Shown here: positions 1-64,000 of the stretch, one piece after another
Layout of the letters: each line of letters opens with the position of its first letter
Position numbering within the stretch: position 1 is the stretch's first letter
Virus record (IMG/VR): IMGVR_UViG_3300025844_000015
Coordinates: 1-64,000 of that record
Direction: 5' to 3' (one strand)
Length of the DNA: 64,000 nt
Source of the DNA: an uncultured virus (IMG/VR IMGVR_UViG_3300025844_000015)
Lineage: Duplodnaviria; Heunggongvirae; Uroviricota; Caudoviricetes
Notes under the pieces: generated by a model
Databases searched by the model: none
Told to the model about the DNA's origin: nothing
Seen by the model: only the letters and a program-made list of their open reading frames with translations
Translations under genes and position numbers: made by a program

Positions 1-34
1 GGTCTTCCAAGTTGGCGTTAATGCCGTTACTTTT

Positions 35-382
35 TTATTTAGTATTAACGCTAACTACATTGTCATTTTCTCTTAAATCCTTGATCTCGATCCATTGGCT
101 GCTTCCGCCCCTATCAACTAACAATCTATGATTTTCAGTGAACTTGTATGATGATCCGTCTTCAAATTCTATTTCAATGATTTCTTTAGGTCCATTGTAA
201 TAAAACTCGTGAGCTATAGAGTCAGACAACTCTACGGGTTTCAGGAAAGAAAACCGTTGTCCAATCATAAACGGGTTGCTATGAATGTCTTCTATGGAAA
301 TGTTTCCGTACTCTCGGATTAGTTTTTCGAGTGTTGTTTTAGAACCGTCTTTCATTAGTATCTCGTTGTCCAAGCTCTGGCA
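35..382 (-). mobile_element. Split intein N-half (115 aa) inserted after ALMPSE of NrdA; partner C-half lies outside the window
   Basis: Cys1 at 380-382, block B motif FTENHRLL, ends KDLRENDNVV then a stop with no HN motif. Confidence 0.85.
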
Positions 383-1033
383 TTCGCTAGGCATCAGAGC
401 CATCAACGTAGCATTTCTAATACCATACTGTGCCATCTCGGATCGTAGACCTTCCCAGTCAAAGCGGGTCTTATGTGGTATGATCTCGTCTATTTCTTTC
501 TTGCGGTTTTCCCAAGGGAACTGCCCTATCCCATATTTTGTTTCTGCCGAAAGTTCACAAGGACCTTGCTCTTTAGCAAGTTGTACAGAAGCTTTGGTCA
601 AATAGAACGCCATTGCTTCCATGTATTCATCTACTGTCTCGAATGCAGACCCGTCATAACGCATATTATTTTTGGCTAAAAAGTACGCCAAGTTTATAAT
701 TCCTATACCCAAAGTTCTAAATTCTTTTGTCGAAAGCTCTGCTTGTATGGCAGGAAAATCTTGGTACGTTAATAGAGAGTCTAATGCCCTTACTGCTAAC
801 TCACATGGTTTTTCAAAATCTTCAGGCTTTTTGATATTTCCCCAATTTATAGCAGAGAGGGTGCATAAAGCTATTCTACCATTTTCGTCATTGACGCCCT
901 CAAAAGGCGTTGTGGGCAAAGTTATCTCCGCACAGTTGTGTACTAGTATATTATTCGCATAAAAATTTGACGTATCTTTTACTGTAATGTCATAAACGGG
1001 TCTGGTTATTTTCTGTTTAGTTATTGTTAACAT
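35..1033 (-). CDS. nrdA: Ribonucleotide reductase alpha subunit, middle fragment: split-intein C-half 1 + NrdA segment + split-intein N-half 2
   Basis: Begins MLTITK...NFYANNILVHN (intein C-terminal motif), then CAEITLPT...CTLSAINW...RTLGIGIIN...IRNATLMALMPSE (class Ia NrdA), then CQSLD...FTENHRLL (intein N-terminal blocks). AAGGA ribosome-binding site upstream. Confidence 0.93.
   Translation of the reverse strand: MLTITKQKITRPVYDITVKDTSNFYANNILVHNCAEITLPTTPFEGVNDENGRIALCTLSAINWGNIKKPEDFEKPCELAVRALDSLLTYQDFPAIQAELSTKEFRTLGIGIINLAYFLAKNNMRYDGSAFETVDEYMEAMAFYLTKASVQLAKEQGPCELSAETKYGIGQFPWENRKKEIDEIIPHKTRFDWEGLRSEMAQYGIRNATLMALMPSECQSLDNEILMKDGSKTTLEKLIREYGNISIEDIHSNPFMIGQRFSFLKPVELSDSIAHEFYYNGPKEIIEIEFEDGSSYKFTENHRLLVDRGGSSQWIEIKDLRENDNVVSVNTK
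935..1033 (-). mobile_element. Split intein C-half (33 aa) of NrdA intein 1
   Basis: MLTITKQKITRPVYDITVKDTSNFYANNILVHN followed by Cys as the +1 residue. Confidence 0.92.
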
Positions 1034-1038
1034 TTGTA

Positions 1039-1968
1039 TTATTTCCTTTGTAGTGTGAATGATCCGTCCGGGTGGTAAAATCTTTTTTTTCCAAGACTAC
1101 TTTCTCGTATCTGTTGTTTTTGTTGGGAAGATCGATAATAACGATCATATTCAAACTCTATCCCACGATTATTGCATTCTTTACGTAGCGCTTCAATAAA
1201 TTTTTTCCTAGACCCGTTCCAACGGTGCTTAGAAAAGTTTATTATGTAAATTAAATTTTTTTCTTCGCAGTACTTCTTGTACTCAGATTTTATAAACCTT
1301 CCATCGGAACAAGTCTTTATGTAATCTATAGTCTGTTCAAGGTACTCTTCGTTCTTTATATTGTGAGCATTAAAGTTTTTTAATCCCCGATTCCTTTTGC
1401 TCAAATATTCTTTTTGATCTTTTTTTAAACTTTTTCCTTTAGAATGGTGAACCCATTTTCCGCCCAGAACATTTTCGTGATTTACATCAACTGAGCCTAT
1501 CATTTCTCCAGTGATGAAATCCTTGACAGGCATTTTTCCTCTCCTAGCTTCAGAAATTCTTGGGTGACCGGAATTGTTGGCTTTGATAAATCTAGAAAAA
1601 GCTTCTCTTTGGTATTTAAACTTTTTCCTCAGTATTTTGTTAACATGAATATCTTCCAACTTTTTTCCAAAAAAGCCATTTAGCATTAGATTTACGGCAC
1701 AAATATCATTATATTTCCCATAAACTTTATAACGCAAGTAGTGTATAAACAAGTGTTCTTCTGGTAAGAGGGACACGATGTTATCTTCACTGTCCATTCC
1801 TCCCTCTGATCTAGGAACTATATGATGTCTTTCAACATATAAATTATCAGAATTGAGCCTCAAATCCCTCGGGTTTCTTCGAATTATCCTAGTCTTAACA
1901 TCAGTGTTAATAAAGTCTATAATGAAATTGTTATAGATTTTCTCGTAATTCATAGTCGGTAATGTCAT
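1039..1968 (-). CDS. Free-standing HNH homing endonuclease between the split-intein halves
   Basis: YVERHHIVPRSEGGMDSEDNIVSLLPEEHLFIH HNH motif and a basic C-terminal region. Start may be the ATG at 1953. Confidence 0.85.
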   Translation of the reverse strand: MTLPTMNYEKIYNNFIIDFINTDVKTRIIRRNPRDLRLNSDNLYVERHHIVPRSEGGMDSEDNIVSLLPEEHLFIHYLRYKVYGKYNDICAVNLMLNGFFGKKLEDIHVNKILRKKFKYQREAFSRFIKANNSGHPRISEARRGKMPVKDFITGEMIGSVDVNHENVLGGKWVHHSKGKSLKKDQKEYLSKRNRGLKNFNAHNIKNEEYLEQTIDYIKTCSDGRFIKSEYKKYCEEKNLIYIINFSKHRWNGSRKKFIEALRKECNNRGIEFEYDRYYRSSQQKQQIRESSLGKKRFYHPDGSFTLQRK

Positions 1969-1984
1969 TTCCGTGTATCTTTAT

Positions 1985-2329
1985 TTAGTGTTTGGATATT
2001 GTATTGCCCATAAATATTTTAAGAACATCGTCTTCACGCAAGTTCTTAGCTTCAACATAGCCTCTGTTCATAGTAAATATTTTATGTTCACCAGTGCAGG
2101 TTACGGATTTTCCACTTTTTTCACACGTTATGGTGATAAGTTCTTCACTAATTCCGGTTTGTGCAAAATCCGTTATTTCACTATATACTTCGGTACCGGT
2201 ATTCAAATCATATGATTTCACTTTAACGCTTCTATGAGCAACCAGATACTTAGCCAAATCTTCTATTATTATAGTTTCAAGGATTTCGTCATCCAGTAAG
2301 ACATCTATCGTTGTATCCCCAACCACACA
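1985..2329 (-). mobile_element. Split intein N-half (114 aa) inserted immediately before the NrdA thiyl-radical cysteine (SNL|C)
   Basis: Cys1 codon at 2327-2329; block B motif TGEHKIF; no C-terminal HN before the stop. Confidence 0.92.
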
Positions 2330-3655
2330 CAAATTGCTCTGTTCTATAGGATGAAGTTTCGATATGAAAGACCCTTGTGTGTTACAATGATCGATATTTT
2401 GGATGTAGATACGACCCGTCGAGACTCTTTCATCCATTATCGTACCAAACACTTCTAGAGCCGGTAGACTGTATTTCATTTTTATCTTTCTACTTCTCTC
2501 ATATTTTTCGTATATTCTTTCAAATTCATCGTTATCTCCGGAATAGAATGCGTCCATCAAGTCTGGAACCTCGTGGGGAGAAAAGAAAGTTATTTTCCCA
2601 CCCTCTATCAACCTTTTATACGCCAATCTGTTTAATTGTACTCCGTAGTCCATATGTCTGATTCTATTCTCTTCGACCCCTTTATTGTTTTTCAGAACAA
2701 TAAGATTTTCAAACTCGTAATGAAAGAAAGGCCAATACACAGTCGCAGCACCTCCCCTAACCCCACCTTGACTACAACTTTTTAGCGCAGCATGAAAATA
2801 TTTCAAGAAAGGAATGACCCCAGTGTGTTTGATCTCTCCGTTTCTAATCTCAGAACCAACTGCTCTGATCCTACCAGCGTTTATGCCAATCCCTGCTTTA
2901 CGTGAAACGTAATTTACGATAGAAGAAGCTGTTGCGTTTATACTGGAAAGTGAGTCACCAGAATTAATTAATACACAAGAACTGAACTGTTTGGTAGGTG
3001 TTCTTACTCCCGCTAAAATCGGTGTAGGAACAGAAATGTCCCACTTACTCAAGGCATCGTAATATTCTTTTACGAACTTCATTCGAGTGTCTTCGGGATA
3101 GCCATGGAAAAGAGTTGCTGCAATTAGCATGTATGCCATCTGTGGTGTTTCGTAGTATTCTTTTGTTACGCGGTTTTGGACAAGATATTTTCCTAAAAGT
3201 TGTTTCATTCCTGTGTAAGAAAATTCGAAATCCCGGTCATGTTTGATCATCTTGTCCATCTTGCGCCACTCTTGATCATCATACCATTCAAGAAGTTCTT
3301 TCGTGTAATAGCCGGTTGCGACATTCTTCTCTACCAATTTTTTAATTGGCCACGGGGTAATCATACCGTATACTTCTTTCCTGAGATTAAAGTTAATCAA
3401 TTTGGCTGCAACGTATTGATAATTTGGGGCGTCCTCAGATATTAAATCTGCCGCCGTTTTAGTCAATGTAGAATGAATCTCGGTTGCCTTCATTCCATCA
3501 AAAAACTGTAACTGGCTTTTAATTGCGATGTCGGATACCGAAACACCGGTTACATCTTCGCAAGCCCATGTCAATATTTTGTGTATCTTATCTAGGTCTA
3601 GGGGTTCTTTTCTTCCGTCTCGCTTTTCTACCAAAATTTCTTTTTTAGCGTTCAT
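1985..3655 (-). CDS. nrdA: Ribonucleotide reductase alpha subunit, N-terminal fragment + split-intein N-half 1
   Basis: ATP-cone start (VEKRDGRKE), QFSSCVLI, SCSQGGVRGGAAT and QSNL, then CVVGDT...TCTGEHKIF...KNLREDD and a stop. Confidence 0.95.
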   Translation of the reverse strand: MNAKKEILVEKRDGRKEPLDLDKIHKILTWACEDVTGVSVSDIAIKSQLQFFDGMKATEIHSTLTKTAADLISEDAPNYQYVAAKLINFNLRKEVYGMITPWPIKKLVEKNVATGYYTKELLEWYDDQEWRKMDKMIKHDRDFEFSYTGMKQLLGKYLVQNRVTKEYYETPQMAYMLIAATLFHGYPEDTRMKFVKEYYDALSKWDISVPTPILAGVRTPTKQFSSCVLINSGDSLSSINATASSIVNYVSRKAGIGINAGRIRAVGSEIRNGEIKHTGVIPFLKYFHAALKSCSQGGVRGGAATVYWPFFHYEFENLIVLKNNKGVEENRIRHMDYGVQLNRLAYKRLIEGGKITFFSPHEVPDLMDAFYSGDNDEFERIYEKYERSRKIKMKYSLPALEVFGTIMDERVSTGRIYIQNIDHCNTQGSFISKLHPIEQSNLCVVGDTTIDVLLDDEILETIIIEDLAKYLVAHRSVKVKSYDLNTGTEVYSEITDFAQTGISEELITITCEKSGKSVTCTGEHKIFTMNRGYVEAKNLREDDVLKIFMGNTISKH

Positions 3656-3689
3656 TCTTTCTCCTAATTGTTGGGCGCTGGGTGATGAT

Positions 3690-3710
3690 TATTTAGACCC
3701 GAAGGGGTCT
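3690..3710 (-). promoter_or_regulatory. cUUCGg hairpin directly followed by a TAAATA late-promoter motif upstream of nrdA
   Basis: Minus strand reads AGACCCCTTCGGGTC-TAAATA, 35 nt before the nrdA start. Confidence 0.55.
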
Positions 3711-3748
3711 TTCAAGAAATATTCTTTGAGTATCTTATACTTATGTCT

Positions 3749-4333
3749 TTACTTTTGCAAGAGTCGTATCAACTCGTTGTAGCATGGGTATTTTTCGGAA
3801 GACACCGTGTAATAATACTGCATTCCATAAAAGATAATTTCTTTCTTGGATTTTAACGCATCGTTCAATGACGTATTGTCTGAGGTGTATGCGTATTCGA
3901 TTGAATCTTCCATCATTTCTAAAGCTTTTCCTTTGTCGACCAAATCTAATCCTAACAATTTGGTATAAGAGTATCGATACTCTTCGTGATCATTGATTCT
4001 AGGATTGAACAAAAATTTGAACCCGTTTTTCGGGAAGATGTAGTGTGTTTTCATCCCATCTTTTTCACTATGAGGACCGTTGACGACTACTGAACGCATG
4101 TGAATGTTCCGATGCTCCTTTTGCAAAGCATCTCCGATAATGCGAATGAAACCAACTGGTTTTTTCTTATGGCGTACTTTAACTTTGCGAAAATATTTCC
4201 CATGGTCATCGAACGCTTTCAATGCTGGATATACGCTCGTGATAGAAAGAAAATCGGAGCATTCTTTTTTTATGTTTTCTATTATCTTGCTCATATTGCC
4301 AATATAAATAATCTTGTCCAGTCTCAATGACAA
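3749..4333 (-). CDS. Hypothetical protein
   Basis: 194-aa ORF filling the gap with phage-like codon usage; start may be the internal MSKIIE. Confidence 0.7.
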   Translation of the reverse strand: MSLRLDKIIYIGNMSKIIENIKKECSDFLSITSVYPALKAFDDHGKYFRKVKVRHKKKPVGFIRIIGDALQKEHRNIHMRSVVVNGPHSEKDGMKTHYIFPKNGFKFLFNPRINDHEEYRYSYTKLLGLDLVDKGKALEMMEDSIEYAYTSDNTSLNDALKSKKEIIFYGMQYYYTVSSEKYPCYNELIRLLQK

Positions 4334-4438
4334 AGTATAAAGACTTGCTTATTCAAAGAGAAGAGTGTGAGTTATATTTATGCGGCAAATACATAACATG
4401 ATACTAAAGATAAATACTTTAAAGGCTTGAATATATTC

Positions 4439-6067
4439 ATGGCAACTATAAAATATCAATGTGATACCTGCAAGAGGGACATCGAACTTCTAGAAAACTC
4501 CAGAGGGTTGAACATGTTCAGCTCGTGTACAATAACCGAAGGTTGTAGGGGTAAAATGTATAAACTCTCTAGAAACGCTTACAATTTTCGCGAGGCTTTT
4601 CGAGAAGCGGACCCTGCTGGTAATCTTGAAAACTTTGCCCCTAGGAAAATATTTTTCAAGCATTACCAAAGCATTCTATCAGACAAATGGATAATTAAAC
4701 ACAACCTCAATACGCAACCGGTCGTCAAGGTTTTTCTGGAATCAGAAGATGGGACACAAATAGTGCCGGTGGGTTCTAATGTATTCAGCGTTATAAACAA
4801 ATCTTCAAACGAACTAGAGATTGTTTTTAGTGGATCTTTCACCGGACAGGCTCATTTGATTGCCAGAAGTATTTCGGAAGACAGTATAGATACAATTCCA
4901 GATACAGAAAATCTCACCCAAATTTCTTACAACAACACGTTATCTTTTGCAGTCATATCCAGATATAGAACGCCATTTCGAGAAATATATACAAACGGTC
5001 CAATACAGTTGGACATTGTTCTGCAAGAACCGAATGAAGAGCCTATTTTTTGTGTCGAAACCTTATCTGGGTTAGAAGCTGGCTTGTCGCCTTGGAATGA
5101 TTTTAGGTCAATTCTTTTCAGAAGAAGGCGAAACTTCAATGTGAAAACCAAAAACATAGCAGATTTTAGAGTTATAAAAGATCGCTATGAGTCATTACAA
5201 GACATTCCACAGTTGACTCGTCTAACAATCAAAGGAATAAATTTATTTCCTGATACGGAAACTTTTAGTGAAATAAAGTCTAAACAACTTTTGTTATTGT
5301 TAGCGAACAGTCCATATGACAAAGCAGATAAGAATTTGGGACAATTGATTGACATTGGCGAAATAGGACAAAAATCGGAGAATACATCATTTGTGTTTGT
5401 GAATGGTGTTTTATATTCTGACCCATCCAACATTGAAGTCGTCTATCCAAAAATAGAAAAAGATGTTGTAGTGGCTCCGTTGCCGTCCAGCACCCCAACT
5501 CCTACAGTGTCTATTACATCGTCAACCGCGCCAACACCTACACCGACACCTACCCCTACAGTGACGCCTACAGTGACGCCTACAGTAACGCCTACAGTGA
5601 CGCCTACAGTGACGCCTACACCTTCGGGCGTGTCTTTTTGTTGGGTAGGAGATACTACGGATTGGTCTGTTTTTGGGTCTGAGTCGAACCCGTATTTTGA
5701 CGGAACCTGTTTTGTTTATGGTGAATTCGGTTCGTCAGTTTCAACTAACCCGATAGAATATTCCGGTTCGGGGGTTTCTTTGTCTCACGGTATAAGATTC
5801 GAACTGTTGTTGTCCGGACCGACACCCAATATTGACGTAGATATACAAATTAATGCTAATAGTCTAATAGGACCAACTGTTGTTGACACAGTTGAACTAA
5901 CAAACGGTGTTCCATTTGTATATGAATTAGATGAAACTTCTGGCCTGTTCGATGGTGTTTCTTCATTAGACCCCGCGTCTATATCAGTAAGCTACACGAG
6001 AATAGATAATTATGATGTCGTAACCATTTGTAATATTGAAGCTAGAAGCCAAGATTGTGCCCCTTAA
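4439..6067 (+). CDS. Putative virion protein with N-terminal Cys cluster, (PT)n/(VTPT)n mucin-like linker and C-terminal beta-rich domain
   Basis: TAAATA at 4411-4416 and ATG at 4439; CDTC...C..C; PTPTPTPTPTVTPTVTPT linker. Confidence 0.75.
   Translation: MATIKYQCDTCKRDIELLENSRGLNMFSSCTITEGCRGKMYKLSRNAYNFREAFREADPAGNLENFAPRKIFFKHYQSILSDKWIIKHNLNTQPVVKVFLESEDGTQIVPVGSNVFSVINKSSNELEIVFSGSFTGQAHLIARSISEDSIDTIPDTENLTQISYNNTLSFAVISRYRTPFREIYTNGPIQLDIVLQEPNEEPIFCVETLSGLEAGLSPWNDFRSILFRRRRNFNVKTKNIADFRVIKDRYESLQDIPQLTRLTIKGINLFPDTETFSEIKSKQLLLLLANSPYDKADKNLGQLIDIGEIGQKSENTSFVFVNGVLYSDPSNIEVVYPKIEKDVVVAPLPSSTPTPTVSITSSTAPTPTPTPTPTVTPTVTPTVTPTVTPTVTPTPSGVSFCWVGDTTDWSVFGSESNPYFDGTCFVYGEFGSSVSTNPIEYSGSGVSLSHGIRFELLLSGPTPNIDVDIQINANSLIGPTVVDTVELTNGVPFVYELDETSGLFDGVSSLDPASISVSYTRIDNYDVVTICNIEARSQDCAP
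5555..5620 (+). repeat. 12-nt coding tandem repeat CCTACAGT(G/A)ACG x5.5 encoding (PTVT)n
   Basis: Units start at 5555, 5567, 5579, 5591, 5603 and 5615. Confidence 0.95.
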
Positions 6068-6082
6068 ATAGGAACAATTCTA

Positions 6083-6694
6083 GTGAATATTGATGTCCAT
6101 ATAATTAAAAATGACCGAGGATATCTTGACGAATGTTTGGAAAGTTTGGAAGGTTCTCCGATAAATCTACACTTTGTTGATTATGTAGACGGAAATCACG
6201 GAAAAGCCAGAATAAAAGGATTCATGCAAGGACATTCCCCGTATGTTTCTTGTTTCGATGATGATGACATTGCTGTTCCCACAGTGTTTGAGAGAGCATT
6301 GCGGGTAATGGAAAAGGGCTATACCGCATATTACTCCAATCATTACTATCTAGACGAAAATAGACAGGTAAAAGGCAAGCGCTTTGGCAAGATTGCAGCA
6401 AAACCGGGGATGGGACAGGCTGCACAAATGCATCACGTTGTTGTCTATAGGAGGGACGTAATACTACCCGTGTTACACTTGCTAGATGGAATATATGCAT
6501 CAGACCAGCTTTTATTAAACCTAAAGGCAATATATGATGGGAAGGTATTGGGTGATCCATTCATGGGAATGTATTGGAGGATTCATGAACACAATTTACA
6601 CAAAAGAAAAACTTTTAATAACAAAAACAACCCCAAGGAATGGCAAGATGCGGTAGAATACTATAAAAATGAGATACAGAAAAGAAATGATTGA
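6083..6694 (+). CDS. GT-A fold (GT2-like) glycosyltransferase, paralog 1
   Basis: YLDECLESL...YVSCFDDDD (DxD motif)...QMHHVVVYRR...YWRIH; AGGA RBS; TAAATA at 6065-6070. Confidence 0.8.
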   Translation: MNIDVHIIKNDRGYLDECLESLEGSPINLHFVDYVDGNHGKARIKGFMQGHSPYVSCFDDDDIAVPTVFERALRVMEKGYTAYYSNHYYLDENRQVKGKRFGKIAAKPGMGQAAQMHHVVVYRRDVILPVLHLLDGIYASDQLLLNLKAIYDGKVLGDPFMGMYWRIHEHNLHKRKTFNNKNNPKEWQDAVEYYKNEIQKRND

Positions 6695-7286
6695 TGTGCA
6701 TGTAATTCAAACAGGTCGAAAATATGCCAAAGAATGCTTGGACAGTTTGCACGATGAGCCTATAAATCTTTTTTTGTCAAAATTTATCGAAGGTCGTATA
6801 GGATTAGCCAGAGTTAAAGCAATCATGGAGGGAAATTCCGAATTTGTATCTTTTGTGGATGACGACGACATATTGGTCCCCGGCACTTTTGGAATAGCTT
6901 TAGAAGTTCTCAAAAAAGGATATTCGGCCTACTATACTAATCATTTTGTAATGGATTCGGAAAAAAAAGTTTATGGCAAGTGGTTTCACAAACCAGCTAA
7001 ACCAATCGGTTTTTCCCAAAATATACAAATGCATCATGTAGTAGTTTATCGTAGAAGTATAATCGAACGTGTGTTTGATTCGACCGCGTTGGCCAGAACA
7101 AGCGAAAGAACTCTATTCAACCTAGCATCAATCTATCACGGGGTTGTATATGGCGATGACAGAATGGGATTATACTGGAGAGTACACGACGATTCCGCAC
7201 ACAACGTGAAATGGGAAAACCCGAAAGAATGGCATATAGAAGTCGATAGATATCAACAAAAAATATTGAACAAACAAAAGAAGTAA
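6687..7286 (+). CDS. GT2-like glycosyltransferase, paralog 2
   Basis: ECLDSL...FVSFVDDDD...QMHHVVVYRR...YWRVH; ATG at 6687 overlaps the end of the upstream gene. Confidence 0.8.
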   Translation: MIDVHVIQTGRKYAKECLDSLHDEPINLFLSKFIEGRIGLARVKAIMEGNSEFVSFVDDDDILVPGTFGIALEVLKKGYSAYYTNHFVMDSEKKVYGKWFHKPAKPIGFSQNIQMHHVVVYRRSIIERVFDSTALARTSERTLFNLASIYHGVVYGDDRMGLYWRVHDDSAHNVKWENPKEWHIEVDRYQQKILNKQKK

Positions 7287-7291
7287 ATGAT

Positions 7292-7951
7292 ATGTCTGAA
7301 TTAATAGACGAACTTGCAAAAGAGGTTGGGGGAAAAGACATCTACATCATCGGGGGTGGAAAATCTTTCAATCCTTCAGCAGAATATGTTACCAAAATTC
7401 CTAAAGACAGAACCATTTGTCTTAATTCTGCGCTACAAGATTTCGACACATGCCTCGCTTGTATGTTTATGGATTCCAGTTGGCAAGGAAATAATAAAAA
7501 ACTTTTGGATGAAAGAAGACAGAAATACGCACTAAGAGTCAATCTAGACCGAAGAGTACATACACCACAAAGAAATGACTATATTATGTATTTGCGAAAT
7601 TCTATGATATCCAGATGTTCTTTTGGACCAAACTACAGATTAAAGAGATATGACGTGTGTGGTAACAATATAGGGGTGTGTGCTATCGATCTCATGGATC
7701 AAATGGGGGCAAAAAACATCTATCTCTTTGGCTTTGACTGCACTTCTGATGGAACTTCGTCCCACTATCATAATAGATACAGGATCGTGGTCAAACAAAA
7801 AACATATGATGATAAGCTGATACCCTGCTTCAACTCTCTCGCCGAACATTTAAAGAAAAAAGGAACACACCATCGAGTCATCAACTTCTCACGACCAACC
7901 AATATAACTTCTTTGCAGTCAAAAAGTCTGGAAGATTTCGATTTTCCCTAA
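7292..7951 (+). CDS. Maf/DUF115 (sialyltransferase-like fold) putative glycosyltransferase
   Basis: IYIIGGGKS...ICLNSA...FMD...AIDLMDQMGAKNIYLFGFDC...HYH motif order. Confidence 0.65.
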   Translation: MSELIDELAKEVGGKDIYIIGGGKSFNPSAEYVTKIPKDRTICLNSALQDFDTCLACMFMDSSWQGNNKKLLDERRQKYALRVNLDRRVHTPQRNDYIMYLRNSMISRCSFGPNYRLKRYDVCGNNIGVCAIDLMDQMGAKNIYLFGFDCTSDGTSSHYHNRYRIVVKQKTYDDKLIPCFNSLAEHLKKKGTHHRVINFSRPTNITSLQSKSLEDFDFP

Positions 7952-7960
7952 TGGTTTTTG

Positions 7961-7991
7961 GATGTCCTAGGTAGTCTCAACCTAGGACATC
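7961..7991. terminator. 12-bp perfect inverted repeat between convergent genes
   Basis: GATGTCCTAGGT-agtctca-ACCTAGGACATC. Confidence 0.6.
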
Positions 7992-8009
7992 GTTGCGTGA
8001 TGGTAAATC

Positions 8010-9017
8010 TTAGACACTGAACGGAAAATTGATAGCCGGAAGAGGGTCATAATCTGATATAACAAAAGAATCTTTCGTTGCGTTTTCACAAAATTCTCTC
8101 AGGTTATCATAAGTAGGGACTTTTATAGTTGGTGAAGGTTTAATTTCACGCTCCATTTGTTCCCGGAAAAGTTCTATTTGGTCCTCATAAATGTGGATGT
8201 TGTGCATTACGTGAGAAAGTTCTCCAGTCTTCAGATTGGTCATGTTAGCGACTATACGGAGTAGCAGGGCGTAGCTTGCTATGTTGTACGGGACTCCCAA
8301 CGGGTAGTCACAAGACCTTTGGACCATAGTCATGTGTAAGTATCCATCCAAGATTGTAAACATATATGTAATATGACACGGAGGGAGTGCCATTTTGTCC
8401 AGTTCACCGGGGTTCCAATGGGTTACAATCAGTCTACGATCATCGATACCTTTACTGATCTTGGAGATGCACATGGACAACTGATCGACACTTCCACCGT
8501 CTGGTCTCTTCCAATCTCTAGCCTGTACTCCGTAAATCCTACCAAGATCATCTTGTCCTTTTCTGCTTGGATTATTTAACCACTGCTCGTTGTCGTTTGC
8601 GTTCGCATCCCAAATTTTGCAGCCCTCTTCTCTAAACAGAGCGGCGCTGTCGTGTCCTTTAATGAATCCTATCAGTTCTGCCGCAATAGGACGAATATCC
8701 ATCTTCTTGGTCGTAAGAAGTGGAAATGCATCGGTATCGGACATATCATATTTTGTCATCTCGGCTCGTATAGTGAGACACCGTTTTCCGGTTCTTTTGT
8801 TGTAAACCCAAATACCCTCTTCTAGAAGTTTTTGTCCCACTCTATTGTATTCTCCGTCGAAAAATACTGAATTTTGTTTCTGCATTAATTTTTGTACCTC
8901 TTGATAGCATTCTTGTCCCACAAGGTAATAATCCATTTGTGACAAGCATTGAAAATCCAAATCGCCACAATGCTCTTTAATCTTGTCCAAACACTTCGTG
9001 TTCATTGTTTTTACCAT
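8010..9017 (-). CDS. thyA: Thymidylate synthase
   Basis: FPLLTTKK, DLGRIYGVQAR, DRRLIVTHWN, ALPPCH, QRSCDYPLGVPYN and HIYE motifs. Confidence 0.95.
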   Translation of the reverse strand: MVKTMNTKCLDKIKEHCGDLDFQCLSQMDYYLVGQECYQEVQKLMQKQNSVFFDGEYNRVGQKLLEEGIWVYNKRTGKRCLTIRAEMTKYDMSDTDAFPLLTTKKMDIRPIAAELIGFIKGHDSAALFREEGCKIWDANANDNEQWLNNPSRKGQDDLGRIYGVQARDWKRPDGGSVDQLSMCISKISKGIDDRRLIVTHWNPGELDKMALPPCHITYMFTILDGYLHMTMVQRSCDYPLGVPYNIASYALLLRIVANMTNLKTGELSHVMHNIHIYEDQIELFREQMEREIKPSPTIKVPTYDNLREFCENATKDSFVISDYDPLPAINFPFSV

Positions 9018-9116
9018 TTTTCTGGGAGTATTTACATATTTTATAGACTTGTGACAACTGGAGTCAAATATAATCCCAAGTTATAAATAAAGATAGACAA
9101 GTTATCAAACAAATCC

Positions 9117-10367
9117 ATGAAAGAACGTATTAACGTAGAATTCAGTACGCGAGTTGTACTCAATGAAATCAACCCGGATACCGGCGAAAAATTGAACCTT
9201 TTAGATAAAAGCAACGCCGTTCATTCTCAAAATATGGCTAGGGTTATTGCTAAAGGTCTGGCCAACGAACCAAACCATTTCATACACAGAATAGCTTTTG
9301 GGAACGGCGGTAGTTTCACTGACGCGGGAGAAGTCACTATATTAAACCCTCCTAATGACGGTACCAGAGGTGACGGTTGGGAATCTAGACTCTACAACGA
9401 GACTTATTCTGAAATAATCGATGAAGGCAACTGGGAGTTAACCGCAGGGGAATATGAATTTTTCGAAAATAGTGAATTTGGTACGGACCCCGGTTCATAT
9501 GGACCGAATTCTACCCGACCGGGTGGTGGCGCTGTTCCTAGTGATGACCCCGGTGGTGGTGGTGTTACTTCTGTAGAAGTGGGACGAAAATCTAACATTG
9601 TTGCCAGAATGTTCATTAATCAAAACGAACCGACCACGCAATTGCCGGGAGTGACAGTAGATAGCACTATTACCGACTCGGAAAAAACTTTTGAATTCGA
9701 TGAACTAGGTTTCTACACACGCGGCCAACCCGCTAGTGCTAGTCCCGCCGAATCCGTCGTGAATGTCAACAATAAGATATCTAGCGACTCAATCCCGGCT
9801 TCTATGTTTGGCAATTTCTACAATTTCAACTACGAAGTACAGGGCCAAGCTCGCACGGTAGAAATAACTATACCCGGCTCCGGTTCTGGTTCTGGTGGAG
9901 AAGTTACCTACGGTGATCTCTGTGAGGGAATAAACACTGGTGCTTGGTTAACTGGTGGCGATACCACAGAGTTGGACAACGATTTGACTGTTTTGATCAC
10001 GGACCAAGAGGGAGGGTCTACGTATTCTACGATTTCTGGGGAAGAGACATTCGGAAATTTGGTATTTAGAAGTGTACTTCAGGGTTCCACTGCAACATTA
10101 CAATTAGAGTGCTCTAATTCTGGTAGTGATTTTCTATTTGCGTTGACCGGCGATTGTACTAAAGTTGATACGTCATTAAGTACCGGGGTTAATGCTGGCG
10201 TACAAAACGATGCGGCAAATCCCGGTAATGAAAGAGAGCGACTACTAACTCATATAACATTTTCGCCTATCCTTAAAAAGGCCAACAGAATAATTGAGAT
10301 TGAATATACCCTAACTGTTAGTGTTTCTCAAACACAAAGCACTTCGACTCGACTGGAAAACGTTTAA
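9117..10367 (+). CDS. Putative virion structural (tail/baseplate-associated) protein
   Basis: TATAAATA at 9082-9089; Gly/Ser/Thr-rich; NAVH..NM...AFGNGG and FDELG...LLTHITFSPILKKANR..IEYTL pattern typical of tail-fibre-collar-like domains. Confidence 0.6.
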   Translation: MKERINVEFSTRVVLNEINPDTGEKLNLLDKSNAVHSQNMARVIAKGLANEPNHFIHRIAFGNGGSFTDAGEVTILNPPNDGTRGDGWESRLYNETYSEIIDEGNWELTAGEYEFFENSEFGTDPGSYGPNSTRPGGGAVPSDDPGGGGVTSVEVGRKSNIVARMFINQNEPTTQLPGVTVDSTITDSEKTFEFDELGFYTRGQPASASPAESVVNVNNKISSDSIPASMFGNFYNFNYEVQGQARTVEITIPGSGSGSGGEVTYGDLCEGINTGAWLTGGDTTELDNDLTVLITDQEGGSTYSTISGEETFGNLVFRSVLQGSTATLQLECSNSGSDFLFALTGDCTKVDTSLSTGVNAGVQNDAANPGNERERLLTHITFSPILKKANRIIEIEYTLTVSVSQTQSTSTRLENV

Positions 10368-11968
10368 CTCTCTTTTCTGGCAGAAGCCGGATAGTGTACA
10401 AACCTGTGATGTGTAATAGGGGATGCCAACAGGCATCCCGCTTTTATGTTCCCCGTCCTAATTTCTTTTTGGGTGTTTGTCATCAACCCGGCCTCATGAG
10501 AAATTTTGTGACCCATGAATACTTTTCGACTACCTTCTTTGGAAAACAAAATGGGCCAGTTGCAATAAAAAAACTCTCCCACCATATAAGGTAATCCCCT
10601 ATAAGAGCCACCGTAAAACATTCTTGTTTTGTCGGCATCTACTTCATCATTCTCTAAATATGTCTGTTTTTCGTTCCCAGAAATATTGTGCCATGTCCAG
10701 TTTTTAAAGTTGTCACCAAAAAACTCACTAAAAGTGAGTTTTAAATAGTCTAACTGGTTTTCTTCTAGAATTGTAGTGGCCTTGTTAAAAAGATCGGAGT
10801 CTTTATTTTTGAAACCAGTTTTGCATATTCCATCTTTCTCGTTCATGACCATATCATCTTCAAAGAAAATCATGTAACGATGCTTTGATTCATTAAAGTG
10901 TTCTGCGGCGAATCTTCTACCACCAGTGATTCCAATGTTATCAAACTTGAACTGGTGAACGTTGTATTTTTCACACAGTTTGGAATAGGCGGAATCGTGC
11001 TTACGATCTGTAGAATTGTTGATCAAATACTTCTTACTCTCTCCGAAGAATCTCTTGAACGTTCTATCAAATATCTCAAACTGCTTTTCGATTTGCTCTG
11101 GTGCGTTAAAGGTTAAAAAGTACAGGGCCATGTCTTCGGATTCTGATATCTCTATCTTTTTGAGGTCTTCAAAGAACTTGTATATCAACCCATTCGGCTC
11201 AATCATCTCTACGTTGAATAAATCCTTGTTTGTGTATGAGATAATAGTGAATACACTTTCCTCCGTCCCCATGTAGCCATTTTCTAGGGTGGTTTGGAGC
11301 ATATGATAATAAACCCCGTTAACTCGCTCTATGGAGGTCTTAGAGCCTCCAAAAAAGCCTCCACGACAAACATACTTCGTATCGGTACCGGCGTATTTGT
11401 CCATTCCTGACTTTTTAAAACCGTGGACCTCGATTTGTCCGTCATACGGGAAAGCCAGATATAGCATTTTATTGTTCTGAACTTTTCGTATTAAACGCTG
11501 TTCGAAATGTGGTTCATCGAAATAACCAAGATTTAAAGTGTTTGAAATTCCAGCATCTATCCAGAAAAAATAGTCCGCGTTGAAATGATTCCATATAGCA
11601 GAATCATTGAGCATGAATTGCTTACTCATTACTAAAGGGTTGTAATTTTCCAATTTTGCTTGTGGACTATTTTCTAACCATCGTGCCTGTTTATACCAAC
11701 TCGGATTGCTTCTAACCTGTTCTATCTGTTTTTTGAAAGAACTTTCTACGGGTTTTATAACAATATGGGTGTTAGATTTATTCCTGTACTTCCAAATAAA
11801 GTCTTCTAATTTTTTTTCACAAAATATCACCAAGTTTATGTCTTTTTCCAGAAGTTTCTTAAAAGAATTTAAATAATGTTCCATATTTCTAGAAAATGAC
11901 TCATTTAATTTGTCTCTTCCTAAATCATAAAGAGCCGTTACGTATGTTATGTTTGGTTTGGTACCCAT
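10364..11968 (-). CDS. Two-domain glycosyltransferase: HtrL/YibB-like N-terminal domain + GT2-like C-terminal domain
   Basis: TYVTALYDLGR, FFWIDAG, GGFFGG and GTEESVF; second half NIGITGGR...MIFFEDDM. Confidence 0.75.
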   Translation of the reverse strand: MGTKPNITYVTALYDLGRDKLNESFSRNMEHYLNSFKKLLEKDINLVIFCEKKLEDFIWKYRNKSNTHIVIKPVESSFKKQIEQVRSNPSWYKQARWLENSPQAKLENYNPLVMSKQFMLNDSAIWNHFNADYFFWIDAGISNTLNLGYFDEPHFEQRLIRKVQNNKMLYLAFPYDGQIEVHGFKKSGMDKYAGTDTKYVCRGGFFGGSKTSIERVNGVYYHMLQTTLENGYMGTEESVFTIISYTNKDLFNVEMIEPNGLIYKFFEDLKKIEISESEDMALYFLTFNAPEQIEKQFEIFDRTFKRFFGESKKYLINNSTDRKHDSAYSKLCEKYNVHQFKFDNIGITGGRRFAAEHFNESKHRYMIFFEDDMVMNEKDGICKTGFKNKDSDLFNKATTILEENQLDYLKLTFSEFFGDNFKNWTWHNISGNEKQTYLENDEVDADKTRMFYGGSYRGLPYMVGEFFYCNWPILFSKEGSRKVFMGHKISHEAGLMTNTQKEIRTGNIKAGCLLASPITHHRFVHYPASARKES

Positions 11969-11970
11969 AA

Positions 11971-12768
11971 TTAGTTCTCTGAATAATAGTTACAACCCAA
12001 TTCCGCCAAAAAAGGACAGCTATCCATTATAGTATCTGACCGCATATTTATTTGATTTGGACTCGGTGACCAGAATCTTTCTACGCTATCTAAATCAGCA
12101 ACCGTACAATATTCTAAAACTTCATCCACATTAGAATCTTCAAATTCTGGCCACACCGAATAGTAATCTTGGAATTTGATGTTATCTCCCATCAAACGAT
12201 TATCATAATGATATGCTATGGCCGGAATTCCATATGCATGTGCAGTAATCAATCCATGTAGGCTAGTACTTATTATTCTCTCGCATAAATTGACCTGATC
12301 TATATAATTTTCGAAATTTTTACCGTAACGGGTACTCGGATCAATTATGTGATAATCTTTTTTTAGCTCTTTAACTTCTTCAACTATTCGATCAAAATGT
12401 ATTTGGTGTGGTATTAAACCTACTTCGTATTTTTTATTTTTGTTACTCGGCTTGTAAAACTTGGACAGTGCTATAGCCGGGTCCCCCAAGGGTACGTCTT
12501 TTCTTATCTTGTTTGCGGAGTGTTTACCCCTAACTAAAAAAAATATTCCATCTGGTTCTACATTTGTCGAAGCACTTATTATTCCGCTACCCCCAACCAT
12601 TGTATTCCGCTTAGTACCAACTCCCAATATGGAGCCTGTGGAAATTACTTTATATTCCTCGTTGTGATCTACTCGTTGAAAGGGTATTCCCATTTTATTA
12701 AGCATATATGGAAAAACACAATCCCCGAAATTAGAACCTGTAACATAGTTGACTTTCAAAACTCTCAT
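11971..12768 (-). CDS. Polysaccharide pyruvyltransferase family protein
   Basis: NFGD, TGSIL, GSGI, VRG, LGDPA, GLIPH, STSLHGLITAHAYGIP and KFQDYY motifs. ATG at 12768 is the preferred start. Confidence 0.88.
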   Translation of the reverse strand: MRVLKVNYVTGSNFGDCVFPYMLNKMGIPFQRVDHNEEYKVISTGSILGVGTKRNTMVGGSGIISASTNVEPDGIFFLVRGKHSANKIRKDVPLGDPAIALSKFYKPSNKNKKYEVGLIPHQIHFDRIVEEVKELKKDYHIIDPSTRYGKNFENYIDQVNLCERIISTSLHGLITAHAYGIPAIAYHYDNRLMGDNIKFQDYYSVWPEFEDSNVDEVLEYCTVADLDSVERFWSPSPNQINMRSDTIMDSCPFLAELGCNYYSEN

Positions 12769-12878
12769 GTTTGTACTTATTACCCCTACAATCGCATATT
12801 GCAATATTCTAGCATGTTTTCCACCCGAGAACACTATTTCAATTGAAGTAGAATTATTTCACCCCAACGTGTTAATTT

Positions 12879-14273
12879 CTAAACATCTTTTTTTACTTTA
12901 CCCAACCAACCCCTGCTTTTACTATGTGGCCACAATGTATAGCTTTTAGGTATTCTGGTAGATACAAATATAAACCGGTAGTCAATCCAACCATTGTCTG
13001 AATTTATGTGTCTTTTAAATTCATTAGAACTTAAATCTTTTCTCTGAATTTCTACTTCACCAGAATCGTGTGCTCCCACATAACAGAAATCTATGTCGTC
13101 TATAAGTTTACCATCCTCAAAACATTTTGGAAACTCGTTTTTATGGACACATATTCTGATGTCGTTGGATCGAGCAAAAGAGTTCTTCCACTCTTCTTCT
13201 GTCTCATACGGGTAATTCACTGGGGGTTCAGTCTGATCTAATGTCGCTTGCTGGACCCCCCGGTATTCGAAGCTAATACCCGCATACTCTTCATATTCTC
13301 GAACAGTTCTTTCTGCCCCGAATCCATACTTTCCAAAATCAATTTGATTAGGGTTTTCTCCATCCATCCCAAATAAGATTTTATTCCTCTTGTGACAAAG
13401 TTCATTCCGCTCTACCCAGTCTTTTTCAATCACACCCGTTTTCTTCATGTCGGTGGTATGATCGTCCCAGACCTTGGTTCTTCCCTTTCGAGTATATTCG
13501 TGCCATGCTACGATTTTATGTGGCGTGTATAGATCATAACCATGAGTGAACGCCCTAGCCGCGATAGATATTTCTTCCCCGTGGAAGAAGTATTCGGGAT
13601 CATGTTGAACATCAACTGCAAAGCTCCCATCCGCAAAGGCAAAATGGCCCGAATAGAATCTAGCCCTGATAGGTTCTTTCTTCTCTTTCCAATCCTTCAT
13701 CTCGGATGGAATGAAGAATACTGGACTCTCTGGGATAAAGCGATCAAAGTTGGTTTGCCACGGAACTTGTACTCTTCCTTCCGGGTCTTTCTCCGGATTA
13801 TAAGAAGGAATGTATCCGGTAAGAACCGGCTTTTTAGAATGTTTTTTGCACTGGTTTAGCATGTTAATTAGAATAGTGTCCCAACCCTCAACGAACCTGT
13901 GATGGGAATCGAGTTGAAGAGTGTAGATTTCATCAACATAGTGTTGTTGTATCATGTGTCTAGCCCAACATGCACCCCGTGCCAAAGTGTAATCAACGTC
14001 AATAAAGTCGATGACTGCACCCCGCAATTCCGTTCTTAGAACATGGAAATCTGTCACAGTTCCGTCAACCTCTGCGTGATGGTATGTTAGTACCTCGGTT
14101 ATCTCTATTCCGGCGTCAAGAAAGTCTTCCGTGGCTTGTTCCTCACCATGCTGCCAGCATACTACTATCTTAAGGTTCTCCGGCCTGTCTGCCTGTTTGG
14201 TTATGTCGATTAGAGTGGGTATTAATTCAGGATCACGATAGCTTGCTATTTGGACGAAGATTGTTTCTTTCAT
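12879..14273 (-). CDS. GT60-like (Skp1-hydroxyproline / polypeptide alpha-GlcNAc transferase family) glycosyltransferase
   Basis: TIFVQIASYRDPEL, ARGACWARH, LQLDSHHRF, FFHGEEI..AARAFTHGYDLY.P, WHEY and G.ERT..EYE motifs; TAAATA at 14298-14303. Confidence 0.85.
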   Translation of the reverse strand: MKETIFVQIASYRDPELIPTLIDITKQADRPENLKIVVCWQHGEEQATEDFLDAGIEITEVLTYHHAEVDGTVTDFHVLRTELRGAVIDFIDVDYTLARGACWARHMIQQHYVDEIYTLQLDSHHRFVEGWDTILINMLNQCKKHSKKPVLTGYIPSYNPEKDPEGRVQVPWQTNFDRFIPESPVFFIPSEMKDWKEKKEPIRARFYSGHFAFADGSFAVDVQHDPEYFFHGEEISIAARAFTHGYDLYTPHKIVAWHEYTRKGRTKVWDDHTTDMKKTGVIEKDWVERNELCHKRNKILFGMDGENPNQIDFGKYGFGAERTVREYEEYAGISFEYRGVQQATLDQTEPPVNYPYETEEEWKNSFARSNDIRICVHKNEFPKCFEDGKLIDDIDFCYVGAHDSGEVEIQRKDLSSNEFKRHINSDNGWIDYRFIFVSTRIPKSYTLWPHSKSRGWLGKVKKDV

Positions 14274-14310
14274 GTCTTGCCTTTACAGTATATTTCTTAT
14301 TTATTTAGGC

Positions 14311-14340
14311 AAAAAAAGAGAGGGCGAAAGCCCTCTCTCT
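14311..14340 (-). terminator. Rho-independent terminator
   Basis: Minus strand GAGAGGGC-TTTC-GCCCTCTC-TTTTTTT downstream of the 14372-14815 gene. Confidence 0.85.
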
Positions 14341-14371
14341 CATCTAACCCCCGAGGCAGTGGAGGTATATT

Positions 14372-14815
14372 TTAGGAGTTAGACGACTTCTTGGGTCTTC
14401 CCGGACTCTTTTTCGAAGTAGAGGTTGAAGCTGAAGCCGCCTCAGTATTTTTGGAAGATTCCTGTACCTTTTGCGGCGGTCTCTGTTGAACTATAGGCCG
14501 ACGCATACCCTGTCTTGCAGAAGAAGGTGGGATGATCTGACCGGACGCCGTTCTAACCTGTACTAACTGGTGGAAATACTCCAGAGCATTAACACCATTT
14601 TTAAGGGTGGTCTGTGCCATCAAATCCCATAGGGGGTATTGGTCCGCGTTTCGCTTAGAAAGAATCTGACGCATTCTACTTCTGTCTATTCTATCAAGAT
14701 CTTCTTCCTTGATGAAGTAAACGTCTCCATTGCTTTCTTCTTCCTTGACGATTACCACGTTGTATCCAATTCCGTTACCATATAGGTCCATAGAAACGTA
14801 ATGTCTGTATTTCAT
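14372..14815 (-). CDS. Hypothetical phage protein with basic C-terminal tail (PGRPKK)
   Basis: AAGGAG RBS, TAAATA at 14868-14873 and a downstream terminator. Confidence 0.85.
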   Translation of the reverse strand: MKYRHYVSMDLYGNGIGYNVVIVKEEESNGDVYFIKEEDLDRIDRSRMRQILSKRNADQYPLWDLMAQTTLKNGVNALEYFHQLVQVRTASGQIIPPSSARQGMRRPIVQQRPPQKVQESSKNTEAASASTSTSKKSPGRPKKSSNS

Positions 14816-14929
14816 GTTCTTTAACTCCTTTTAAATAGTTCCAGTGAACAATTTTGAATTTCACGATTATTTAGTACTTGAAAAAAAGCGTGAAATTTGG
14901 TATACTACTTTTTACATTAGGAGAAATTT

Positions 14930-15385
14930 ATGAAACAAAAAATATACAGAGCCGGGATGATTCCGTTCTTTGTCCAAGAAGATGGGACTGTTTTAATGAA
15001 CTTTATGGTTCCCAGTGATCAAACTTACGGTGGTAGTGATCCTCAGTTTTGCAAAGGTAGAATAGAAAATGGAGAAAACCACGAAGATGCCGCAGTGCGC
15101 GAGGCTGAAGAAGAATTGGGACTAAAAGAAAGTAACGTATTGTGGTATTATTATTTAGGTGAATTCTTGGGAAGAACCCATTTGTACATATGTGAAGTTG
15201 AAGACATCAATGATTTTAATAAGCCACATTATGAAACAGAAAGTACCCATTGGTTGACTTTAGAGCAGTTTCAAGAAATAGGCAGGGTTTTACACAGACC
15301 TATCATCAGAGAAGCTCATTCCGCTTTTGTGCAAATTAAGAAGAACGAAAACTCAGATGAATATGAAGAAATCGAAACCCATTAA
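14930..15385 (+). CDS. Nudix hydrolase (T4 NudE-like)
   Basis: Nudix box KGRIENGENHEDAAVREAEEELG; AGGAG RBS. Confidence 0.92.
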   Translation: MKQKIYRAGMIPFFVQEDGTVLMNFMVPSDQTYGGSDPQFCKGRIENGENHEDAAVREAEEELGLKESNVLWYYYLGEFLGRTHLYICEVEDINDFNKPHYETESTHWLTLEQFQEIGRVLHRPIIREAHSAFVQIKKNENSDEYEEIETH

Positions 15386-16155
15386 TTGAAACTATTAATA
15401 GGTACTTCCACAAGTTCAAGAGACACCTCGGAAAGAAAAGCTCCGGGGTTTCTTATTAAGTACTCGTCGGGTCTTCCACTACCATAAAACTGCTCTCCGT
15501 GAGTGTCGACAACATCCACCCAATCAAAATCTTCATGCATCTCATAAATTTTTAAAACCTTAAAGTCTTCGTCTCGTAAAGTGTTTATGACAGAAATTGT
15601 AGTACCAAAAGCGTACACATTGTAAAACGCTGGATTTGGGTATTGTGCAATATAGAAATATTGTTGTCTTTCTTGTATATGATCTAGCCGATGATTTATT
15701 CTGGTTCCTAGAAAATCGGTCCAAGTAAACCACTCACCAGTCTTTTTGTAATGGATATCTGGTCTCGCGGGGATGTCTTCCGGCTTTTGTCCGGTCTTGC
15801 AGAAAGCATGCCATTGTACCAAGGAGGTAAATCCTAAATGATGGGCGTATGTTTTAGCATCTTCATAGGGTCTAAATTTCTTAGTGCGATACTGTGGAAC
15901 TGATTCGTTGTAGTTTCCCAAATAGTACCCCCACCCCTTCCATTCTTTGAGGTACGCCCTATCCGGTCTCTTGGGTATTCTGGCCGGGGCATGGAACTCA
16001 TACCATTTCAGATAATCTCGAAATGACTGGATGTTTTCTTGGCGAACAAGAGCCACGGCATCCTCAAAAGGCATACATATTTTGGGCCTTCCGGGTGTAC
16101 CCTTCTTCTTTTTCTTTCTGGGTCTTCCCCTAGGATTCTTGGATTTCTTGGGCAT
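15382..16155 (-). CDS. Putative DNA-binding protein with two integrase-repeat-like units and AT-hook-like N-terminus
   Basis: Repeats IPKRPDRAY..EWKGWGYYLG and IPARPDIHY...EWFTWTDFLG; PRGRPRK and PGRPK at the N-terminus. Confidence 0.65.
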   Translation of the reverse strand: MPKKSKNPRGRPRKKKKKGTPGRPKICMPFEDAVALVRQENIQSFRDYLKWYEFHAPARIPKRPDRAYLKEWKGWGYYLGNYNESVPQYRTKKFRPYEDAKTYAHHLGFTSLVQWHAFCKTGQKPEDIPARPDIHYKKTGEWFTWTDFLGTRINHRLDHIQERQQYFYIAQYPNPAFYNVYAFGTTISVINTLRDEDFKVLKIYEMHEDFDWVDVVDTHGEQFYGSGRPDEYLIRNPGAFLSEVSLELVEVPINSFN

Positions 16156-16189
16156 TCAAAATAAATACTACAACTGAGGATATTTATCC

Positions 16190-16645
16190 ATGCAAAAAAT
16201 AACCGATTTCATCTTAGACTTTGCCAAAGCCTTTGATTCTTTGAGGATAATTCCAAGAATCTTGTTATTCATGTATGGCGTCTTAGTATACAACATGTAC
16301 CAGTGGTACAAATCTATTAGTCTTTTTGAAGAAACCCGTTGTGATAACAACATCTTGAAAACGCTAATAGATGCAGAGATAGACCCAGTACAAGCCACAG
16401 AGATGGCCTGTACCGTCATTGCAGTTGTAGGAGGTCCGACCGTCTCGCAAACCAGCTTCGTAACCATTATCGTAGGACTGTCTACTGCCGTCATCGGCCT
16501 TTACCTAAATTCCGGACCCAAATGGAGCTTCACGAAAAGTAAAAGCGATTATTATCAACCAGAATCAGATCAGCGTTCGGTTAGACCCGAAAATGAACAA
16601 AATTGGTTTGGTGGCGGCGAAACCAGAAGAAAAGACGGCGAATAG
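16190..16645 (+). CDS. Two-TM membrane protein, possible holin
   Basis: Hydrophobic segments RILLFMYGVLVYNMY and FVTIIVGLSTAVIGLYL, charged C-terminal tail; TAAATA at 16162-16167. Confidence 0.55.
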   Translation: MQKITDFILDFAKAFDSLRIIPRILLFMYGVLVYNMYQWYKSISLFEETRCDNNILKTLIDAEIDPVQATEMACTVIAVVGGPTVSQTSFVTIIVGLSTAVIGLYLNSGPKWSFTKSKSDYYQPESDQRSVRPENEQNWFGGGETRRKDGE

Positions 16646-16648
16646 ATG

Positions 16649-17611
16649 CTAATACGGTTTATTGGCTAGAGTATCTGTGATTCTGGTCATCGAAGAAATG
16701 ACATTTTTCATGTCGTTTTTTCCCAGATATCTCAAAAAGTATGGTATACTCATTTTTTTCTTAGAACACAGTTCTCGTTCAATTTCATCAAATATCTCTT
16801 CTTTGATTTCATCAGGTTGCGATTCGAGATCCAGTAGCAAACGGTTTTCTTCAAAAAGGTCTCTTACTTTGAACTTCACGTTTGTGTATTCTTCCTTGTG
16901 TTCGTCATAAATGGTTTCCTCAAACTCATGTTCCATCAAATTCTGCATTTTGTAATCATCATAAAAAGCTTCTACGAGTTTTTTTCTTTGAAGCCTCGGA
17001 TAACTAGACCGAACATTGTCTTTGCTGTCACCACGGATGCACTTTTCAAAAATGTATAAGTCGGGGTCATTGTTGAAATCTTTTAGACTTCTTTTTTTTC
17101 CGTTTTTTAGTGGGTTTACAATTTCGACATTTTCGTGTCTGAGAAGTTGGATATAGTCTTTGTCTGAAGAAACCAACTTGAGTTCAACCCCCGGCTGGCC
17201 CCCATAAATTTGACAAACCCCACCCACGAAATCATCGCATTCGATCCCGTCTTTACACAAAACAAACAGTTTAGTGTTATTTCTGAGGGCGGCTGCAAGT
17301 TCGTCTATTTTCTGGTCCAAGTATATTTTAATTTCTTTCTCTTTCTTAGACAATTTTTTTGTACGGTTCTCTTTGTAGACTTTATTGGTTATGGCCGCTG
17401 TTGTCTTTGTATATTTTTTTCTCCAATTTGACAGAGAATCAAAACACAGAATGATCGTGGTTGGTTTATAATTCATTCTCAGATAATTTAGCCGTAAAAT
17501 GAATTGAGATATAGCAAGATCGACAGCCGCCTTTCCACCGTCAAAACCCTTATTGTTGTGAAATTCGATATGTATGAGGTTGTTAGAATCAACCACTAAG
17601 AGACGGTTCAC
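16649..17611 (-). CDS. rnh: RNase H / 5'-3' exonuclease (T4 rnh-like)
   Basis: LLVVDSNN, CFD...WRK...YKENR, ECDD, SSDKDYIQL and IRGDSKDNV motifs. Confidence 0.88.
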   Translation of the reverse strand: MNRLLVVDSNNLIHIEFHNNKGFDGGKAAVDLAISQFILRLNYLRMNYKPTTIILCFDSLSNWRKKYTKTTAAITNKVYKENRTKKLSKKEKEIKIYLDQKIDELAAALRNNTKLFVLCKDGIECDDFVGGVCQIYGGQPGVELKLVSSDKDYIQLLRHENVEIVNPLKNGKKRSLKDFNNDPDLYIFEKCIRGDSKDNVRSSYPRLQRKKLVEAFYDDYKMQNLMEHEFEETIYDEHKEEYTNVKFKVRDLFEENRLLLDLESQPDEIKEEIFDEIERELCSKKKMSIPYFLRYLGKNDMKNVISSMTRITDTLANKPY

Positions 17612-18012
17612 GCGTTCTTGATCCCTTCTAAATCTTCGTGTGACATGACCTCTCCATGCTCCCCAACCAGTTTGGAGAAGTACGCAGAAATTAAATCTTC
17701 CTCAGATTGGGCATTGAACCCCATTCTTCTAAGCTCTTGAATCATAGCCTTGTTCCAATCAAATTTGACTTTGACTCTTCCGTCAGAGGTGAGTTCAGTC
17801 ATAAAGTCCGCCCACGGTTCGTCTGAATCTTTCATGATTCTTTTGTTCTCTTCATACTTCCTGTAACCTTCCATCTGAGAGTTGATGCCTTCCAAAATGT
17901 CACTCATTTCGCCGAAATTGGATTCGAGTTCTTGTGTCATGCATATTAAATCTGTTTCTAGTGCTTCGATTTTCTCTTCTAGTGCTTCGATTTTCTTTTT
18001 ATTACCAAACAT
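17608..18012 (-). CDS. Hypothetical protein with N-terminal coiled coil
   Basis: 134-aa ORF coupled to rnh; AAGGTG RBS. Confidence 0.8.
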   Translation of the reverse strand: MFGNKKKIEALEEKIEALETDLICMTQELESNFGEMSDILEGINSQMEGYRKYEENKRIMKDSDEPWADFMTELTSDGRVKVKFDWNKAMIQELRRMGFNAQSEEDLISAYFSKLVGEHGEVMSHEDLEGIKNA

Positions 18013-18032
18013 AATTATTCACCTTTGTAATT

Positions 18033-18773
18033 TTAGTCTACGCCCGGAAATATGTATACGCTCAACCCGGATATGTTCAAACACATGACACCTTTCCTAG
18101 AAATTCTTATTTCTGATTCTTGACTTACTGCTTGTGTGAGTAAGGGAATAAGAATTTTGAATATGTACGAGAATTTCATTTCTTCTTCCGCATCATCGTT
18201 TAACACATTTAATTCTGCATCCAGTTCTTTTTTTAGAACATCACCCTCTACGTCTACTATACGAACGGAAATGGTTTCTCCGTCTTCCGACGAAACCTCA
18301 AAATGATCCGCACCCATTGCACTCAAACCTCTTTTCAAAATGGCAAGTTCCTCTTTATCCAAGGTAAATTGATAGTCAATTGGGTCGTTAAACTTTTTGG
18401 GCCACCGGTTTCGTGCAACGATAGAAGGATTACCACAGCGAACTTCTACCGAAGTCTTACCACCTTTCAAAATTGCCTTTGTAACAAAATGATCGCCAGC
18501 GTCATTTTCTTTGGTTTCCACAAAAATGTCAAAGTCTATATTAGAGGCTTCGAACATCTTTATTCTAGGTGCAAAGGAATCTACTCTATTCATAAACATT
18601 TCGTCAAATTCCAAATAATCAAAGTCTCCCGGCTCGATAACATAGACCGCAAAATCATCTTGTTTTGCTCTTATGCCTTTTTTATCGATCATTACCGCTT
18701 CGATCTTTACCATATTACAGTATTTGGCGGCAGCGACAACAATGTTCTTGCTGTCTTCTGATAATTTTATCAT
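18033..18773 (-). CDS. Probable DNA polymerase sliding clamp (gp45-like)
   Basis: 246 aa, acidic, alternating alpha/beta pattern, located between the polymerase and RNase H. Assigned by size and context. Confidence 0.6.
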   Translation of the reverse strand: MIKLSEDSKNIVVAAAKYCNMVKIEAVMIDKKGIRAKQDDFAVYVIEPGDFDYLEFDEMFMNRVDSFAPRIKMFEASNIDFDIFVETKENDAGDHFVTKAILKGGKTSVEVRCGNPSIVARNRWPKKFNDPIDYQFTLDKEELAILKRGLSAMGADHFEVSSEDGETISVRIVDVEGDVLKKELDAELNVLNDDAEEEMKFSYIFKILIPLLTQAVSQESEIRISRKGVMCLNISGLSVYIFPGVD

Positions 18774-18816
18774 CCATTATTTCCTTAATGTTTCTTAAAG
18801 TATAATACCTTGTGAT

Positions 18817-19767
18817 CTAAAATTCAATGAGTTCGTCCGCTAGTGTGTTTCTGCTGTTCGGCACAGCTTCGCCAATGGCATCTAATATGTTTTTAATGGG
18901 CTGGTCTACCAGAGATTTTATCTGGCGGTTTCTGTCAACATATGGAAGGAAATCTGTTAACCAATCTGGTCTAATTGTCATATCCGTTGGTAGTGCTATA
19001 GCATTAAACATTCCAAAGTTTTTCTTCTTGAGAAAATAAAACTTTTTAACTTTATCTCCGGATCGGATAGGATACGATTCATGGTCCTCATAAGTTTTTA
19101 GGCACTCATTGTAAAGAATGGAAGCCCGGACCATGTGATACACTTTCTTCGGATCAGTTTTGAATACCTGCGTACCCTCTTCGACATCGTTGACGCCGGA
19201 AGGAACCCCTATGTCAAAAATGTCCCCATCCCGCAAAGAATTCTTGTAGTCTACAATGTCCCTTTTGATAACAATCCAACTTTCTCCCTTAAGAAATCTT
19301 TCGAAAAAATCCGTTAGTTTAATTCTAATGGCTTTGGGAATATTTGTCTTCTTGATCTGAAGACCCATGACTTTCATTTTGTCAACCTCTTTACCATCTA
19401 ATTCAACCAAGTGTAAAATGTAATGTTTCTTTTTGACAAATATTCCCCGGTCAGAAACAATTTCTTTTTCTGCGACGATGTAGTTCTCTCTACCACCAGT
19501 GCAGTTAAAAGCCTTTTTCATGTATTGAGGATAACTCTTATTGACCTTCTTACAAATTGCATCAGATACAGCAGATACCTCTTCCGCCGTGATGTCCTCT
19601 TCGCCTAAACCGGAATAGAAATAAACGCTATTGTGGACTAAAATGTCATTTGCCATAAAATATGGAAAGGCCGCATCCTTCATGACAACATCATAAACAT
19701 ATTGTTCTTCCGGATTATCAATTTTTGTTATATTTTTAATTTTTGATCTTATAATCTTCTTATCCAA
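18817..19767 (-). CDS. Family B DNA polymerase C-terminal fragment preceded by split-intein C-half
   Basis: TTG start at 19767 with AAGGAG 8 nt upstream; YVYDVVM...FMANDILVHN|SVYF, then KKKHY and KVMGLQIKK PolB motifs. Confidence 0.92.
   Translation of the reverse strand: MDKKIIRSKIKNITKIDNPEEQYVYDVVMKDAAFPYFMANDILVHNSVYFYSGLGEEDITAEEVSAVSDAICKKVNKSYPQYMKKAFNCTGGRENYIVAEKEIVSDRGIFVKKKHYILHLVELDGKEVDKMKVMGLQIKKTNIPKAIRIKLTDFFERFLKGESWIVIKRDIVDYKNSLRDGDIFDIGVPSGVNDVEEGTQVFKTDPKKVYHMVRASILYNECLKTYEDHESYPIRSGDKVKKFYFLKKKNFGMFNAIALPTDMTIRPDWLTDFLPYVDRNRQIKSLVDQPIKNILDAIGEAVPNSRNTLADELIEF
19630..19767 (-). mobile_element. Split intein C-half (46 aa) of DNA polymerase
   Basis: Ends ILVHN with Ser as the +1 residue, restoring YGDTD|SVY. 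Confidence 0.9.
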
Positions 19768-19768
19768 T

Positions 19769-20155
19769 CTACAGTCTCCTTTTATCAGTATCACGGTTGA
19801 TAGTTATAAAAACATCATCATTTTTCAAGTCGTCGGGGGCTATTTCAATGAATTGACCGTCCCGCTCTACTACCAATGAGTGGTCTTCTGTCACTGTGAC
19901 AATTTTTCCACATTCCAACTCAATGCGAAATAGTGGTTTACTTATTTTGTGTCTGTATATCGTAAGAATTTCTTTATCAATTATTCTCTTAGTTTCTGGG
20001 TTGTAACATGGTGAATAATTGTTGTCTCCGTGCATCTTTATGATTTCTTTTTTGCCCTCCATATATGTACCGTATTTTGTCGAATGTTCTTTAAACCATT
20101 CTCCTACATTCTTAAATTCCCCATTGATTTCAATTACTGAAGATTCGACCACACT
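19769..20155 (-). mobile_element. Split intein N-half (128 aa, Ser1) at the YGDTD|S catalytic motif
   Basis: Ser1 at 20153-20155, block B motif VTEDHSLVV, stop at 19769. Confidence 0.9.
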
Positions 20156-21958
20156 ATCAGTATCACCATAAAGTATTGATTTTGAAGGATATTTGTACTC
20201 TCCGTCTAAAATAAGAGCTATTTTTTTAGCCATATGCAATAGGATGTTCTTACCGGTCTTGGTTGTGGATTCTGCGAGTCTAACATCGAAAAATCTGAAA
20301 TATTTGTTTCCGAATACCCCATAGAGAGAATTAAGCTGAATCTTTTTCAAGTATTGTATATTGTCGTAATACTCGGCTTCCTTCTTATATCGTTCTTCGT
20401 TGGTTTCTTGATGTTTCGCATAAGCGTCAACCTTTTTCTTTTGATATTCGATTCGCTCGTCGAACCACTTCGTCAAGATACAGGGTATGACCCCGTCTTT
20501 AGCCTGATCAAAAATTGTCCCATGGCCACTTATTGCCCAGTTACGCTTCTCTAGAGCATTTCTCCATTCTGAGGCAGTCATGGTCTCATCATTTCCATCT
20601 TCGTAGAGCAGGGTAAGATGTATATCTCCCGATTTTTCTTGAATGTATTCAAACGCTTTTTCGTTTTCGAAGAATTGACCTATTATTGTTTCGGGTGAAA
20701 TGTTGATGGCCCTCATACTAGATGGATATAGAGATTTAATGTCTACAGATGCAATCCATTCGTGTAGACCTATTTGTGGATCTAATACGAAAGCACCTTC
20801 AAACTTTGTACCATCATCAAATACATCATAAGGAGCATCCGGCAACACAAGCCTTTTGTCCTGCTCGTGTTTGCAGAAATTTAGAATAGCTGTGTCGGAC
20901 GTACTAGTTGTTCCCAAAACCGCTGGAATATTATTGGTTGTCATATGAGAAAAGTTCAAAGCTAGGTCCATATACTTGAACTTCAAGTCAAGATGTTTCA
21001 AAATGTCTGTATCTCGAATGTTGTATCGTAAAAACTCGTCAAAATCTTCGTGATACAATCTATACAGAGATTTGTCGTAACTCAACTTCTGAAACCCATC
21101 TAGAGATTCTTCAGCAACGGATTCCAAAGAATAAGAATCACGTTCGCTCGCATCAAATTTCTTAACCATCTCCATGAAGTCTATCCAAATTCTCCCATGA
21201 GGTTTAACCACCATTTCCATTGTGCCGAATTTCTCGCGTTCGTCCACACGAACATCCAAATCGGACTCTGGAAAGTTCATCAACCTCGTATATTTTTTAC
21301 CCAAGACTTTCATGGTTCTACTATAGATGTATGGGTCATCGAACCAGTCACTGTTCCAACCGCTAACGACATCACTGTCTTCTATCTCTTGATAAAAACG
21401 CGTCAACAATTCTTTTTCGTTAGATAGTAATTCAATCTTGGAATGATCAAATAAGTCTCTAGGAAGTTCGTCTAGTTGGACCTTAGACCATTCGCCCGTC
21501 TTCGGTCTTAATGCAAGGACGATAGATTCGTCAGTGTGTTTATGGTATAGAGCGATAGAACTTATTCTAGCATACGGGTTGTCGGGTCTAGAATGACCCC
21601 TCTCTGGGTCGTAATCAACCTCAATGTCATAGAAAGTTACATGAAGATCCCCGTCAAGGGGACTATTGTAATAGTTGTCACTCAAAACTTTGAGTTCGGG
21701 AGAAATATCAGATTCGTATATCTTTATTTCCGCTTCTCTCAATCTCTTCCTGCCGCCATAGAAATCATAATGGCTCGTAAACTCTATCTTTTCTAGTTTT
21801 TTTCCTGTAACGGAATAACATTCTTGGTCAGAATCTTCGTTCTCTACAAAAAATTCATATGGGGCATCGTAATATACAGCGACCCTCTTACCGTCTGGGC
21901 CTCTTTCCCAAACAATAACGTTTTTTCGGTCTTCTGTTAGTTGCGTAGAAAGATACAT
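19769..21958 (-). CDS. Family B DNA polymerase N-terminal fragment + split-intein N-half
   Basis: Exonuclease motifs FYDIEV, GWNSDWFD and YNIRD; DIKSLYPS; KIQLNSLYG; YGDTD then intein SVVESS...TVTEDHSL. Confidence 0.95.
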   Translation of the reverse strand: MYLSTQLTEDRKNVIVWERGPDGKRVAVYYDAPYEFFVENEDSDQECYSVTGKKLEKIEFTSHYDFYGGRKRLREAEIKIYESDISPELKVLSDNYYNSPLDGDLHVTFYDIEVDYDPERGHSRPDNPYARISSIALYHKHTDESIVLALRPKTGEWSKVQLDELPRDLFDHSKIELLSNEKELLTRFYQEIEDSDVVSGWNSDWFDDPYIYSRTMKVLGKKYTRLMNFPESDLDVRVDEREKFGTMEMVVKPHGRIWIDFMEMVKKFDASERDSYSLESVAEESLDGFQKLSYDKSLYRLYHEDFDEFLRYNIRDTDILKHLDLKFKYMDLALNFSHMTTNNIPAVLGTTSTSDTAILNFCKHEQDKRLVLPDAPYDVFDDGTKFEGAFVLDPQIGLHEWIASVDIKSLYPSSMRAINISPETIIGQFFENEKAFEYIQEKSGDIHLTLLYEDGNDETMTASEWRNALEKRNWAISGHGTIFDQAKDGVIPCILTKWFDERIEYQKKKVDAYAKHQETNEERYKKEAEYYDNIQYLKKIQLNSLYGVFGNKYFRFFDVRLAESTTKTGKNILLHMAKKIALILDGEYKYPSKSILYGDTDSVVESSVIEINGEFKNVGEWFKEHSTKYGTYMEGKKEIIKMHGDNNYSPCYNPETKRIIDKEILTIYRHKISKPLFRIELECGKIVTVTEDHSLVVERDGQFIEIAPDDLKNDDVFITINRDTDKRRL

Positions 21959-22019
21959 ATAACTAATTTCACCTTTTGTCTCTTCGAGGCATGTAGTTAA
22001 ACATCTTGGGGCAAAAAGA

Positions 22020-22640
22020 TCAATCCCAATTTGAAGGGTTTAAATCGTAATCGTCTTTATTGAATTGAAAGTCCCCGGTGCTTCGTATCTGAAAATGTAC
22101 TTGCGTGAGGCTTCCGAATGATACTTCTCCCACGTGGTAAACAAAATTTGGAGCAGACGGAAAAATAACTAATGTACCCCTCTCTGGACGAAAGTTGATA
22201 TCAAAGTTGGGGAAATTTAGGTTCCCCCCATATACTTCAAAGAAAGGATCAAAATCTCCTTTGTCATTATAGTCGTTTAACCACAGTATTCCTGTAAAGT
22301 CAATAAGGTTTGATTTTTTCCAACCACCATTTTTTTGGTATTGATATGCGTCTACTATAGCTTCAGCTTTCTTATATTTGGTTGGATACCATTCAAACAT
22401 CAATTGGTGTGTTCCCAGATATGTTGTATCGAAGTTTTCTTCTAAACTTGTCACCACTCCGTCAAACATCCTCATGATTCTTGTCGTGTTCAGGTTATTG
22501 TGGAAAATGCTCTTCCTAGGAGATCCGTCTTGTCCTATAATAGGATATGTGTTACGAACCCTCAAATCTTCTATGATTTGTTCACATGCTAGAGGGTTCA
22601 AGAATTCACGTAAAATAAGAAATGGTTTTTTCTTTTCCAT
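22020..22640 (-). CDS. 2OG-Fe(II) oxygenase-fold protein (prolyl-4-hydroxylase-like), possibly degenerate
   Basis: FLNPLACEQI, ILWLNDY...GGNLNFP...PERGTLVIFPS...HVGEV. The expected HxD reads IVD. Confidence 0.7.
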   Translation of the reverse strand: MEKKKPFLILREFLNPLACEQIIEDLRVRNTYPIIGQDGSPRKSIFHNNLNTTRIMRMFDGVVTSLEENFDTTYLGTHQLMFEWYPTKYKKAEAIVDAYQYQKNGGWKKSNLIDFTGILWLNDYNDKGDFDPFFEVYGGNLNFPNFDINFRPERGTLVIFPSAPNFVYHVGEVSFGSLTQVHFQIRSTGDFQFNKDDYDLNPSNWD

Positions 22641-22697
22641 TGAGACTATAATGTATTGTTTTTATGATGTTATTTATGACACACGAAAAAGTGTGTA

Positions 22698-23561
22698 TCA
22701 ATGTTCCTTTGCGATGATGATTTGTTCTGTGGGGTATTCGTCACTAGTCGTAACAATCGTAAACTTTTCGGAAACCCGTTGTCCATCACGCTTAAAATAC
22801 AGATTTGTTTTCACACTACCATTTTCTTTACATATTCCAGCAAAAAACTTTTTGTCTCGGAAAGTAACATTCCCCATGATACAAGAATCATCCGATTTAA
22901 CTTCATCATATTCTGTAACAACCAATAGATTTTGTTCTCCTAGTGTAGCAGTCTCTATCGTTTCAAATAGTTCTATTTCAACAAATCCCTCATCAGAAGA
23001 ATCTTTCTCTATTCTTGATTCTACTATTGATACGTCTTGGACGCTCTCAGAGACGCTCTGGGGCTCTGATAGACCCAAAGCCTTGTCTATGGCCGCATAG
23101 AAACTTTCAGGCTTTGTATGCACCGCTATGCCTTTTTTATAACATACAATATCAACATTACCTTTACGGTGGTAGCCTTCCGGACAAAAAACAATTATAT
23201 GTTCTGGTGGTTTGATTTCGGACAACTTCCCCAGTTCCATTAGGGTTATGGGGGCTTTGCTGTCTTTTGTGAAATAAACAACCGCAATATCACAGTTGTC
23301 TATATGTGACAGTTCCCAAGACACCTGTTCAAAAAATTTAGAATTGTTTATGTCTTGCTTCCAAGTTTCATCCCAGTCATTCCGACGGGGGTTGAACACC
23401 CCAATAGATGTTGTACTTTCGTCTTTTTTAGACTCTAGATGTTTTACTACTTCTGTTTGCCAATCCACCGCTGAACCCATATCGATAGCGCCAGCCAGAA
23501 ATATGGTAAAGTCGAATTGGTCCAAAACTCTTTTTGGGGGTTTAATCTCCGTTACGTTCAT
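22698..23561 (-). CDS. Nucleoside 2-deoxyribosyltransferase-like protein with C-terminal extension
   Basis: IFLAGAI...WQ...FNPRR..W...QVSWEL...APITLMELG...RKGNVDIVC. Confidence 0.85.
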   Translation of the reverse strand: MNVTEIKPPKRVLDQFDFTIFLAGAIDMGSAVDWQTEVVKHLESKKDESTTSIGVFNPRRNDWDETWKQDINNSKFFEQVSWELSHIDNCDIAVVYFTKDSKAPITLMELGKLSEIKPPEHIIVFCPEGYHRKGNVDIVCYKKGIAVHTKPESFYAAIDKALGLSEPQSVSESVQDVSIVESRIEKDSSDEGFVEIELFETIETATLGEQNLLVVTEYDEVKSDDSCIMGNVTFRDKKFFAGICKENGSVKTNLYFKRDGQRVSEKFTIVTTSDEYPTEQIIIAKEH

Positions 23562-23948
23562 TTATGCCTCTCCACGCATTCTTTTGTTTAGCCTTTGAAC
23601 TGTCTTGGATGGTGCCCTTCTCTTCGCAAGTTGGGTCTTTCTGACTCTTTCTCCCTTTCTCATTCGTGAAGATTTTTTACCGGCTCGCACCTGCTTTGGG
23701 TCTTTTCGCATTCCGCATTTTTGTGGGTTTTTTACGAGTCTACCCTTTCTAGGCCCAGTCATACAACGGTATTGGCGGTCAAACTTGTTACCATAGCGTT
23801 TAAACTGTCGAGTGACTGTTCTCTTGGAACGCTTAACCGGTATTTCGGGAATCAGTGAACCATCTTCGAATAGTTCGTTTTCCTCAAACAGTTCAAACTC
23901 ATCTTCTATCATTTCGAGAACATATTCGAGAACATATTCGATTCTCAT
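23562..23948 (-). CDS. Hypothetical protein, acidic N-terminus and very basic C-terminus
   Basis: YRCMTGPRKGRLVKNPQKC; ATGA overlap with the upstream gene. Confidence 0.8.
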   Translation of the reverse strand: MRIEYVLEYVLEMIEDEFELFEENELFEDGSLIPEIPVKRSKRTVTRQFKRYGNKFDRQYRCMTGPRKGRLVKNPQKCGMRKDPKQVRAGKKSSRMRKGERVRKTQLAKRRAPSKTVQRLNKRMRGEA

Positions 23949-25237
23949 CTTTGTTCTCTCCTATTGTGTATCGTTTGAGGTGCATTGTCATCTCCCTCTT
24001 CTTTCTCTCTTCGCTCTTCTTCTTCGCGCTCTTCTTTTTCTTTCTGATTTCGATGTGCCACAAGCCTTCTGTCAGAGGTGATACTCTGAAGCCTCAAACG
24101 TCTTTCCGCCGGGTCTTCGATCTGTTGGGCTTGTCGCCTTTTCACCCTCATGGTCATTTCGTTTTCCAAATCGTCTAGTTCTAATAGGGTGCCCAAAAAC
24201 GATCCACCTTCAGAGACACTGCTTAATTTGTGACGGGCCAACTCCGCCATCTTTTTGGCGTCCTTTTCTCTCTCTTTCTGTGCCTCCATTTCTCGTTCCA
24301 TTTTGGCAAGTTCGGTCTGTTTTGCCATCTCTTCTTTTGCGGCCATTGCAGTGTATTCAGCTTGCAACGCGCGAGATTTTTCGGCTTCTGCTTCTGCCTG
24401 TGCTGCTTGTGCTTCTGCTTGTTTAGTCAACATCTGGACAATATTTTTCAGTAGACCGCTGGCACCGCCCTCGTCTTCTTCCTCATCACCAAACTCAACA
24501 CCCAAATCTTCTTCCTCTGGAAGTTCACTGTCTTCCGGTGTTTCGTCGTCGCCGTCACCAAGATCATCCATCCCGCCAGCATCGCCGTCTGTGTCATCCA
24601 TGCCGTCCATATTGAATTCTTCATCATCAGAAAAATCGGCGTCGTCTTTCTGGAATTCTTCTTCACCGAACTCTGCATCTTCTGGATCAGAAACCTTGTC
24701 CGCATTGTAAACTTTATTAGTGGGTATTTCGGGAAACTCTACTGTGATGATATCAAACTGTTGTTTGAGGTTATATAGAACTTCTGCTATGGAAACTTCT
24801 CTTCCATAACCACCCCTGCCTGTCATCTTGTAATTTTCAAGCTCACCCAACTCTTGTGCTAAAGCAACCTCAAACTTTTCGGCCTGATCTCCTCTAACGG
24901 TAATTTTCATCAAGTTTCCGTCGTCGTCTTCTACCCCGTAAGTGGATGTATTGTTGTCTTCCATTCTACCCTGATTTCGAATACCACTAAGTTTAGAATA
25001 TACTTGATCCAAAGATACGTTTTCTTTTAGCTTTTTAGGGAAAGGTCTACTAGAATCGACAAGTTTCATGTTTGCTTTGTTCTTGAGACGAGAGTTAAAT
25101 TTTTCCATAAAGTCTAAAAAACTCCCACCCCTACGTTGGGTTGGGAAATCGTCTTTCGCGCCGTCTGTTCTTACGGCTATGGAGTGTGCTCCCACAGAAC
25201 CGCTTGCTGCCGTTTCTTCTACTGTTTTTTTATACAT
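23945..25237 (-). CDS. Acidic/coiled-coil late protein (possible head internal or scaffold protein)
   Basis: D/E-rich central tract and Ala/Glu coiled coil; TAAATA at 25269-25274. Confidence 0.65.
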   Translation of the reverse strand: MYKKTVEETAASGSVGAHSIAVRTDGAKDDFPTQRRGGSFLDFMEKFNSRLKNKANMKLVDSSRPFPKKLKENVSLDQVYSKLSGIRNQGRMEDNNTSTYGVEDDDGNLMKITVRGDQAEKFEVALAQELGELENYKMTGRGGYGREVSIAEVLYNLKQQFDIITVEFPEIPTNKVYNADKVSDPEDAEFGEEEFQKDDADFSDDEEFNMDGMDDTDGDAGGMDDLGDGDDETPEDSELPEEEDLGVEFGDEEEDEGGASGLLKNIVQMLTKQAEAQAAQAEAEAEKSRALQAEYTAMAAKEEMAKQTELAKMEREMEAQKEREKDAKKMAELARHKLSSVSEGGSFLGTLLELDDLENEMTMRVKRRQAQQIEDPAERRLRLQSITSDRRLVAHRNQKEKEEREEEERREKEEGDDNAPQTIHNRREQR

Positions 25238-25271
25238 AATCTGGTTAAACCATTGCTATTCATTGAATTAT

Positions 25272-25742
25272 TTATAAGAACTGGTCGTCTTCGGTCAAAA
25301 GTCTAAACCTTATATTGCGTTGCTTGCACCAATGTTCTGCCGCTTCCCACTTCAAACGATTGACCATAAGAGTATATTCTTCGTTTGCCCGCTGTAACGG
25401 TTTTCTAGCTCTTGATTTTTGTGTTTGTTTTTTAGGCTTGATTTCAATCAATTCCCTGCGAATCTCGCCCATTTCATCACTAATCACAACGAACAAATCC
25501 GGAAGATATATGGAATCTACCAACATTCCGGTTGTGGGACTAGGCTTGCGGTATGGTATAGCGATTTCTTCAGACGCCCACTTGATTATGTAAGGGTTAT
25601 TGTCGCAGAACTTGAATGCTTCTTGTTCCCACGAAGATCGAAAGAAAATTTGATTTGGGTCTCCTAGATATTTTTCTGGGTTTTTTGGTTGAAACTGGCC
25701 TTCAGCCCACCGCCCACCAGATGTGGGTCTATGCTTAGGCAT
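25272..25742 (-). CDS. Head completion nuclease (T4 gp4-like, TnsA-type)
   Basis: PKNPEKYLGD..IFFRSSWE...WASEE..IPY...YLPD...IEIKP...KWEAA..WC. Confidence 0.9.
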   Translation of the reverse strand: MPKHRPTSGGRWAEGQFQPKNPEKYLGDPNQIFFRSSWEQEAFKFCDNNPYIIKWASEEIAIPYRKPSPTTGMLVDSIYLPDLFVVISDEMGEIRRELIEIKPKKQTQKSRARKPLQRANEEYTLMVNRLKWEAAEHWCKQRNIRFRLLTEDDQFL

Positions 25743-25744
25743 TG

Positions 25745-26026
25745 TTATTCCTCTATCTTACCCATGATATCGCCAAACTTAAGCATGAGGAATTCGTTTC
25801 TTTCATGTTCTATACGCAACCCCGTACCCCTAGGGAAAAACACTCGGTCTCCCAGCTTAAGCGGAATACTCTCAACAACCCCGTGAGGGTTTCGGAATCC
25901 GGGACCCACTGCTTTGACGGTCCCGGTGTTACTATTGCCCGATCCACCGAGCAAAATTATCCCAGACTTTCTTTTTTCGGCTTCTTCGATTTCGACAAAC
26001 ACCTCGTCTCTTAGTGGTTTAAGCAT
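25745..26026 (-). CDS. groES: Co-chaperonin GroES
   Basis: LKPLRDEVFV...SGIILL...GTVKAVGPG...LKLGDRVFF; 93 aa; AGGAG RBS. Confidence 0.9.
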   Translation of the reverse strand: MLKPLRDEVFVEIEEAEKRKSGIILLGGSGNSNTGTVKAVGPGFRNPHGVVESIPLKLGDRVFFPRGTGLRIEHERNEFLMLKFGDIMGKIEE

Positions 26027-26082
26027 AATATCTACTCCTTATATTGGCAGACATATTTATGGTATGATTTTAGTTTTGAAAC

Positions 26083-26712
26083 TTAAAGGTGTGTAACTTT
26101 GTATCCGTCGTAAACAAAAGCAATATTGATTAAGGATACGTCAGATGCAGACATATCAAGTTCGTCTGCTATAATGTTTGTTATTTTGGGATTAAAAAAT
26201 TCGTATTGTGTTTTCTTATCTCCACCATTCGACACGTGCCATAGTGTTATAGTTTTTATAATGCCCAATTCACTACCGTTTTGTAGTGCTTGAACAGTAG
26301 TAAGACCTCTTACACTATCAGCGTTGTTAGCGTCGGCTAGAGGACTGATGGCTTTCATGTAGCTGTCGACCAATTCATGACTTCTGTTGCTGGAATCATC
26401 ATACAGAGTAACGTTCAGGACCGAAAAATCGGTTTTAGTAGCAACTTTAGTCCTATACCCATAATAGTTAACATCTTTGTAATTGATGATAGGGGTGATT
26501 CTACCTGCTGTCTTTACTGGTAGATAATTTGATTCTATTGACAATTCACCCAAAGACTCGGCATTGGGAGGAGAATTTTGACGAAATTGAAATTTGATAA
26601 AAAAGTTAAATTTTAGTTTTGGGGCTTCGCTAGAGGCAAATTTATCTGCGACTCTTGGTCCGGGAGCGCTTCCGTTTGTGTATAAAAGCGGGCCTGTTAT
26701 TATACCAGTCAT
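26083..26712 (-). CDS. Tail tube-like protein (second tube-fold protein)
   Basis: PKLKFNFFIKF...VNYYG...VTLYDD...ELD.S...IAFVYD pattern parallels the gp19 fold; near the tube gene. Confidence 0.65.
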   Translation of the reverse strand: MTGIITGPLLYTNGSAPGPRVADKFASSEAPKLKFNFFIKFQFRQNSPPNAESLGELSIESNYLPVKTAGRITPIINYKDVNYYGYRTKVATKTDFSVLNVTLYDDSSNRSHELVDSYMKAISPLADANNADSVRGLTTVQALQNGSELGIIKTITLWHVSNGGDKKTQYEFFNPKITNIIADELDMSASDVSLINIAFVYDGYKVTHL

Positions 26713-27260
26713 TATCTAATCACCAGTCTCTCTTTCGAAATTTTTAATGTTCTAACACTTTTTCTGAGAAAAGAAAGAACATCTTCATTGTTCTTTCTCA
26801 GGAATGTGCCGGAATTGACTTGATCAAACACTTCTACCAATCTAGTCTTAGTATTTTCATGTAGGTCTTTTTTATAGATGCTCAATTCAGATACAAGGTT
26901 TCCAATTCCCAAACTTTCCGAAACGAATCTGATCTTATCATCGGTTGTTTTCGCAAAATCCAAAGCTTTTACGCTAGCATATTGGGGAATTCGATCAAAC
27001 AACAACACACTATTTAGATTTTTCCCCTTTTTTGATAAAGATACCAATTCTAGGAAGATAAGCCCCCTAGAGACCCTACCGCCGCCATAGTCTTTCTGCA
27101 AATCTGCGTAACTAAGGTCTATTTGTTGTTCAGGCTCGACGACAAAACTAGGACCGAAATCATTCACTAAAAAGGTTTGTGATTGTTGACTCAAGACTTC
27201 TCTGGCTTCATCGAAGTTACCTTGACGTATAGCGTATTGCACTCTAGCTAGGATTTTCAT
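26712..27260 (-). CDS. Hypothetical protein
   Basis: Start moved to the ATG at 27260 (MKILARV) because the longer start lies beyond a terminator; TAAATA at 27284-27289. Confidence 0.7.
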   Translation of the reverse strand: MKILARVQYAIRQGNFDEAREVLSQQSQTFLVNDFGPSFVVEPEQQIDLSYADLQKDYGGGRVSRGLIFLELVSLSKKGKNLNSVLLFDRIPQYASVKALDFAKTTDDKIRFVSESLGIGNLVSELSIYKKDLHENTKTRLVEVFDQVNSGTFLRKNNEDVLSFLRKSVRTLKISKERLVIR

Positions 27261-27291
27261 GTAAAGATACCACACCTTTATTTTATTTATA

Positions 27292-27321
27292 AAAAAAGGC
27301 CACATTTTTGTGGCCTTTTTT
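27292..27321. terminator. Rho-independent terminator after the tail tube gene
   Basis: AAAAAAGGCCACA-tttt-TGTGGCCTTTTTT. Confidence 0.85.
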
Positions 27322-27348
27322 GTATTTTTCAATTGAGCTTTATATACT

Positions 27349-27948
27349 TTAAGCAGCGCCGCCTAGGGCAGACTTCGCTCTTCCACGGACTACCAAGTAT
27401 GCATGGTCATAACGAACCGTCAGAGTGGTTTTAATTGTTTCAGACGCCTGATAATCTAGGTCCCCAAAATCAACATTGTTTAAAGCACACCCTTCAAGAA
27501 ACCATTCTTCCAAAATTGCAGTTCCACCCGCGTTTGGGTGAGAACCATTCAACAATTGCATTATCATGGAAAACTTGTAGTCAGATCCTGCTTCTGCTTG
27601 GCCCAGATACAAACCACGATCCGGACCAATAAGTTTTTGCTGTACTTCCATTTGTCTCTGGATGCCCAAATGACATCTTCCACCCATATCTGGCTCTATT
27701 ACGACCGTGATAGGCTGGAAGGTATACTTTCCTTGTAGAAATGCACGAGAGTTATATCTATCTAATTGAATTTCTTCGTATTCTACTTTTGGTCTATCAG
27801 CCGTGATGGCCATTGATGTAACCGCTCTTACGCCATCCCCATCCTGACCTCTCAAATTCATTTGAATTCTCCAGCGATTTTTATATAGAGGTTGTGAAAT
27901 ACCTTCTCCTAGGTCACCGGGGATTCCCATATCAGCGATTGTTGCCAT
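27349..27948 (-). CDS. Tail tube protein (gp19-like)
   Basis: QPLYKNRWRI...RPKVEYEEI...YNSR..LQGK...EEWFLEGC...GDLDY...LTVRYD; AGGAG RBS; TAAATA at 27984-27989. Confidence 0.85.
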   Translation of the reverse strand: MATIADMGIPGDLGEGISQPLYKNRWRIQMNLRGQDGDGVRAVTSMAITADRPKVEYEEIQLDRYNSRAFLQGKYTFQPITVVIEPDMGGRCHLGIQRQMEVQQKLIGPDRGLYLGQAEAGSDYKFSMIMQLLNGSHPNAGGTAILEEWFLEGCALNNVDFGDLDYQASETIKTTLTVRYDHAYLVVRGRAKSALGGAA

Positions 27949-28044
27949 ACTCTTTAACTCCTAAGTATTTTAGTGTTCATCATTATTTATCGATTCTGAT
28001 ACTTTTTATTCTATAAATATCTTCGATCACATAAGGATAAACAC

Positions 28045-28764
28045 ATGGGCAAAAACCACAACAGGGCTTCTCTCGCTTTGCATGCATTCGTAGACAATCT
28101 GGACAATGCACATTATGACGCAAATAACGGAAAACTGGAATACAATTTGGGGGAAGTTATTCAAAATGGATTCTTTTCAAATGTTGATATCGTTATCATT
28201 CAAGGAAACTCCGAATCAATAAGAGCGGCCAAGAGGAAAGATTCTGATACATACGCCATAGTTATCCAAACTCCAACACTACCAGAAATTGGTGCGGTAG
28301 ATGACTTTATTGAAAATAAAAAAATTGCAATACCAGTCATCAAAGAACTTGCAAAAATTGCTAATAATTTAGAGGATCAGGGAGTTGACGGTTCTGACCA
28401 ACTTACGGATCATGAAAAAAGCAAAAAGTTCAACAGCAAAGATTTTTTCGAAAAAGCATACATGTTGGGTGTTGAGAAAATGAATCGTTATTTGGAACGG
28501 TTACAGGGTCAGATCGAAAGCCTTAACCGAAAAGCCGAAAATGCTGGTCTAGCGTCTAGAAAGGCTACTTATAAAATGGCTATAGACAAGTTAAAAGAAG
28601 AAACAATCGGCGAAGACGCCAAAAAGTTTTCCACAAAGTTCTATGAATTAATTGAAGAAGAACACCCGAACTTTAGAAAATATTTAGAATCTGAAAATAG
28701 AAAAAGATTAGAATCTAGGGTTAATCAATTTTACAAAAAAATTTCTTCTAGATTTAAAATCTAA
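28045..28764 (+). CDS. Hypothetical late protein
   Basis: TATAAATA at 28012-28019, AAGGA RBS, 239-aa ORF. Confidence 0.8.
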   Translation: MGKNHNRASLALHAFVDNLDNAHYDANNGKLEYNLGEVIQNGFFSNVDIVIIQGNSESIRAAKRKDSDTYAIVIQTPTLPEIGAVDDFIENKKIAIPVIKELAKIANNLEDQGVDGSDQLTDHEKSKKFNSKDFFEKAYMLGVEKMNRYLERLQGQIESLNRKAENAGLASRKATYKMAIDKLKEETIGEDAKKFSTKFYELIEEEHPNFRKYLESENRKRLESRVNQFYKKISSRFKI

Positions 28765-28875
28765 TTGCAGTATAATGACGACCCGCAAATGACAGAATAC
28801 GAGAACAGGAGAAAAGAAGGGTGGTATCGAATATGGGATTGTGGAAGTAATAAATGGGTTTGGAATAAACCATAA
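28765..28875 (+). pseudogene. Remnant of the C-terminus of a Hef-like phage homing endonuclease
   Basis: Translates LQYNDDPQMTEYENRRKEGWYRIWDCGSNKWVWNKP, matching the TExEN...G.RIWDCG..KW C-terminal motif. Confidence 0.6.
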
Positions 28876-28900
28876 AAAAGCCCCGCGAGCGGGGCTTTTT
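28875..28900. terminator. Bidirectional rho-independent terminator
   Basis: AAAAAGCCCCGC-GA-GCGGGGCTTTTT between convergent genes. Confidence 0.92.
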
Positions 28901-28924
28901 CTTTTCTACCGCACGGTTTATCTA

Positions 28925-31072
28925 TTACGTGTTAGATGGTGGGTTTGCGATAATGCTACCCGGATCACCGATGTCTGCATCTAAAGCAACCACTCTAATA
29001 GTAACAGGGATAAATTCTACCGCTGTTACTGGCTTTAAGGCCACATCAATCCAAAGTTCCTTGCGCTGAACACGATCTGGAGTATTGTTGGAATCGTCAC
29101 AAATTGTAGCGAAGTCGAACAATGCTCTAGTGTTGATCAATCCGAACAAGAAATTATCCACAGTAGTTTTCACCTGATCGCGAGTAATCTGATCGTTTGG
29201 TTCAAACAGGTAAGGGAACAACCCTCTACGAACTTCTCTTTTGATGTATCTCAACAATCTTTCGATGTTTACGGATTCTCTCAAAGATACGGCACCGTAC
29301 ACAGTTTTCTGGCCAAGAACCAAGATTCCTCTTCCGGATATGCGTGTGATCGGATTGATGTTTTTAGGAAACTCATACAGCGAATCCCTAGCACCAACAT
29401 TGAGATCTTCCTCTACAAATGTGGTAGGACCCCCCAAGTTCCCAGAAACATAACCAGTTTTTGTTAGGTGAGGACATGATCCACGTTCGACACCCGCTGG
29501 TGCGTACCACAAGGCAGTCTCTCTATCATTGAAAGCATAGACTCTCAAGGCAGTAGAGGCCGAGGTGGTTAGAATGTTTCTACCGTCGAGATTAGAAGAA
29601 ATTCCGTGACCATAGTAGTAAGCAGCGCCGGGATATGTGGTTCTTTCTGAAGAAAGAGCCCAAGTGGTAATACCGTTAAATCCAGTTGGCGGTCTGTCAA
29701 ACGGGGTTTCACCGATTACAAATACTTCTTCCAACATGTCAACTGCCATCCTATTCAATTCGTCCGTAAGCTCGTGGTATCCCGGAGCTACTAGTAGGTT
29801 ATATGAATAAGCGTCAGGGTTTCTCACACCAAGGGTCGGGTCATTGATTGCAGCTTGCATCTGGGCTACGATTTCTGCTCTTCTTTCAGCATCATTAATA
29901 CCCAAACTGGTGAAATTCCTGAACTCTCTTGTCAACTCATACTCGTTAGCGGCAGTAGACAACAGTGCCACAATTTCTGGACAAGTGTACGAAGAACTGT
30001 CATCAATTGCATTATACAGACCAAAATAATCCCCAGTGGCAGCATTTTCATAGCCGTCGGCAAAAATTAATAGTTGGTCTGTGCCTAGACCCTGTACTGG
30101 GTCAGCTAGGAACAAGAATAGATTCAAGGAACTAAATAGTCCCGTCGCACCAGAAACGCCTTCTTCTATTTCAATACTTGAAGTGGCCCCAGACAAAGCA
30201 GAAGTTACTCTTAAACGACCCGCGACAAAATCTATAAAAGCGTCACCACCGAGTTCGGTGTTAATTTCGTCTATCAATTCTCCAAAAGTCTGAATAGCCG
30301 CACCATCTAGAGAAACCGTTTGCGGCACTGCACCTTCTATGCTAATGGTAAATGCGTAAGTGGTGGCATCGTTATTCAGTCCAGTAACATCATCGGTGGT
30401 TAGGAAGCCCCCGGTTGTATCAAATACTATTTCTTGGTACCCCGACCTAGCAACGTTGTTATCCTCTAAGAAATTTTGCTTGAAAAGATTGTTGTTTCCT
30501 GTTCTGTTCTTGGAAGAGAAAGAATATACGTTGAATAGGTCAGTAAGAGCCTCTTCAATCAAAAGTTTCGCGTCAGAACCAGCTACTTCTGTAGAGGCTG
30601 CTGGGCCATACAATTCGTTTTCTTCGTTGAACTCTGCTAGGTAATCTTCGAAAAGCTCGCAAACGTAATCAGAAGCTTCTGAAATTTTGCGTCCCCACAA
30701 TGCACGGATTCCAGTAATAGAATCGTCCAAGTTCACGTTGGCACGGACAACATATGCTCTGTTACCAACTTCCAAAAATTTGTTTAACGCATCCAAACCG
30801 TATTCGTTTCTGGCGTCGCCGTGGAACGGTTGGCCATCAACACTTTCCAAATATCTAGGAATTCCGTATAGTTCAACGGCCTGACGGATAGACGTTACTT
30901 CTCTAAAAACTCCATACTCATATGTACCAAGTGCTGGAGTCACGCCGTCAGGCTGTGTTTTCTCGTCAGCAGTCGCAATGAAAATTACCGGAATTGTAGC
31001 CGCACGACCCGGAATGAAAAAACTTTGGTCGTCAATGGTTACACTTACACCGGGGCTAATTAAACTTGCCAT
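28925..31072 (-). CDS. Tail sheath protein (gp18-like)
   Basis: LISPGVSV, WYAPAGVERG, INPI...GQKT...NIERLL...FEPND..TR...CDDSNNTP...KPVTAVEFI. Confidence 0.95.
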   Translation of the reverse strand: MASLISPGVSVTIDDQSFFIPGRAATIPVIFIATADEKTQPDGVTPALGTYEYGVFREVTSIRQAVELYGIPRYLESVDGQPFHGDARNEYGLDALNKFLEVGNRAYVVRANVNLDDSITGIRALWGRKISEASDYVCELFEDYLAEFNEENELYGPAASTEVAGSDAKLLIEEALTDLFNVYSFSSKNRTGNNNLFKQNFLEDNNVARSGYQEIVFDTTGGFLTTDDVTGLNNDATTYAFTISIEGAVPQTVSLDGAAIQTFGELIDEINTELGGDAFIDFVAGRLRVTSALSGATSSIEIEEGVSGATGLFSSLNLFLFLADPVQGLGTDQLLIFADGYENAATGDYFGLYNAIDDSSSYTCPEIVALLSTAANEYELTREFRNFTSLGINDAERRAEIVAQMQAAINDPTLGVRNPDAYSYNLLVAPGYHELTDELNRMAVDMLEEVFVIGETPFDRPPTGFNGITTWALSSERTTYPGAAYYYGHGISSNLDGRNILTTSASTALRVYAFNDRETALWYAPAGVERGSCPHLTKTGYVSGNLGGPTTFVEEDLNVGARDSLYEFPKNINPITRISGRGILVLGQKTVYGAVSLRESVNIERLLRYIKREVRRGLFPYLFEPNDQITRDQVKTTVDNFLFGLINTRALFDFATICDDSNNTPDRVQRKELWIDVALKPVTAVEFIPVTIRVVALDADIGDPGSIIANPPSNT

Positions 31073-31141
31073 ATTTTATTCTCCTGAATTATCGCAAATG
31101 TTCAATGATATTTATTAGGCGTGTATTTGGAAATTGTAAAT

Positions 31142-31930
31142 TTACCTAGGTGGTGGGTCTAAGTCATCAATATCAAATATATTTTCATAATCGTCTTCCA
31201 TTCCACGGGACGCTGCTATTTGTTTTACTTCTTCAAAACTAGCAGCTTTTTCTAGATTTTGTATTCTCAATTTTATTTTCTGTATAATATCGTCTCTTAC
31301 ATTTACAGGAGCACTTAACCAAGCCTCTATCTGGAATGACAGATTCAACGAAAGTATTCTTCTTTCACCTCCTGCGGGATAATTTTCTTCATTGTCAATA
31401 GACATTAGCATCACTCGGTGTATTGCAGTGTGGTCGTCGGGGTCATCTGAGGTATACAGAAGAAGATCTGGATCAAATATTAAAGCTATTTGTTCGAGTA
31501 TTTCATATTGATGAAACAAATTAGATGTTAGAATGTTAACCTCTCCTCGGATTCTCCACGGGATTGGTTTAAGTTTTTCGATTGTTCTTAGATCATCAGG
31601 GAAAACTCCCCCTCTAGGAAAAGTTACAGATTTATCTATGGTTCTCATGCCGCTCATACGATCCAGTGCCAATTCCATATCTGAAAACCGAACACTAAGA
31701 ATAGGAAGTTTGACCGGTATATTGGGGGAGTTTCTCGCCATAATATGGGCTACTACCCTATCTTTGGAGCCATGAATAACTGGAACCCGTATCAAATTTG
31801 ATTCGGAATTGAAATCGTTTTTCCCCACACTCACTTGAAGACCAGAAAAAATAGCCATAAATTGAATCAGATATTTTCTAATCTGCTCTTGACTGTAGTG
31901 ACTGCTTAGACTGTTATTTTCTTGTACCAT
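31142..31930 (-). CDS. Tail completion / sheath stabilizer (gp15-like)
   Basis: QIRKYLIQFMAIFS...VPV...LPILS...PIPW...ILEQIALIFDP. Confidence 0.75.
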   Translation of the reverse strand: MVQENNSLSSHYSQEQIRKYLIQFMAIFSGLQVSVGKNDFNSESNLIRVPVIHGSKDRVVAHIMARNSPNIPVKLPILSVRFSDMELALDRMSGMRTIDKSVTFPRGGVFPDDLRTIEKLKPIPWRIRGEVNILTSNLFHQYEILEQIALIFDPDLLLYTSDDPDDHTAIHRVMLMSIDNEENYPAGGERRILSLNLSFQIEAWLSAPVNVRDDIIQKIKLRIQNLEKAASFEEVKQIAASRGMEDDYENIFDIDDLDPPPR

Positions 31931-32049
31931 ATGTTTTTATTCCACCATGTTCCCGACGATGAAAGCCTTACCTTTCTGTGTCGTGGAAAAACTTATCAAT
32001 ACCTCGTTACTATTTAGTATATAGAAGGATTTCCGTCCGGCTATTGTAC

Positions 32050-35000
32050 TTATGGTATGATATCAGACGTTAAAATTTCAATAGAGCACAATGTTATTTC
32101 ACCTGAAAACGCAAATCCAAGAATATCAATATTAGCACCAGTACCTATAATTCCAGATAGTCCGGTATATTCAAATATCTGGGGAACGCCATCCACCAAT
32201 TCCATTGCTTGATACCCCGCCCCACCCGATATCGCATCAAAAGTCACTTGTGTGTCACCCGACACACCGCCTGTACCCGATGATGTTAATGTAAATCTAA
32301 CACCCTGAATGTTAATGTTTTCATATGCAGGATTGATAACTATGTTCATACTATTGAACCCTTCAAAACTTTTCGTCCAACATGGGTTGGTGTATACCGT
32401 TGGGGTCTGTCCGTCACCCGTAGTTGGATCACCAGTCCAATATGTATCAGGCGTAATATCTACCCAGATTGGTACGGATGCAGCCGACGGGGTTGGGGTG
32501 GGTGATAGTATTGGTGTAACACTTGGTGTAACACTTGGTGTAACACTTGGTGTAACACTCACGGTTGGGGTGGGGGTAGGAGTTGGTGGTGGTGGTACGT
32601 CTACAGCACACTCTAATTCACTACCAACCACTTTAACAATTTCCAGCGTCTCACCTTCTAAAATAGTACCCGCATTTCCAACATCTACGGCCACCCACGA
32701 AGTCTTGAAAAAGTCCGGGTGCTTTTTCTTAGCAATCATAGAATTTTCCAGAATCTCAAAAAAGATGTCATTGACTTCTTTCACGGTGAACAGAGCATAT
32801 ATCGCTCTGAGTAGCTGTACGTATCCCTCTGGTACCGTTAGATCATAAGATTCGTAGAACGCTTCTATATCACCAACAGACCATTTTCTGTTCGGTTCAA
32901 ACAGCACCTGAGTAATAAGTTTTCTTAGGATGTCTCTATCAACTAAAGTTTGCTCTCTACCCAGTCCAATTCGTGTAGAAGCGCCGCGCACTAATACATC
33001 GTATCTGACTCTTTCTTCAGACGGAACCGGGACTCTCTCGTCAATGTTGAACAATTCGTCCACAACTTCAAATCCGGTAGTACTTTCAACCACTTTTCTC
33101 CAAAGAATAAAATCGATTTTAGAAGTTTGGTTCTTTCTAATAAGTTTCCAATCTACGTGTTTGTTCTTTTTTTCTAAATCAAGACCCAGATCATCTCTTA
33201 ATGTAAAATCTTTCCGAAGTCTTAGTACATAATCAGAGTTATTCTTAACGCTGTTTGCCAAACCTTTGATGATAAGTTGAGAGAATCGCAATGGTAGATT
33301 GTTGTCGTCGGGGTCGTAGGTTGCCCCGAACAACACACCATAACCATCACCCTCCTCACGGAATCCTTCAATAACGGCGTAGGGTTTGGTCATATCTGAG
33401 AGTTCACGCTCCGCGTCAAAAAGAGTAAGTGTAGTATTATTCAACAACTTCTGTGATTTGTCACCTCTAACCCAAAAGTAATACTTTGATTTTATATCAC
33501 CGCTCACGCGGTCTATGTAGTCTATCTTACTGTGGGGATGTACCCGGATATAATCACCATTATCAATTTCCTCTTCGCTAGGGACAACAGCTTCCTTTAC
33601 CAACGTAATTATTGAATTGTCGGGGATATCAAGCCCGAAGGTTTCTGCTAATGCGAGCGTGGCCAAAAATACGTCATAGGAAACATAATTAAACCTTAAG
33701 GTAAATTTTCCATTAACGTACAGGTCAAGAAATTGTTCAGGTGTGAAATCTTCCAAATCTGACGATTCTATCCCGGCCTTGGGGAAACTTCTTACAATGG
33801 TTTTTTCTTCTTCCCACCGGGCTTGTCCCGCTCCGGGATTTACTACTTTTTTATAAACCACAGATTTTGGATTTCCTGTCAACTTTTCCCCCAGTGGTAT
33901 ATTTTCTAGAGACTGTTTCTCTACTTCGTTAATATAATCCTCTGGTGAGAAATCACTTTCTGTCCAGCGATACATTTCTATTTCTCCGTAATCTGCTAAA
34001 TTGCCCCACTTCAGACTGCGCTCTTCTTGATTTGGAAAAATGAATTTGTCGTAGTAAGGAACGTATCCTTTTTTGGTTATATCCAGCCAAACTTTTCCTA
34101 TCTGTTTTTCTTCCCAAAAACTTTCTCTCTTGATAAACGCGCCACTGGAAGAATTAACATCAAAATCCAAAGTATACGAGGCTGGATCTTTTTCTAGCTT
34201 AAAATCTATTGGATAATTTCCTACTGGGTTTTCTTGTCCAAAAGCCGGGTTCCATATAGGAATATCGGCAACCACCCGTTCCTCACGTTTGTTATCTATC
34301 AACTTGAAAATGTTAGTACTGTCGTATGAATACCTCAACCCAGTAACAGTAATATTCTGCCACACCTCGATGTTTGTAGCAATGAATTCTATGACTAACC
34401 CGTTTATAAATCTATAATCCACACCTTCGCTGGCAATGAATTTTTCATCAGAAATTTCATACTCGATCTTAGCACCATAAACAGGGACGTTCAATCGTAA
34501 AACCGGATTATTGGTAATACTTGTGATCGTTGACGTTTGTATTAGATTTTCAGCATTCGTGAATATTTCAGTTTCTTCAACATCTAAGAAATAACCCTTG
34601 AACGGCTTCATTAGATCCACAACATCTGGAAGATTTTCCCAACGGTTAAAATCAGTTAGTCGAATAGGAATATAGTCCTTTCCGATAGTTCCGCCAGTTG
34701 GTGGAACAAATTCAAGTCGAAGTTCCTTTCTAATTACGTCATCCGTATTGAGTTTTATCTCAGGGTAGGCTTTTTTCTTAGAATCCCCAAACTCACATAG
34801 TTTATATGCCCAGAACTCATCAACTGTTACTCCGGTTAATGCACGTTGATTTGTAAAAGCCTCAAGTGAAAAATTTGTACCCTTGTTTTGTACAAAAGAT
34901 TTCCAAAATACAAACTGTGACTTTTCGTTAATACCCAAGTTTTCCATATACTGTTTTGGTCCCTGATACCCCACGGACCTTCTGACTGCCTCTGTAGTAT

Positions 35001-38000
35001 CATCACCCCTAATGTTGTTGTATACATCGTAATAGTCTCTTATATCTTGTATCGATTTTTCGATGTTATCTATTAAGGAGTTGTCACTCAAAACCAAACC
35101 CCCCACATGGAGTCTTCCCGTGGGTTCTGTCGGCCTCAGAAAACTTAAAAACACCCTAGGGGTTTTGATTCCTAAAAAGGGATCATATATTAACTTGTTA
35201 CCGCTAGTGTACTGATTAAACCTGCAAATGTGCGACACCTCGAAAATAGAATAATCCGCACCCGCAATCTTATTTTCGCTGTTCTGTGTTAACAAAACGC
35301 TTGTTTCTCTGTCATTCCTGAAAAATAATAAATTTTCTAAGTCGATGTATTCTCCATTAACATCCAAAACATTTTGTCTTTCGAATAACCCGTTTCTGGC
35401 CCTCTCAAAACTCGAAGGTAACCCTCTATCGTGGCTCACAACAAAATGGTTGTAATATGGATTGGTCATCATTTTAGGAAGAACTTTGTCACTTTTGAAA
35501 ATTTCCAAATACACTTCCCCGGAGCCGGTAGAAAACTCTATAAACCTTCCGGCAGTGGCGTCGTTTTTGGAATATGCCAACTGAATAGCACCAGACCTAG
35601 TAACAATAGCGTAGTATGGTACAAACGCATTAAATGGACTGTTTAATTCTTCCGGCACCGTTCCACCCTCACCCGCTTTCAACCTTACGGCCTGTCCAGT
35701 CGCCAAGAACTGTCCAGAAGGACTGATAAAAGAGCTAGAATCAACGTTTACCGTTGCAGATATTCTCGGGGGGAGTTCTTCTGCTCTCTGTATTAGAGTG
35801 TCTAGCCACACAATATACTTTTCAATTTCCAAAATCCATTCATTGTCTCTTCCACTGTCTTCGGCTTTATTGGTCTTGTCAAAAGGAACTGACTTAATAC
35901 CGCGATCTTCCAGCAGAGCTTCATAACCAAAGAGAATATCTATGAGAGATTGTATTCTGGTTACGTTTTGAGCTTCAAAGAGGGTTTTAACGAGGCGAGT
36001 GTCTGGTTCATGTCTTCTGAATGCATAGTCTATTCTGTTCAACGGTTTAAACGTGTTTGTGACTTTTCCGACCCAGAAGTTACCAGAACCCGCAGTGGCA
36101 AAATTTATAACAGTTCCCAATTTTGCTAGGTCTTCACTCTCTGAAATCTGGAATGTTGTACCGTTAATCTTTACGATATAATAGGGAATATAATTCAGTA
36201 GTTCTCCCGGTAGTACCCCGTCTGTGTTTAAAAATACCTCTTGCCCGGTTTCCCACGGGATTGTTATGGTATTTTCTGGGCTTACAATTCCGTCTACGAT
36301 GTCGTCAGTTATAACAACATCTTCCAAGACTTTAACTAGAGTCTCGTTTCTTCTAAAATCGTATATTACGTCGTCAACTGTATACGTCCCACCATAGTTG
36401 GTAGAAGAAGAGACCGTTATCTGGTCACCAGCCGAAAACTCTCCCAAAACGTTGCCATAAACATAGAATATTTTTTTGAACTCGAAATCAGTTATGCCGT
36501 CCTCAGACACTAAGCCCGAAGATATTACGGGAAAAAGGCTGTCTAGGCTAATGCTTATTGAAGAACCGAGACCCGTGGCCTCGCTGCGGATGATCAAATA
36601 TCCGTTTTCTAAATCGATAAAGGCACCACTTATTTGATCATTGATACTGGCGATAACGTCACCAACTGTCGGAGTATTGGGAGAGAGTGACCCGTCTATG
36701 GTGACAACAGTAGACGTTGTGCCGTCGATATCAATAGTAAACTGGTATGGCCCTGCCGTTAACCCAGTAACATCCGTCAACGCTAAAGGTGAAGAATATA
36801 TAGCTCTCCAAAAGCCTCTAGGTGAGTCTATTTCTGTGGCCTTGATTTGATACCCACCGGTTGTAAAAGTATTTGTTCCCACCAATCTAACTTGGTAATT
36901 TTGTGGTGGATAATATTCTATAGTTTTCTTCTTTTTAGGACTTTTAATATATGGTTTGAAAACCCAGTTGCTTGTTTCGTAATGAGTTCTTTCCGTGATT
37001 GGGGCTCTTTTTTGGACCGCCCAATTTATCGCGGAGAATGTATTTTCGGTCGAGTTTAGCTGGCGATCAATGAATGTCGCATAATCTCTAGCAACTATGT
37101 CGATCTGGTCCCCCGAAACACCTAATGTAGTGTCGTTGATCAGAGTGTTAAAAATGTATGCTGCGTTTACATTCCAACCAATCCATAAATCCCTATAGTC
37201 AGAAGATCCCCCGTCTAACTCCAGATATCTATTGTAATTAACGATCCACTGCTGTATACCCGCAGAATAATAAACCGTGCCATCTTCTCTGTAGTCTCCG
37301 TGGAATAGAGTTTTAAAATGTGGATTTATATTTTGGGTTTCTTTGTTAGCAAGCAAGCAATCTACTTGTACCAAATCATCACCATAGTTTCTGCTAAAAA
37401 ATTCTATTGGATCACACAAAAAAGACGCCTTGAGCAAGAAATATAAGTAGCTACTACTATTTTTCCATTTCCACTCAACTGGACCATCTTGTCCAAAAAG
37501 AAAATCCGCATTTGGAGAAGATACATAATTGCCAAGACTCTTGTCGAATAGTGGTTTAAAGCGGGGGTCTGCCGATAGCGAACCATCCCAATATGGTGGT
37601 GCCAGTTCATCACTAGCAATACCCGCCACGGTACTTCCGGTTACGTTAACGGGAGAGTAATCGTAAATTTGAGTTTCTCCACTGTTGCCAGTAGAAATAG
37701 TTCCATTTGGTAATTCTTGTCCGGCTGGGACGACTCCAGTGAATATGTTATCCCACATAGTTTCTTTCCAGAATCGATCTATTCCTAAATCGTTATTCTT
37801 GTATGTGGTCTTCCACCATGTGGGCTCTTCTTCATAACCTTGCAAGATCCAAGGTTCTCGGTGGGGATATGCTGTTCCATATATTTCTTCATACAATCCC
37901 TGCCACGATGCCTTTCCCCTAGCAGAAAAAACTCCGGAAAGTGGATGTGTTGCTATGTCGGTATTGGCGTAGTTCCATGTAAAAGCATCCCCGCTCTGGA

Positions 38001-41000
38001 ACGCGGTGTTGTGTAGTGCATCTTCTCCGACCAAACACAAAAATTCGGTCTCTTCAAGATCTCTAAAACGACTGTTTGTTTTAGTCAACTCTAGATTATA
38101 AAATTCGTCTAATGGCTCTCTGTGCTGTCCGGCAGAGTATAACAGAGTTTCCAACTCGTAAAGCAAATTGGCAATTTGTCCGATCACATCAATCTCGGTC
38201 CATGAACCTGATTCTAATTGATACAAAGATATGCTTTTTTCGGAAGAAACCCCCCTAACCAAATAGTCTCCTTCTGCATAATCTGCTATATCCGGGAAAG
38301 CTTCACTGTCTTCGGACACCTTCTGTGTATTTTTGGTTAGTATTCCGTAGAATTTGCTCTTCTGAGCGTTCGTTATATCTAATGTGAAATATGTGCCATC
38401 GTGTCTTTTGACTATCCAGTCTTCACCCCGTTTGAATATAGAAGGTTTAGAAAGCCCCGTCATTCTCAAAATTGCCGAAGTTGATATTACGTTTTTGATC
38501 CCATATCCATCAGCGTAACTAAAAGAATCTCCAAACAAACGATCCCATCTTGTGTTATTTTCGGTGTAATTTTCGAAGTTTTCTATTAAATCGACTTCTG
38601 ACATTTCTAAAAAAGTAGAAAGATTTTCTAGATATCGTAATGTCCACCTATAAGTAAGTCGTTCGTATGCGTCCCCCACAAAATCTAAAGTTTTGGGTAT
38701 ATCAATTTGTTCCCCCAACATCGCAGAGACTAGTAGGTCGAGGTTGCCGTTGTGTTCTTTGATGGTACCACCCAATCCGAAGTTTGGATTGTTCAAAGCA
38801 TGAAACACTTCTTCTGGGTTTGTCGAATTGTATTTTGTCGGTTCTTGTGCTAATGTTATAGTTTTGAAATGTCTAAATAAGTCGGTGAGACTTACTTCCT
38901 TTCTAAGCTCATGCTGTATGTTATATTTCCAACTGTTGGGTATGTCCCAGTCACTTTCTATTTTTTCTGGGACGGATTGTTCATTAAACTCTCCTTTCTT
39001 CCAAATAGTTTTAATCTTATTGTCCCTTAAATCTAAATAGCAGCGTAATTTTCCTTCAGAATCCACAAGACCGTGTTCAAAAACTAGATCTCGTTCATTC
39101 CTCTTGTATTCTGCTCTTAGGTCTAACGTTCTATTCAACTCAAATTCTCCATTTTCTTTAAACCAGAAAATAGAGTTAGATTCTTCTAGTGGGTTTCCTA
39201 GAATATCATATATTTTGAACAAGGGATATTGGTTAGTTTTGGTTTTAGTTTGTTCTATTCTCTTATATCGAGACAGGTTATAGATATCTGGTGAATTTCC
39301 CGTAGGATCAACCACTACAACGTCTTTTCGACCGATGTCGTGTGTCCAATATTCTCCTAATTCGATACGAACTAGCGTGTCCGGGGTGATAACTAGGTCA
39401 CTATCTAGAACAATAGCCCCAACGTAATTGGTATTGTTGGCGGGAATGTCTGTATGTCTTCCATATATTCTTTTTCCGTCGATATACAGACGAAGGTCTC
39501 CTTCTTGGTAATCCTCAATCAAACACAAATCCGTAAGAGATTCATCAAGCTCCAACCTAGCTCCATTTATTGTAGAAGTAGGGTTGAATTCTTGCCAGTA
39601 TAGCCCTATTTTGGTTTGGTATTCTTGGAAAACGCTATTTGTCTCTGTCTTAATTTGTATAGCAGGTCCATCTAGCATGGGGTTTTTTTCGGGCTCTGCA
39701 CCACTGGCTGTGATATTTTTTATTCCAACAAAAGCCCAGTGAGTAACCAGTGGATCAAAAGTATCCCCCAAACTGGTACGTTCCGGGTAGATTGTTCCCC
39801 CTCCATCAGAAATGTCATCGCCCACGCTGAAGAAATTCTCTACTACCCGGATAACGGATTGATATCTTTCACCCGGAGTAAATTGTACAAATTCTACACT
39901 GTCAATAGTGTACTGGCCGTCGTTGGTGTTAAATCCAACGAGATTTATATTGTCGCCCTTTGTGAGAACCGATTCCATATTACCAAATCTGGCCGGTAGT
40001 AGTAATTCGTTTGAAGCTAACTGAAAAACTGGGACATTTTCGCTATCTGATTCTTCTATTTTTATAGGTCTAATTTCTAAAAGATTGGGTTGGTCTTCAA
40101 CTTTTTTGTATTGATCTTCAACTGTCTTTCGGTAAGCCCATTCAAATTCAAATTTGGAAAAGTAGGAAAGCTCTATGTAGTTCTTATATTCTATAATCGG
40201 TTGTGTTGCCTGACGACTTTCCGAAAGATTCGTAATTTGGTTTTTGTGTACCCACTTGTTTTCATCAGCCCAGTCGTTGCTGTCCGCTCGTAATTTGCTG
40301 TTTTCACTTTCGTACAATATAGAAAAAGACCTGACTTTCGTCTTCCACTGTCCGTCAATCCATTGATATAAAATGTCAGTGGTCGTATCGAAGAAAAAAT
40401 CATTTTCTTGGGCATATACATTTGCAGATAGACTATCTTTGACGTATATTTGATAAGAAATATTTTCGTCTTTGAAAAATTCAACACCGTCAACTAAAAA
40501 TCTATCAGGGTCACCAAAAACTGCACCTTCGACCCAACTAGATAAATCATGGTCCCCTGTGTTTGGGCCACTATTTATTTTGATTCCGTACTCGGCACCG
40601 ACAACAAGCTCTGACGCGGGTCCACCGAAATATTGTATTACTTCGTTTTCGCCAAGTGACAGTACGAAGCCCCCATTTGACGAAAAAACTTCCCGACGGT
40701 CATACCATACGGGCTCGCCGAGGTCATAGATGTTTATTTCGTCAACCTGCTGTGGCTCTGCCACATCTTGAAAATATATGGATTCACTTCTAGCGGCGTA
40801 TGCATAAGCATGAACAGATACCCGTGTAGGGGAGGTTTGGGGGACAGTTTTAAGCGTGAATACACTTTCATTATTGTCTTCGTCAAACTCGTAAGATTGA
40901 ACCTCGACAAATTCTTGTATACCATCCAAATCCGTATATAAACTTAAAATAAAACCTTCACGAGCCCCCGTCAAAAATGACCCGGATACTCGAAGTTCTG

Positions 41001-41721
41001 TGTTTTCCAAAGAAACAATTTCTCTATCCAAACGAACATACTCATTAAACGAAGTCAGGTTTAGAGTCCAACCATCAAGACTCAGATAACTACCGTCTGT
41101 TTCTTTAACCACAGCTACATATATGTTCTGTTCTACATCGTGGACGATAAAAATTCCAGCACTCTCAGAGTCGAGGTTAGTTGTTGGGTTAGATGTAATA
41201 ATGTCAGAGAAAACACCTTTCTTCAACTCGTCGTATTTTGCTTCTGAACGGGTTCTCTGGACTTCTACTGTGATATAGTTTGGAGTAGTGTTTCTGTCAG
41301 TCCAGTAGTAGTCTTGATAATTTATTATCTTATCAATGTTTACAGGAGGTAGAAAATTAAATTGTAACGCTTTACCCCATTCACCAAAACTCTCAAGGTC
41401 CACCCCATCACGTTCTAGGTTTTTAAGGAATTTCTCAAATGTCAAGAACTTGGTTTCCGCACCCAGAGTTGCACTGATAACCTCTTGGAGTTGGTTCTTC
41501 TGCAAATACTCTCTACCTTCTGATATTCTAGACAAAACCGAATTGTCTATTTCTTTTCCAACATATCCCGTTACTTCTTCAAAATTCTTTTTTGTGAGGA
41601 AGCGGTTTAAGATGTTGTTGGAAATTCCGTTCCAAAGTCGGCTACGAGAATATTCTGGAAGTAAAGAAGAGGTATCAACTACCTCTCCTTTTTTGTAGTC
41701 GGTGATGTGCTTTCGAGACAT
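32050..41721 (-). CDS. Giant (3223 aa) virion structural protein with C-terminal (PT/VTPS)n linker and beta-rich domain
   Basis: Uninterrupted 9.7 kb ORF downstream of baseplate genes; TAAATA at 41748-41753; PPVNIDKIINYQDYYW and DEFWAYK.CEFG motifs. Confidence 0.85.
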   Translation of the reverse strand: MSRKHITDYKKGEVVDTSSLLPEYSRSRLWNGISNNILNRFLTKKNFEEVTGYVGKEIDNSVLSRISEGREYLQKNQLQEVISATLGAETKFLTFEKFLKNLERDGVDLESFGEWGKALQFNFLPPVNIDKIINYQDYYWTDRNTTPNYITVEVQRTRSEAKYDELKKGVFSDIITSNPTTNLDSESAGIFIVHDVEQNIYVAVVKETDGSYLSLDGWTLNLTSFNEYVRLDREIVSLENTELRVSGSFLTGAREGFILSLYTDLDGIQEFVEVQSYEFDEDNNESVFTLKTVPQTSPTRVSVHAYAYAARSESIYFQDVAEPQQVDEINIYDLGEPVWYDRREVFSSNGGFVLSLGENEVIQYFGGPASELVVGAEYGIKINSGPNTGDHDLSSWVEGAVFGDPDRFLVDGVEFFKDENISYQIYVKDSLSANVYAQENDFFFDTTTDILYQWIDGQWKTKVRSFSILYESENSKLRADSNDWADENKWVHKNQITNLSESRQATQPIIEYKNYIELSYFSKFEFEWAYRKTVEDQYKKVEDQPNLLEIRPIKIEESDSENVPVFQLASNELLLPARFGNMESVLTKGDNINLVGFNTNDGQYTIDSVEFVQFTPGERYQSVIRVVENFFSVGDDISDGGGTIYPERTSLGDTFDPLVTHWAFVGIKNITASGAEPEKNPMLDGPAIQIKTETNSVFQEYQTKIGLYWQEFNPTSTINGARLELDESLTDLCLIEDYQEGDLRLYIDGKRIYGRHTDIPANNTNYVGAIVLDSDLVITPDTLVRIELGEYWTHDIGRKDVVVVDPTGNSPDIYNLSRYKRIEQTKTKTNQYPLFKIYDILGNPLEESNSIFWFKENGEFELNRTLDLRAEYKRNERDLVFEHGLVDSEGKLRCYLDLRDNKIKTIWKKGEFNEQSVPEKIESDWDIPNSWKYNIQHELRKEVSLTDLFRHFKTITLAQEPTKYNSTNPEEVFHALNNPNFGLGGTIKEHNGNLDLLVSAMLGEQIDIPKTLDFVGDAYERLTYRWTLRYLENLSTFLEMSEVDLIENFENYTENNTRWDRLFGDSFSYADGYGIKNVISTSAILRMTGLSKPSIFKRGEDWIVKRHDGTYFTLDITNAQKSKFYGILTKNTQKVSEDSEAFPDIADYAEGDYLVRGVSSEKSISLYQLESGSWTEIDVIGQIANLLYELETLLYSAGQHREPLDEFYNLELTKTNSRFRDLEETEFLCLVGEDALHNTAFQSGDAFTWNYANTDIATHPLSGVFSARGKASWQGLYEEIYGTAYPHREPWILQGYEEEPTWWKTTYKNNDLGIDRFWKETMWDNIFTGVVPAGQELPNGTISTGNSGETQIYDYSPVNVTGSTVAGIASDELAPPYWDGSLSADPRFKPLFDKSLGNYVSSPNADFLFGQDGPVEWKWKNSSSYLYFLLKASFLCDPIEFFSRNYGDDLVQVDCLLANKETQNINPHFKTLFHGDYREDGTVYYSAGIQQWIVNYNRYLELDGGSSDYRDLWIGWNVNAAYIFNTLINDTTLGVSGDQIDIVARDYATFIDRQLNSTENTFSAINWAVQKRAPITERTHYETSNWVFKPYIKSPKKKKTIEYYPPQNYQVRLVGTNTFTTGGYQIKATEIDSPRGFWRAIYSSPLALTDVTGLTAGPYQFTIDIDGTTSTVVTIDGSLSPNTPTVGDVIASINDQISGAFIDLENGYLIIRSEATGLGSSISISLDSLFPVISSGLVSEDGITDFEFKKIFYVYGNVLGEFSAGDQITVSSSTNYGGTYTVDDVIYDFRRNETLVKVLEDVVITDDIVDGIVSPENTITIPWETGQEVFLNTDGVLPGELLNYIPYYIVKINGTTFQISESEDLAKLGTVINFATAGSGNFWVGKVTNTFKPLNRIDYAFRRHEPDTRLVKTLFEAQNVTRIQSLIDILFGYEALLEDRGIKSVPFDKTNKAEDSGRDNEWILEIEKYIVWLDTLIQRAEELPPRISATVNVDSSSFISPSGQFLATGQAVRLKAGEGGTVPEELNSPFNAFVPYYAIVTRSGAIQLAYSKNDATAGRFIEFSTGSGEVYLEIFKSDKVLPKMMTNPYYNHFVVSHDRGLPSSFERARNGLFERQNVLDVNGEYIDLENLLFFRNDRETSVLLTQNSENKIAGADYSIFEVSHICRFNQYTSGNKLIYDPFLGIKTPRVFLSFLRPTEPTGRLHVGGLVLSDNSLIDNIEKSIQDIRDYYDVYNNIRGDDTTEAVRRSVGYQGPKQYMENLGINEKSQFVFWKSFVQNKGTNFSLEAFTNQRALTGVTVDEFWAYKLCEFGDSKKKAYPEIKLNTDDVIRKELRLEFVPPTGGTIGKDYIPIRLTDFNRWENLPDVVDLMKPFKGYFLDVEETEIFTNAENLIQTSTITSITNNPVLRLNVPVYGAKIEYEISDEKFIASEGVDYRFINGLVIEFIATNIEVWQNITVTGLRYSYDSTNIFKLIDNKREERVVADIPIWNPAFGQENPVGNYPIDFKLEKDPASYTLDFDVNSSSGAFIKRESFWEEKQIGKVWLDITKKGYVPYYDKFIFPNQEERSLKWGNLADYGEIEMYRWTESDFSPEDYINEVEKQSLENIPLGEKLTGNPKSVVYKKVVNPGAGQARWEEEKTIVRSFPKAGIESSDLEDFTPEQFLDLYVNGKFTLRFNYVSYDVFLATLALAETFGLDIPDNSIITLVKEAVVPSEEEIDNGDYIRVHPHSKIDYIDRVSGDIKSKYYFWVRGDKSQKLLNNTTLTLFDAERELSDMTKPYAVIEGFREEGDGYGVLFGATYDPDDNNLPLRFSQLIIKGLANSVKNNSDYVLRLRKDFTLRDDLGLDLEKKNKHVDWKLIRKNQTSKIDFILWRKVVESTTGFEVVDELFNIDERVPVPSEERVRYDVLVRGASTRIGLGREQTLVDRDILRKLITQVLFEPNRKWSVGDIEAFYESYDLTVPEGYVQLLRAIYALFTVKEVNDIFFEILENSMIAKKKHPDFFKTSWVAVDVGNAGTILEGETLEIVKVVGSELECAVDVPPPPTPTPTPTVSVTPSVTPSVTPSVTPILSPTPTPSAASVPIWVDITPDTYWTGDPTTGDGQTPTVYTNPCWTKSFEGFNSMNIVINPAYENINIQGVRFTLTSSGTGGVSGDTQVTFDAISGGAGYQAMELVDGVPQIFEYTGLSGIIGTGANIDILGFAFSGEITLCSIEILTSDIIP
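32511..32558 (-). repeat. 12-nt coding tandem repeat (TTGGTGTAACAC x4 on +) encoding (VTPS)n
   Basis: Units start at 32511, 32523, 32535 and 32547. Confidence 0.95.
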
Positions 41722-41780
41722 TTAGTAGTACAAATCTTGTTTGGAAATATTTATAAGTCTCGCATTAAATGTGTTTGTGC

Positions 41781-44701
41781 TTACAATCTTTGCACTAGTG
41801 TTTTTGAATCTAGATTTTGAACAATTTCGATATCATCAACACTTATGCTCGCTTGCAATATCTCGTCCTCTTTTGGAACAATTTCGTGAAGATCCCCGAA
41901 GAATGTACCCGCAGCCTTTGGTACCAACACGACAGATTCGATATTATACCCCAGACTATTGTGTATCGCGGCAGACAATTCCGTAAAATAAAAAGGCTGA
42001 CCGAAAGACCAGAAATTAATATCAAAAAATTTGTTTACTATCCCAACGATCTGGGTCTTGATCTTGTTGTCACTAACCACCGTGTTTTCCGACTTTACGA
42101 CTTTTAGAGTTCCTTGAAGTTCTCTCTGTGCTTTAGAACCAATAATTGGTTTGATTATTCCGGGTTGCAATAGCATCGTGTCTGATATCATTTTATTTTC
42201 CACCAAATAAGAATAGGAGGATTTCAACTCGAATGGTGTTGGTCTAGTAGGTTCTTTGTCCAAATTACCATTCAACCACGATCTAACTTTGGAATAGTAT
42301 CCTCTTGTTATAATGAAGGTGTCAATTATGTTAGACGCCGCAGGATCGATTAGATGGTATCGGGGGGTTCTGTGAATCCACAAGAAGTTTAACCCCTCGA
42401 CGCCTTTTTCCCTTTTCCACAAGCCCGTTGAAGACGCGGAATCTTCCGACCAAGACTGTAGGGTTTCTTCCGAAAACGGAACGTATACCCACGGGGCATT
42501 TCCATCTTCTCTTTGGAAATACACATAGTCGTTGTTCCCTATCAAATATGATAGATCTACTCCATCAGGTAACCCGTTATTGTCCTCATCCACCGGGAGG
42601 ATAGAAAGTGTATTAAAATCACAAATACCGCGCAACAGGCCCCTATTTACATTAACACCGTTGCTAATAACAAACGGTCTGTTGGTTCCAATACTACAAC
42701 CGTCTACCCCGACGTTCGCTTTCAGTACGACAATGTTGTCTTTTTTCGAATTCATTGTATCATACGTCAAAACCCGTTCATCATAGTTACTAAGATTGAA
42801 TTTGGTTTCTGGGCTGTGGGCATATAACTCCCTAGTCTTAAAGTTTATGATCCAACTGTTATTTGTTTGTGAAGTTATGGCAATATCCCAATCTGTCTGT
42901 ATGTTTGTTTCTAATTCGATTTGCCAAAAGTTATCTGCCTGATCTTCTTGTATCCGGTACGTTAAGTAAAGTGTGTTTGGGGCAGATGTTATCAAAGAAT
43001 TGATATTTGTCAACAACCCACTGAGTTCTGCTGATGTAAACTCGTATCTGGCAAACACGGGTTGCATTCCTTTCAAAATCAGAGAATTATAAAGGTCTTG
43101 TCTACGCAAAATTGGTTCAATGTAATTTTCAACCAAAGCCGTAATCAGGGGGACATTGATTCCTCCATCCTGTGGTGGTAGTTGTTCTGGAAGAATGTTA
43201 AAGTTCTTAATCTCAGAGTTAAAATACAAGACCATATCATCACCGAAAAGCTTAACGTTCTCATAATATTCTTTCGGATCATGCCAACCTATGAATTTAG
43301 AATCTCCCGCAAAAGTTCTGTTGATAGAACGAAGTTTTAAGATAGTATTGTCTTGTAATAAAAACTCGTTGTAATCTCTTCCGTTTACCATTCTATCTTG
43401 TGTATAGTACACTGATGGAGCTACTTCTCTAATCCTTGCCGCAGTCTCGGATGGTGCTGCATTTTGTATCGGTGCAGTCAGGGTGAAGGTAAACGTAAAA
43501 GTTCTAATTGCACCGGTGTTGTCTCTGTAGCGGATGTTGGCCGATTTATTTTGAATTGCGCTTCTTGGTATAACTAATCCTTCTTCTGGACTGGTGGAAG
43601 TTCTATACCAAACATCAAATTTTCCTGAAGGTATGTTAGAAAAATTCCCGTCACCGAAAATCAATCTAACACCGTCATCTGCCAATGTCTCTACTTCGTA
43701 TTTGTTTCTGTTGGGGGAAGTGTTATATAAAATGTTCTGTGCGTTTGTTACATCAACTTCCTGCCATTCGCCCGTCCTAGGTTCGTTGTACCGCTCCCCA
43801 CCGCTCAATATCTCGTCGGTTTCATCATCTATGTTGTTTAGCCATAAATCGGTATTGTTAATCCCCGTCCTAGAAAGATTCTTGGTCTGATTGGGCAACA
43901 CTCCGTCCAAGAAAAACGTTTCTCGTTGAAGCTCACCCTGCTTTGTAAAAAAGAAAAATCCGGTATTGTCAGAAGAATCACCCAAACCGTCAGACAGATA
44001 CAGTATATTCATCTGTTGTTTTCGTTCCGGTCTTTTTTCAATTGAACCAAATTCATTCAATTCGGCACTGACCAACTCCATCGGATAAGTTTCTCCGTTA
44101 ACAGAAACGCTGTAGCGTATTGCTTCGCCTTGTATTGCCTCGTTGTTTGTACCATATAATTCGAACAGTACGTTTTGAACCTGAATGCGGTCTGAAGGTA
44201 AAACTGTTCCGAAATTTTGTGATAAAATTTTCTGCATCACTAAAATAAATTGTTCTTTCCAGTTATCATTGTTGGGGTCATTCCAAATGATTCTAGTGTT
44301 TCCAATATTGTTTCCTTTACTGTCTACTAACGATTCTGTAGTAGACACAGAGGTTAGCTTAACAAGACCCCTCGCGGGTATGTTTCTTGATGCACTGTAA
44401 GAAAGAAACTTGGCTAGTCTAAGAACAGACTCTTTACGCTCGGCGGTGGCTAAAAGTTTTCGTGTGTGTTTAAATCAATCCTATATGCCAAAAGTTCCCC
44501 AAGATAAGCGAACAATTCTATAATCGCCACAAGGTCAGATGATTCAATGTAATCGTTAAAATCTTCTGGATAGTACAGTTTCATATAATCCAACATGGAC
44601 TGTTTAATACTATCGTAATCCCAAGCTTTAAAATTCACTTGCTGGAAAGAATCGTATGCCCTTTCCCAATTTTCGGCAATGTTCTGTAATCTATTATCCA
44701 T
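41781..44701 (-). CDS. Baseplate wedge protein (gp6-like), interrupted by a -1 frame break at about 44452
   Basis: 44701-44450 encodes DFNDYIESS...DLNTHENF. The -1 frame continues LATAERKESVLRLAKFLSY into 44348-41781 (FGDGNF, YYTQDRMVNGRDYN). Confidence 0.85.
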
Positions 44702-45065
44702 CGAATTCTAACCTTATCTCCATAGTGTCATTAAAATTTATTTCAAGGTATCGTAAGTGTGCTATAACAACAACTGCTTTTTCTTCGTATACGGGGTTGA
44801 CGGATAAATCAAGAACCGCGACCCTAGGATCGTTATCAAAGACGTTTGTAAACTCAAGTTCCAAAAGTGCCAACGTGTTTTGGTCCAGCGGCTGAAACAA
44901 CAATTCCTGAATAGAAGTTCCGTAATTTGGCATCATAAGCCGCTGGCCCTTAGAGGTGAATATATTGTTCAACAAGTCCTGTTTTACAAGTTGTACGTCT
45001 TTTAACAAGATCTTTTTGTCATCCTCGTAGCTTTTAAGGCTAGGACCCCTATAAAACGTTGTCAT
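44694..45065 (-). CDS. Baseplate wedge subunit gp25-like
   Basis: LVKQDLLN.IFT.KGQRLMMPNYGT.I..LLF.P...DPRV; TAAATA at 45093-45098. Confidence 0.9.
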   Translation of the reverse strand: MTTFYRGPSLKSYEDDKKILLKDVQLVKQDLLNNIFTSKGQRLMMPNYGTSIQELLFQPLDQNTLALLELEFTNVFDNDPRVAVLDLSVNPVYEEKAVVVIAHLRYLEINFNDTMEIRLEFDG

Positions 45066-45105
45066 GTAGTTCCGCTGTTTTCTACTCGAAACTATTTATA
45101 AAAAA

Positions 45106-45441
45106 TTACCTTCTCCACAATGGGCCACGTTCATTTTTAAAATCACCTTCTATGACACCGATGGGTTTTCGACCCTCCGGGTTGGTTACATTGTCATATT
45201 GGTCAATCCAGTCTGTGTTGTTCTTATAACCGTCGTTGGTTTCATTTACGGAATCACCCCCGTCTTGTTTCATAACGCGTGGCCATGGTTCATGATCCGG
45301 CACCCTGTTTGTCCACGGGGCAATCTCGGTTAAAGACAGGCAAGATTTTTGTGCGAACGGGGGTTGAGTGTCCGCAAATGCAGGTGCATAGTTTTCGAAG
45401 TCCTGTACTACTTCGGCGTTCTTGGTCCATGTGTTGCTCAT
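45106..45441 (-). CDS. Small baseplate-associated protein (RVPDHEPW motif), translationally coupled to the spike gene
   Basis: TGATG stop/start overlap at 45443-45439; TNRVPDHEPWPRV. Confidence 0.7.
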   Translation of the reverse strand: MSNTWTKNAEVVQDFENYAPAFADTQPPFAQKSCLSLTEIAPWTNRVPDHEPWPRVMKQDGGDSVNETNDGYKNNTDWIDQYDNVTNPEGRKPIGVIEGDFKNERGPLWRR

Positions 45442-47945
45442 CACGGGCCACCAAATTCTGAAATAGCATTGCTATAAGCATTAAAGAAAATCACTTGTTC
45501 CTCCAAAGAGGTATAGTCCAGCCCATTTACGGTTGCAGGTGTCTCTTGTATTTTTGTATTTATTACAATTAGGGACCGTAGGTGGTCATTTGTTTCATTC
45601 TGTAGAATTGTAAGTCGTGGAACTACAGTAGATCCTACGTTCTCGTTAAACACATTTACGGCACTGTTAAAAGATGCGAGAGAGTCATTTAGTCCCCCAA
45701 TTCCAGTTGTGTATGACGCAATATGTGTGCTATTATCTGTGATGTTTATATTCACCAAATTTTCTAACGAGTCTTTGATTTGGTTGATGTTATTCTTAAT
45801 GTTGTCTATCGCGTTGTTGATGTTCATGTCAACCTGATTACTCGCTATATCCAAAACGTCGATAGAATTTTCAAAATTTAGTTTCTGGCGATCAAACCAA
45901 GATTTAAAGTTATCTTGTGTCCATCCCCCCAAATCTATATTTAAAAATAGTCCATCTGGTACCGGATTGAAATTTTCTATATTCGAGAAATTCCCTACGT
46001 CTATACAGAAGTTAAAGTTGAACTCCGGTAAGTCTAGAGATGGTATTCGTAAAGTAGGAACACTTGGAAATGTGGGTAACGCCGGTATGGTGATATCTAG
46101 AATATCCAATGGGTTGGAGACTCCGACAATTTCAGCCAATTTTTCCCCCACCGTGAATGCTAAATCGTTTACGGTTCCCTGTATGGAATTAAAATTGTCG
46201 TTTATTGTTTGTACTGATGTTGCTATAGCTGAATTGTCTATGGCCATCTGGATGTTGTCCAACGCGTCAAAGTTTATTTCCGTCGGTTTAAAAGAAACGT
46301 TCACGCCACCCGTAAGAGATATGCACCCACCACCGAGAAGATTGCCGTCGATGGTGGGTCTTTTTTCGCCATCTATCCCAAACCCGTCGTTGGTTTGCTG
46401 TGCGATTTCTTTTGCACTTTGGCTGACTATTTGGCCCACGGAGAAAAAATTCATGAAAGGGTTTCTCATTGTTATTTGGTTGGCCCCGTTGTTGGACATT
46501 AACTTCATGTTTTCTTCTAACGCTTCCAATGTCAAGTCTCCTTCGTATGTCTTTATCGACATATCCAACAAAGAACCTATGTCCATCTTTCCAGTAAAAG
46601 AAAATATCTTAGTGTCACTCACCGATTGCATAATGTTATCATTTCCGGAAAATATTGAGGTGTTTCCAGAAGCGTGGTGGTTGTAGTCTCCGTCTACCGA
46701 CACACTGTAATTGCCTCCATTTAATATTGTATTGGCATCCCCGTCTACTTGGATAAACATGCCACCGCCCACTGTTTGACAAATATCTTTGGCGATTTCT
46801 TCGAGTTTGTTTTCGTATACTAGAGTTCGTAAGTTTTTTTCCACTAATATGTGTGTGTCGGCGGTTGAATGTAATCTGATCTCACCGTCTTCCGGTTTGT
46901 CCGAATCTAGTGAAGACTGCCCCTCTGTGTTACCGGCGTACATGTATATTCCTTTGTTGGCCTTTACTCTAAAAGTACCATCCGTAGAGAAATTAATATC
47001 TTCTTTCGCTCGCATACTTATTCTGCGTTCCGAGTATCCATCGATGTTCCCGTTAGAATCCATCTCTATCCAGCTTTTTCCTTCGTTGGTTGCAACATAT
47101 ATTCTTTCGTTGGTGTCATCTAAAATTATCTGATGTCCGGTAGAAGAACGCAGCCGTATCCTATTATTGTAAGGACGGTCGTCCATGGTGAAAGCATGGA
47201 ATCCCGGTGTAGAAAAACCGAAAACCCTAGAGGCCAAGAATGAACCTAGAGCTTTATTGCCAGACCAGTCATAGCCATGTGCTCCTACGATAGGCTTAAC
47301 CCATTCGTCGCCCTCGGACTCCCTAATTTCCGGATACTGCTGATCAATCATATCCTCCTCTTCGTGGCCAACATTTCCGGTCGCTTGATATTCGGATTGA
47401 CGGGTTTTCCATTCTGCGGAATCTTTTTCACCCCTAAATGCCTTTTCTGCGTTAGTGTATTGGGGTTCTATAGAATTCTTGGTAGAAGTAAGGGGGCCGT
47501 CTACCGTGCCCCCTTCTTTCCAATCATAGCGTCCATGAAACAACGAGTGCATTTCTCTGTGGGGCTGCATACACCCCATCCAAACTCTTCTTCTTTCGTC
47601 ACCGTCTATACAGGTCACCAGAACAAGAGATCCTTGTTCCGGAATTGCCCAGAAACCATATGCTATAGCACCTTGACTCTTTTCTGGACCCTTCCCGGTC
47701 CCCCTAGTAAACTCGCCGTTCGAAATTACCCCCCCATACGGAGATACATATGAAGCCCACGGGAGGTGGTGTATTTTTTTTGGATCGTCGTTCAGATTAG
47801 CACAAAAAACCCTCAAACGACCATTTTGTAATGGATCATCGGTATCTACCACAACACCAACAGTAATACCACTTGAGTTGTACTTGGTGTCGCCCACTTC
47901 CAATTCGGAATTCAAAATTTTTAGTAATTGTTGTTCGTCAAGCAT
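45441..47945 (-). CDS. Baseplate central spike/hub protein (gp5/VgrG-like)
   Basis: OB-fold GVVVDTDDPLQNGRLRV...YGFWAIP..GSLVLV; RLRSSTGHQIILDD...SWIEMD; beta-helix-like repeats. Confidence 0.85.
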   Translation of the reverse strand: MLDEQQLLKILNSELEVGDTKYNSSGITVGVVVDTDDPLQNGRLRVFCANLNDDPKKIHHLPWASYVSPYGGVISNGEFTRGTGKGPEKSQGAIAYGFWAIPEQGSLVLVTCIDGDERRRVWMGCMQPHREMHSLFHGRYDWKEGGTVDGPLTSTKNSIEPQYTNAEKAFRGEKDSAEWKTRQSEYQATGNVGHEEEDMIDQQYPEIRESEGDEWVKPIVGAHGYDWSGNKALGSFLASRVFGFSTPGFHAFTMDDRPYNNRIRLRSSTGHQIILDDTNERIYVATNEGKSWIEMDSNGNIDGYSERRISMRAKEDINFSTDGTFRVKANKGIYMYAGNTEGQSSLDSDKPEDGEIRLHSTADTHILVEKNLRTLVYENKLEEIAKDICQTVGGGMFIQVDGDANTILNGGNYSVSVDGDYNHHASGNTSIFSGNDNIMQSVSDTKIFSFTGKMDIGSLLDMSIKTYEGDLTLEALEENMKLMSNNGANQITMRNPFMNFFSVGQIVSQSAKEIAQQTNDGFGIDGEKRPTIDGNLLGGGCISLTGGVNVSFKPTEINFDALDNIQMAIDNSAIATSVQTINDNFNSIQGTVNDLAFTVGEKLAEIVGVSNPLDILDITIPALPTFPSVPTLRIPSLDLPEFNFNFCIDVGNFSNIENFNPVPDGLFLNIDLGGWTQDNFKSWFDRQKLNFENSIDVLDIASNQVDMNINNAIDNIKNNINQIKDSLENLVNINITDNSTHIASYTTGIGGLNDSLASFNSAVNVFNENVGSTVVPRLTILQNETNDHLRSLIVINTKIQETPATVNGLDYTSLEEQVIFFNAYSNAISEFGGP

Positions 47946-47947
47946 AA

Positions 47948-49732
47948 TTATATAATATCGTCCGATCTAGCAAGTGTTAACGTCTGGTGAAAATGACTAC
48001 CCTCAATTATCGTAGTTATTTTCTGGATATGCATCCATTCCTGATGATAAAATACCTCTGGCTCTGGCCCGCCGACATCCTCGTAATTCGTGTCGAGATA
48101 TATATTCAACTTGGCATACCAAGGGAGTATTTCGGGTAATTGGTAGTGTACTGCGTTTGGGTGAGAACTGGTTGTCGCCGCACTAGGTTTTCGAAGAGTG
48201 TCATTGTATAAATCAGGATTCCCGTGAATATTTATTATGAATGTTGATTCTTGTAACGACTGCATTCTGTATTGTTTTTTCATACATTCTGCCCATTCTT
48301 TGGGGTATTCTACACCCAAGGTTCGATCATTTCCAACCTTGGCTCTGAACCCACTGTATCCGGTCATGAAAAACTCCCGGTCTCTCTCGCGTTCGCCGGT
48401 AATGGGTTCCCTTTCACCCCCATATGCAGTTCTTCCTGAAACAGTATCTATTACGTCTTCTACAATGTCTATTTTATCCGTTCTACTAGCTACTCCGACC
48501 AGCGCCCTAACATCGTGGTTTTGATTTGAAGAATAAAAAAATGTTAAGGGTTCTTTGGCGCTCTCCCCCGGTCCAGTATTCTTTCCCGTCGAAAAATTTA
48601 CAGGTACTTCAAACCTTTTTATGACAATATCGTACAGTAGTTCTGAGCCCTGTTTTCTCCATACGAAACAAATTTTATGACTATACCCCTGTGCGGAATC
48701 TATTCCTGTTTTTCTTGACATTTTCATTATCCTATCAATCAGGTCCAGCAAGGTCTCACCGCTCGTTGAAGGTATCACTCTTATACCCTTTTCGTTCGCA
48801 TCAAGTTCCGGTTGTTCAAAAGGTAAATTTCTATTGTCTATCTCGTAATTGTTGTATTTTGGATCTAGATGTATGTTGAATTTAATCTTCAATTCTTTTT
48901 GTTGAACAGAAGGATTTCTTAGTTTAAAAGTGTAATTGTCTCTTATAACTGCTTGCCAATCCTGTAGTTGATTTTTGTGGATCTTCGTAGACTCGTTGAG
49001 GTCTACTTGTAATGCTTCGAATGCATCCTGTAGAGTTCGCATGGGCTTGCTTTTTTCTAGCCGATCTTTCCTAAATGGATTTTTTTCTGCGTCTTCTTCC
49101 CCACGAGGTTTTATAGAACCCCCACTGGGGTTGGGGGTTGGTGTCTCTTCATGGAGTTGTCCGTCTTTATGCGTCACCGTCATACTATATAATAAATTCA
49201 ATTTTGAAGATAATCCTATGGTATTATGGCAAGCCATGAAATACATTTCATAATAGTTATGGGTGTCCATAAATTTATATTTGAAGTCGTTAACCACAAA
49301 AATTAAAGGTTCGCTTCTTGTAGTCCTTTCATCTCCTTCTGGATAGTGGAAATGTACGTCTAGTCGAAATGATAAATTCTCTATAGATATACCCAAAACA
49401 TCAACTACTTCGTTCTTCAAAAAACCGAAAAAATCTCCTCCGGATACATCATGCAAAATGAATTTTCCTAGTGCGGAGGTGCTGCTTGTATCAGTGCTTG
49501 TCCAAGAATAATCATATTGGAGCCTTTTACCAACAAATCTTTTTGTTCCTGTTCCGAAAGAATCATTCAAAATCAATACTCCACCTCCCGGTAGAAGTTT
49601 GCCTTCCGGACCATCTGTTAGCTTGGGTGCGTTGCCATCGTTTTCTGCGCTGGCCGTATTAGACCACGCAGACAAAATGAATGTTGTAGAATAAGAAGAA
49701 TACTTCTCTAAGGGATTTCTAGGTTCACTCAT
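47948..49732 (-). CDS. Putative baseplate hub protein (gp27-like)
   Basis: Starts RNPLEKYSSYS; ends IHGNP...ITTIIEGSHFHQTLTL; located between gp53-like and gp5-like genes. Confidence 0.6.
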   Translation of the reverse strand: MSEPRNPLEKYSSYSTTFILSAWSNTASAENDGNAPKLTDGPEGKLLPGGGVLILNDSFGTGTKRFVGKRLQYDYSWTSTDTSSTSALGKFILHDVSGGDFFGFLKNEVVDVLGISIENLSFRLDVHFHYPEGDERTTRSEPLIFVVNDFKYKFMDTHNYYEMYFMACHNTIGLSSKLNLLYSMTVTHKDGQLHEETPTPNPSGGSIKPRGEEDAEKNPFRKDRLEKSKPMRTLQDAFEALQVDLNESTKIHKNQLQDWQAVIRDNYTFKLRNPSVQQKELKIKFNIHLDPKYNNYEIDNRNLPFEQPELDANEKGIRVIPSTSGETLLDLIDRIMKMSRKTGIDSAQGYSHKICFVWRKQGSELLYDIVIKRFEVPVNFSTGKNTGPGESAKEPLTFFYSSNQNHDVRALVGVASRTDKIDIVEDVIDTVSGRTAYGGEREPITGERERDREFFMTGYSGFRAKVGNDRTLGVEYPKEWAECMKKQYRMQSLQESTFIINIHGNPDLYNDTLRKPSAATTSSHPNAVHYQLPEILPWYAKLNIYLDTNYEDVGGPEPEVFYHQEWMHIQKITTIIEGSHFHQTLTLARSDDII

Positions 49733-50111
49733 TTATAACCCTTTCCCGCTCTGGATTCTTGATCGCAATTTGAGAGAAAACCCTACTGGATGATGGTAAA
49801 ACTATTGTTCTACCGGCCACAAATTCTTCTTCGATGTCCACAATGTTATTGTATAGAAGGACAAGCCAAGTGAGTTTTGTCGTTCCGTAAACCCCCGCTG
49901 CTACTAAATCGGGTCTACCTTCATGCTCCGGTCCCAGTCGGTATTTACGATCAGTAAAAATATCACGCTCTATTTCATTCCTCTCCCACCAGCCGAGTTT
50001 ATTACCCTTGATTTCTGTAGTTCCGCCCGTTAGCATTCTAGACAACCTCTTCGCTAAAGAAGTTTTATTATCAAAAAGTCTGAATCGATTGTTTATGTTT
50101 TTACCAGCCAT
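49725..50111 (-). CDS. Baseplate wedge protein gp53-like (LysM-like)
   Basis: GRPDLVA..VYG...LTWLVLLYNNIVD...AGRTIVLP. Confidence 0.8.
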   Translation of the reverse strand: MAGKNINNRFRLFDNKTSLAKRLSRMLTGGTTEIKGNKLGWWERNEIERDIFTDRKYRLGPEHEGRPDLVAAGVYGTTKLTWLVLLYNNIVDIEEEFVAGRTIVLPSSSRVFSQIAIKNPERERVINE

Positions 50112-50682
50112 TTAATGTACCCTCTCTAAACGATTGAATGTTGAAATCTCGTAACTCTTGAATAGATCTAGCTTCTTTAAGAGTAATTGAAACGTTCCAG
50201 ACGATAGGAACCGCGCCTTTTGGGGTTATGATATAATCGTTCTCTTCGTTCAAAGTTATGCTCAAATCGGTCATTCTAACTGCTACCTGTTTAAATTGAT
50301 TGTTAAGACCATTGAGAAAAAGTCTAGAAGGGGTTTTTGTATTAAACTCACCGTCACCAGTTTTTTCTGGCATCCTCCAAGATCGAAGGGTATTGACATA
50401 GGCTAAGTTGGTTTCTGCTTCTGATACAGTTCTAGAAACAAACGTGGCGTCTATTGAAAAGGTTCTGCTGGGGCTTCCCGTGTAAATCAATAAACTGGCA
50501 GCTTGTCTCATGTCCCCAACTTCAAGGTAGTTTGCTGTACCGGATTCAGACACATTGGGTTGTACGAAGAATACAACAACCCCGGTGGGTTGCCCTGTTG
50601 CTGCCGGTATCGTTTGTGTTTGTGCGTCGGTACCAATCTCTTCTTGGACCCGGCCAGTCAAAAATATAGGTTGTGCTACCAT
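50101..50682 (-). CDS. Putative tail tube initiator / baseplate tube-cap protein
   Basis: QPNVSES..ANY...Y.GSPSRTFSI...LRSW.MP...VPI...VSITLKE; TAAATA at 50706-50711. Confidence 0.6.
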   Translation of the reverse strand: MVAQPIFLTGRVQEEIGTDAQTQTIPAATGQPTGVVVFFVQPNVSESGTANYLEVGDMRQAASLLIYTGSPSRTFSIDATFVSRTVSEAETNLAYVNTLRSWRMPEKTGDGEFNTKTPSRLFLNGLNNQFKQVAVRMTDLSITLNEENDYIITPKGAVPIVWNVSITLKEARSIQELRDFNIQSFREGTLNGW

Positions 50683-50787
50683 GATTACTGTAAATCTGTT
50701 CCATCTATTTATATCCTATGGAAAGAGTCTATTTGTGGAAAAACAACTTTTTGTGTTGACCATAAATATCATCATTACAAACACACA

Positions 50788-51828
50788 ATGTCAATGAAAG
50801 AAGAATTTATATCAAACCCACTTATGGAAAAACGTAAAAGATCTCTTCCCGGAGTAACTTTTAGGTTGCCGTCTAGGGGTGAAATCTATAAAAAGGGTGT
50901 TCTGGCCGACAACGTTGAAAACGGTGAAATGGTAGTTTACCCAATGAGACTTAGAGAAGAACTTAAAATGAAATCTTTTGATTCAATCTTCCAAGGGAGT
51001 GCGGTATCTGAAACCATTTCATATTGTGTACCAGAGGTTTTAACTCCTGAAGAGTTGTGTCCAACGGATATAGATTATCTCATAACAGCAATTAAAAAAC
51101 AGAGTCATGGTAACGATTTTCTTTACAAAGATGTCTGTATGAAAATAGAAAAACTCGTGGACCGATCAAAATTAATCCAAGAGTCAGTCGAACAGGAATT
51201 TGAAGAATCCCAAAGAACTTCCAAATATGAAGAATCTCTGGATGATATCGGTGAACAGCTAAGAAATCTAGACAATCAAATTGGCAAAGAAAATACTAAA
51301 GTAGAAAATAAAGAACGTGAATTTGACCCGGTGCTGGATAACGAGAATAACACAGGAATTGTCAGCAAATTTTGTGAATTTAAAATTCCGCTGTCTCATT
51401 TTCTGGATTCCTCCACAGAAATTGACCCGGATCTTTATGAAGAAAAGAAAAGATTCGATTTTAAAGGTTTTGATATAGAACTCCAACAAATTAGCTTTAA
51501 AGCATTCAAAGAAATCAGTAATTTGAGATTACAAGATAACCCACATGCTATGGGTGAAGAAAAATACTTCGAATATGTGAACAAATTCTCCAACGTAAAC
51601 CTAGCTAGAAGAATTCGTGTCGTTGACAACATCGAAAACCAAGACCAGATAGAAGAATGGGTTAACTCTTTTAGTCTGGAGGATAGAACCGAATTACTTG
51701 ACAGAATAGCCGATGCGTTTAACTGGGGAATAGACTTCAATTATACAATAACCTGTTCGGCTTGTGGGAAAAGCAAAGATATTGACATGTCTTACCTAAA
51801 CCCTTTGTATTTTTTTTTAACATCCTAG
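50788..51828 (+). CDS. Baseplate hub / tail assembly chaperone (gp26-like)
   Basis: NPL...FRLPSRG..Y...VYPM...E..MK...DIDYLITAI...CSACG...NPLYFF; TAAATA at 50763-50768; ATG at 50788. Confidence 0.75.
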   Translation: MSMKEEFISNPLMEKRKRSLPGVTFRLPSRGEIYKKGVLADNVENGEMVVYPMRLREELKMKSFDSIFQGSAVSETISYCVPEVLTPEELCPTDIDYLITAIKKQSHGNDFLYKDVCMKIEKLVDRSKLIQESVEQEFEESQRTSKYEESLDDIGEQLRNLDNQIGKENTKVENKEREFDPVLDNENNTGIVSKFCEFKIPLSHFLDSSTEIDPDLYEEKKRFDFKGFDIELQQISFKAFKEISNLRLQDNPHAMGEEKYFEYVNKFSNVNLARRIRVVDNIENQDQIEEWVNSFSLEDRTELLDRIADAFNWGIDFNYTITCSACGKSKDIDMSYLNPLYFFLTS

Positions 51829-52067
51829 CGAGTAACGATAGGAGTGCGCTGAAGCGATATTCACAATCCTTGAATGTAGGTATGCAAAATTTAATTAAAA
51901 GTGCTATTCACTTAGCCTATTTCATGAGAGGTGGTGTTCAATACGAGGACATCCTAGATAGGACCTTCTACGAACGAAAGATGATGATGGAATATATCAA
52001 CGAAAGACTACAGTATGAAACAAAAAAACTTAAAGACACCAAGGGCAAACTCCCTCCGATATATTAA
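51810..52067 (+). CDS. Chaperone C-terminal module (gp51-like), open in the -1 frame from the T9 run
   Basis: AYFMRGGVQYEDIL.RT.YER motif; frame open from 51810 to the stop at 52067. Confidence 0.7.
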   Translation, partial: FFFNILASNDRSALKRYSQSLNVGMQNLIKSAIHLAYFMRGGVQYEDILDRTFYERKMMMEYINERLQYETKKLKDTKGKLPPIY

Positions 52068-52783
52068 TGAACATAGTAGCTATTGATCCATCAACCACTT
52101 GTACCGGGATATGTATAAACGGAAACCGAATGGTTGCCGTTGCCCAAGAAAGTTTAGTATGTTCTAAAAAAGGTGACTTCGTGAAATGGTTTGATCTCGC
52201 ATCCAATATTTGTGAAATTAAAACATACGAAAATTACAAAGAGAAAGAAACTTTTACCGGTGTAGAAGTGGAAAAATTGCGATACTATCAAACAATAGCA
52301 AATATTGTAATCAAAACAGTTGAAGAAAAATATAAGCCACATGATACAAAAATTTGTATCGAAGGGTTTAGTTATAACTCCAAAGCTGGAAATCTTATAG
52401 ATCTTGTAACTTTTTCGACTCTAATACGAAGTCGCTTTCTCAACAACGGTTATGGGCTTATTGTCGTTCCACCCATGTCCCTCAAACAAGGTGCTGCTAA
52501 ATTGGTATACCCGCGCGTTGACATAAAAAATAAAGACAGAGACCCAAAACTGACTCCATTGAAACCTAAATTTATGTACCTAAACCCCGAGGGTGTTCCG
52601 GGGGGGAAATTCAAAAAACATGAAATGCTTCGTGCAATCGTAGATTCTCATTTTAAAGACGACTGGAAGAAATTTATTGACGCCAATTATTCAGATATCA
52701 GTTCTATGAAGTCAATACCTGCACCTATCGCAGATTTGAATGACGCCTATTTACTATACCATTACATCAAAGATGATAAATAA
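52067..52783 (+). CDS. RuvC-like Holliday junction resolvase
   Basis: IVAIDPSTTCTG...ICIEGFSY...PP.SLK...DLNDAY acidic motif order. Confidence 0.75.
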   Translation: MNIVAIDPSTTCTGICINGNRMVAVAQESLVCSKKGDFVKWFDLASNICEIKTYENYKEKETFTGVEVEKLRYYQTIANIVIKTVEEKYKPHDTKICIEGFSYNSKAGNLIDLVTFSTLIRSRFLNNGYGLIVVPPMSLKQGAAKLVYPRVDIKNKDRDPKLTPLKPKFMYLNPEGVPGGKFKKHEMLRAIVDSHFKDDWKKFIDANYSDISSMKSIPAPIADLNDAYLLYHYIKDDK

Positions 52784-52807
52784 TTGTAAATTGAAACATC
52801 TATACAT

Positions 52808-54127
52808 ATGAAAATTTTACAAGTACTTGAGGCCACTACCTACATGACGGATATTTCGTCAAATGATTTCGGTCAAATGAGCCAATTTTTCTCTTTTCTT
52901 GAAAAAGAAAAAAAGGGGTACAATCTCTCTCTGGATGATGTAATGCGTTTTGTGCTAACAATCAAAAGCAAAAAGAGCGCTCTGCGAAACGTAGCAGGTT
53001 CAGGAGAAGAAATATCAAGGTCCCTTGCTTCGTCAACTGTCGGAAGAGAAGCCAATCTTGCAAGAGGGTTCAGTGATACCAAAGATGTAAATCTAGGTGA
53101 AACCAGTATTGATAATATGCATGCAGTAGGAAAAGCATTAGAGGCCGCAGGATATGCAGAACTAAACGATGATCCACGCAAATCAACAATAGACCGAGAC
53201 GCAACCGCGAGATTATTGAAATTCATCAACACTATTAAAGCTAGTGGTTTCAATACACCACGACAGGTAGCTCAAAATTTCGAGAAGGCCGTTGGTTCAT
53301 ATCGCCGTGGTGTAGAGGGCTTCAAACAAGATATCGGTAGAGGGAACAGTGATCTTGATATTGCTAAAGATCGAGTAAGTAATATAACACCAAACATGTT
53401 AATGTTTCTGGCCGCAGTAGTAAAGAAAAAAGGTAGAAGTGAAGCGTGGGACAACTACCTAAACCCTGATAACTATGATGAACCACCGTTGCCGGGTTAT
53501 ACTCCGGGGTCATACAATCCCCGTGAAGCCGCTAAAGAACTAATAGCTATGGGACTTACAACCAAAACACCCAAAAAAGGACTGATAACTCTAAACAAGG
53601 ATGCAATTAAAAAATCGGTTTCAGCCCTCCGCAACGAGTTAGAAGAATTAAAAACAGGTAGCATCGAACAACCCGGTAACGTTAACACAAAAAGTCTAAA
53701 AGCCGTTGAACAAAATGCTAAAGCGTTAATCGACAAGATTGACTCAATGGTTCCTAATGACATCAAACGACTGGCAGAAAGTAAACTAGCAGCGGCACTT
53801 AGAAAAGCCAGTGAAGATACCGGTGACGATTCTTTTATTCAAGCCTATAACTTGTATACTAACAAACTAGCCCAATCAAGCGAAAGTGAAGCCGTGGGTG
53901 ATGCTTCCGAAAGAATCAAAAAAACCCACTTAGGTAGTGTTATCGCTTTCCTGAGAGCCAGAATCATCGGTCGCATGCTTTACCATTACGCATCGATGGT
54001 AATAGGCGATGGAAAAAAGTGGAAAGCACCAAACAAAGACTATGGATTTACTGGTCCAAAAGAACTATCTATGGTAAGAAGCGCGCTCAAAAGTGGCGAT
54101 GCATTAAAAACGTCACGTCTTTACTGA
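52808..54127 (+). CDS. Hypothetical late protein, possibly head-internal (MKILQVLE/A leader)
   Basis: TAAATA at 52777-52782; 439-aa ORF. Confidence 0.75.
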   Translation: MKILQVLEATTYMTDISSNDFGQMSQFFSFLEKEKKGYNLSLDDVMRFVLTIKSKKSALRNVAGSGEEISRSLASSTVGREANLARGFSDTKDVNLGETSIDNMHAVGKALEAAGYAELNDDPRKSTIDRDATARLLKFINTIKASGFNTPRQVAQNFEKAVGSYRRGVEGFKQDIGRGNSDLDIAKDRVSNITPNMLMFLAAVVKKKGRSEAWDNYLNPDNYDEPPLPGYTPGSYNPREAAKELIAMGLTTKTPKKGLITLNKDAIKKSVSALRNELEELKTGSIEQPGNVNTKSLKAVEQNAKALIDKIDSMVPNDIKRLAESKLAAALRKASEDTGDDSFIQAYNLYTNKLAQSSESEAVGDASERIKKTHLGSVIAFLRARIIGRMLYHYASMVIGDGKKWKAPNKDYGFTGPKELSMVRSALKSGDALKTSRLY

Positions 54128-54134
54128 AAAAAGC

Positions 54135-54166
54135 TTGACTTCACCTTCCCCAAGCATATATAAATA
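54135..54166 (+). promoter_or_regulatory. Composite promoter: sigma70-like TTGACT...TATA plus TATAAATA late motif, with no CDS directly downstream
   Basis: TTGACT at 54135-54140; TATAAATA at 54159-54166. Confidence 0.7.
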
Positions 54167-54167
54167 A

Positions 54168-54502
54168 CCCTGTTCCCAACTTTGCAGTAAAGGAACACTT
54201 ACAATTTGCATATCCCGAACAGGCTGCACAAATGTCGGACAGGGTGGATAGTAGACGATGAGGTTGCTATCCCATAGAAAAGCCCTAAAGGTCTGAATGA
54301 GGGGATTATACGTTGGTAACGCTTTCGGGACAGGCTGGACGTATAAATCCTAGACTCATGAAAACAAGTTCATTGTTCATCGCAGTGAAAGGTCTTGGAT
54401 CAATATTGATCGCGAATGACTGGAGATCGTCTTTGTACTGCAAATACAATGATCTTGTTATGGTAGTAGCAAGATAGATTCACCTACCTAGGTTGGAACG
54501 GG
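54168..54502 (+). ncRNA. Putative large structured non-coding RNA of unknown family (about 335 nt)
   Basis: Ends pair (54168-54180 with 54492-54502); long-range helix 54181-54189/54436-54444; several internal hairpins with G-U pairs; loop-loop complementarity 54213-54219/54324-54330; promoter directly upstream; no ORF of 60 aa or more. Confidence 0.65.
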
Positions 54503-54626
54503 AAATTTCCTAAACAAATTTATTATACAATTTTGTTAAAAAATGGGGGAGAGTATTTTAAAACCCTTCAAAAAATATTCAAAAACACTGTAACCTACAA
54601 AATAGAAATAAAACAGAAACAAAATA

Positions 54627-54675
54627 AAGAATGTAAATGCGAACGGAGCGAAGCGTAGTGAGTATTTACATTCTT
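54627..54675. other. Inverted repeat enclosing a GCGAAGC mini-hairpin in an A-rich intergenic tract (origin-like)
   Basis: AAGAATGTAAATGC...GTATTTACATTCTT arms; GCGAAGC at 54648-54654. Confidence 0.5.
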
Positions 54676-54829
54676 GTAAAAAAAAAACGAAATAACAAAT
54701 TAATGGGGACCCCTTCGGGTCCCTCGGAGTCCGCTGTCGCGAACATCCGACTTGCTCTGCGCTCTTTAATAAGGTACAATATACGGTACACCCAAATAGG
54801 TACAGACAAATGAACTACAAACAAATAGG

Positions 54830-57541
54830 TTGAATATGAAACACGAAGAGATACTTGAAAATAACGAAAAGAAAATTCTAGAGACACTAGGAAACAGAAG
54901 TGTGTTCGACGCTTGGAAGAAAGCTCTAAATTACACGCCCAGAGATTCTCAAGAGAAGGTAATGGAGTGGATTGATACGTTGCCACCTGAAATCAAGTAC
55001 ATTTTAGTAGAAGCCCCCGTAGGCTGTCATGCAATAGATACACCAATAATAGGCTATGACGGACACATCAAACTGGTTCAAGAAATAAAGGTTGGGGATC
55101 AACTAATGGGACCTGATGGAAAAAAGCGTACCGTTTTGGAACTGCATCGAGGTACTCAACAGATGTATAAGATAACACCGGTAAAAGGTGACCCATTTGT
55201 CGTCAACCAAGACCACATACTATCGTTGAAAACCACTCCGCTGGGAGGTAGGTACAATGTGTCAGGGAGCGAAATAGTAAACATTTCTGTTCGTGATTAT
55301 CTGAATAAATCGAATCACTTTAAAAGAAATCACAAACTGTATCGACCGGATTTCATTGAATTTACGGATTCTCAGTCTTTTCAGTCTTGCAACGAAAAAC
55401 AGCAAGAGATAAACCCATATTTCATGGGAGTACTGTTGGGGGATGGATGTATGAAAAAATGTGCTTCAGTTACCACTATCGATTATCAAATTGCACAGAC
55501 CGTATATGAACAAGCGGAAGTATTTGGACTTGAGGTTAGGGAACAAGTCAAAGAATCTACACATGCAATACAGTATTACTTGTCTAGTGGAAGGTCTCAG
55601 CTATATGAAGACCGAAACCGCTTGATCGATATTCTGAAGAGAAACGGCTTGTATGGAAAAACTTCAGGGAATAAGTTTATTCCACACATGTACAAGGTTG
55701 GAAATAAGTTAACACGACTCGAAATACTGGCAGGGCTTATAGACACCGATGGAAGTCACAACGGTAGAGGGGGTTTTGATTATGTAACTAAATCCCCCCA
55801 GTTGGCAGAAGACATTAAGTTCATATGCAGAAGTTTGGGACTATCTGTAAATTCCAGTATAAAGACGGTAGATGGAAAAAAATATGCAAGAATATGTATT
55901 AGTGGTAACACAGATATTATACCTACCCGTTTGGAGAGAAAAAAGGCACCACCTCGAAAACAAAAAAAGAGACCCACAGTGACCGGGTTTTCGATAGAAA
56001 AACTTGATGTAGATGAATATTACGGCTTTTCTCTGGATGAAGACCATCTCTATTTGTTGGGGGATTTCATAGTAACACACAATTCAGGAAAATCTAATTT
56101 AGCAATGGCATTCAGTTCTTACATTAGTGATAGAATGGGTGATTCGTTCATATTAACTCCACAGAAAACGCTACAGCGCCAATATGAAGAGTCATTTGAA
56201 AAACATCTTCTTTTTTCTGTATACGGAAGAAGTAATTATGAATGCGAACAAAAAAACACGACTTGTGATGTAGGCGCGGATATTAAACCTGCATGTGATA
56301 ATTGTCCCGCTAAACTCGCAAGAGATATGTCTATTACATCACCTAATGCCGTAATGAACTATACATTAGCTCTAACTTATTTCAAATACTTGAGAAAAAT
56401 GATTCCCCCTAGAAATTTAATGGTGTTGGATGAAGCACATACCTTGGAATCCAACCTTGTCGAATTCAGTTCGATTTCTGTAACGGACAAGAAATGTAAG
56501 AAATACAACGTCAAGTTCCAGTTCGCTCGTAGCGCCGCTGAGGCCATAAATTGGATAAGTCGTACCTATCTACCTGCCGTCGAAGCAAAATCGATAGAGC
56601 TACGTAAGAAGGTGACTGAGATCGAAACTAGAGGTGGGGCACTGAGTAAATCTGACATACAGACTGTTCGTGCTGCCATAACAGCCACGGAACATCGTAA
56701 CCAATTAGTAGATCTAGTAGAAATGGACATGTCTCTAATAGACAAGAAATACGTCCTTGTGTCTGAAAAAGTTGGATTCAAATTCAAGGAACTCTACGCC
56801 AAGAATAATTTTAAAAACATTTGTTTACCAATGGCAAATCGTTTTCTCTTTATGTCATCTACTATTCTGGATAAAGACGAATTCTGTCGAGACTTGGGGA
56901 TCGACCCAGATGAGTCTGCTATGATTTCTCTTGATTCCGAATTTCCAGAAGAAAACAGGGAAGTAATATTTTCTCCCGTTACCAAAATGAATTATGGGTG
57001 GAACTCTGAAGAAAGAACACAAGATCGTAAGAAGATGATGACCCACATCAATCATGTATGTAGCTATCATGCGGACGAGTCGGGTGTGATACACACGGGT
57101 TCTTTCCAAGTTTCCCAGTGGATTCTTGAAAACATAAAGACAAATCATAGAATCATTCATCATAATCCCGGTTTCAATCTTAGTAGAGATGAAGCTATTG
57201 ACACCTTTTTGGAGTGTTCTGAAAAAGAACCAACTTTGCTGATATCTCCTTCTGTGACTGAAGGCATGGACTTGAAGGATAATCGCGGAAGATTTGCACT
57301 TATAGTCAAAGTTCCGTATCCGTATTTAGGAGATGCGTGGACAAAACGACGTATGCAGATTTCCAAGGACTGGTACAACCGACAGGCTATTACAGGAATA
57401 ATTCAGGGTTGTGGTAGAGTTGTACGTTCCAAGGATGACTGGGGTACGGTATACATTCTCGACGAGTCCTTCGAATATTTGTATAATCAGACTAGAAAAA
57501 TGATTCCATCATGGTGGAAGAGAGGATTGACAGTAGTATGA
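54830..57541 (+). CDS. DinG/Rad3-like SF2 helicase containing an intein
   Basis: EAPVG|intein|SGKS Walker A, LQRQY, Cys cluster, VLDEAH, MSSTI, SPSVTEGMD and QGCGRVVRSKDDWG motifs. Confidence 0.92.
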   Translation: MNMKHEEILENNEKKILETLGNRSVFDAWKKALNYTPRDSQEKVMEWIDTLPPEIKYILVEAPVGCHAIDTPIIGYDGHIKLVQEIKVGDQLMGPDGKKRTVLELHRGTQQMYKITPVKGDPFVVNQDHILSLKTTPLGGRYNVSGSEIVNISVRDYLNKSNHFKRNHKLYRPDFIEFTDSQSFQSCNEKQQEINPYFMGVLLGDGCMKKCASVTTIDYQIAQTVYEQAEVFGLEVREQVKESTHAIQYYLSSGRSQLYEDRNRLIDILKRNGLYGKTSGNKFIPHMYKVGNKLTRLEILAGLIDTDGSHNGRGGFDYVTKSPQLAEDIKFICRSLGLSVNSSIKTVDGKKYARICISGNTDIIPTRLERKKAPPRKQKKRPTVTGFSIEKLDVDEYYGFSLDEDHLYLLGDFIVTHNSGKSNLAMAFSSYISDRMGDSFILTPQKTLQRQYEESFEKHLLFSVYGRSNYECEQKNTTCDVGADIKPACDNCPAKLARDMSITSPNAVMNYTLALTYFKYLRKMIPPRNLMVLDEAHTLESNLVEFSSISVTDKKCKKYNVKFQFARSAAEAINWISRTYLPAVEAKSIELRKKVTEIETRGGALSKSDIQTVRAAITATEHRNQLVDLVEMDMSLIDKKYVLVSEKVGFKFKELYAKNNFKNICLPMANRFLFMSSTILDKDEFCRDLGIDPDESAMISLDSEFPEENREVIFSPVTKMNYGWNSEERTQDRKKMMTHINHVCSYHADESGVIHTGSFQVSQWILENIKTNHRIIHHNPGFNLSRDEAIDTFLECSEKEPTLLISPSVTEGMDLKDNRGRFALIVKVPYPYLGDAWTKRRMQISKDWYNRQAITGIIQGCGRVVRSKDDWGTVYILDESFEYLYNQTRKMIPSWWKRGLTVV
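55025..56083 (+). mobile_element. Contiguous intein (353 aa) with LAGLIDADG homing endonuclease in the helicase P-loop
   Basis: Starts CHAIDTPI; VNQDHIL; MGVLLGDG and LAGLIDTDG motifs; ends FIVTHN|S. Confidence 0.95.
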
Positions 57542-57754
57542 AAACATTTCAAGTTTCAGTACAGGCCAATATAGTTGCAATTGATGATGTTGTGGCGGAG
57601 GATTCCGACGAGGCTATCCAAAAGGTTTTGTCGGATATCAGGGCTGACGGTTATGATATATGGGGAGATTTTTCTGCACATGCAGAAGAGGTAACCTACG
57701 AGTAAGACTAAATCGATATCATTCATATTGATGATTCCATCGTGGTGGAAAAGA
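57500..57754 (+). repeat. 24-nt imperfect direct repeat (helicase 3' end, MIPSWWKR) flanking the small ORF
   Basis: ATGATTCCATCATGGTGGAAGAGA at 57500-57523 versus ATGATTCCATCGTGGTGGAAAAGA at 57731-57754 (22/24 identical). Confidence 0.85.
57538..57705 (+). CDS. Small acidic hypothetical protein
   Basis: ATGA overlap with the helicase stop; GAGG RBS; V.AEDSDEAI motif. Confidence 0.65.
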   Translation: MKTFQVSVQANIVAIDDVVAEDSDEAIQKVLSDIRADGYDIWGDFSAHAEEVTYE

Positions 57755-57816
57755 CGCAAAAAGGCTTATAGAAGACAACATCATCCGAGGCAGAGAATTA
57801 AGACAGCGTTTCATGG

Positions 57817-58038
57817 ATGATTATAAAAAACCACGCTTACTGTCCGGAATGTGGGAGTGACAATTCCATATCCACCTTAATGAGCTTTACATTTGATACC
57901 GACGACCCGGATAGTTACGAAGATAGAAACAACGTGACATGTTGTTGCTGTAGTTGGAAAGGAATTGCACATGATTTGGTTGGAAATCAAAAAAAAGATT
58001 TACAGAGAGAATTTCGTATAAATATTAAAACAAGTTGA
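57817..58038 (+). CDS. Small zinc-ribbon protein
   Basis: CPECGS ... CCCCSWKG..HDL. Confidence 0.65.
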   Translation: MIIKNHAYCPECGSDNSISTLMSFTFDTDDPDSYEDRNNVTCCCCSWKGIAHDLVGNQKKDLQREFRINIKTS

Positions 58039-58051
58039 GAAGATATAGAAG

Positions 58052-58681
58052 ATGTCAAAAATAATATACACTACGGAAAACGAAAACGAAAGACCAAAAC
58101 AAACCAATGCGGATACTGCTCCTCCTTTAAATCTGGTATATGGCCAAGAAGACACGAACACACGCCCCAAAAGAAGGACAGTATTGCAGCATTATCTCGA
58201 AGAAAACTCTTATTACGTTTATGATTCGGAAAGCAGAAAAACTTTTGCAGAAACTGTAACCGGCAGTTTAATCACAGAAGATTTCACTACGGACTGGTTG
58301 TTGAATGCTGCACAATCGCAGGGAGAATCTCCTTTTTTTGGTGAATGTTATAGTGTTGAACAAGCACAGACTCCAGTCCTTTTGAGCATAGATTACGACG
58401 GGGACAAATCGTATTATTCTTTGTCACTGATATTGCGGTACATTGGATCACAACCATCTACAACCGTGGAAATGGTGTTGACCTATAACGACGGCTCTGA
58501 TAATGTCGAACACAATTTTAATTTTGAGGTTAATAACGGAGAAGATCGCGAGGTTAATATAGATTTAACTGCTCTTGGGATTACACCCGTATCTTTCGTG
58601 AATATTTTATTGACACCAGATTTGGTGGAATACGACATATTCAGGTTGTGTGATATAACGGGTGTCCGTATGTCCGGTTAA
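58052..58681 (+). CDS. Late protein consisting mostly of the Cys-bracketed beta-rich domain shared with the 4439 and 32050 proteins
   Basis: TATAAATA at 58017-58024; TTDW...PFFGECY...EVNNG...YDIFRLCDI. Confidence 0.7.
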   Translation: MSKIIYTTENENERPKQTNADTAPPLNLVYGQEDTNTRPKRRTVLQHYLEENSYYVYDSESRKTFAETVTGSLITEDFTTDWLLNAAQSQGESPFFGECYSVEQAQTPVLLSIDYDGDKSYYSLSLILRYIGSQPSTTVEMVLTYNDGSDNVEHNFNFEVNNGEDREVNIDLTALGITPVSFVNILLTPDLVEYDIFRLCDITGVRMSG

Positions 58682-58685
58682 TCTA

Positions 58686-59309
58686 ATGATTGACGTTGCT
58701 ATAATTTGTAGTGGAAGCAGGGAAAGTTATTTCAAAGAATGTTTACTCAGTTTGGAAAAAGAGCCCGTAAACATATGTGTAGTAGATAAACAGAAAACTC
58801 TTGGCGACGGAAGAATAAAATCTTATGAAGCTGGAGTAAACAGGTTTGTATGCTTTGTTGATGACGATGATGTTATTATTCCCGGAGCTTTTGATCGTGC
58901 TTTGTTTAAAATTAAGTTAGAGTCGAATATATCCGCATATTATTCTAACCATTTAGTTGTTACCGAAGATTTGTCTACCGTTATCGGACGTAGGTTTTCT
59001 AAATTGTCGTCACCCGGCTTATTACAAGACGCACAAATGCACCACATAGTAGTATATGACAGAAATACTATAAGCCCTGTTATTGGTTATCTGAGGGGGG
59101 TTCATACTCGCGACAGAAGGTTGCTGAATTACCATTCTATAATGAATGGTCGGGTTATTGGAGATTTGAACCATGGCGCAATGTGGAGAATACATTCTGG
59201 GAATAACCATAAAACCGCAGACATCAGATCCAATCCACCGGAATGGTTCGCAAAGATAGAAGAACTGGAAAAAGATATCATCGACAAATTCTCCAAAATA
59301 GTCAGGTGA
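58686..59309 (+). CDS. GT2-like glycosyltransferase, paralog 3
   Basis: ECLLSL...FVCFVDDDD...AYYSNH...QMHHIVVY...MWRIH; ATG at 58686. Confidence 0.8.
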   Translation: MIDVAIICSGSRESYFKECLLSLEKEPVNICVVDKQKTLGDGRIKSYEAGVNRFVCFVDDDDVIIPGAFDRALFKIKLESNISAYYSNHLVVTEDLSTVIGRRFSKLSSPGLLQDAQMHHIVVYDRNTISPVIGYLRGVHTRDRRLLNYHSIMNGRVIGDLNHGAMWRIHSGNNHKTADIRSNPPEWFAKIEELEKDIIDKFSKIVR

Positions 59310-61464
59310 CTATTTTGGAGAATCCGTTTTTCAATTCAATTTTGATTTGATCTTTGAATGAATCTTTGATTTCGTCTCTATGCGAAATGATGAACATTGA
59401 CAGTTTATTCTTTTCTGCTACCTCTTTCATCAGCTTTACGGTTTTTCTTACACCAACATTACTCAGACCGACATCTAGACATTCGTCTAGAATATACAAG
59501 TTGATGAAATTGTGCTTGGATTGTAGAACGTCTCTGAAGGCCAGAGAGAGGGCAATGTTTATCCGTGCCTTCTGTCCAGACGAAAGGCTCGTAAAGGTGA
59601 TCTCACGGTCAAACTGGCCAATTTCCATGGAGAGGTCAGATTTGAACTTAGCCTTGTGAGGCAAACCCATGGTGCTCAAATAATAGTGCAATCGTTCGTT
59701 TAGGAACGGCAGGTACTTGTCCATCAAAGCTTTTCTTACAAACGAGTCCTTCTTAGTTAAAAGCTTTAACAAGAATTCTTGATGTTTAACTGTTTTCTCA
59801 AGAGAGTCGATTTCTTCAGACTTGCTTTCCTTGACCCTAAAACCTTGTAAAGTTTCAAGTGATTTTTCATAAGGGTTTTCTTGTTCTACAAGGTATCCTT
59901 TTTTTTCTTTCGCTGATTCCATCTTGTTTTTGGCTTCGAAGAGTTCTCGTAGGGTACCGAATGAAGGACTATCAAAAGTCTTTCCCTTCTCTATTTCAAT
60001 GTCGCTTTTTATTTTTCCAAGTTCTTTCAAGAGTGACTCTATCTCGTCATTTCTATTAGAATGAGGATTTTGTTCTACTTTTAATTCTTCGATAGTTTCT
60101 TTGACACCATCTCTAGCGTTCCGAAAACTTCCGACCATGAAGGGATGAGTGAATTCATTTGGTATTTGATTTTTGATTTCCTCTAATCTAACAGTAGATT
60201 CGCTAATTGATTCTTCTATCTCCTGTGAGGTTTTCAGAGTTTTCTTGAGAACTTCAGAAAGAGTCTTCAATTCATCAACAACACTTTCGAGTTTATCTTT
60301 CGAGTCCTTGTAATCTTGAGAACAGTAAGGACATTTGGCGTTTTCCAAAGTCTTTTTTTCTTTTTCAAGTTCTTCTACTGCATCTAGACCTTCATCAAGG
60401 ACCTTTTCCAACTTGCTCAGCTCTCTTTTCTTTTCCCCTATTTCCTTTTCCAGATTGTCTCTATCCTGAAAGAGGATCAATATCTTGTCGAGATCTTCTT
60501 CAGAAAATCTCTCGTAATTGGTCAATTCTTTTTCAAGTTCAACAATTTTTTTAGCTTTATTCTCATCATATGCTTCGAACTTCTTTTGTTCTTCTGTATA
60601 ACGAGTCATAGTTCTGGATTCTTCTGTTAAAGAAGACTGTAGTTCCTTCAACAGTTTATTGTGTACGTCTAGTTTTTCCAATAAGATTTCTTCCTTATCG
60701 AAATTGAATTTGCTATATTTTTCAATCAACTTTTCAACTTCTTCAATATCCAACTGGTGCTGATGATTCCAAGATGCAATATTTTTTTCCGCTTCTTCCA
60801 CACCCTTTTTGTGTCTGGCGTGTTCTTGTTTGATTTCTTCGTTGGAATCTTTGGCATATTTCAAATCACTCTTACTGGATTTGATCTGTTCTTTTAAGGT
60901 TTCGGCCTTTTTTGTAAGTTCAGTATAGGAGAAAAGTTCTTCTATTACATCTCTCTGCTTAGCTAGAGGCATTTTTAAAAAAGATTCTTCGCTTGCAGCG
61001 TATGTTATGATCCTACTGAATATCTCGTATGGGACTTTGACAATTTCCTCGGCAATGTAAACATTAGCATTCGAAATACTGTCTGGTGTTATGTCTTTCC
61101 CGTTCTTGACAATTTTAACACCACTACCGCCCATTGCTTTATTTTTTCTATATCTGCTTATTTTGTAGATATCTTCTTTTATTTTAAAGTCTATTTCCAC
61201 AAGGAGATCCTTGTTGTTGATGTTGTTTATTAGGTTGTCTTTCTTTTCTGATTCTTTCCCTAGAGCCAGATCGTAAAGAGCGAAAGTTATTGCCATCAAC
61301 AATGAACTTTTCCCGCACCCATTAGAGTCCATTTCTCCATTCACAGAAGCATCGTGGTTGATACCAGTAATAAGGGTTGGATTCTTTCTCTGTAGATCTA
61401 AGCTAACGGCCTCATTCCCGTAGGACAGGAAATTTTGTAATGTCACTTTTTCAAATACAATCAT
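59302..61464 (-). CDS. Recombination ATPase, gp46/SbcC/Rad50-like
   Basis: NFLSYGN, NGCGKSS, coiled coil with CPYC hook, LSSGQKARI, ILDECLD and IISH motifs. Confidence 0.95.
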   Translation of the reverse strand: MIVFEKVTLQNFLSYGNEAVSLDLQRKNPTLITGINHDASVNGEMDSNGCGKSSLLMAITFALYDLALGKESEKKDNLINNINNKDLLVEIDFKIKEDIYKISRYRKNKAMGGSGVKIVKNGKDITPDSISNANVYIAEEIVKVPYEIFSRIITYAASEESFLKMPLAKQRDVIEELFSYTELTKKAETLKEQIKSSKSDLKYAKDSNEEIKQEHARHKKGVEEAEKNIASWNHQHQLDIEEVEKLIEKYSKFNFDKEEILLEKLDVHNKLLKELQSSLTEESRTMTRYTEEQKKFEAYDENKAKKIVELEKELTNYERFSEEDLDKILILFQDRDNLEKEIGEKKRELSKLEKVLDEGLDAVEELEKEKKTLENAKCPYCSQDYKDSKDKLESVVDELKTLSEVLKKTLKTSQEIEESISESTVRLEEIKNQIPNEFTHPFMVGSFRNARDGVKETIEELKVEQNPHSNRNDEIESLLKELGKIKSDIEIEKGKTFDSPSFGTLRELFEAKNKMESAKEKKGYLVEQENPYEKSLETLQGFRVKESKSEEIDSLEKTVKHQEFLLKLLTKKDSFVRKALMDKYLPFLNERLHYYLSTMGLPHKAKFKSDLSMEIGQFDREITFTSLSSGQKARINIALSLAFRDVLQSKHNFINLYILDECLDVGLSNVGVRKTVKLMKEVAEKNKLSMFIISHRDEIKDSFKDQIKIELKNGFSKIVT

Positions 61465-62510
61465 TATAAACCTCTGTAAATTTTTTTAAGTTCTTCAGAT
61501 TCAATTTCTTCAGCCTTGATTTTTCCTAACAGGGCTAAAACTATTTCGTCCGTACTTTCCGACTCCAAGTCTTCCTCGTCTATGTCTTCGCTGATCTTAT
61601 AATCATCGACAGGCTCTTCCATTTTCAGTTCCCTGAGAGAGTATTTGTTGATAAGAACTTCCTTGATATGCAGAATATCTTCGAAACCCAAGTCTTTCTC
61701 ATCAACCAGACAGGTTACAGTTGCCTTGGGTCTAAGATAATCTTTCGGATTCTCCAGAAGATCACTTAGAGAACATCTGATGTAGGTTGGTGCTTCTTCC
61801 CAATCAATGTATTTTAGATTATCATTTTCGAAATCGTAGATCGCCATACCACGTTCTGTTTGATTGGCGTCACTATAGTCCATCGGGAAAGTATTGCCAA
61901 TATAATGAACGTTTTTCTTTTCCTGTCTTTTGTGGAAGTGGCCGGTGAATATCCGATCAGGCCCCCTGAAATCTTCTTGATCGGGTCCGTGTTCTAGAAC
62001 CTTGGTTTCTCCCGTCAAAACGAATCCCTTGAACTCAAAGTGTCCAAAGACTACGTCATGAGAGTTGATCACCACAATTTGTTCAGCATATTCTTCTTCG
62101 AAAAGATACGGACAGAAAAGAATACTCTTGTTGCCGATTTTGACACTTATATTATCATCCACCAGAATTAGATTACCAAATGGTTCAAAAATTACAGTGT
62201 TAAAAGAGTTACGATTGTTTCTGTAGACTAAATCATGATTTCCTACGATTAGAAAAAATGGAAGTTTCAGTTCTTCGACCAACTGTTTAATTATTTTGTG
62301 TGATCGGTCTAGGGTTTTTCCTGTGATAGCATCTCGGTGTTCAAACCAATCACCACAAAATACAATTATGTCAACCTTTTCTTTTTTACAATTGTCTATA
62401 AACCAGTCAATGTAATCTTGACAATCATTCAAATGAACATCACTACTGTTTTTTCTACCTAGATGGATGTCGGTGAACATTGCAGCTTTTTTTACATTAT
62501 TCAGATTCAT
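61464..62510 (-). CDS. Recombination nuclease, gp47/SbcD/Mre11-like
   Basis: FTDIHLG, GDWFE, VGNHD, FGHFE and TGHFH motifs; AGGAG before the ATG at 62510. Confidence 0.93.
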   Translation of the reverse strand: MNLNNVKKAAMFTDIHLGRKNSSDVHLNDCQDYIDWFIDNCKKEKVDIIVFCGDWFEHRDAITGKTLDRSHKIIKQLVEELKLPFFLIVGNHDLVYRNNRNSFNTVIFEPFGNLILVDDNISVKIGNKSILFCPYLFEEEYAEQIVVINSHDVVFGHFEFKGFVLTGETKVLEHGPDQEDFRGPDRIFTGHFHKRQEKKNVHYIGNTFPMDYSDANQTERGMAIYDFENDNLKYIDWEEAPTYIRCSLSDLLENPKDYLRPKATVTCLVDEKDLGFEDILHIKEVLINKYSLRELKMEEPVDDYKISEDIDEEDLESESTDEIVLALLGKIKAEEIESEELKKIYRGL

Positions 62511-63174
62511 ATTCATCTCCTGAATATTGTTTGTATGTCGGATCGTAGATCGACGAAAGTTCACTTATCTCTCTTTTTAGGAACTCGCAAACAGAAACTT
62601 TATTTTCCCTGTCCTCTTCCTTTTTCAAAATGGTTGATACCATATCTCGGTGGATATTTCTAGTCGCTTCTTTGTCTTCTACAACTCTGGCAATTTCTCG
62701 CATCAATAGATTTTTGAAACGTTCGGAAATTTTCTTTTTGGCAACAGACTCTAGATATGCTTCCTCTAGTTCCATTTCTCTGAAATCTTCTTCGTAGGTG
62801 TGTGATGGAAGTTCTCCCTCTTTCAATAATAAAGCATCTTTGATATTTCTTTGTGATTTTTCTGAATCTAAAAATTGCCAAAAAGCCCGTTTAATGGTCT
62901 GGGTGAAATATGCAAAAGGGTTGTAGTATGTATTTGGGTCAAAGCTGTCCCAGCCCCTACACACAATTGTAAAGGCATATGATTCCATATCCTCACGATA
63001 TGTGTAACTTGCATAACTACCCTGAGACGAATATCGTTTGGCTAGTATCATGATCATCTCGCCAAAACGCTCAGTCATTCTGCCTTGTGTTTTGCTCTTG
63101 ATAACTTCTTCAAGCATTTCTTTGTTATTGATGTAATATTGATCTTTTTTTGTTTTTCTTTTTCTTGTAGTCAT
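62497..63174 (-). CDS. Late-transcription sigma factor (T4 gp55-like)
   Basis: YINNKEML...LAKRYS...YTYREDM...FDP...NPFAYFTQ..RAF; located next to gp47/gp46 as in T4. Confidence 0.85.
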   Translation of the reverse strand: MTTRKRKTKKDQYYINNKEMLEEVIKSKTQGRMTERFGEMIMILAKRYSSQGSYASYTYREDMESYAFTIVCRGWDSFDPNTYYNPFAYFTQTIKRAFWQFLDSEKSQRNIKDALLLKEGELPSHTYEEDFREMELEEAYLESVAKKKISERFKNLLMREIARVVEDKEATRNIHRDMVSTILKKEEDRENKVSVCEFLKREISELSSIYDPTYKQYSGDEYESE

Positions 63175-63284
63175 GTTTAATTCTCGACAGTAAGTTGCTA
63201 TATTTACAAAGTATTATATGGTCTTGAATGAATTATTCCAAACATGTTATATAAATATCTTCGAAATAATTTTGATTATTAAAA

Positions 63285-64000
63285 TTGGATAAGCAAGCGG
63301 CAAACCAACTAATACTCGCCATAAACGAGTTAAATCGCAGATTGGGTATGATGGGTGCAAATCAACGCCCCGGCTGGATGCGCGATGGTGATTCTAACGC
63401 CAGATACGGTGGGACGGATTCCAGCGGAGAGAAACTGCTGGATAAGATGCGTGAACAGCGCAAGGTTTTCGACGATACCACTAAAGTACAAACTAGATTT
63501 ATGCGAACCATGGCAGAGGGTGTTCCAATTATTGGAAACATCGTGAAGGTTATCGGCAAACAGACCGAGGATTTGAAAATGTCAATGCGCGGTCAATCTG
63601 ATGCTTATAAAAATGCCGCTCTCGCGACCGAAGAATACGCATACAGGGTGGGGCAGAATAGTGACGATCTTTATACTATTCATCAAACCCTATCCAATGT
63701 TCAAAAGAAAGCGTCAGATCTTGCAAAGATTGTCCAAAATAGAGCAAGTATAGAAAAAAGAATCTCCGAAAACGCAAAAACAGCAAAAATAGGCGCACAG
63801 AAAGTCAAATTGGAAAAAGATCTTTCGAATATTTCAGAGGTGTTGAAAGAAGCCCAGAAGAAACTTAGGTTGGAAAAAAACGCTCCGGTGGAGGGTAACA
63901 TCAAAGAAATCATTAAAGATCTAAAGGAACTGAAGAAAGTTCCTGATCTGTTTTCTGATATTAAAGATGAGTTGGCCAAGAAAGACGTTCAAGAAGCGAT
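63285..64000 (+). CDS. 5' part of a long coiled-coil late protein, probable tape measure (truncated by the window edge; absent from the ORF track)
   Basis: TATAAATA at 63250-63257; TTG at 63285 opens MDKQAANQLILAINELNRRLG..., with no stop to 64000; helical K/E/A-rich sequence. Confidence 0.6.
   Translation, partial: MDKQAANQLILAINELNRRLGMMGANQRPGWMRDGDSNARYGGTDSSGEKLLDKMREQRKVFDDTTKVQTRFMRTMAEGVPIIGNIVKVIGKQTEDLKMSMRGQSDAYKNAALATEEYAYRVGQNSDDLYTIHQTLSNVQKKASDLAKIVQNRASIEKRISENAKTAKIGAQKVKLEKDLSNISEVLKEAQKKLRLEKNAPVEGNIKEIIKDLKELKKVPDLFSDIKDELAKKDVQEA

What the first reader, a model, noticed from the sequence alone, without database searches (positions are those of the whole stretch)
54135..54502. 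Unannotated ~335-nt highly structured RNA with its own promoter
Seen: TTGACT/TATAAATA is followed at once by a region with no ORF of 60 aa or more. Its ends pair (CCCTGTTCCCAAC 54168-80 with GTTGGAACGGG 54492-502), and a second long-range helix forms between TTTGCAGTA 54181-89 and TACTGCAAA 54436-44. Nested helices: TCGGAC-AGGG 54235-44 with CCCT..GTCTGA 54283-96; GGATAGTAG 54246-54 with TTGCTATCC 54264-72; GGATTATACGTT 54303-14 with GACGTATAAATCC 54338-50; ATCTTGTTA 54452-60 with TAGCAAGAT 54467-75. Two hairpin loops are complementary (TCCCGAA 54213-19 and TTCGGGA 54324-30), and each is followed by CAGGCTG, suggesting a kissing loop or pseudoknot. Frequent G-U pairs point to RNA on the + strand. 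I could not match tRNA, tmRNA, RNase P or group I/II intron signatures. Inference: a new phage ncRNA class (ribozyme, packaging or scaffold RNA, or replication primer RNA).
Basis: partly seen in the sequence, partly recalled or inferred. Interest (0 to 1): 0.85.

Follow-up and report, generated by a model that had tools for sequence, protein, structure and literature searches.

The report
New structured RNA in jumbo phages
Between two genes of an uncultivated giant bacteriophage lies a gene for a roughly 340-base RNA that folds into many hairpins locked together by matching loops; it resembles no known RNA family, and its job is unknown.

Summary
Window 54136-54512 (+) carries a conserved promoter (TTGACT, 17-18 nt, TATAAATA) and a ~340-nt non-coding stretch. 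Its fold is kept by compensatory changes in 10 distinct phage lineages.

- No Rfam family, tRNA or tmRNA matches.
- Central domain, 10 sequences: 93% of cells paired and 37 of 48 pairs changed on both sides. Shuffles gave 73% and 18; 0 of 500 reached the observed values.
- 3' domain, 7 sequences: 27 of 40 pairs changed on both sides, against 15 in shuffles.
- Three long-range loop pairings co-vary. One is new: CGAUGA x UCAUCG.
- All three, plus a new helix CAGGCU x GGUCUG, held in three lineages found afterwards.

The RNA is far better conserved than its flanking genes, occurs once per genome, and always sits before an early-type helicase that has its own promoter.

Most likely it is a stand-alone structural RNA of the GOLLD/ROOL kind but a new family. 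Function and expression are untested. Cultured relatives (XacN1, Xoo-sp13, RAS14, CM1) hold a different co-varying RNA at the same locus.

The parts
54136..54141 (+). -35-like hexamer TTGACT
   Evidence: TTGAC(A/T), a 17-18 nt spacer, then TATAAAT is present in 8 of the 9 lineages that keep a 5' flank. These are the window, L006, L038, L011, L013, L039, L016 and L047; it was not found in L056, and L040 is cut. It is the only site in the window that combines both elements.
54159..54166 (+). -10 element TATAAATA, which is also the T4-type late-promoter word
   Evidence: 11 copies in the window against 4.5 expected. 8 of the other 10 copies lie 24-32 nt before the start of a same-strand ORF of at least 80 aa.
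54171..54197 (+). H1, the 5' hairpin; its loop carries K3a at 54181-54187
   Evidence: A local hairpin starts a few bases after the promoter in the nine lineages where the 5' end could be read; it was not defined in L056. The stems differ in sequence.
54213..54219 (+). K1a, a single strand that pairs with the apical loop of H4
   Evidence: 50 of 50 cells paired; 4 of 5 columns have compensatory change; 7 distinct duplexes in 10 lineages.
54220..54225 (+). a1 (CAGGCU), inside the near-invariant ACAGGCUGC; pairs with a3
   Evidence: 60 of 60 cells paired. Both strands changed together in L016 (UGGGCU/GGUCCA) and L056 (CGGGCU/GGUCCG).
54235..54240 (+).
   Evidence: 52 of 60 cells paired, 1 compensatory column. 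In the CM alignments helix 1 has 0 of 6 and 1 of 6 pairs changed on both sides.
54241..54286 (+). P2b (54241-54245 with 54282-54286), which encloses H3
   Evidence: 5 of 5 pairs changed on both sides.
54246..54272 (+). H3 hairpin; its loop carries K2a at 54256-54262
   Evidence: 8 of 9 pairs changed on both sides. One pair shows AU, GC, UA and CG.
54290..54295 (+). a3 (GGUCUG), inside the conserved AAAGGUCUG
   Evidence: See a1.
54297..54359 (+). H4, a long bulged hairpin (sub-helices a-d); its apical loop carries K1b at 54324-54330
   Evidence: Helices 4-7 in the CM alignment: 17 of 21 pairs changed on both sides. A conserved NGA bulge lies on the 3' side.
54369..54389 (+). H5 hairpin; its loop UUCAUCG carries K2b at 54376-54382
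   Evidence: 6 of 7 pairs changed on both sides. For K2, 55 of 60 cells are paired and 6 of 6 columns are compensatory.
54391..54421 (+). H6, a two-part hairpin
   Evidence: Helices 2-3 of the 3'-domain alignment: 6 of 9 pairs changed on both sides.
54425..54481 (+). Junction helix J (54425-54428 with 54477-54481), which encloses H7 and H8
   Evidence: 3 of 4 pairs changed on both sides, but only 83% of cells are paired. This is the weakest helix.
54429..54453 (+). H7 hairpin; its loop carries K3b at 54438-54444
   Evidence: 8 of 9 pairs changed on both sides. For K3, 67 of 70 cells are paired, 7 of 7 columns are compensatory, and there are 9 distinct duplexes in 10 lineages.
54454..54473 (+). 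H8 hairpin with the conserved loop AUGGUAG
   Evidence: 5 of 7 pairs changed on both sides.
54482..54512 (+). Small hairpin H9 and the tail UAGGUUGGAnnGGGnAAUUUCCUA
   Evidence: The tail is identical in 7 lineages. It has diverged in L016, L047 and L056. H9 shows no compensatory change.
54513..54551 (+). Downstream A/U hairpin followed by AAAAAAUGGGGGAG
   Evidence: The hairpin co-varies and the G-run is present in all 10 lineages. The G-run motif occurs exactly only here in the window. No conserved reading frame starts at its AUG.
54629..54673 (+). Long A/U hairpin with a conserved loop (GCGAGCGUnAGCGAGU type)
   Evidence: Stems differ and the loop is conserved in 8 lineages. Whether it belongs to the same transcript is unknown.

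Best explanation
This is a separate gene for a non-coding RNA of about 340 nt, read from the + strand.

Transcription:
- It starts a few bases after TATAAATA, at about 54171 (inferred from promoter geometry).
- It runs at least to 54512.

The fold:
- Nine helices or hairpins.
- One continuous 13-nt strand (54213-54225) binds two partners. One is the apical loop of the long hairpin H4 (K1). The other is the strand just before the base of H4 (a1:a3), which makes a pseudoknot.
- Two loop-loop kisses tie together H3 with H5 (K2) and the 5' hairpin H1 with H7 (K3).
- The product is a rigid RNA particle that displays invariant single-stranded words: ACAGGCUGC, AAAGGUCUG, GAAAC and the 3' tail.

Shown:
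- The gene is conserved.
- The base pairs and the three long-range pairings exist.
- The + strand is the folded one.
- There is a single copy per genome.
- It matches no known family.

Inferred:
- It acts in trans as a structural RNA, either a scaffold or decoy for a protein partner or a self-assembling particle. It belongs to the same kind as the phage RNAs GOLLD and ROOL.
- The promoter has a host-type -35/-10 whose -10 doubles as the phage's late-promoter word, so it may be made both early and late.
For: Conservation:
- 10 distinct lineages: the window, L006, L038, L040, L011, L013, L039, L016, L047 and L056.
- Window against L006: the RNA has 90% column identity. The helicase DNA has 75% and the RuvC-like gene 69%. 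The upstream ORF cannot be aligned as DNA and is 34% identical as protein.
- 1-2 nt indels rule out a conserved reading frame.

Covariation in alignments made by models trained only on the 4 closest lineages:
- Central domain: 93.2% of cells paired against 72.8% shuffled. 37 of 48 pairs changed on both sides against 18.4 +/- 2.5. 0 of 500 shuffles reach this. Slid partners give 34-42%.
- 3' domain: 93.1% against 74.2%; 27 of 40 pairs against 14.6 +/- 2.3; 0 of 500.

Long-range pairings:
- K1 50/50, K2 55/60, K3 67/70 and a1:a3 60/60 cells paired.
- Compensatory columns: 4/5, 6/6, 7/7 and 2/6.
- Of 28 possible loop-zone pairs, only these three reach a run of at least 5 in all 7 lineages tested.
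- They held, with new sequences, in L016, L047 and L056, which were found without using them.

Independence from the helicase:
- The RNA has its own conserved promoter.
- A separate promoter-like site lies directly before the helicase in L016, L013 and RAS14.

Copy number: one per genome.

No known family.
Against: - No transcript evidence exists. No RNA run holds the sequence.
- No intrinsic terminator follows the core on the + strand.
- The next 200 nt carry further conserved elements. The transcript may therefore be longer, or reach the helicase.
- The RNA precedes the helicase in 10 of 10 lineages. That fits a cis role as well as plain synteny.
- The kissing-loop registers were set by hand.
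- For K1, per-lineage shuffles of the large zones are weak: 66-483 of 1000 reach the observed run.
- a1:a3 rests on two lineages only.
- No partner protein, ligand or activity is known.
- The 3' model did not find L016.
Confidence: 0.6

Rival explanations
1. It is a cis-acting leader. The structured RNA and the conserved elements after it form one long 5' untranslated region. That region controls transcription read-through or translation of the DinG-like helicase, for instance by binding a protein or a small molecule.
For: - The RNA sits before the helicase in 10 of 10 lineages.
- No + strand terminator follows the core.
- Conserved hairpins and a G-run fill the 330 nt up to the helicase.
Against: - Promoter-like sites lie directly before the helicase: TTGACT-17-TATAAT in L016 and RAS14, and similar in L013.
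- G+C-rich hairpins with U-rich tails precede those sites in L011 and L013.
- The core ends about 320 nt before the start codon.
- No Rfam riboswitch or leader matches.
- Three tertiary locks in 340 nt exceed what known leaders of this kind need (the last point is inference).
Confidence: 0.12
2. It is a replication-origin transcript. A strong promoter makes a folded pre-primer RNA whose G-run forms a stable RNA-DNA hybrid in the A+T-rich DNA downstream. This would be like ColE1 RNA II or the T4 origin transcripts (recalled knowledge).
For: - It lies at the edge of the replication and recombination block: helicase, SbcCD-like genes and a late sigma-like ORF.
- The 120 nt after the core are A+T-rich and hold the conserved AAAAAAUGGGGGAG.
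- Cumulative GC skew turns at about 50 kb, 4 kb away.
Against: - The conservation pattern is that of an RNA tertiary fold: loop-loop covariation and invariant single strands. A primer does not need this.
- The skew turn coincides with the switch of gene orientation, which explains it.
- No origin-type repeats were looked for or seen.
- Nothing ties the G-run to the template strand.
Confidence: 0.1
3. It is a ribozyme. The pseudoknot a1:a3, with its flanking invariant A-rich strands, would be a catalytic core. This could be a self-processing RNA or a small RNase-P-like enzyme serving the large tRNA sets of such phages.
For: - Invariant unpaired words sit next to a co-varying pseudoknot.
- Size and compactness are in the range of large ribozymes.
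- XacN1 relatives carry very many tRNA genes (abstract of PMC5852040).
Against: - No match to any Rfam ribozyme, RNase P or intron model at E<=10.
- No tRNA genes in the window.
- The likeness of AAAGGUCUG/ACAGGCUGC to the RNase P P4 strands is recalled from memory and was not tested.
- No cleavage site can be proposed.
Confidence: 0.1
4. It is a guide-RNA scaffold for a nuclease: an omega-RNA-like partner of the RuvC-like 238-aa protein encoded 1.4 kb upstream.
For: - A RuvC-like ORF (52067-52783) lies two genes upstream.
- Guide scaffolds of IscB/TnpB systems are structured and of similar size (recalled).
Against: - The ORF matches the phage Holliday-junction-resolvase family, not TnpB or IscB.
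- It is also present in XacN1-type phages, which lack this RNA.
- The RNA has no variable guide-like end. Its variable 5' part is a hairpin engaged in K3.
- No transposon ends are seen.
Confidence: 0.03
5. It is not an RNA at all: chance complementarity, a decayed gene, or a DNA-level element.
For: - No expression data exist.
- The simple consensus scan does not list the promoter, because its -10 ends in A.
Against: - The covariation statistics.
- G-U pairs occur on one strand only: 59 of 568 paired cells.
- Conservation exceeds that of the flanking genes.
- The promoter is conserved in 8 of 9 lineages.
Confidence: 0.02

Closest known systems
GOLLD and ROOL RNAs (large 'ornate' RNAs of phages and prophages)
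   Same: - Phage-encoded, non-coding and built of many hairpins.
- They have conserved loops and co-varying kissing loops, and their function is unknown.
- In those RNAs, pairings first read as tertiary contacts proved to be contacts between molecules.
- GOLLD rises during lysis (passages of PMC12286853).
   Different: - No match to their Rfam models.
- About half their length, or less.
- A different architecture.
- Not next to tRNA genes.
- Oligomeric state untested.
phi29 packaging RNA (pRNA)
   Same: A phage RNA gene with its own promoter. Its complementary loops pair to build a ring (recalled knowledge).
   Different: - No Rfam match.
- pRNA is about half the size and belongs to small phi29-like phages (recalled).
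- This phage has T4-like tail, recombination and late-promoter features.
- Nothing links the RNA to packaging.
ColE1 RNA II and T4 origin transcripts
   Same: A promoter-driven folded transcript beside replication genes, followed by A+T-rich DNA and a G-run.
   Different: - No antisense partner and no evidence of an origin.
- Selection here acts on an RNA tertiary fold.
Bacterial RNase P RNA
   Same: Similar length. A long-range helix joins two conserved strands flanked by conserved A residues (the resemblance is recalled, not tested).
   Different: - No hit of any RNase P model at E<=10.
- None of its other conserved regions was recognised.
Unnamed structured RNA in the same gap of phages XacN1, Xoo-sp13, RAS14 and CM1
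   Same: - Same locus: after the ~350-aa ORF and before the helicase, in a 690-820 nt unannotated gap.
- Similar size.
- It co-varies: 16 of 59 predicted pairs have compensatory change among 3 sequences.
- It has a co-varying 6-7 bp loop-loop pairing.
   Different: - It cannot be aligned to this RNA.
- It is not found by either model.
- It shares none of the invariant words.
- Homology is undecided.

Membership tests
Any Rfam 15 family | Covariance-model match at the family's gathering score | tested here: not met
   0 of 4227 families match on the whole window. At E<=10 on 54000-54900 there are 3 weak matches (E 0.95-9.8), all downstream of 54538. No match falls in the gaps of relatives at E<=1.
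tRNA / tmRNA | ARAGORN detection (acceptor and T arms, tag frame) | tested here: not met
   0 genes in the window. 0 genes in L006, L007, L008, L009, L011 and L013.
Group I / II intron | Rfam intron model match, and interruption of a reading frame | tested here: not met
   No model match. The upstream ORF ends with a stop at 54127 and a promoter follows. The helicase frame starts at 54830, and its N-terminal part (about residues 7-65) aligns in all nine other lineages.
RNase P RNA | Match to an RNase P model | tested here: not met
   No hit at E<=10.
RNase P RNA | pre-tRNA cleavage activity | not testable with these tools
   Needs an enzyme assay.
GOLLD / ROOL kind (ornate phage RNAs) | Sequence and structure homology to the family models | tested here: not met
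   No Rfam match.
GOLLD / ROOL kind (ornate phage RNAs) | Large multi-hairpin phage RNA with co-varying kissing loops | tested here: met
GOLLD / ROOL kind (ornate phage RNAs) | RNA-only homo-oligomer | not testable with these tools
   Covariation cannot tell contacts within a molecule from contacts between molecules (PMC12286853 passages).
Sigma-70-type promoter | TTGACA-like -35, a 17 +/- 1 nt spacer, TATAAT-like -10 | tested here: met
   TTGAC(A/T), 17-18 nt, TATAAAT in 8 of the 9 lineages with a 5' flank. The consensus scan misses it because position 6 of the -10 is A.
T4-type late promoter | TATAAATA about 25-30 nt before late genes (consensus recalled) | tested here: met
   11 sites against 4.5 expected. 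8 of the other 10 lie 24-32 nt before ORF starts.
T4-type late promoter | Phage late sigma factor (gp55-like) present | tested here: inconclusive
   ORF 62497-63174 (-) has a sub-threshold Sigma70_r2 match: 19.6 bits against a cut-off of 24. The ORF at the corresponding position in Xoo-sp13, after the recombination endonuclease gene, is annotated as a late sigma factor.

The most novel reading that the evidence does not exclude
The three co-varying loop pairings, or some of them, may be contacts between molecules. The RNA would then assemble without protein into a defined homo-oligomer, a ring or a small cage, as was found for ROOL and GOLLD.

K1 is the strongest candidate. Its single-stranded partner is contiguous with the helix at the very base of H4, while its other partner is the apical loop of H4, about 22 base pairs away. 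Within one molecule H4 would have to fold back on itself. Between two molecules no bend is needed.

That would make this the smallest natural self-assembling phage RNA particle. It would be produced from a promoter that may fire both early and late in jumbo phages.
Probability: 0.25. Interest if true: 0.9.

Novelty: new variant of a known kind. Interest (0 to 1): 0.74.

Why it matters
Large RNAs with intricate, conserved folds are rare. Nearly every one studied has proved to be a ribozyme, a riboswitch, part of an RNA-protein machine or, recently, a self-assembling cage.

This one is compact at about 340 nt. Its fold is defined to the base pair by natural covariation. It carries three testable long-range locks and several invariant exposed strands. 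It is therefore a ready target for probing, cryo-EM and partner pull-downs.

It also shows that a whole clade of T4-like jumbo phages keeps a structured RNA gene at one fixed locus. Two forms occupy that locus and cannot be aligned to each other. One of them lies in cultured phages, where its role can be tested by genetics.

Tried and rejected
**Searches that found nothing new**
- BLAST of the locus against 50,697 phage records: no match.
- Protein-based locus search with the upstream ORF: only near-identical contigs.
- Two motif scans of viral contigs: only contigs already known.
- Scan of 185,579 prokaryote genomes: 3 hits. 0 of 3 carried any other motif of the RNA, so they are chance matches.
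- Relaxed three-block motif scan: 10 loci, of which 7 were known contigs and 2 were new true members. One (L048) was not confirmed by either model and is taken as chance.
- This scan's earlier findings: nothing by place or by sequence.

**Expression**
- No RNA holder is listed among 24 public runs that hold the DNA.

**Upstream 439-aa ORF**
- No Pfam or PHROG family.
- No usable protein-atlas hit; best TM-score 0.28.

**Models**
- A covariance model of the full length was not attempted, judging from the tool's stated limits. Two domain models were built instead.
- The 3' model finds L047 and L056 only weakly and does not find L016.
- Neither model finds anything in XacN1, Xoo-sp13 or RAS14 (whole genomes with R1).

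**Readings considered and dropped**
- Hammerhead-like reading of CUGAUGAG...GAAAC. The words form an ordinary co-varying helix (H4a) and no Rfam hammerhead model matches.
- A K-turn at the NGA bulge. It does not fit the consensus as recalled and was not testable.
- A small ORF starting at the conserved AUGGGGG. Lengths run from about 5 to more than 60 codons and the sequence is not conserved.
- A search for a partner of the invariant tail and of GUCGGAC gave only lineage-specific candidates.

**Literature**
- One search was mis-set and useless.
- Searches found no description of this RNA.
- The XacN1 paper contains none of 'promoter', 'tmRNA', 'non-coding', 'intergenic', 'gp55' or 'helicase'.
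- The catalogue of 8,495 candidate structured RNAs from IMG/VR spans 29-151 nt (passages of PMC10690425).
- Four motif words were absent from its 6 searchable supplement files. Three files, including the large ones that may hold the alignments, could not be searched. Single hairpins of this RNA may therefore be listed there.
Full report
**The sequence itself**

TTGACT (54136-54141) and TATAAATA (54159-54166) precede a stretch whose largest ORFs are 54, 47 and 38 aa. The + strand folds to -102.9 kcal/mol (z = -3.47; 0 of 100 shuffles as good). The - strand folds less well (z = -2.15; 3 of 100).

**Context**

- The window is part of a 72,885-bp IMG/VR virus record that CheckV rates 21% complete. 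The phage should therefore have a genome of a few hundred kb.
- Upstream lie tail and baseplate genes, a RuvC-like 238-aa ORF and a 439-aa ORF of no known family.
- Downstream lie a DinG-like helicase, SbcCD-like genes and a weakly sigma-like ORF. In this lineage alone the helicase is interrupted by a Hint/LAGLIDADG intein.
- The closest cultured phages by helicase (49-51% identity) are the jumbo phages XacN1, Xoo-sp13, RAS14 and CM1. They have the same gene order and an unannotated 690-820 nt gap at the same place.

**Known families**

- Rfam 15: 0 of 4227 families reach gathering score on the window.
- At E<=10 on 54000-54900 there are three weak matches, all beyond 54538.
- ARAGORN finds no tRNA or tmRNA.
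- The relatives' gaps have no Rfam match either.

**Homologues**

How the ten distinct sequences were found:
- Helicase-anchored searches gave L006, then L011/L012 and L013.
- A motif scan of metagenome contigs gave 6 loci. Three were duplicates of the window or of L006. Three were new: L038, L039 and L040.
- A covariance model of the central domain then detected L016.
- A relaxed three-block motif gave L047 and L056, both confirmed by the models, and one chance hit, L048.

That makes ten with the window. All ten lie just before the helicase gene. The RNA occurs once per genome.

Between the window and L006:
- The RNA has 90% column identity.
- The helicase DNA has 75% and the RuvC-like gene 69%.
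- The upstream ORF is not alignable as DNA and is 34% identical as protein.
- Indels of 1-2 nt exclude a conserved frame.

**Secondary structure**

I built two models from only the four closest lineages. The structure was mapped from the window, and Infernal aligned the distant lineages.

| Domain | Sequences | Pairs | Cells paired | Shuffled | Pairs changed on both sides | Shuffled | Shuffles reaching it | Slid partners |
|---|---|---|---|---|---|---|---|---|
| Central | 10 | 48 | 93.2% | 72.8% | 37 | 18.4 +/- 2.5 | 0 of 500 | 34-42% |
| 3' | 7 | 40 | 93.1% | 74.2% | 27 | 14.6 +/- 2.3 | 0 of 500 | 34-45% |

These alignments are fitted to the structure, so they lean towards it. The slid control keeps relatedness and still collapses.

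A hand-registered table of 16 helices in 7 lineages gave 607 of 622 cells paired. 59 of 568 paired cells are G-U, which would be mismatches on the other strand.

**Long-range pairings** (ten lineages)

| Pairing | Partners | Cells paired | Compensatory columns | Distinct duplexes |
|---|---|---|---|---|
| K1 | 54213-19 with H4 loop 54324-30 | 50 of 50 | 4 of 5 | 7 of 10 |
| K2 | H3 loop 54256-62 with H5 loop 54376-82 | 55 of 60 | 6 of 6 | 7 of 10 |
| K3 | H1 loop 54181-87 with H7 loop 54438-44 | 67 of 70 | 7 of 7 | 9 of 10 |
| a1:a3 | CAGGCU 54220-25 with GGUCUG 54290-95 | 60 of 60 | 2 of 6 | 3 of 10 |

- In a1:a3 both strands changed together in L016 and L056.
- Among all 28 pairs of loop zones, only K1, K2 and K3 reach a complementary run of at least 5 in each of 7 lineages.
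- Within-loop shuffles reach the observed K3 run in 2-12 of 1000 trials per lineage.
- For K2 the figure is 1-35 of 1000 in five lineages and about 250 of 1000 in two.
- For K1, whose zones are long, it is 66-483 of 1000. K1 therefore rests on its column-wise covariation.
- L016, L047 and L056 were found without reference to these pairings, and they keep them with new sequences. Examples are AACACG/CGUGUU, GUAAAC/GUUUAC and AUUUCG/CGAAAU. In L016, K2 and K3 are only 4 bp.

**What does not hold**

It is absent in L013, L039 and L016. Its 3' arm is invariant. Its 5' arm belongs to a local hairpin in the nine lineages where the 5' end could be read, and part of it probably lies before the transcription start.
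- TCGGAC/GTCTGA pairs in 52 of 60 cells with one compensatory column. It uses the same 3' strand as the better-supported a1:a3. A switch between the two cannot be excluded.
- The second CAGGCTG copy is not conserved.

**Transcription unit**

- TTGAC(A/T), 17-18 nt, then TATAAAT is present in 8 of the 9 lineages with a 5' flank.
- TATAAATA is the T4 late-promoter word (recalled). It occurs 11 times in the window against 4.5 expected, and 8 of the other 10 copies lie 24-32 nt before ORF starts.
- Only the RNA's site also has a -35. Expression both early and late is an inference.
- No + strand terminator follows the core.
- All lineages keep several elements downstream: a co-varying A/U hairpin, AAAAAUGGGGG(A)G, a long A/U hairpin with a conserved loop, and G+C-rich hairpins. 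A promoter-like site for the helicase follows. The 3' end is therefore unknown.

**Mechanism**

- Shown: a conserved, single-copy RNA fold on the + strand with a pseudoknot and two kissing loops.
- Inferred: a stand-alone structural RNA that presents invariant strands to a partner or to copies of itself.
- The geometry of K1 is awkward within one molecule and easy between molecules. One partner abuts the base of H4 and the other is its tip. In ROOL and GOLLD, pairings first taken as tertiary proved to be intermolecular (passages of PMC12286853).
- The rivals, in order, are a helicase leader, an origin transcript, a ribozyme and a guide scaffold. Each lacks positive evidence.

**Sister RNA**

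- The gaps of XacN1, Xoo-sp13 and RAS14 are conserved among themselves.
- They fold with 16 of 59 pairs compensatory.
- They have a co-varying 6-7 bp loop-loop pairing, while all 27 other loop and strand zone combinations give 4 or fewer.
- They cannot be aligned to this RNA and are not hit by its models.

**Literature**

No description of either RNA was found. The large supplement files of PMC10690425 could not be searched.

**Limits**

There are ten lineages, four of them close. The long-range registers were set by hand. There is no expression data.

Noticed in passing
L007:4150-4530, L009:4135-4520, L008:4070-4475: The cultured jumbo phages XacN1, Xoo-sp13 and RAS14 (and CM1) carry a different structured RNA in the same unannotated gap before the helicase. 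16 of 59 predicted pairs are compensatory. A loop-loop pairing GAGUCAU/AUGACUC becomes UUGUCAU/AUGACAA in RAS14. It has no Rfam match.
   Followed up: partly
window 55025-56086: The DinG-like helicase is interrupted by an intein (Hint plus LAGLIDADG homing endonuclease, residues 66-419). None of the nine other lineages has it; their helicases align straight across the site.
   Followed up: partly
window 54513-54551 and 54629-54673: Two further conserved non-coding elements follow the RNA in all or most lineages. The first is an A/U hairpin plus AAAAAAUGGGGGAG. The second is a long A/U hairpin whose stem varies and whose loop (GCGAGCGUnAGCGAGU type) is conserved. Whether they belong to the same transcript is unknown.
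   Followed up: partly
window, 11 sites (e.g. 9082, 28012, 41748, 45093, 50706, 58017, 63250): TATAAATA occurs 11 times against 4.5 expected. 8 of the 10 sites other than the RNA's lie 24-32 nt before ORF starts. This fits a T4-type late-promoter system.
   Followed up: partly
window 52808-54127: The 439-aa ORF just upstream has no Pfam, PHROG or atlas relative. It evolves very fast (34% identity to L006, 23% to XacN1), yet it keeps its place next to the RNA gene.
   Followed up: partly
window 32050-41721 (-): A single ORF of 3223 aa sits next to the baseplate genes, with TATAAATA 27 nt before its start. It was not examined.
   Followed up: no
window 54352-54354 and the same position in relatives: The 3' side of hairpin H4 keeps a three-base bulge of the form NGA in the eight lineages read (L047 and L056 were not checked), next to the conserved C of the basal helix. 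It may be a kink or a docking site.
   Followed up: no
window 54489-54512 against 54301-54307: The tail word AAUUUCC is complementary to GGGGAUU on the 5' side of H4 in 4 of 8 lineages, with a shifted 7-nt match in L011. It could compete with H4b, or it may be chance.
   Followed up: no
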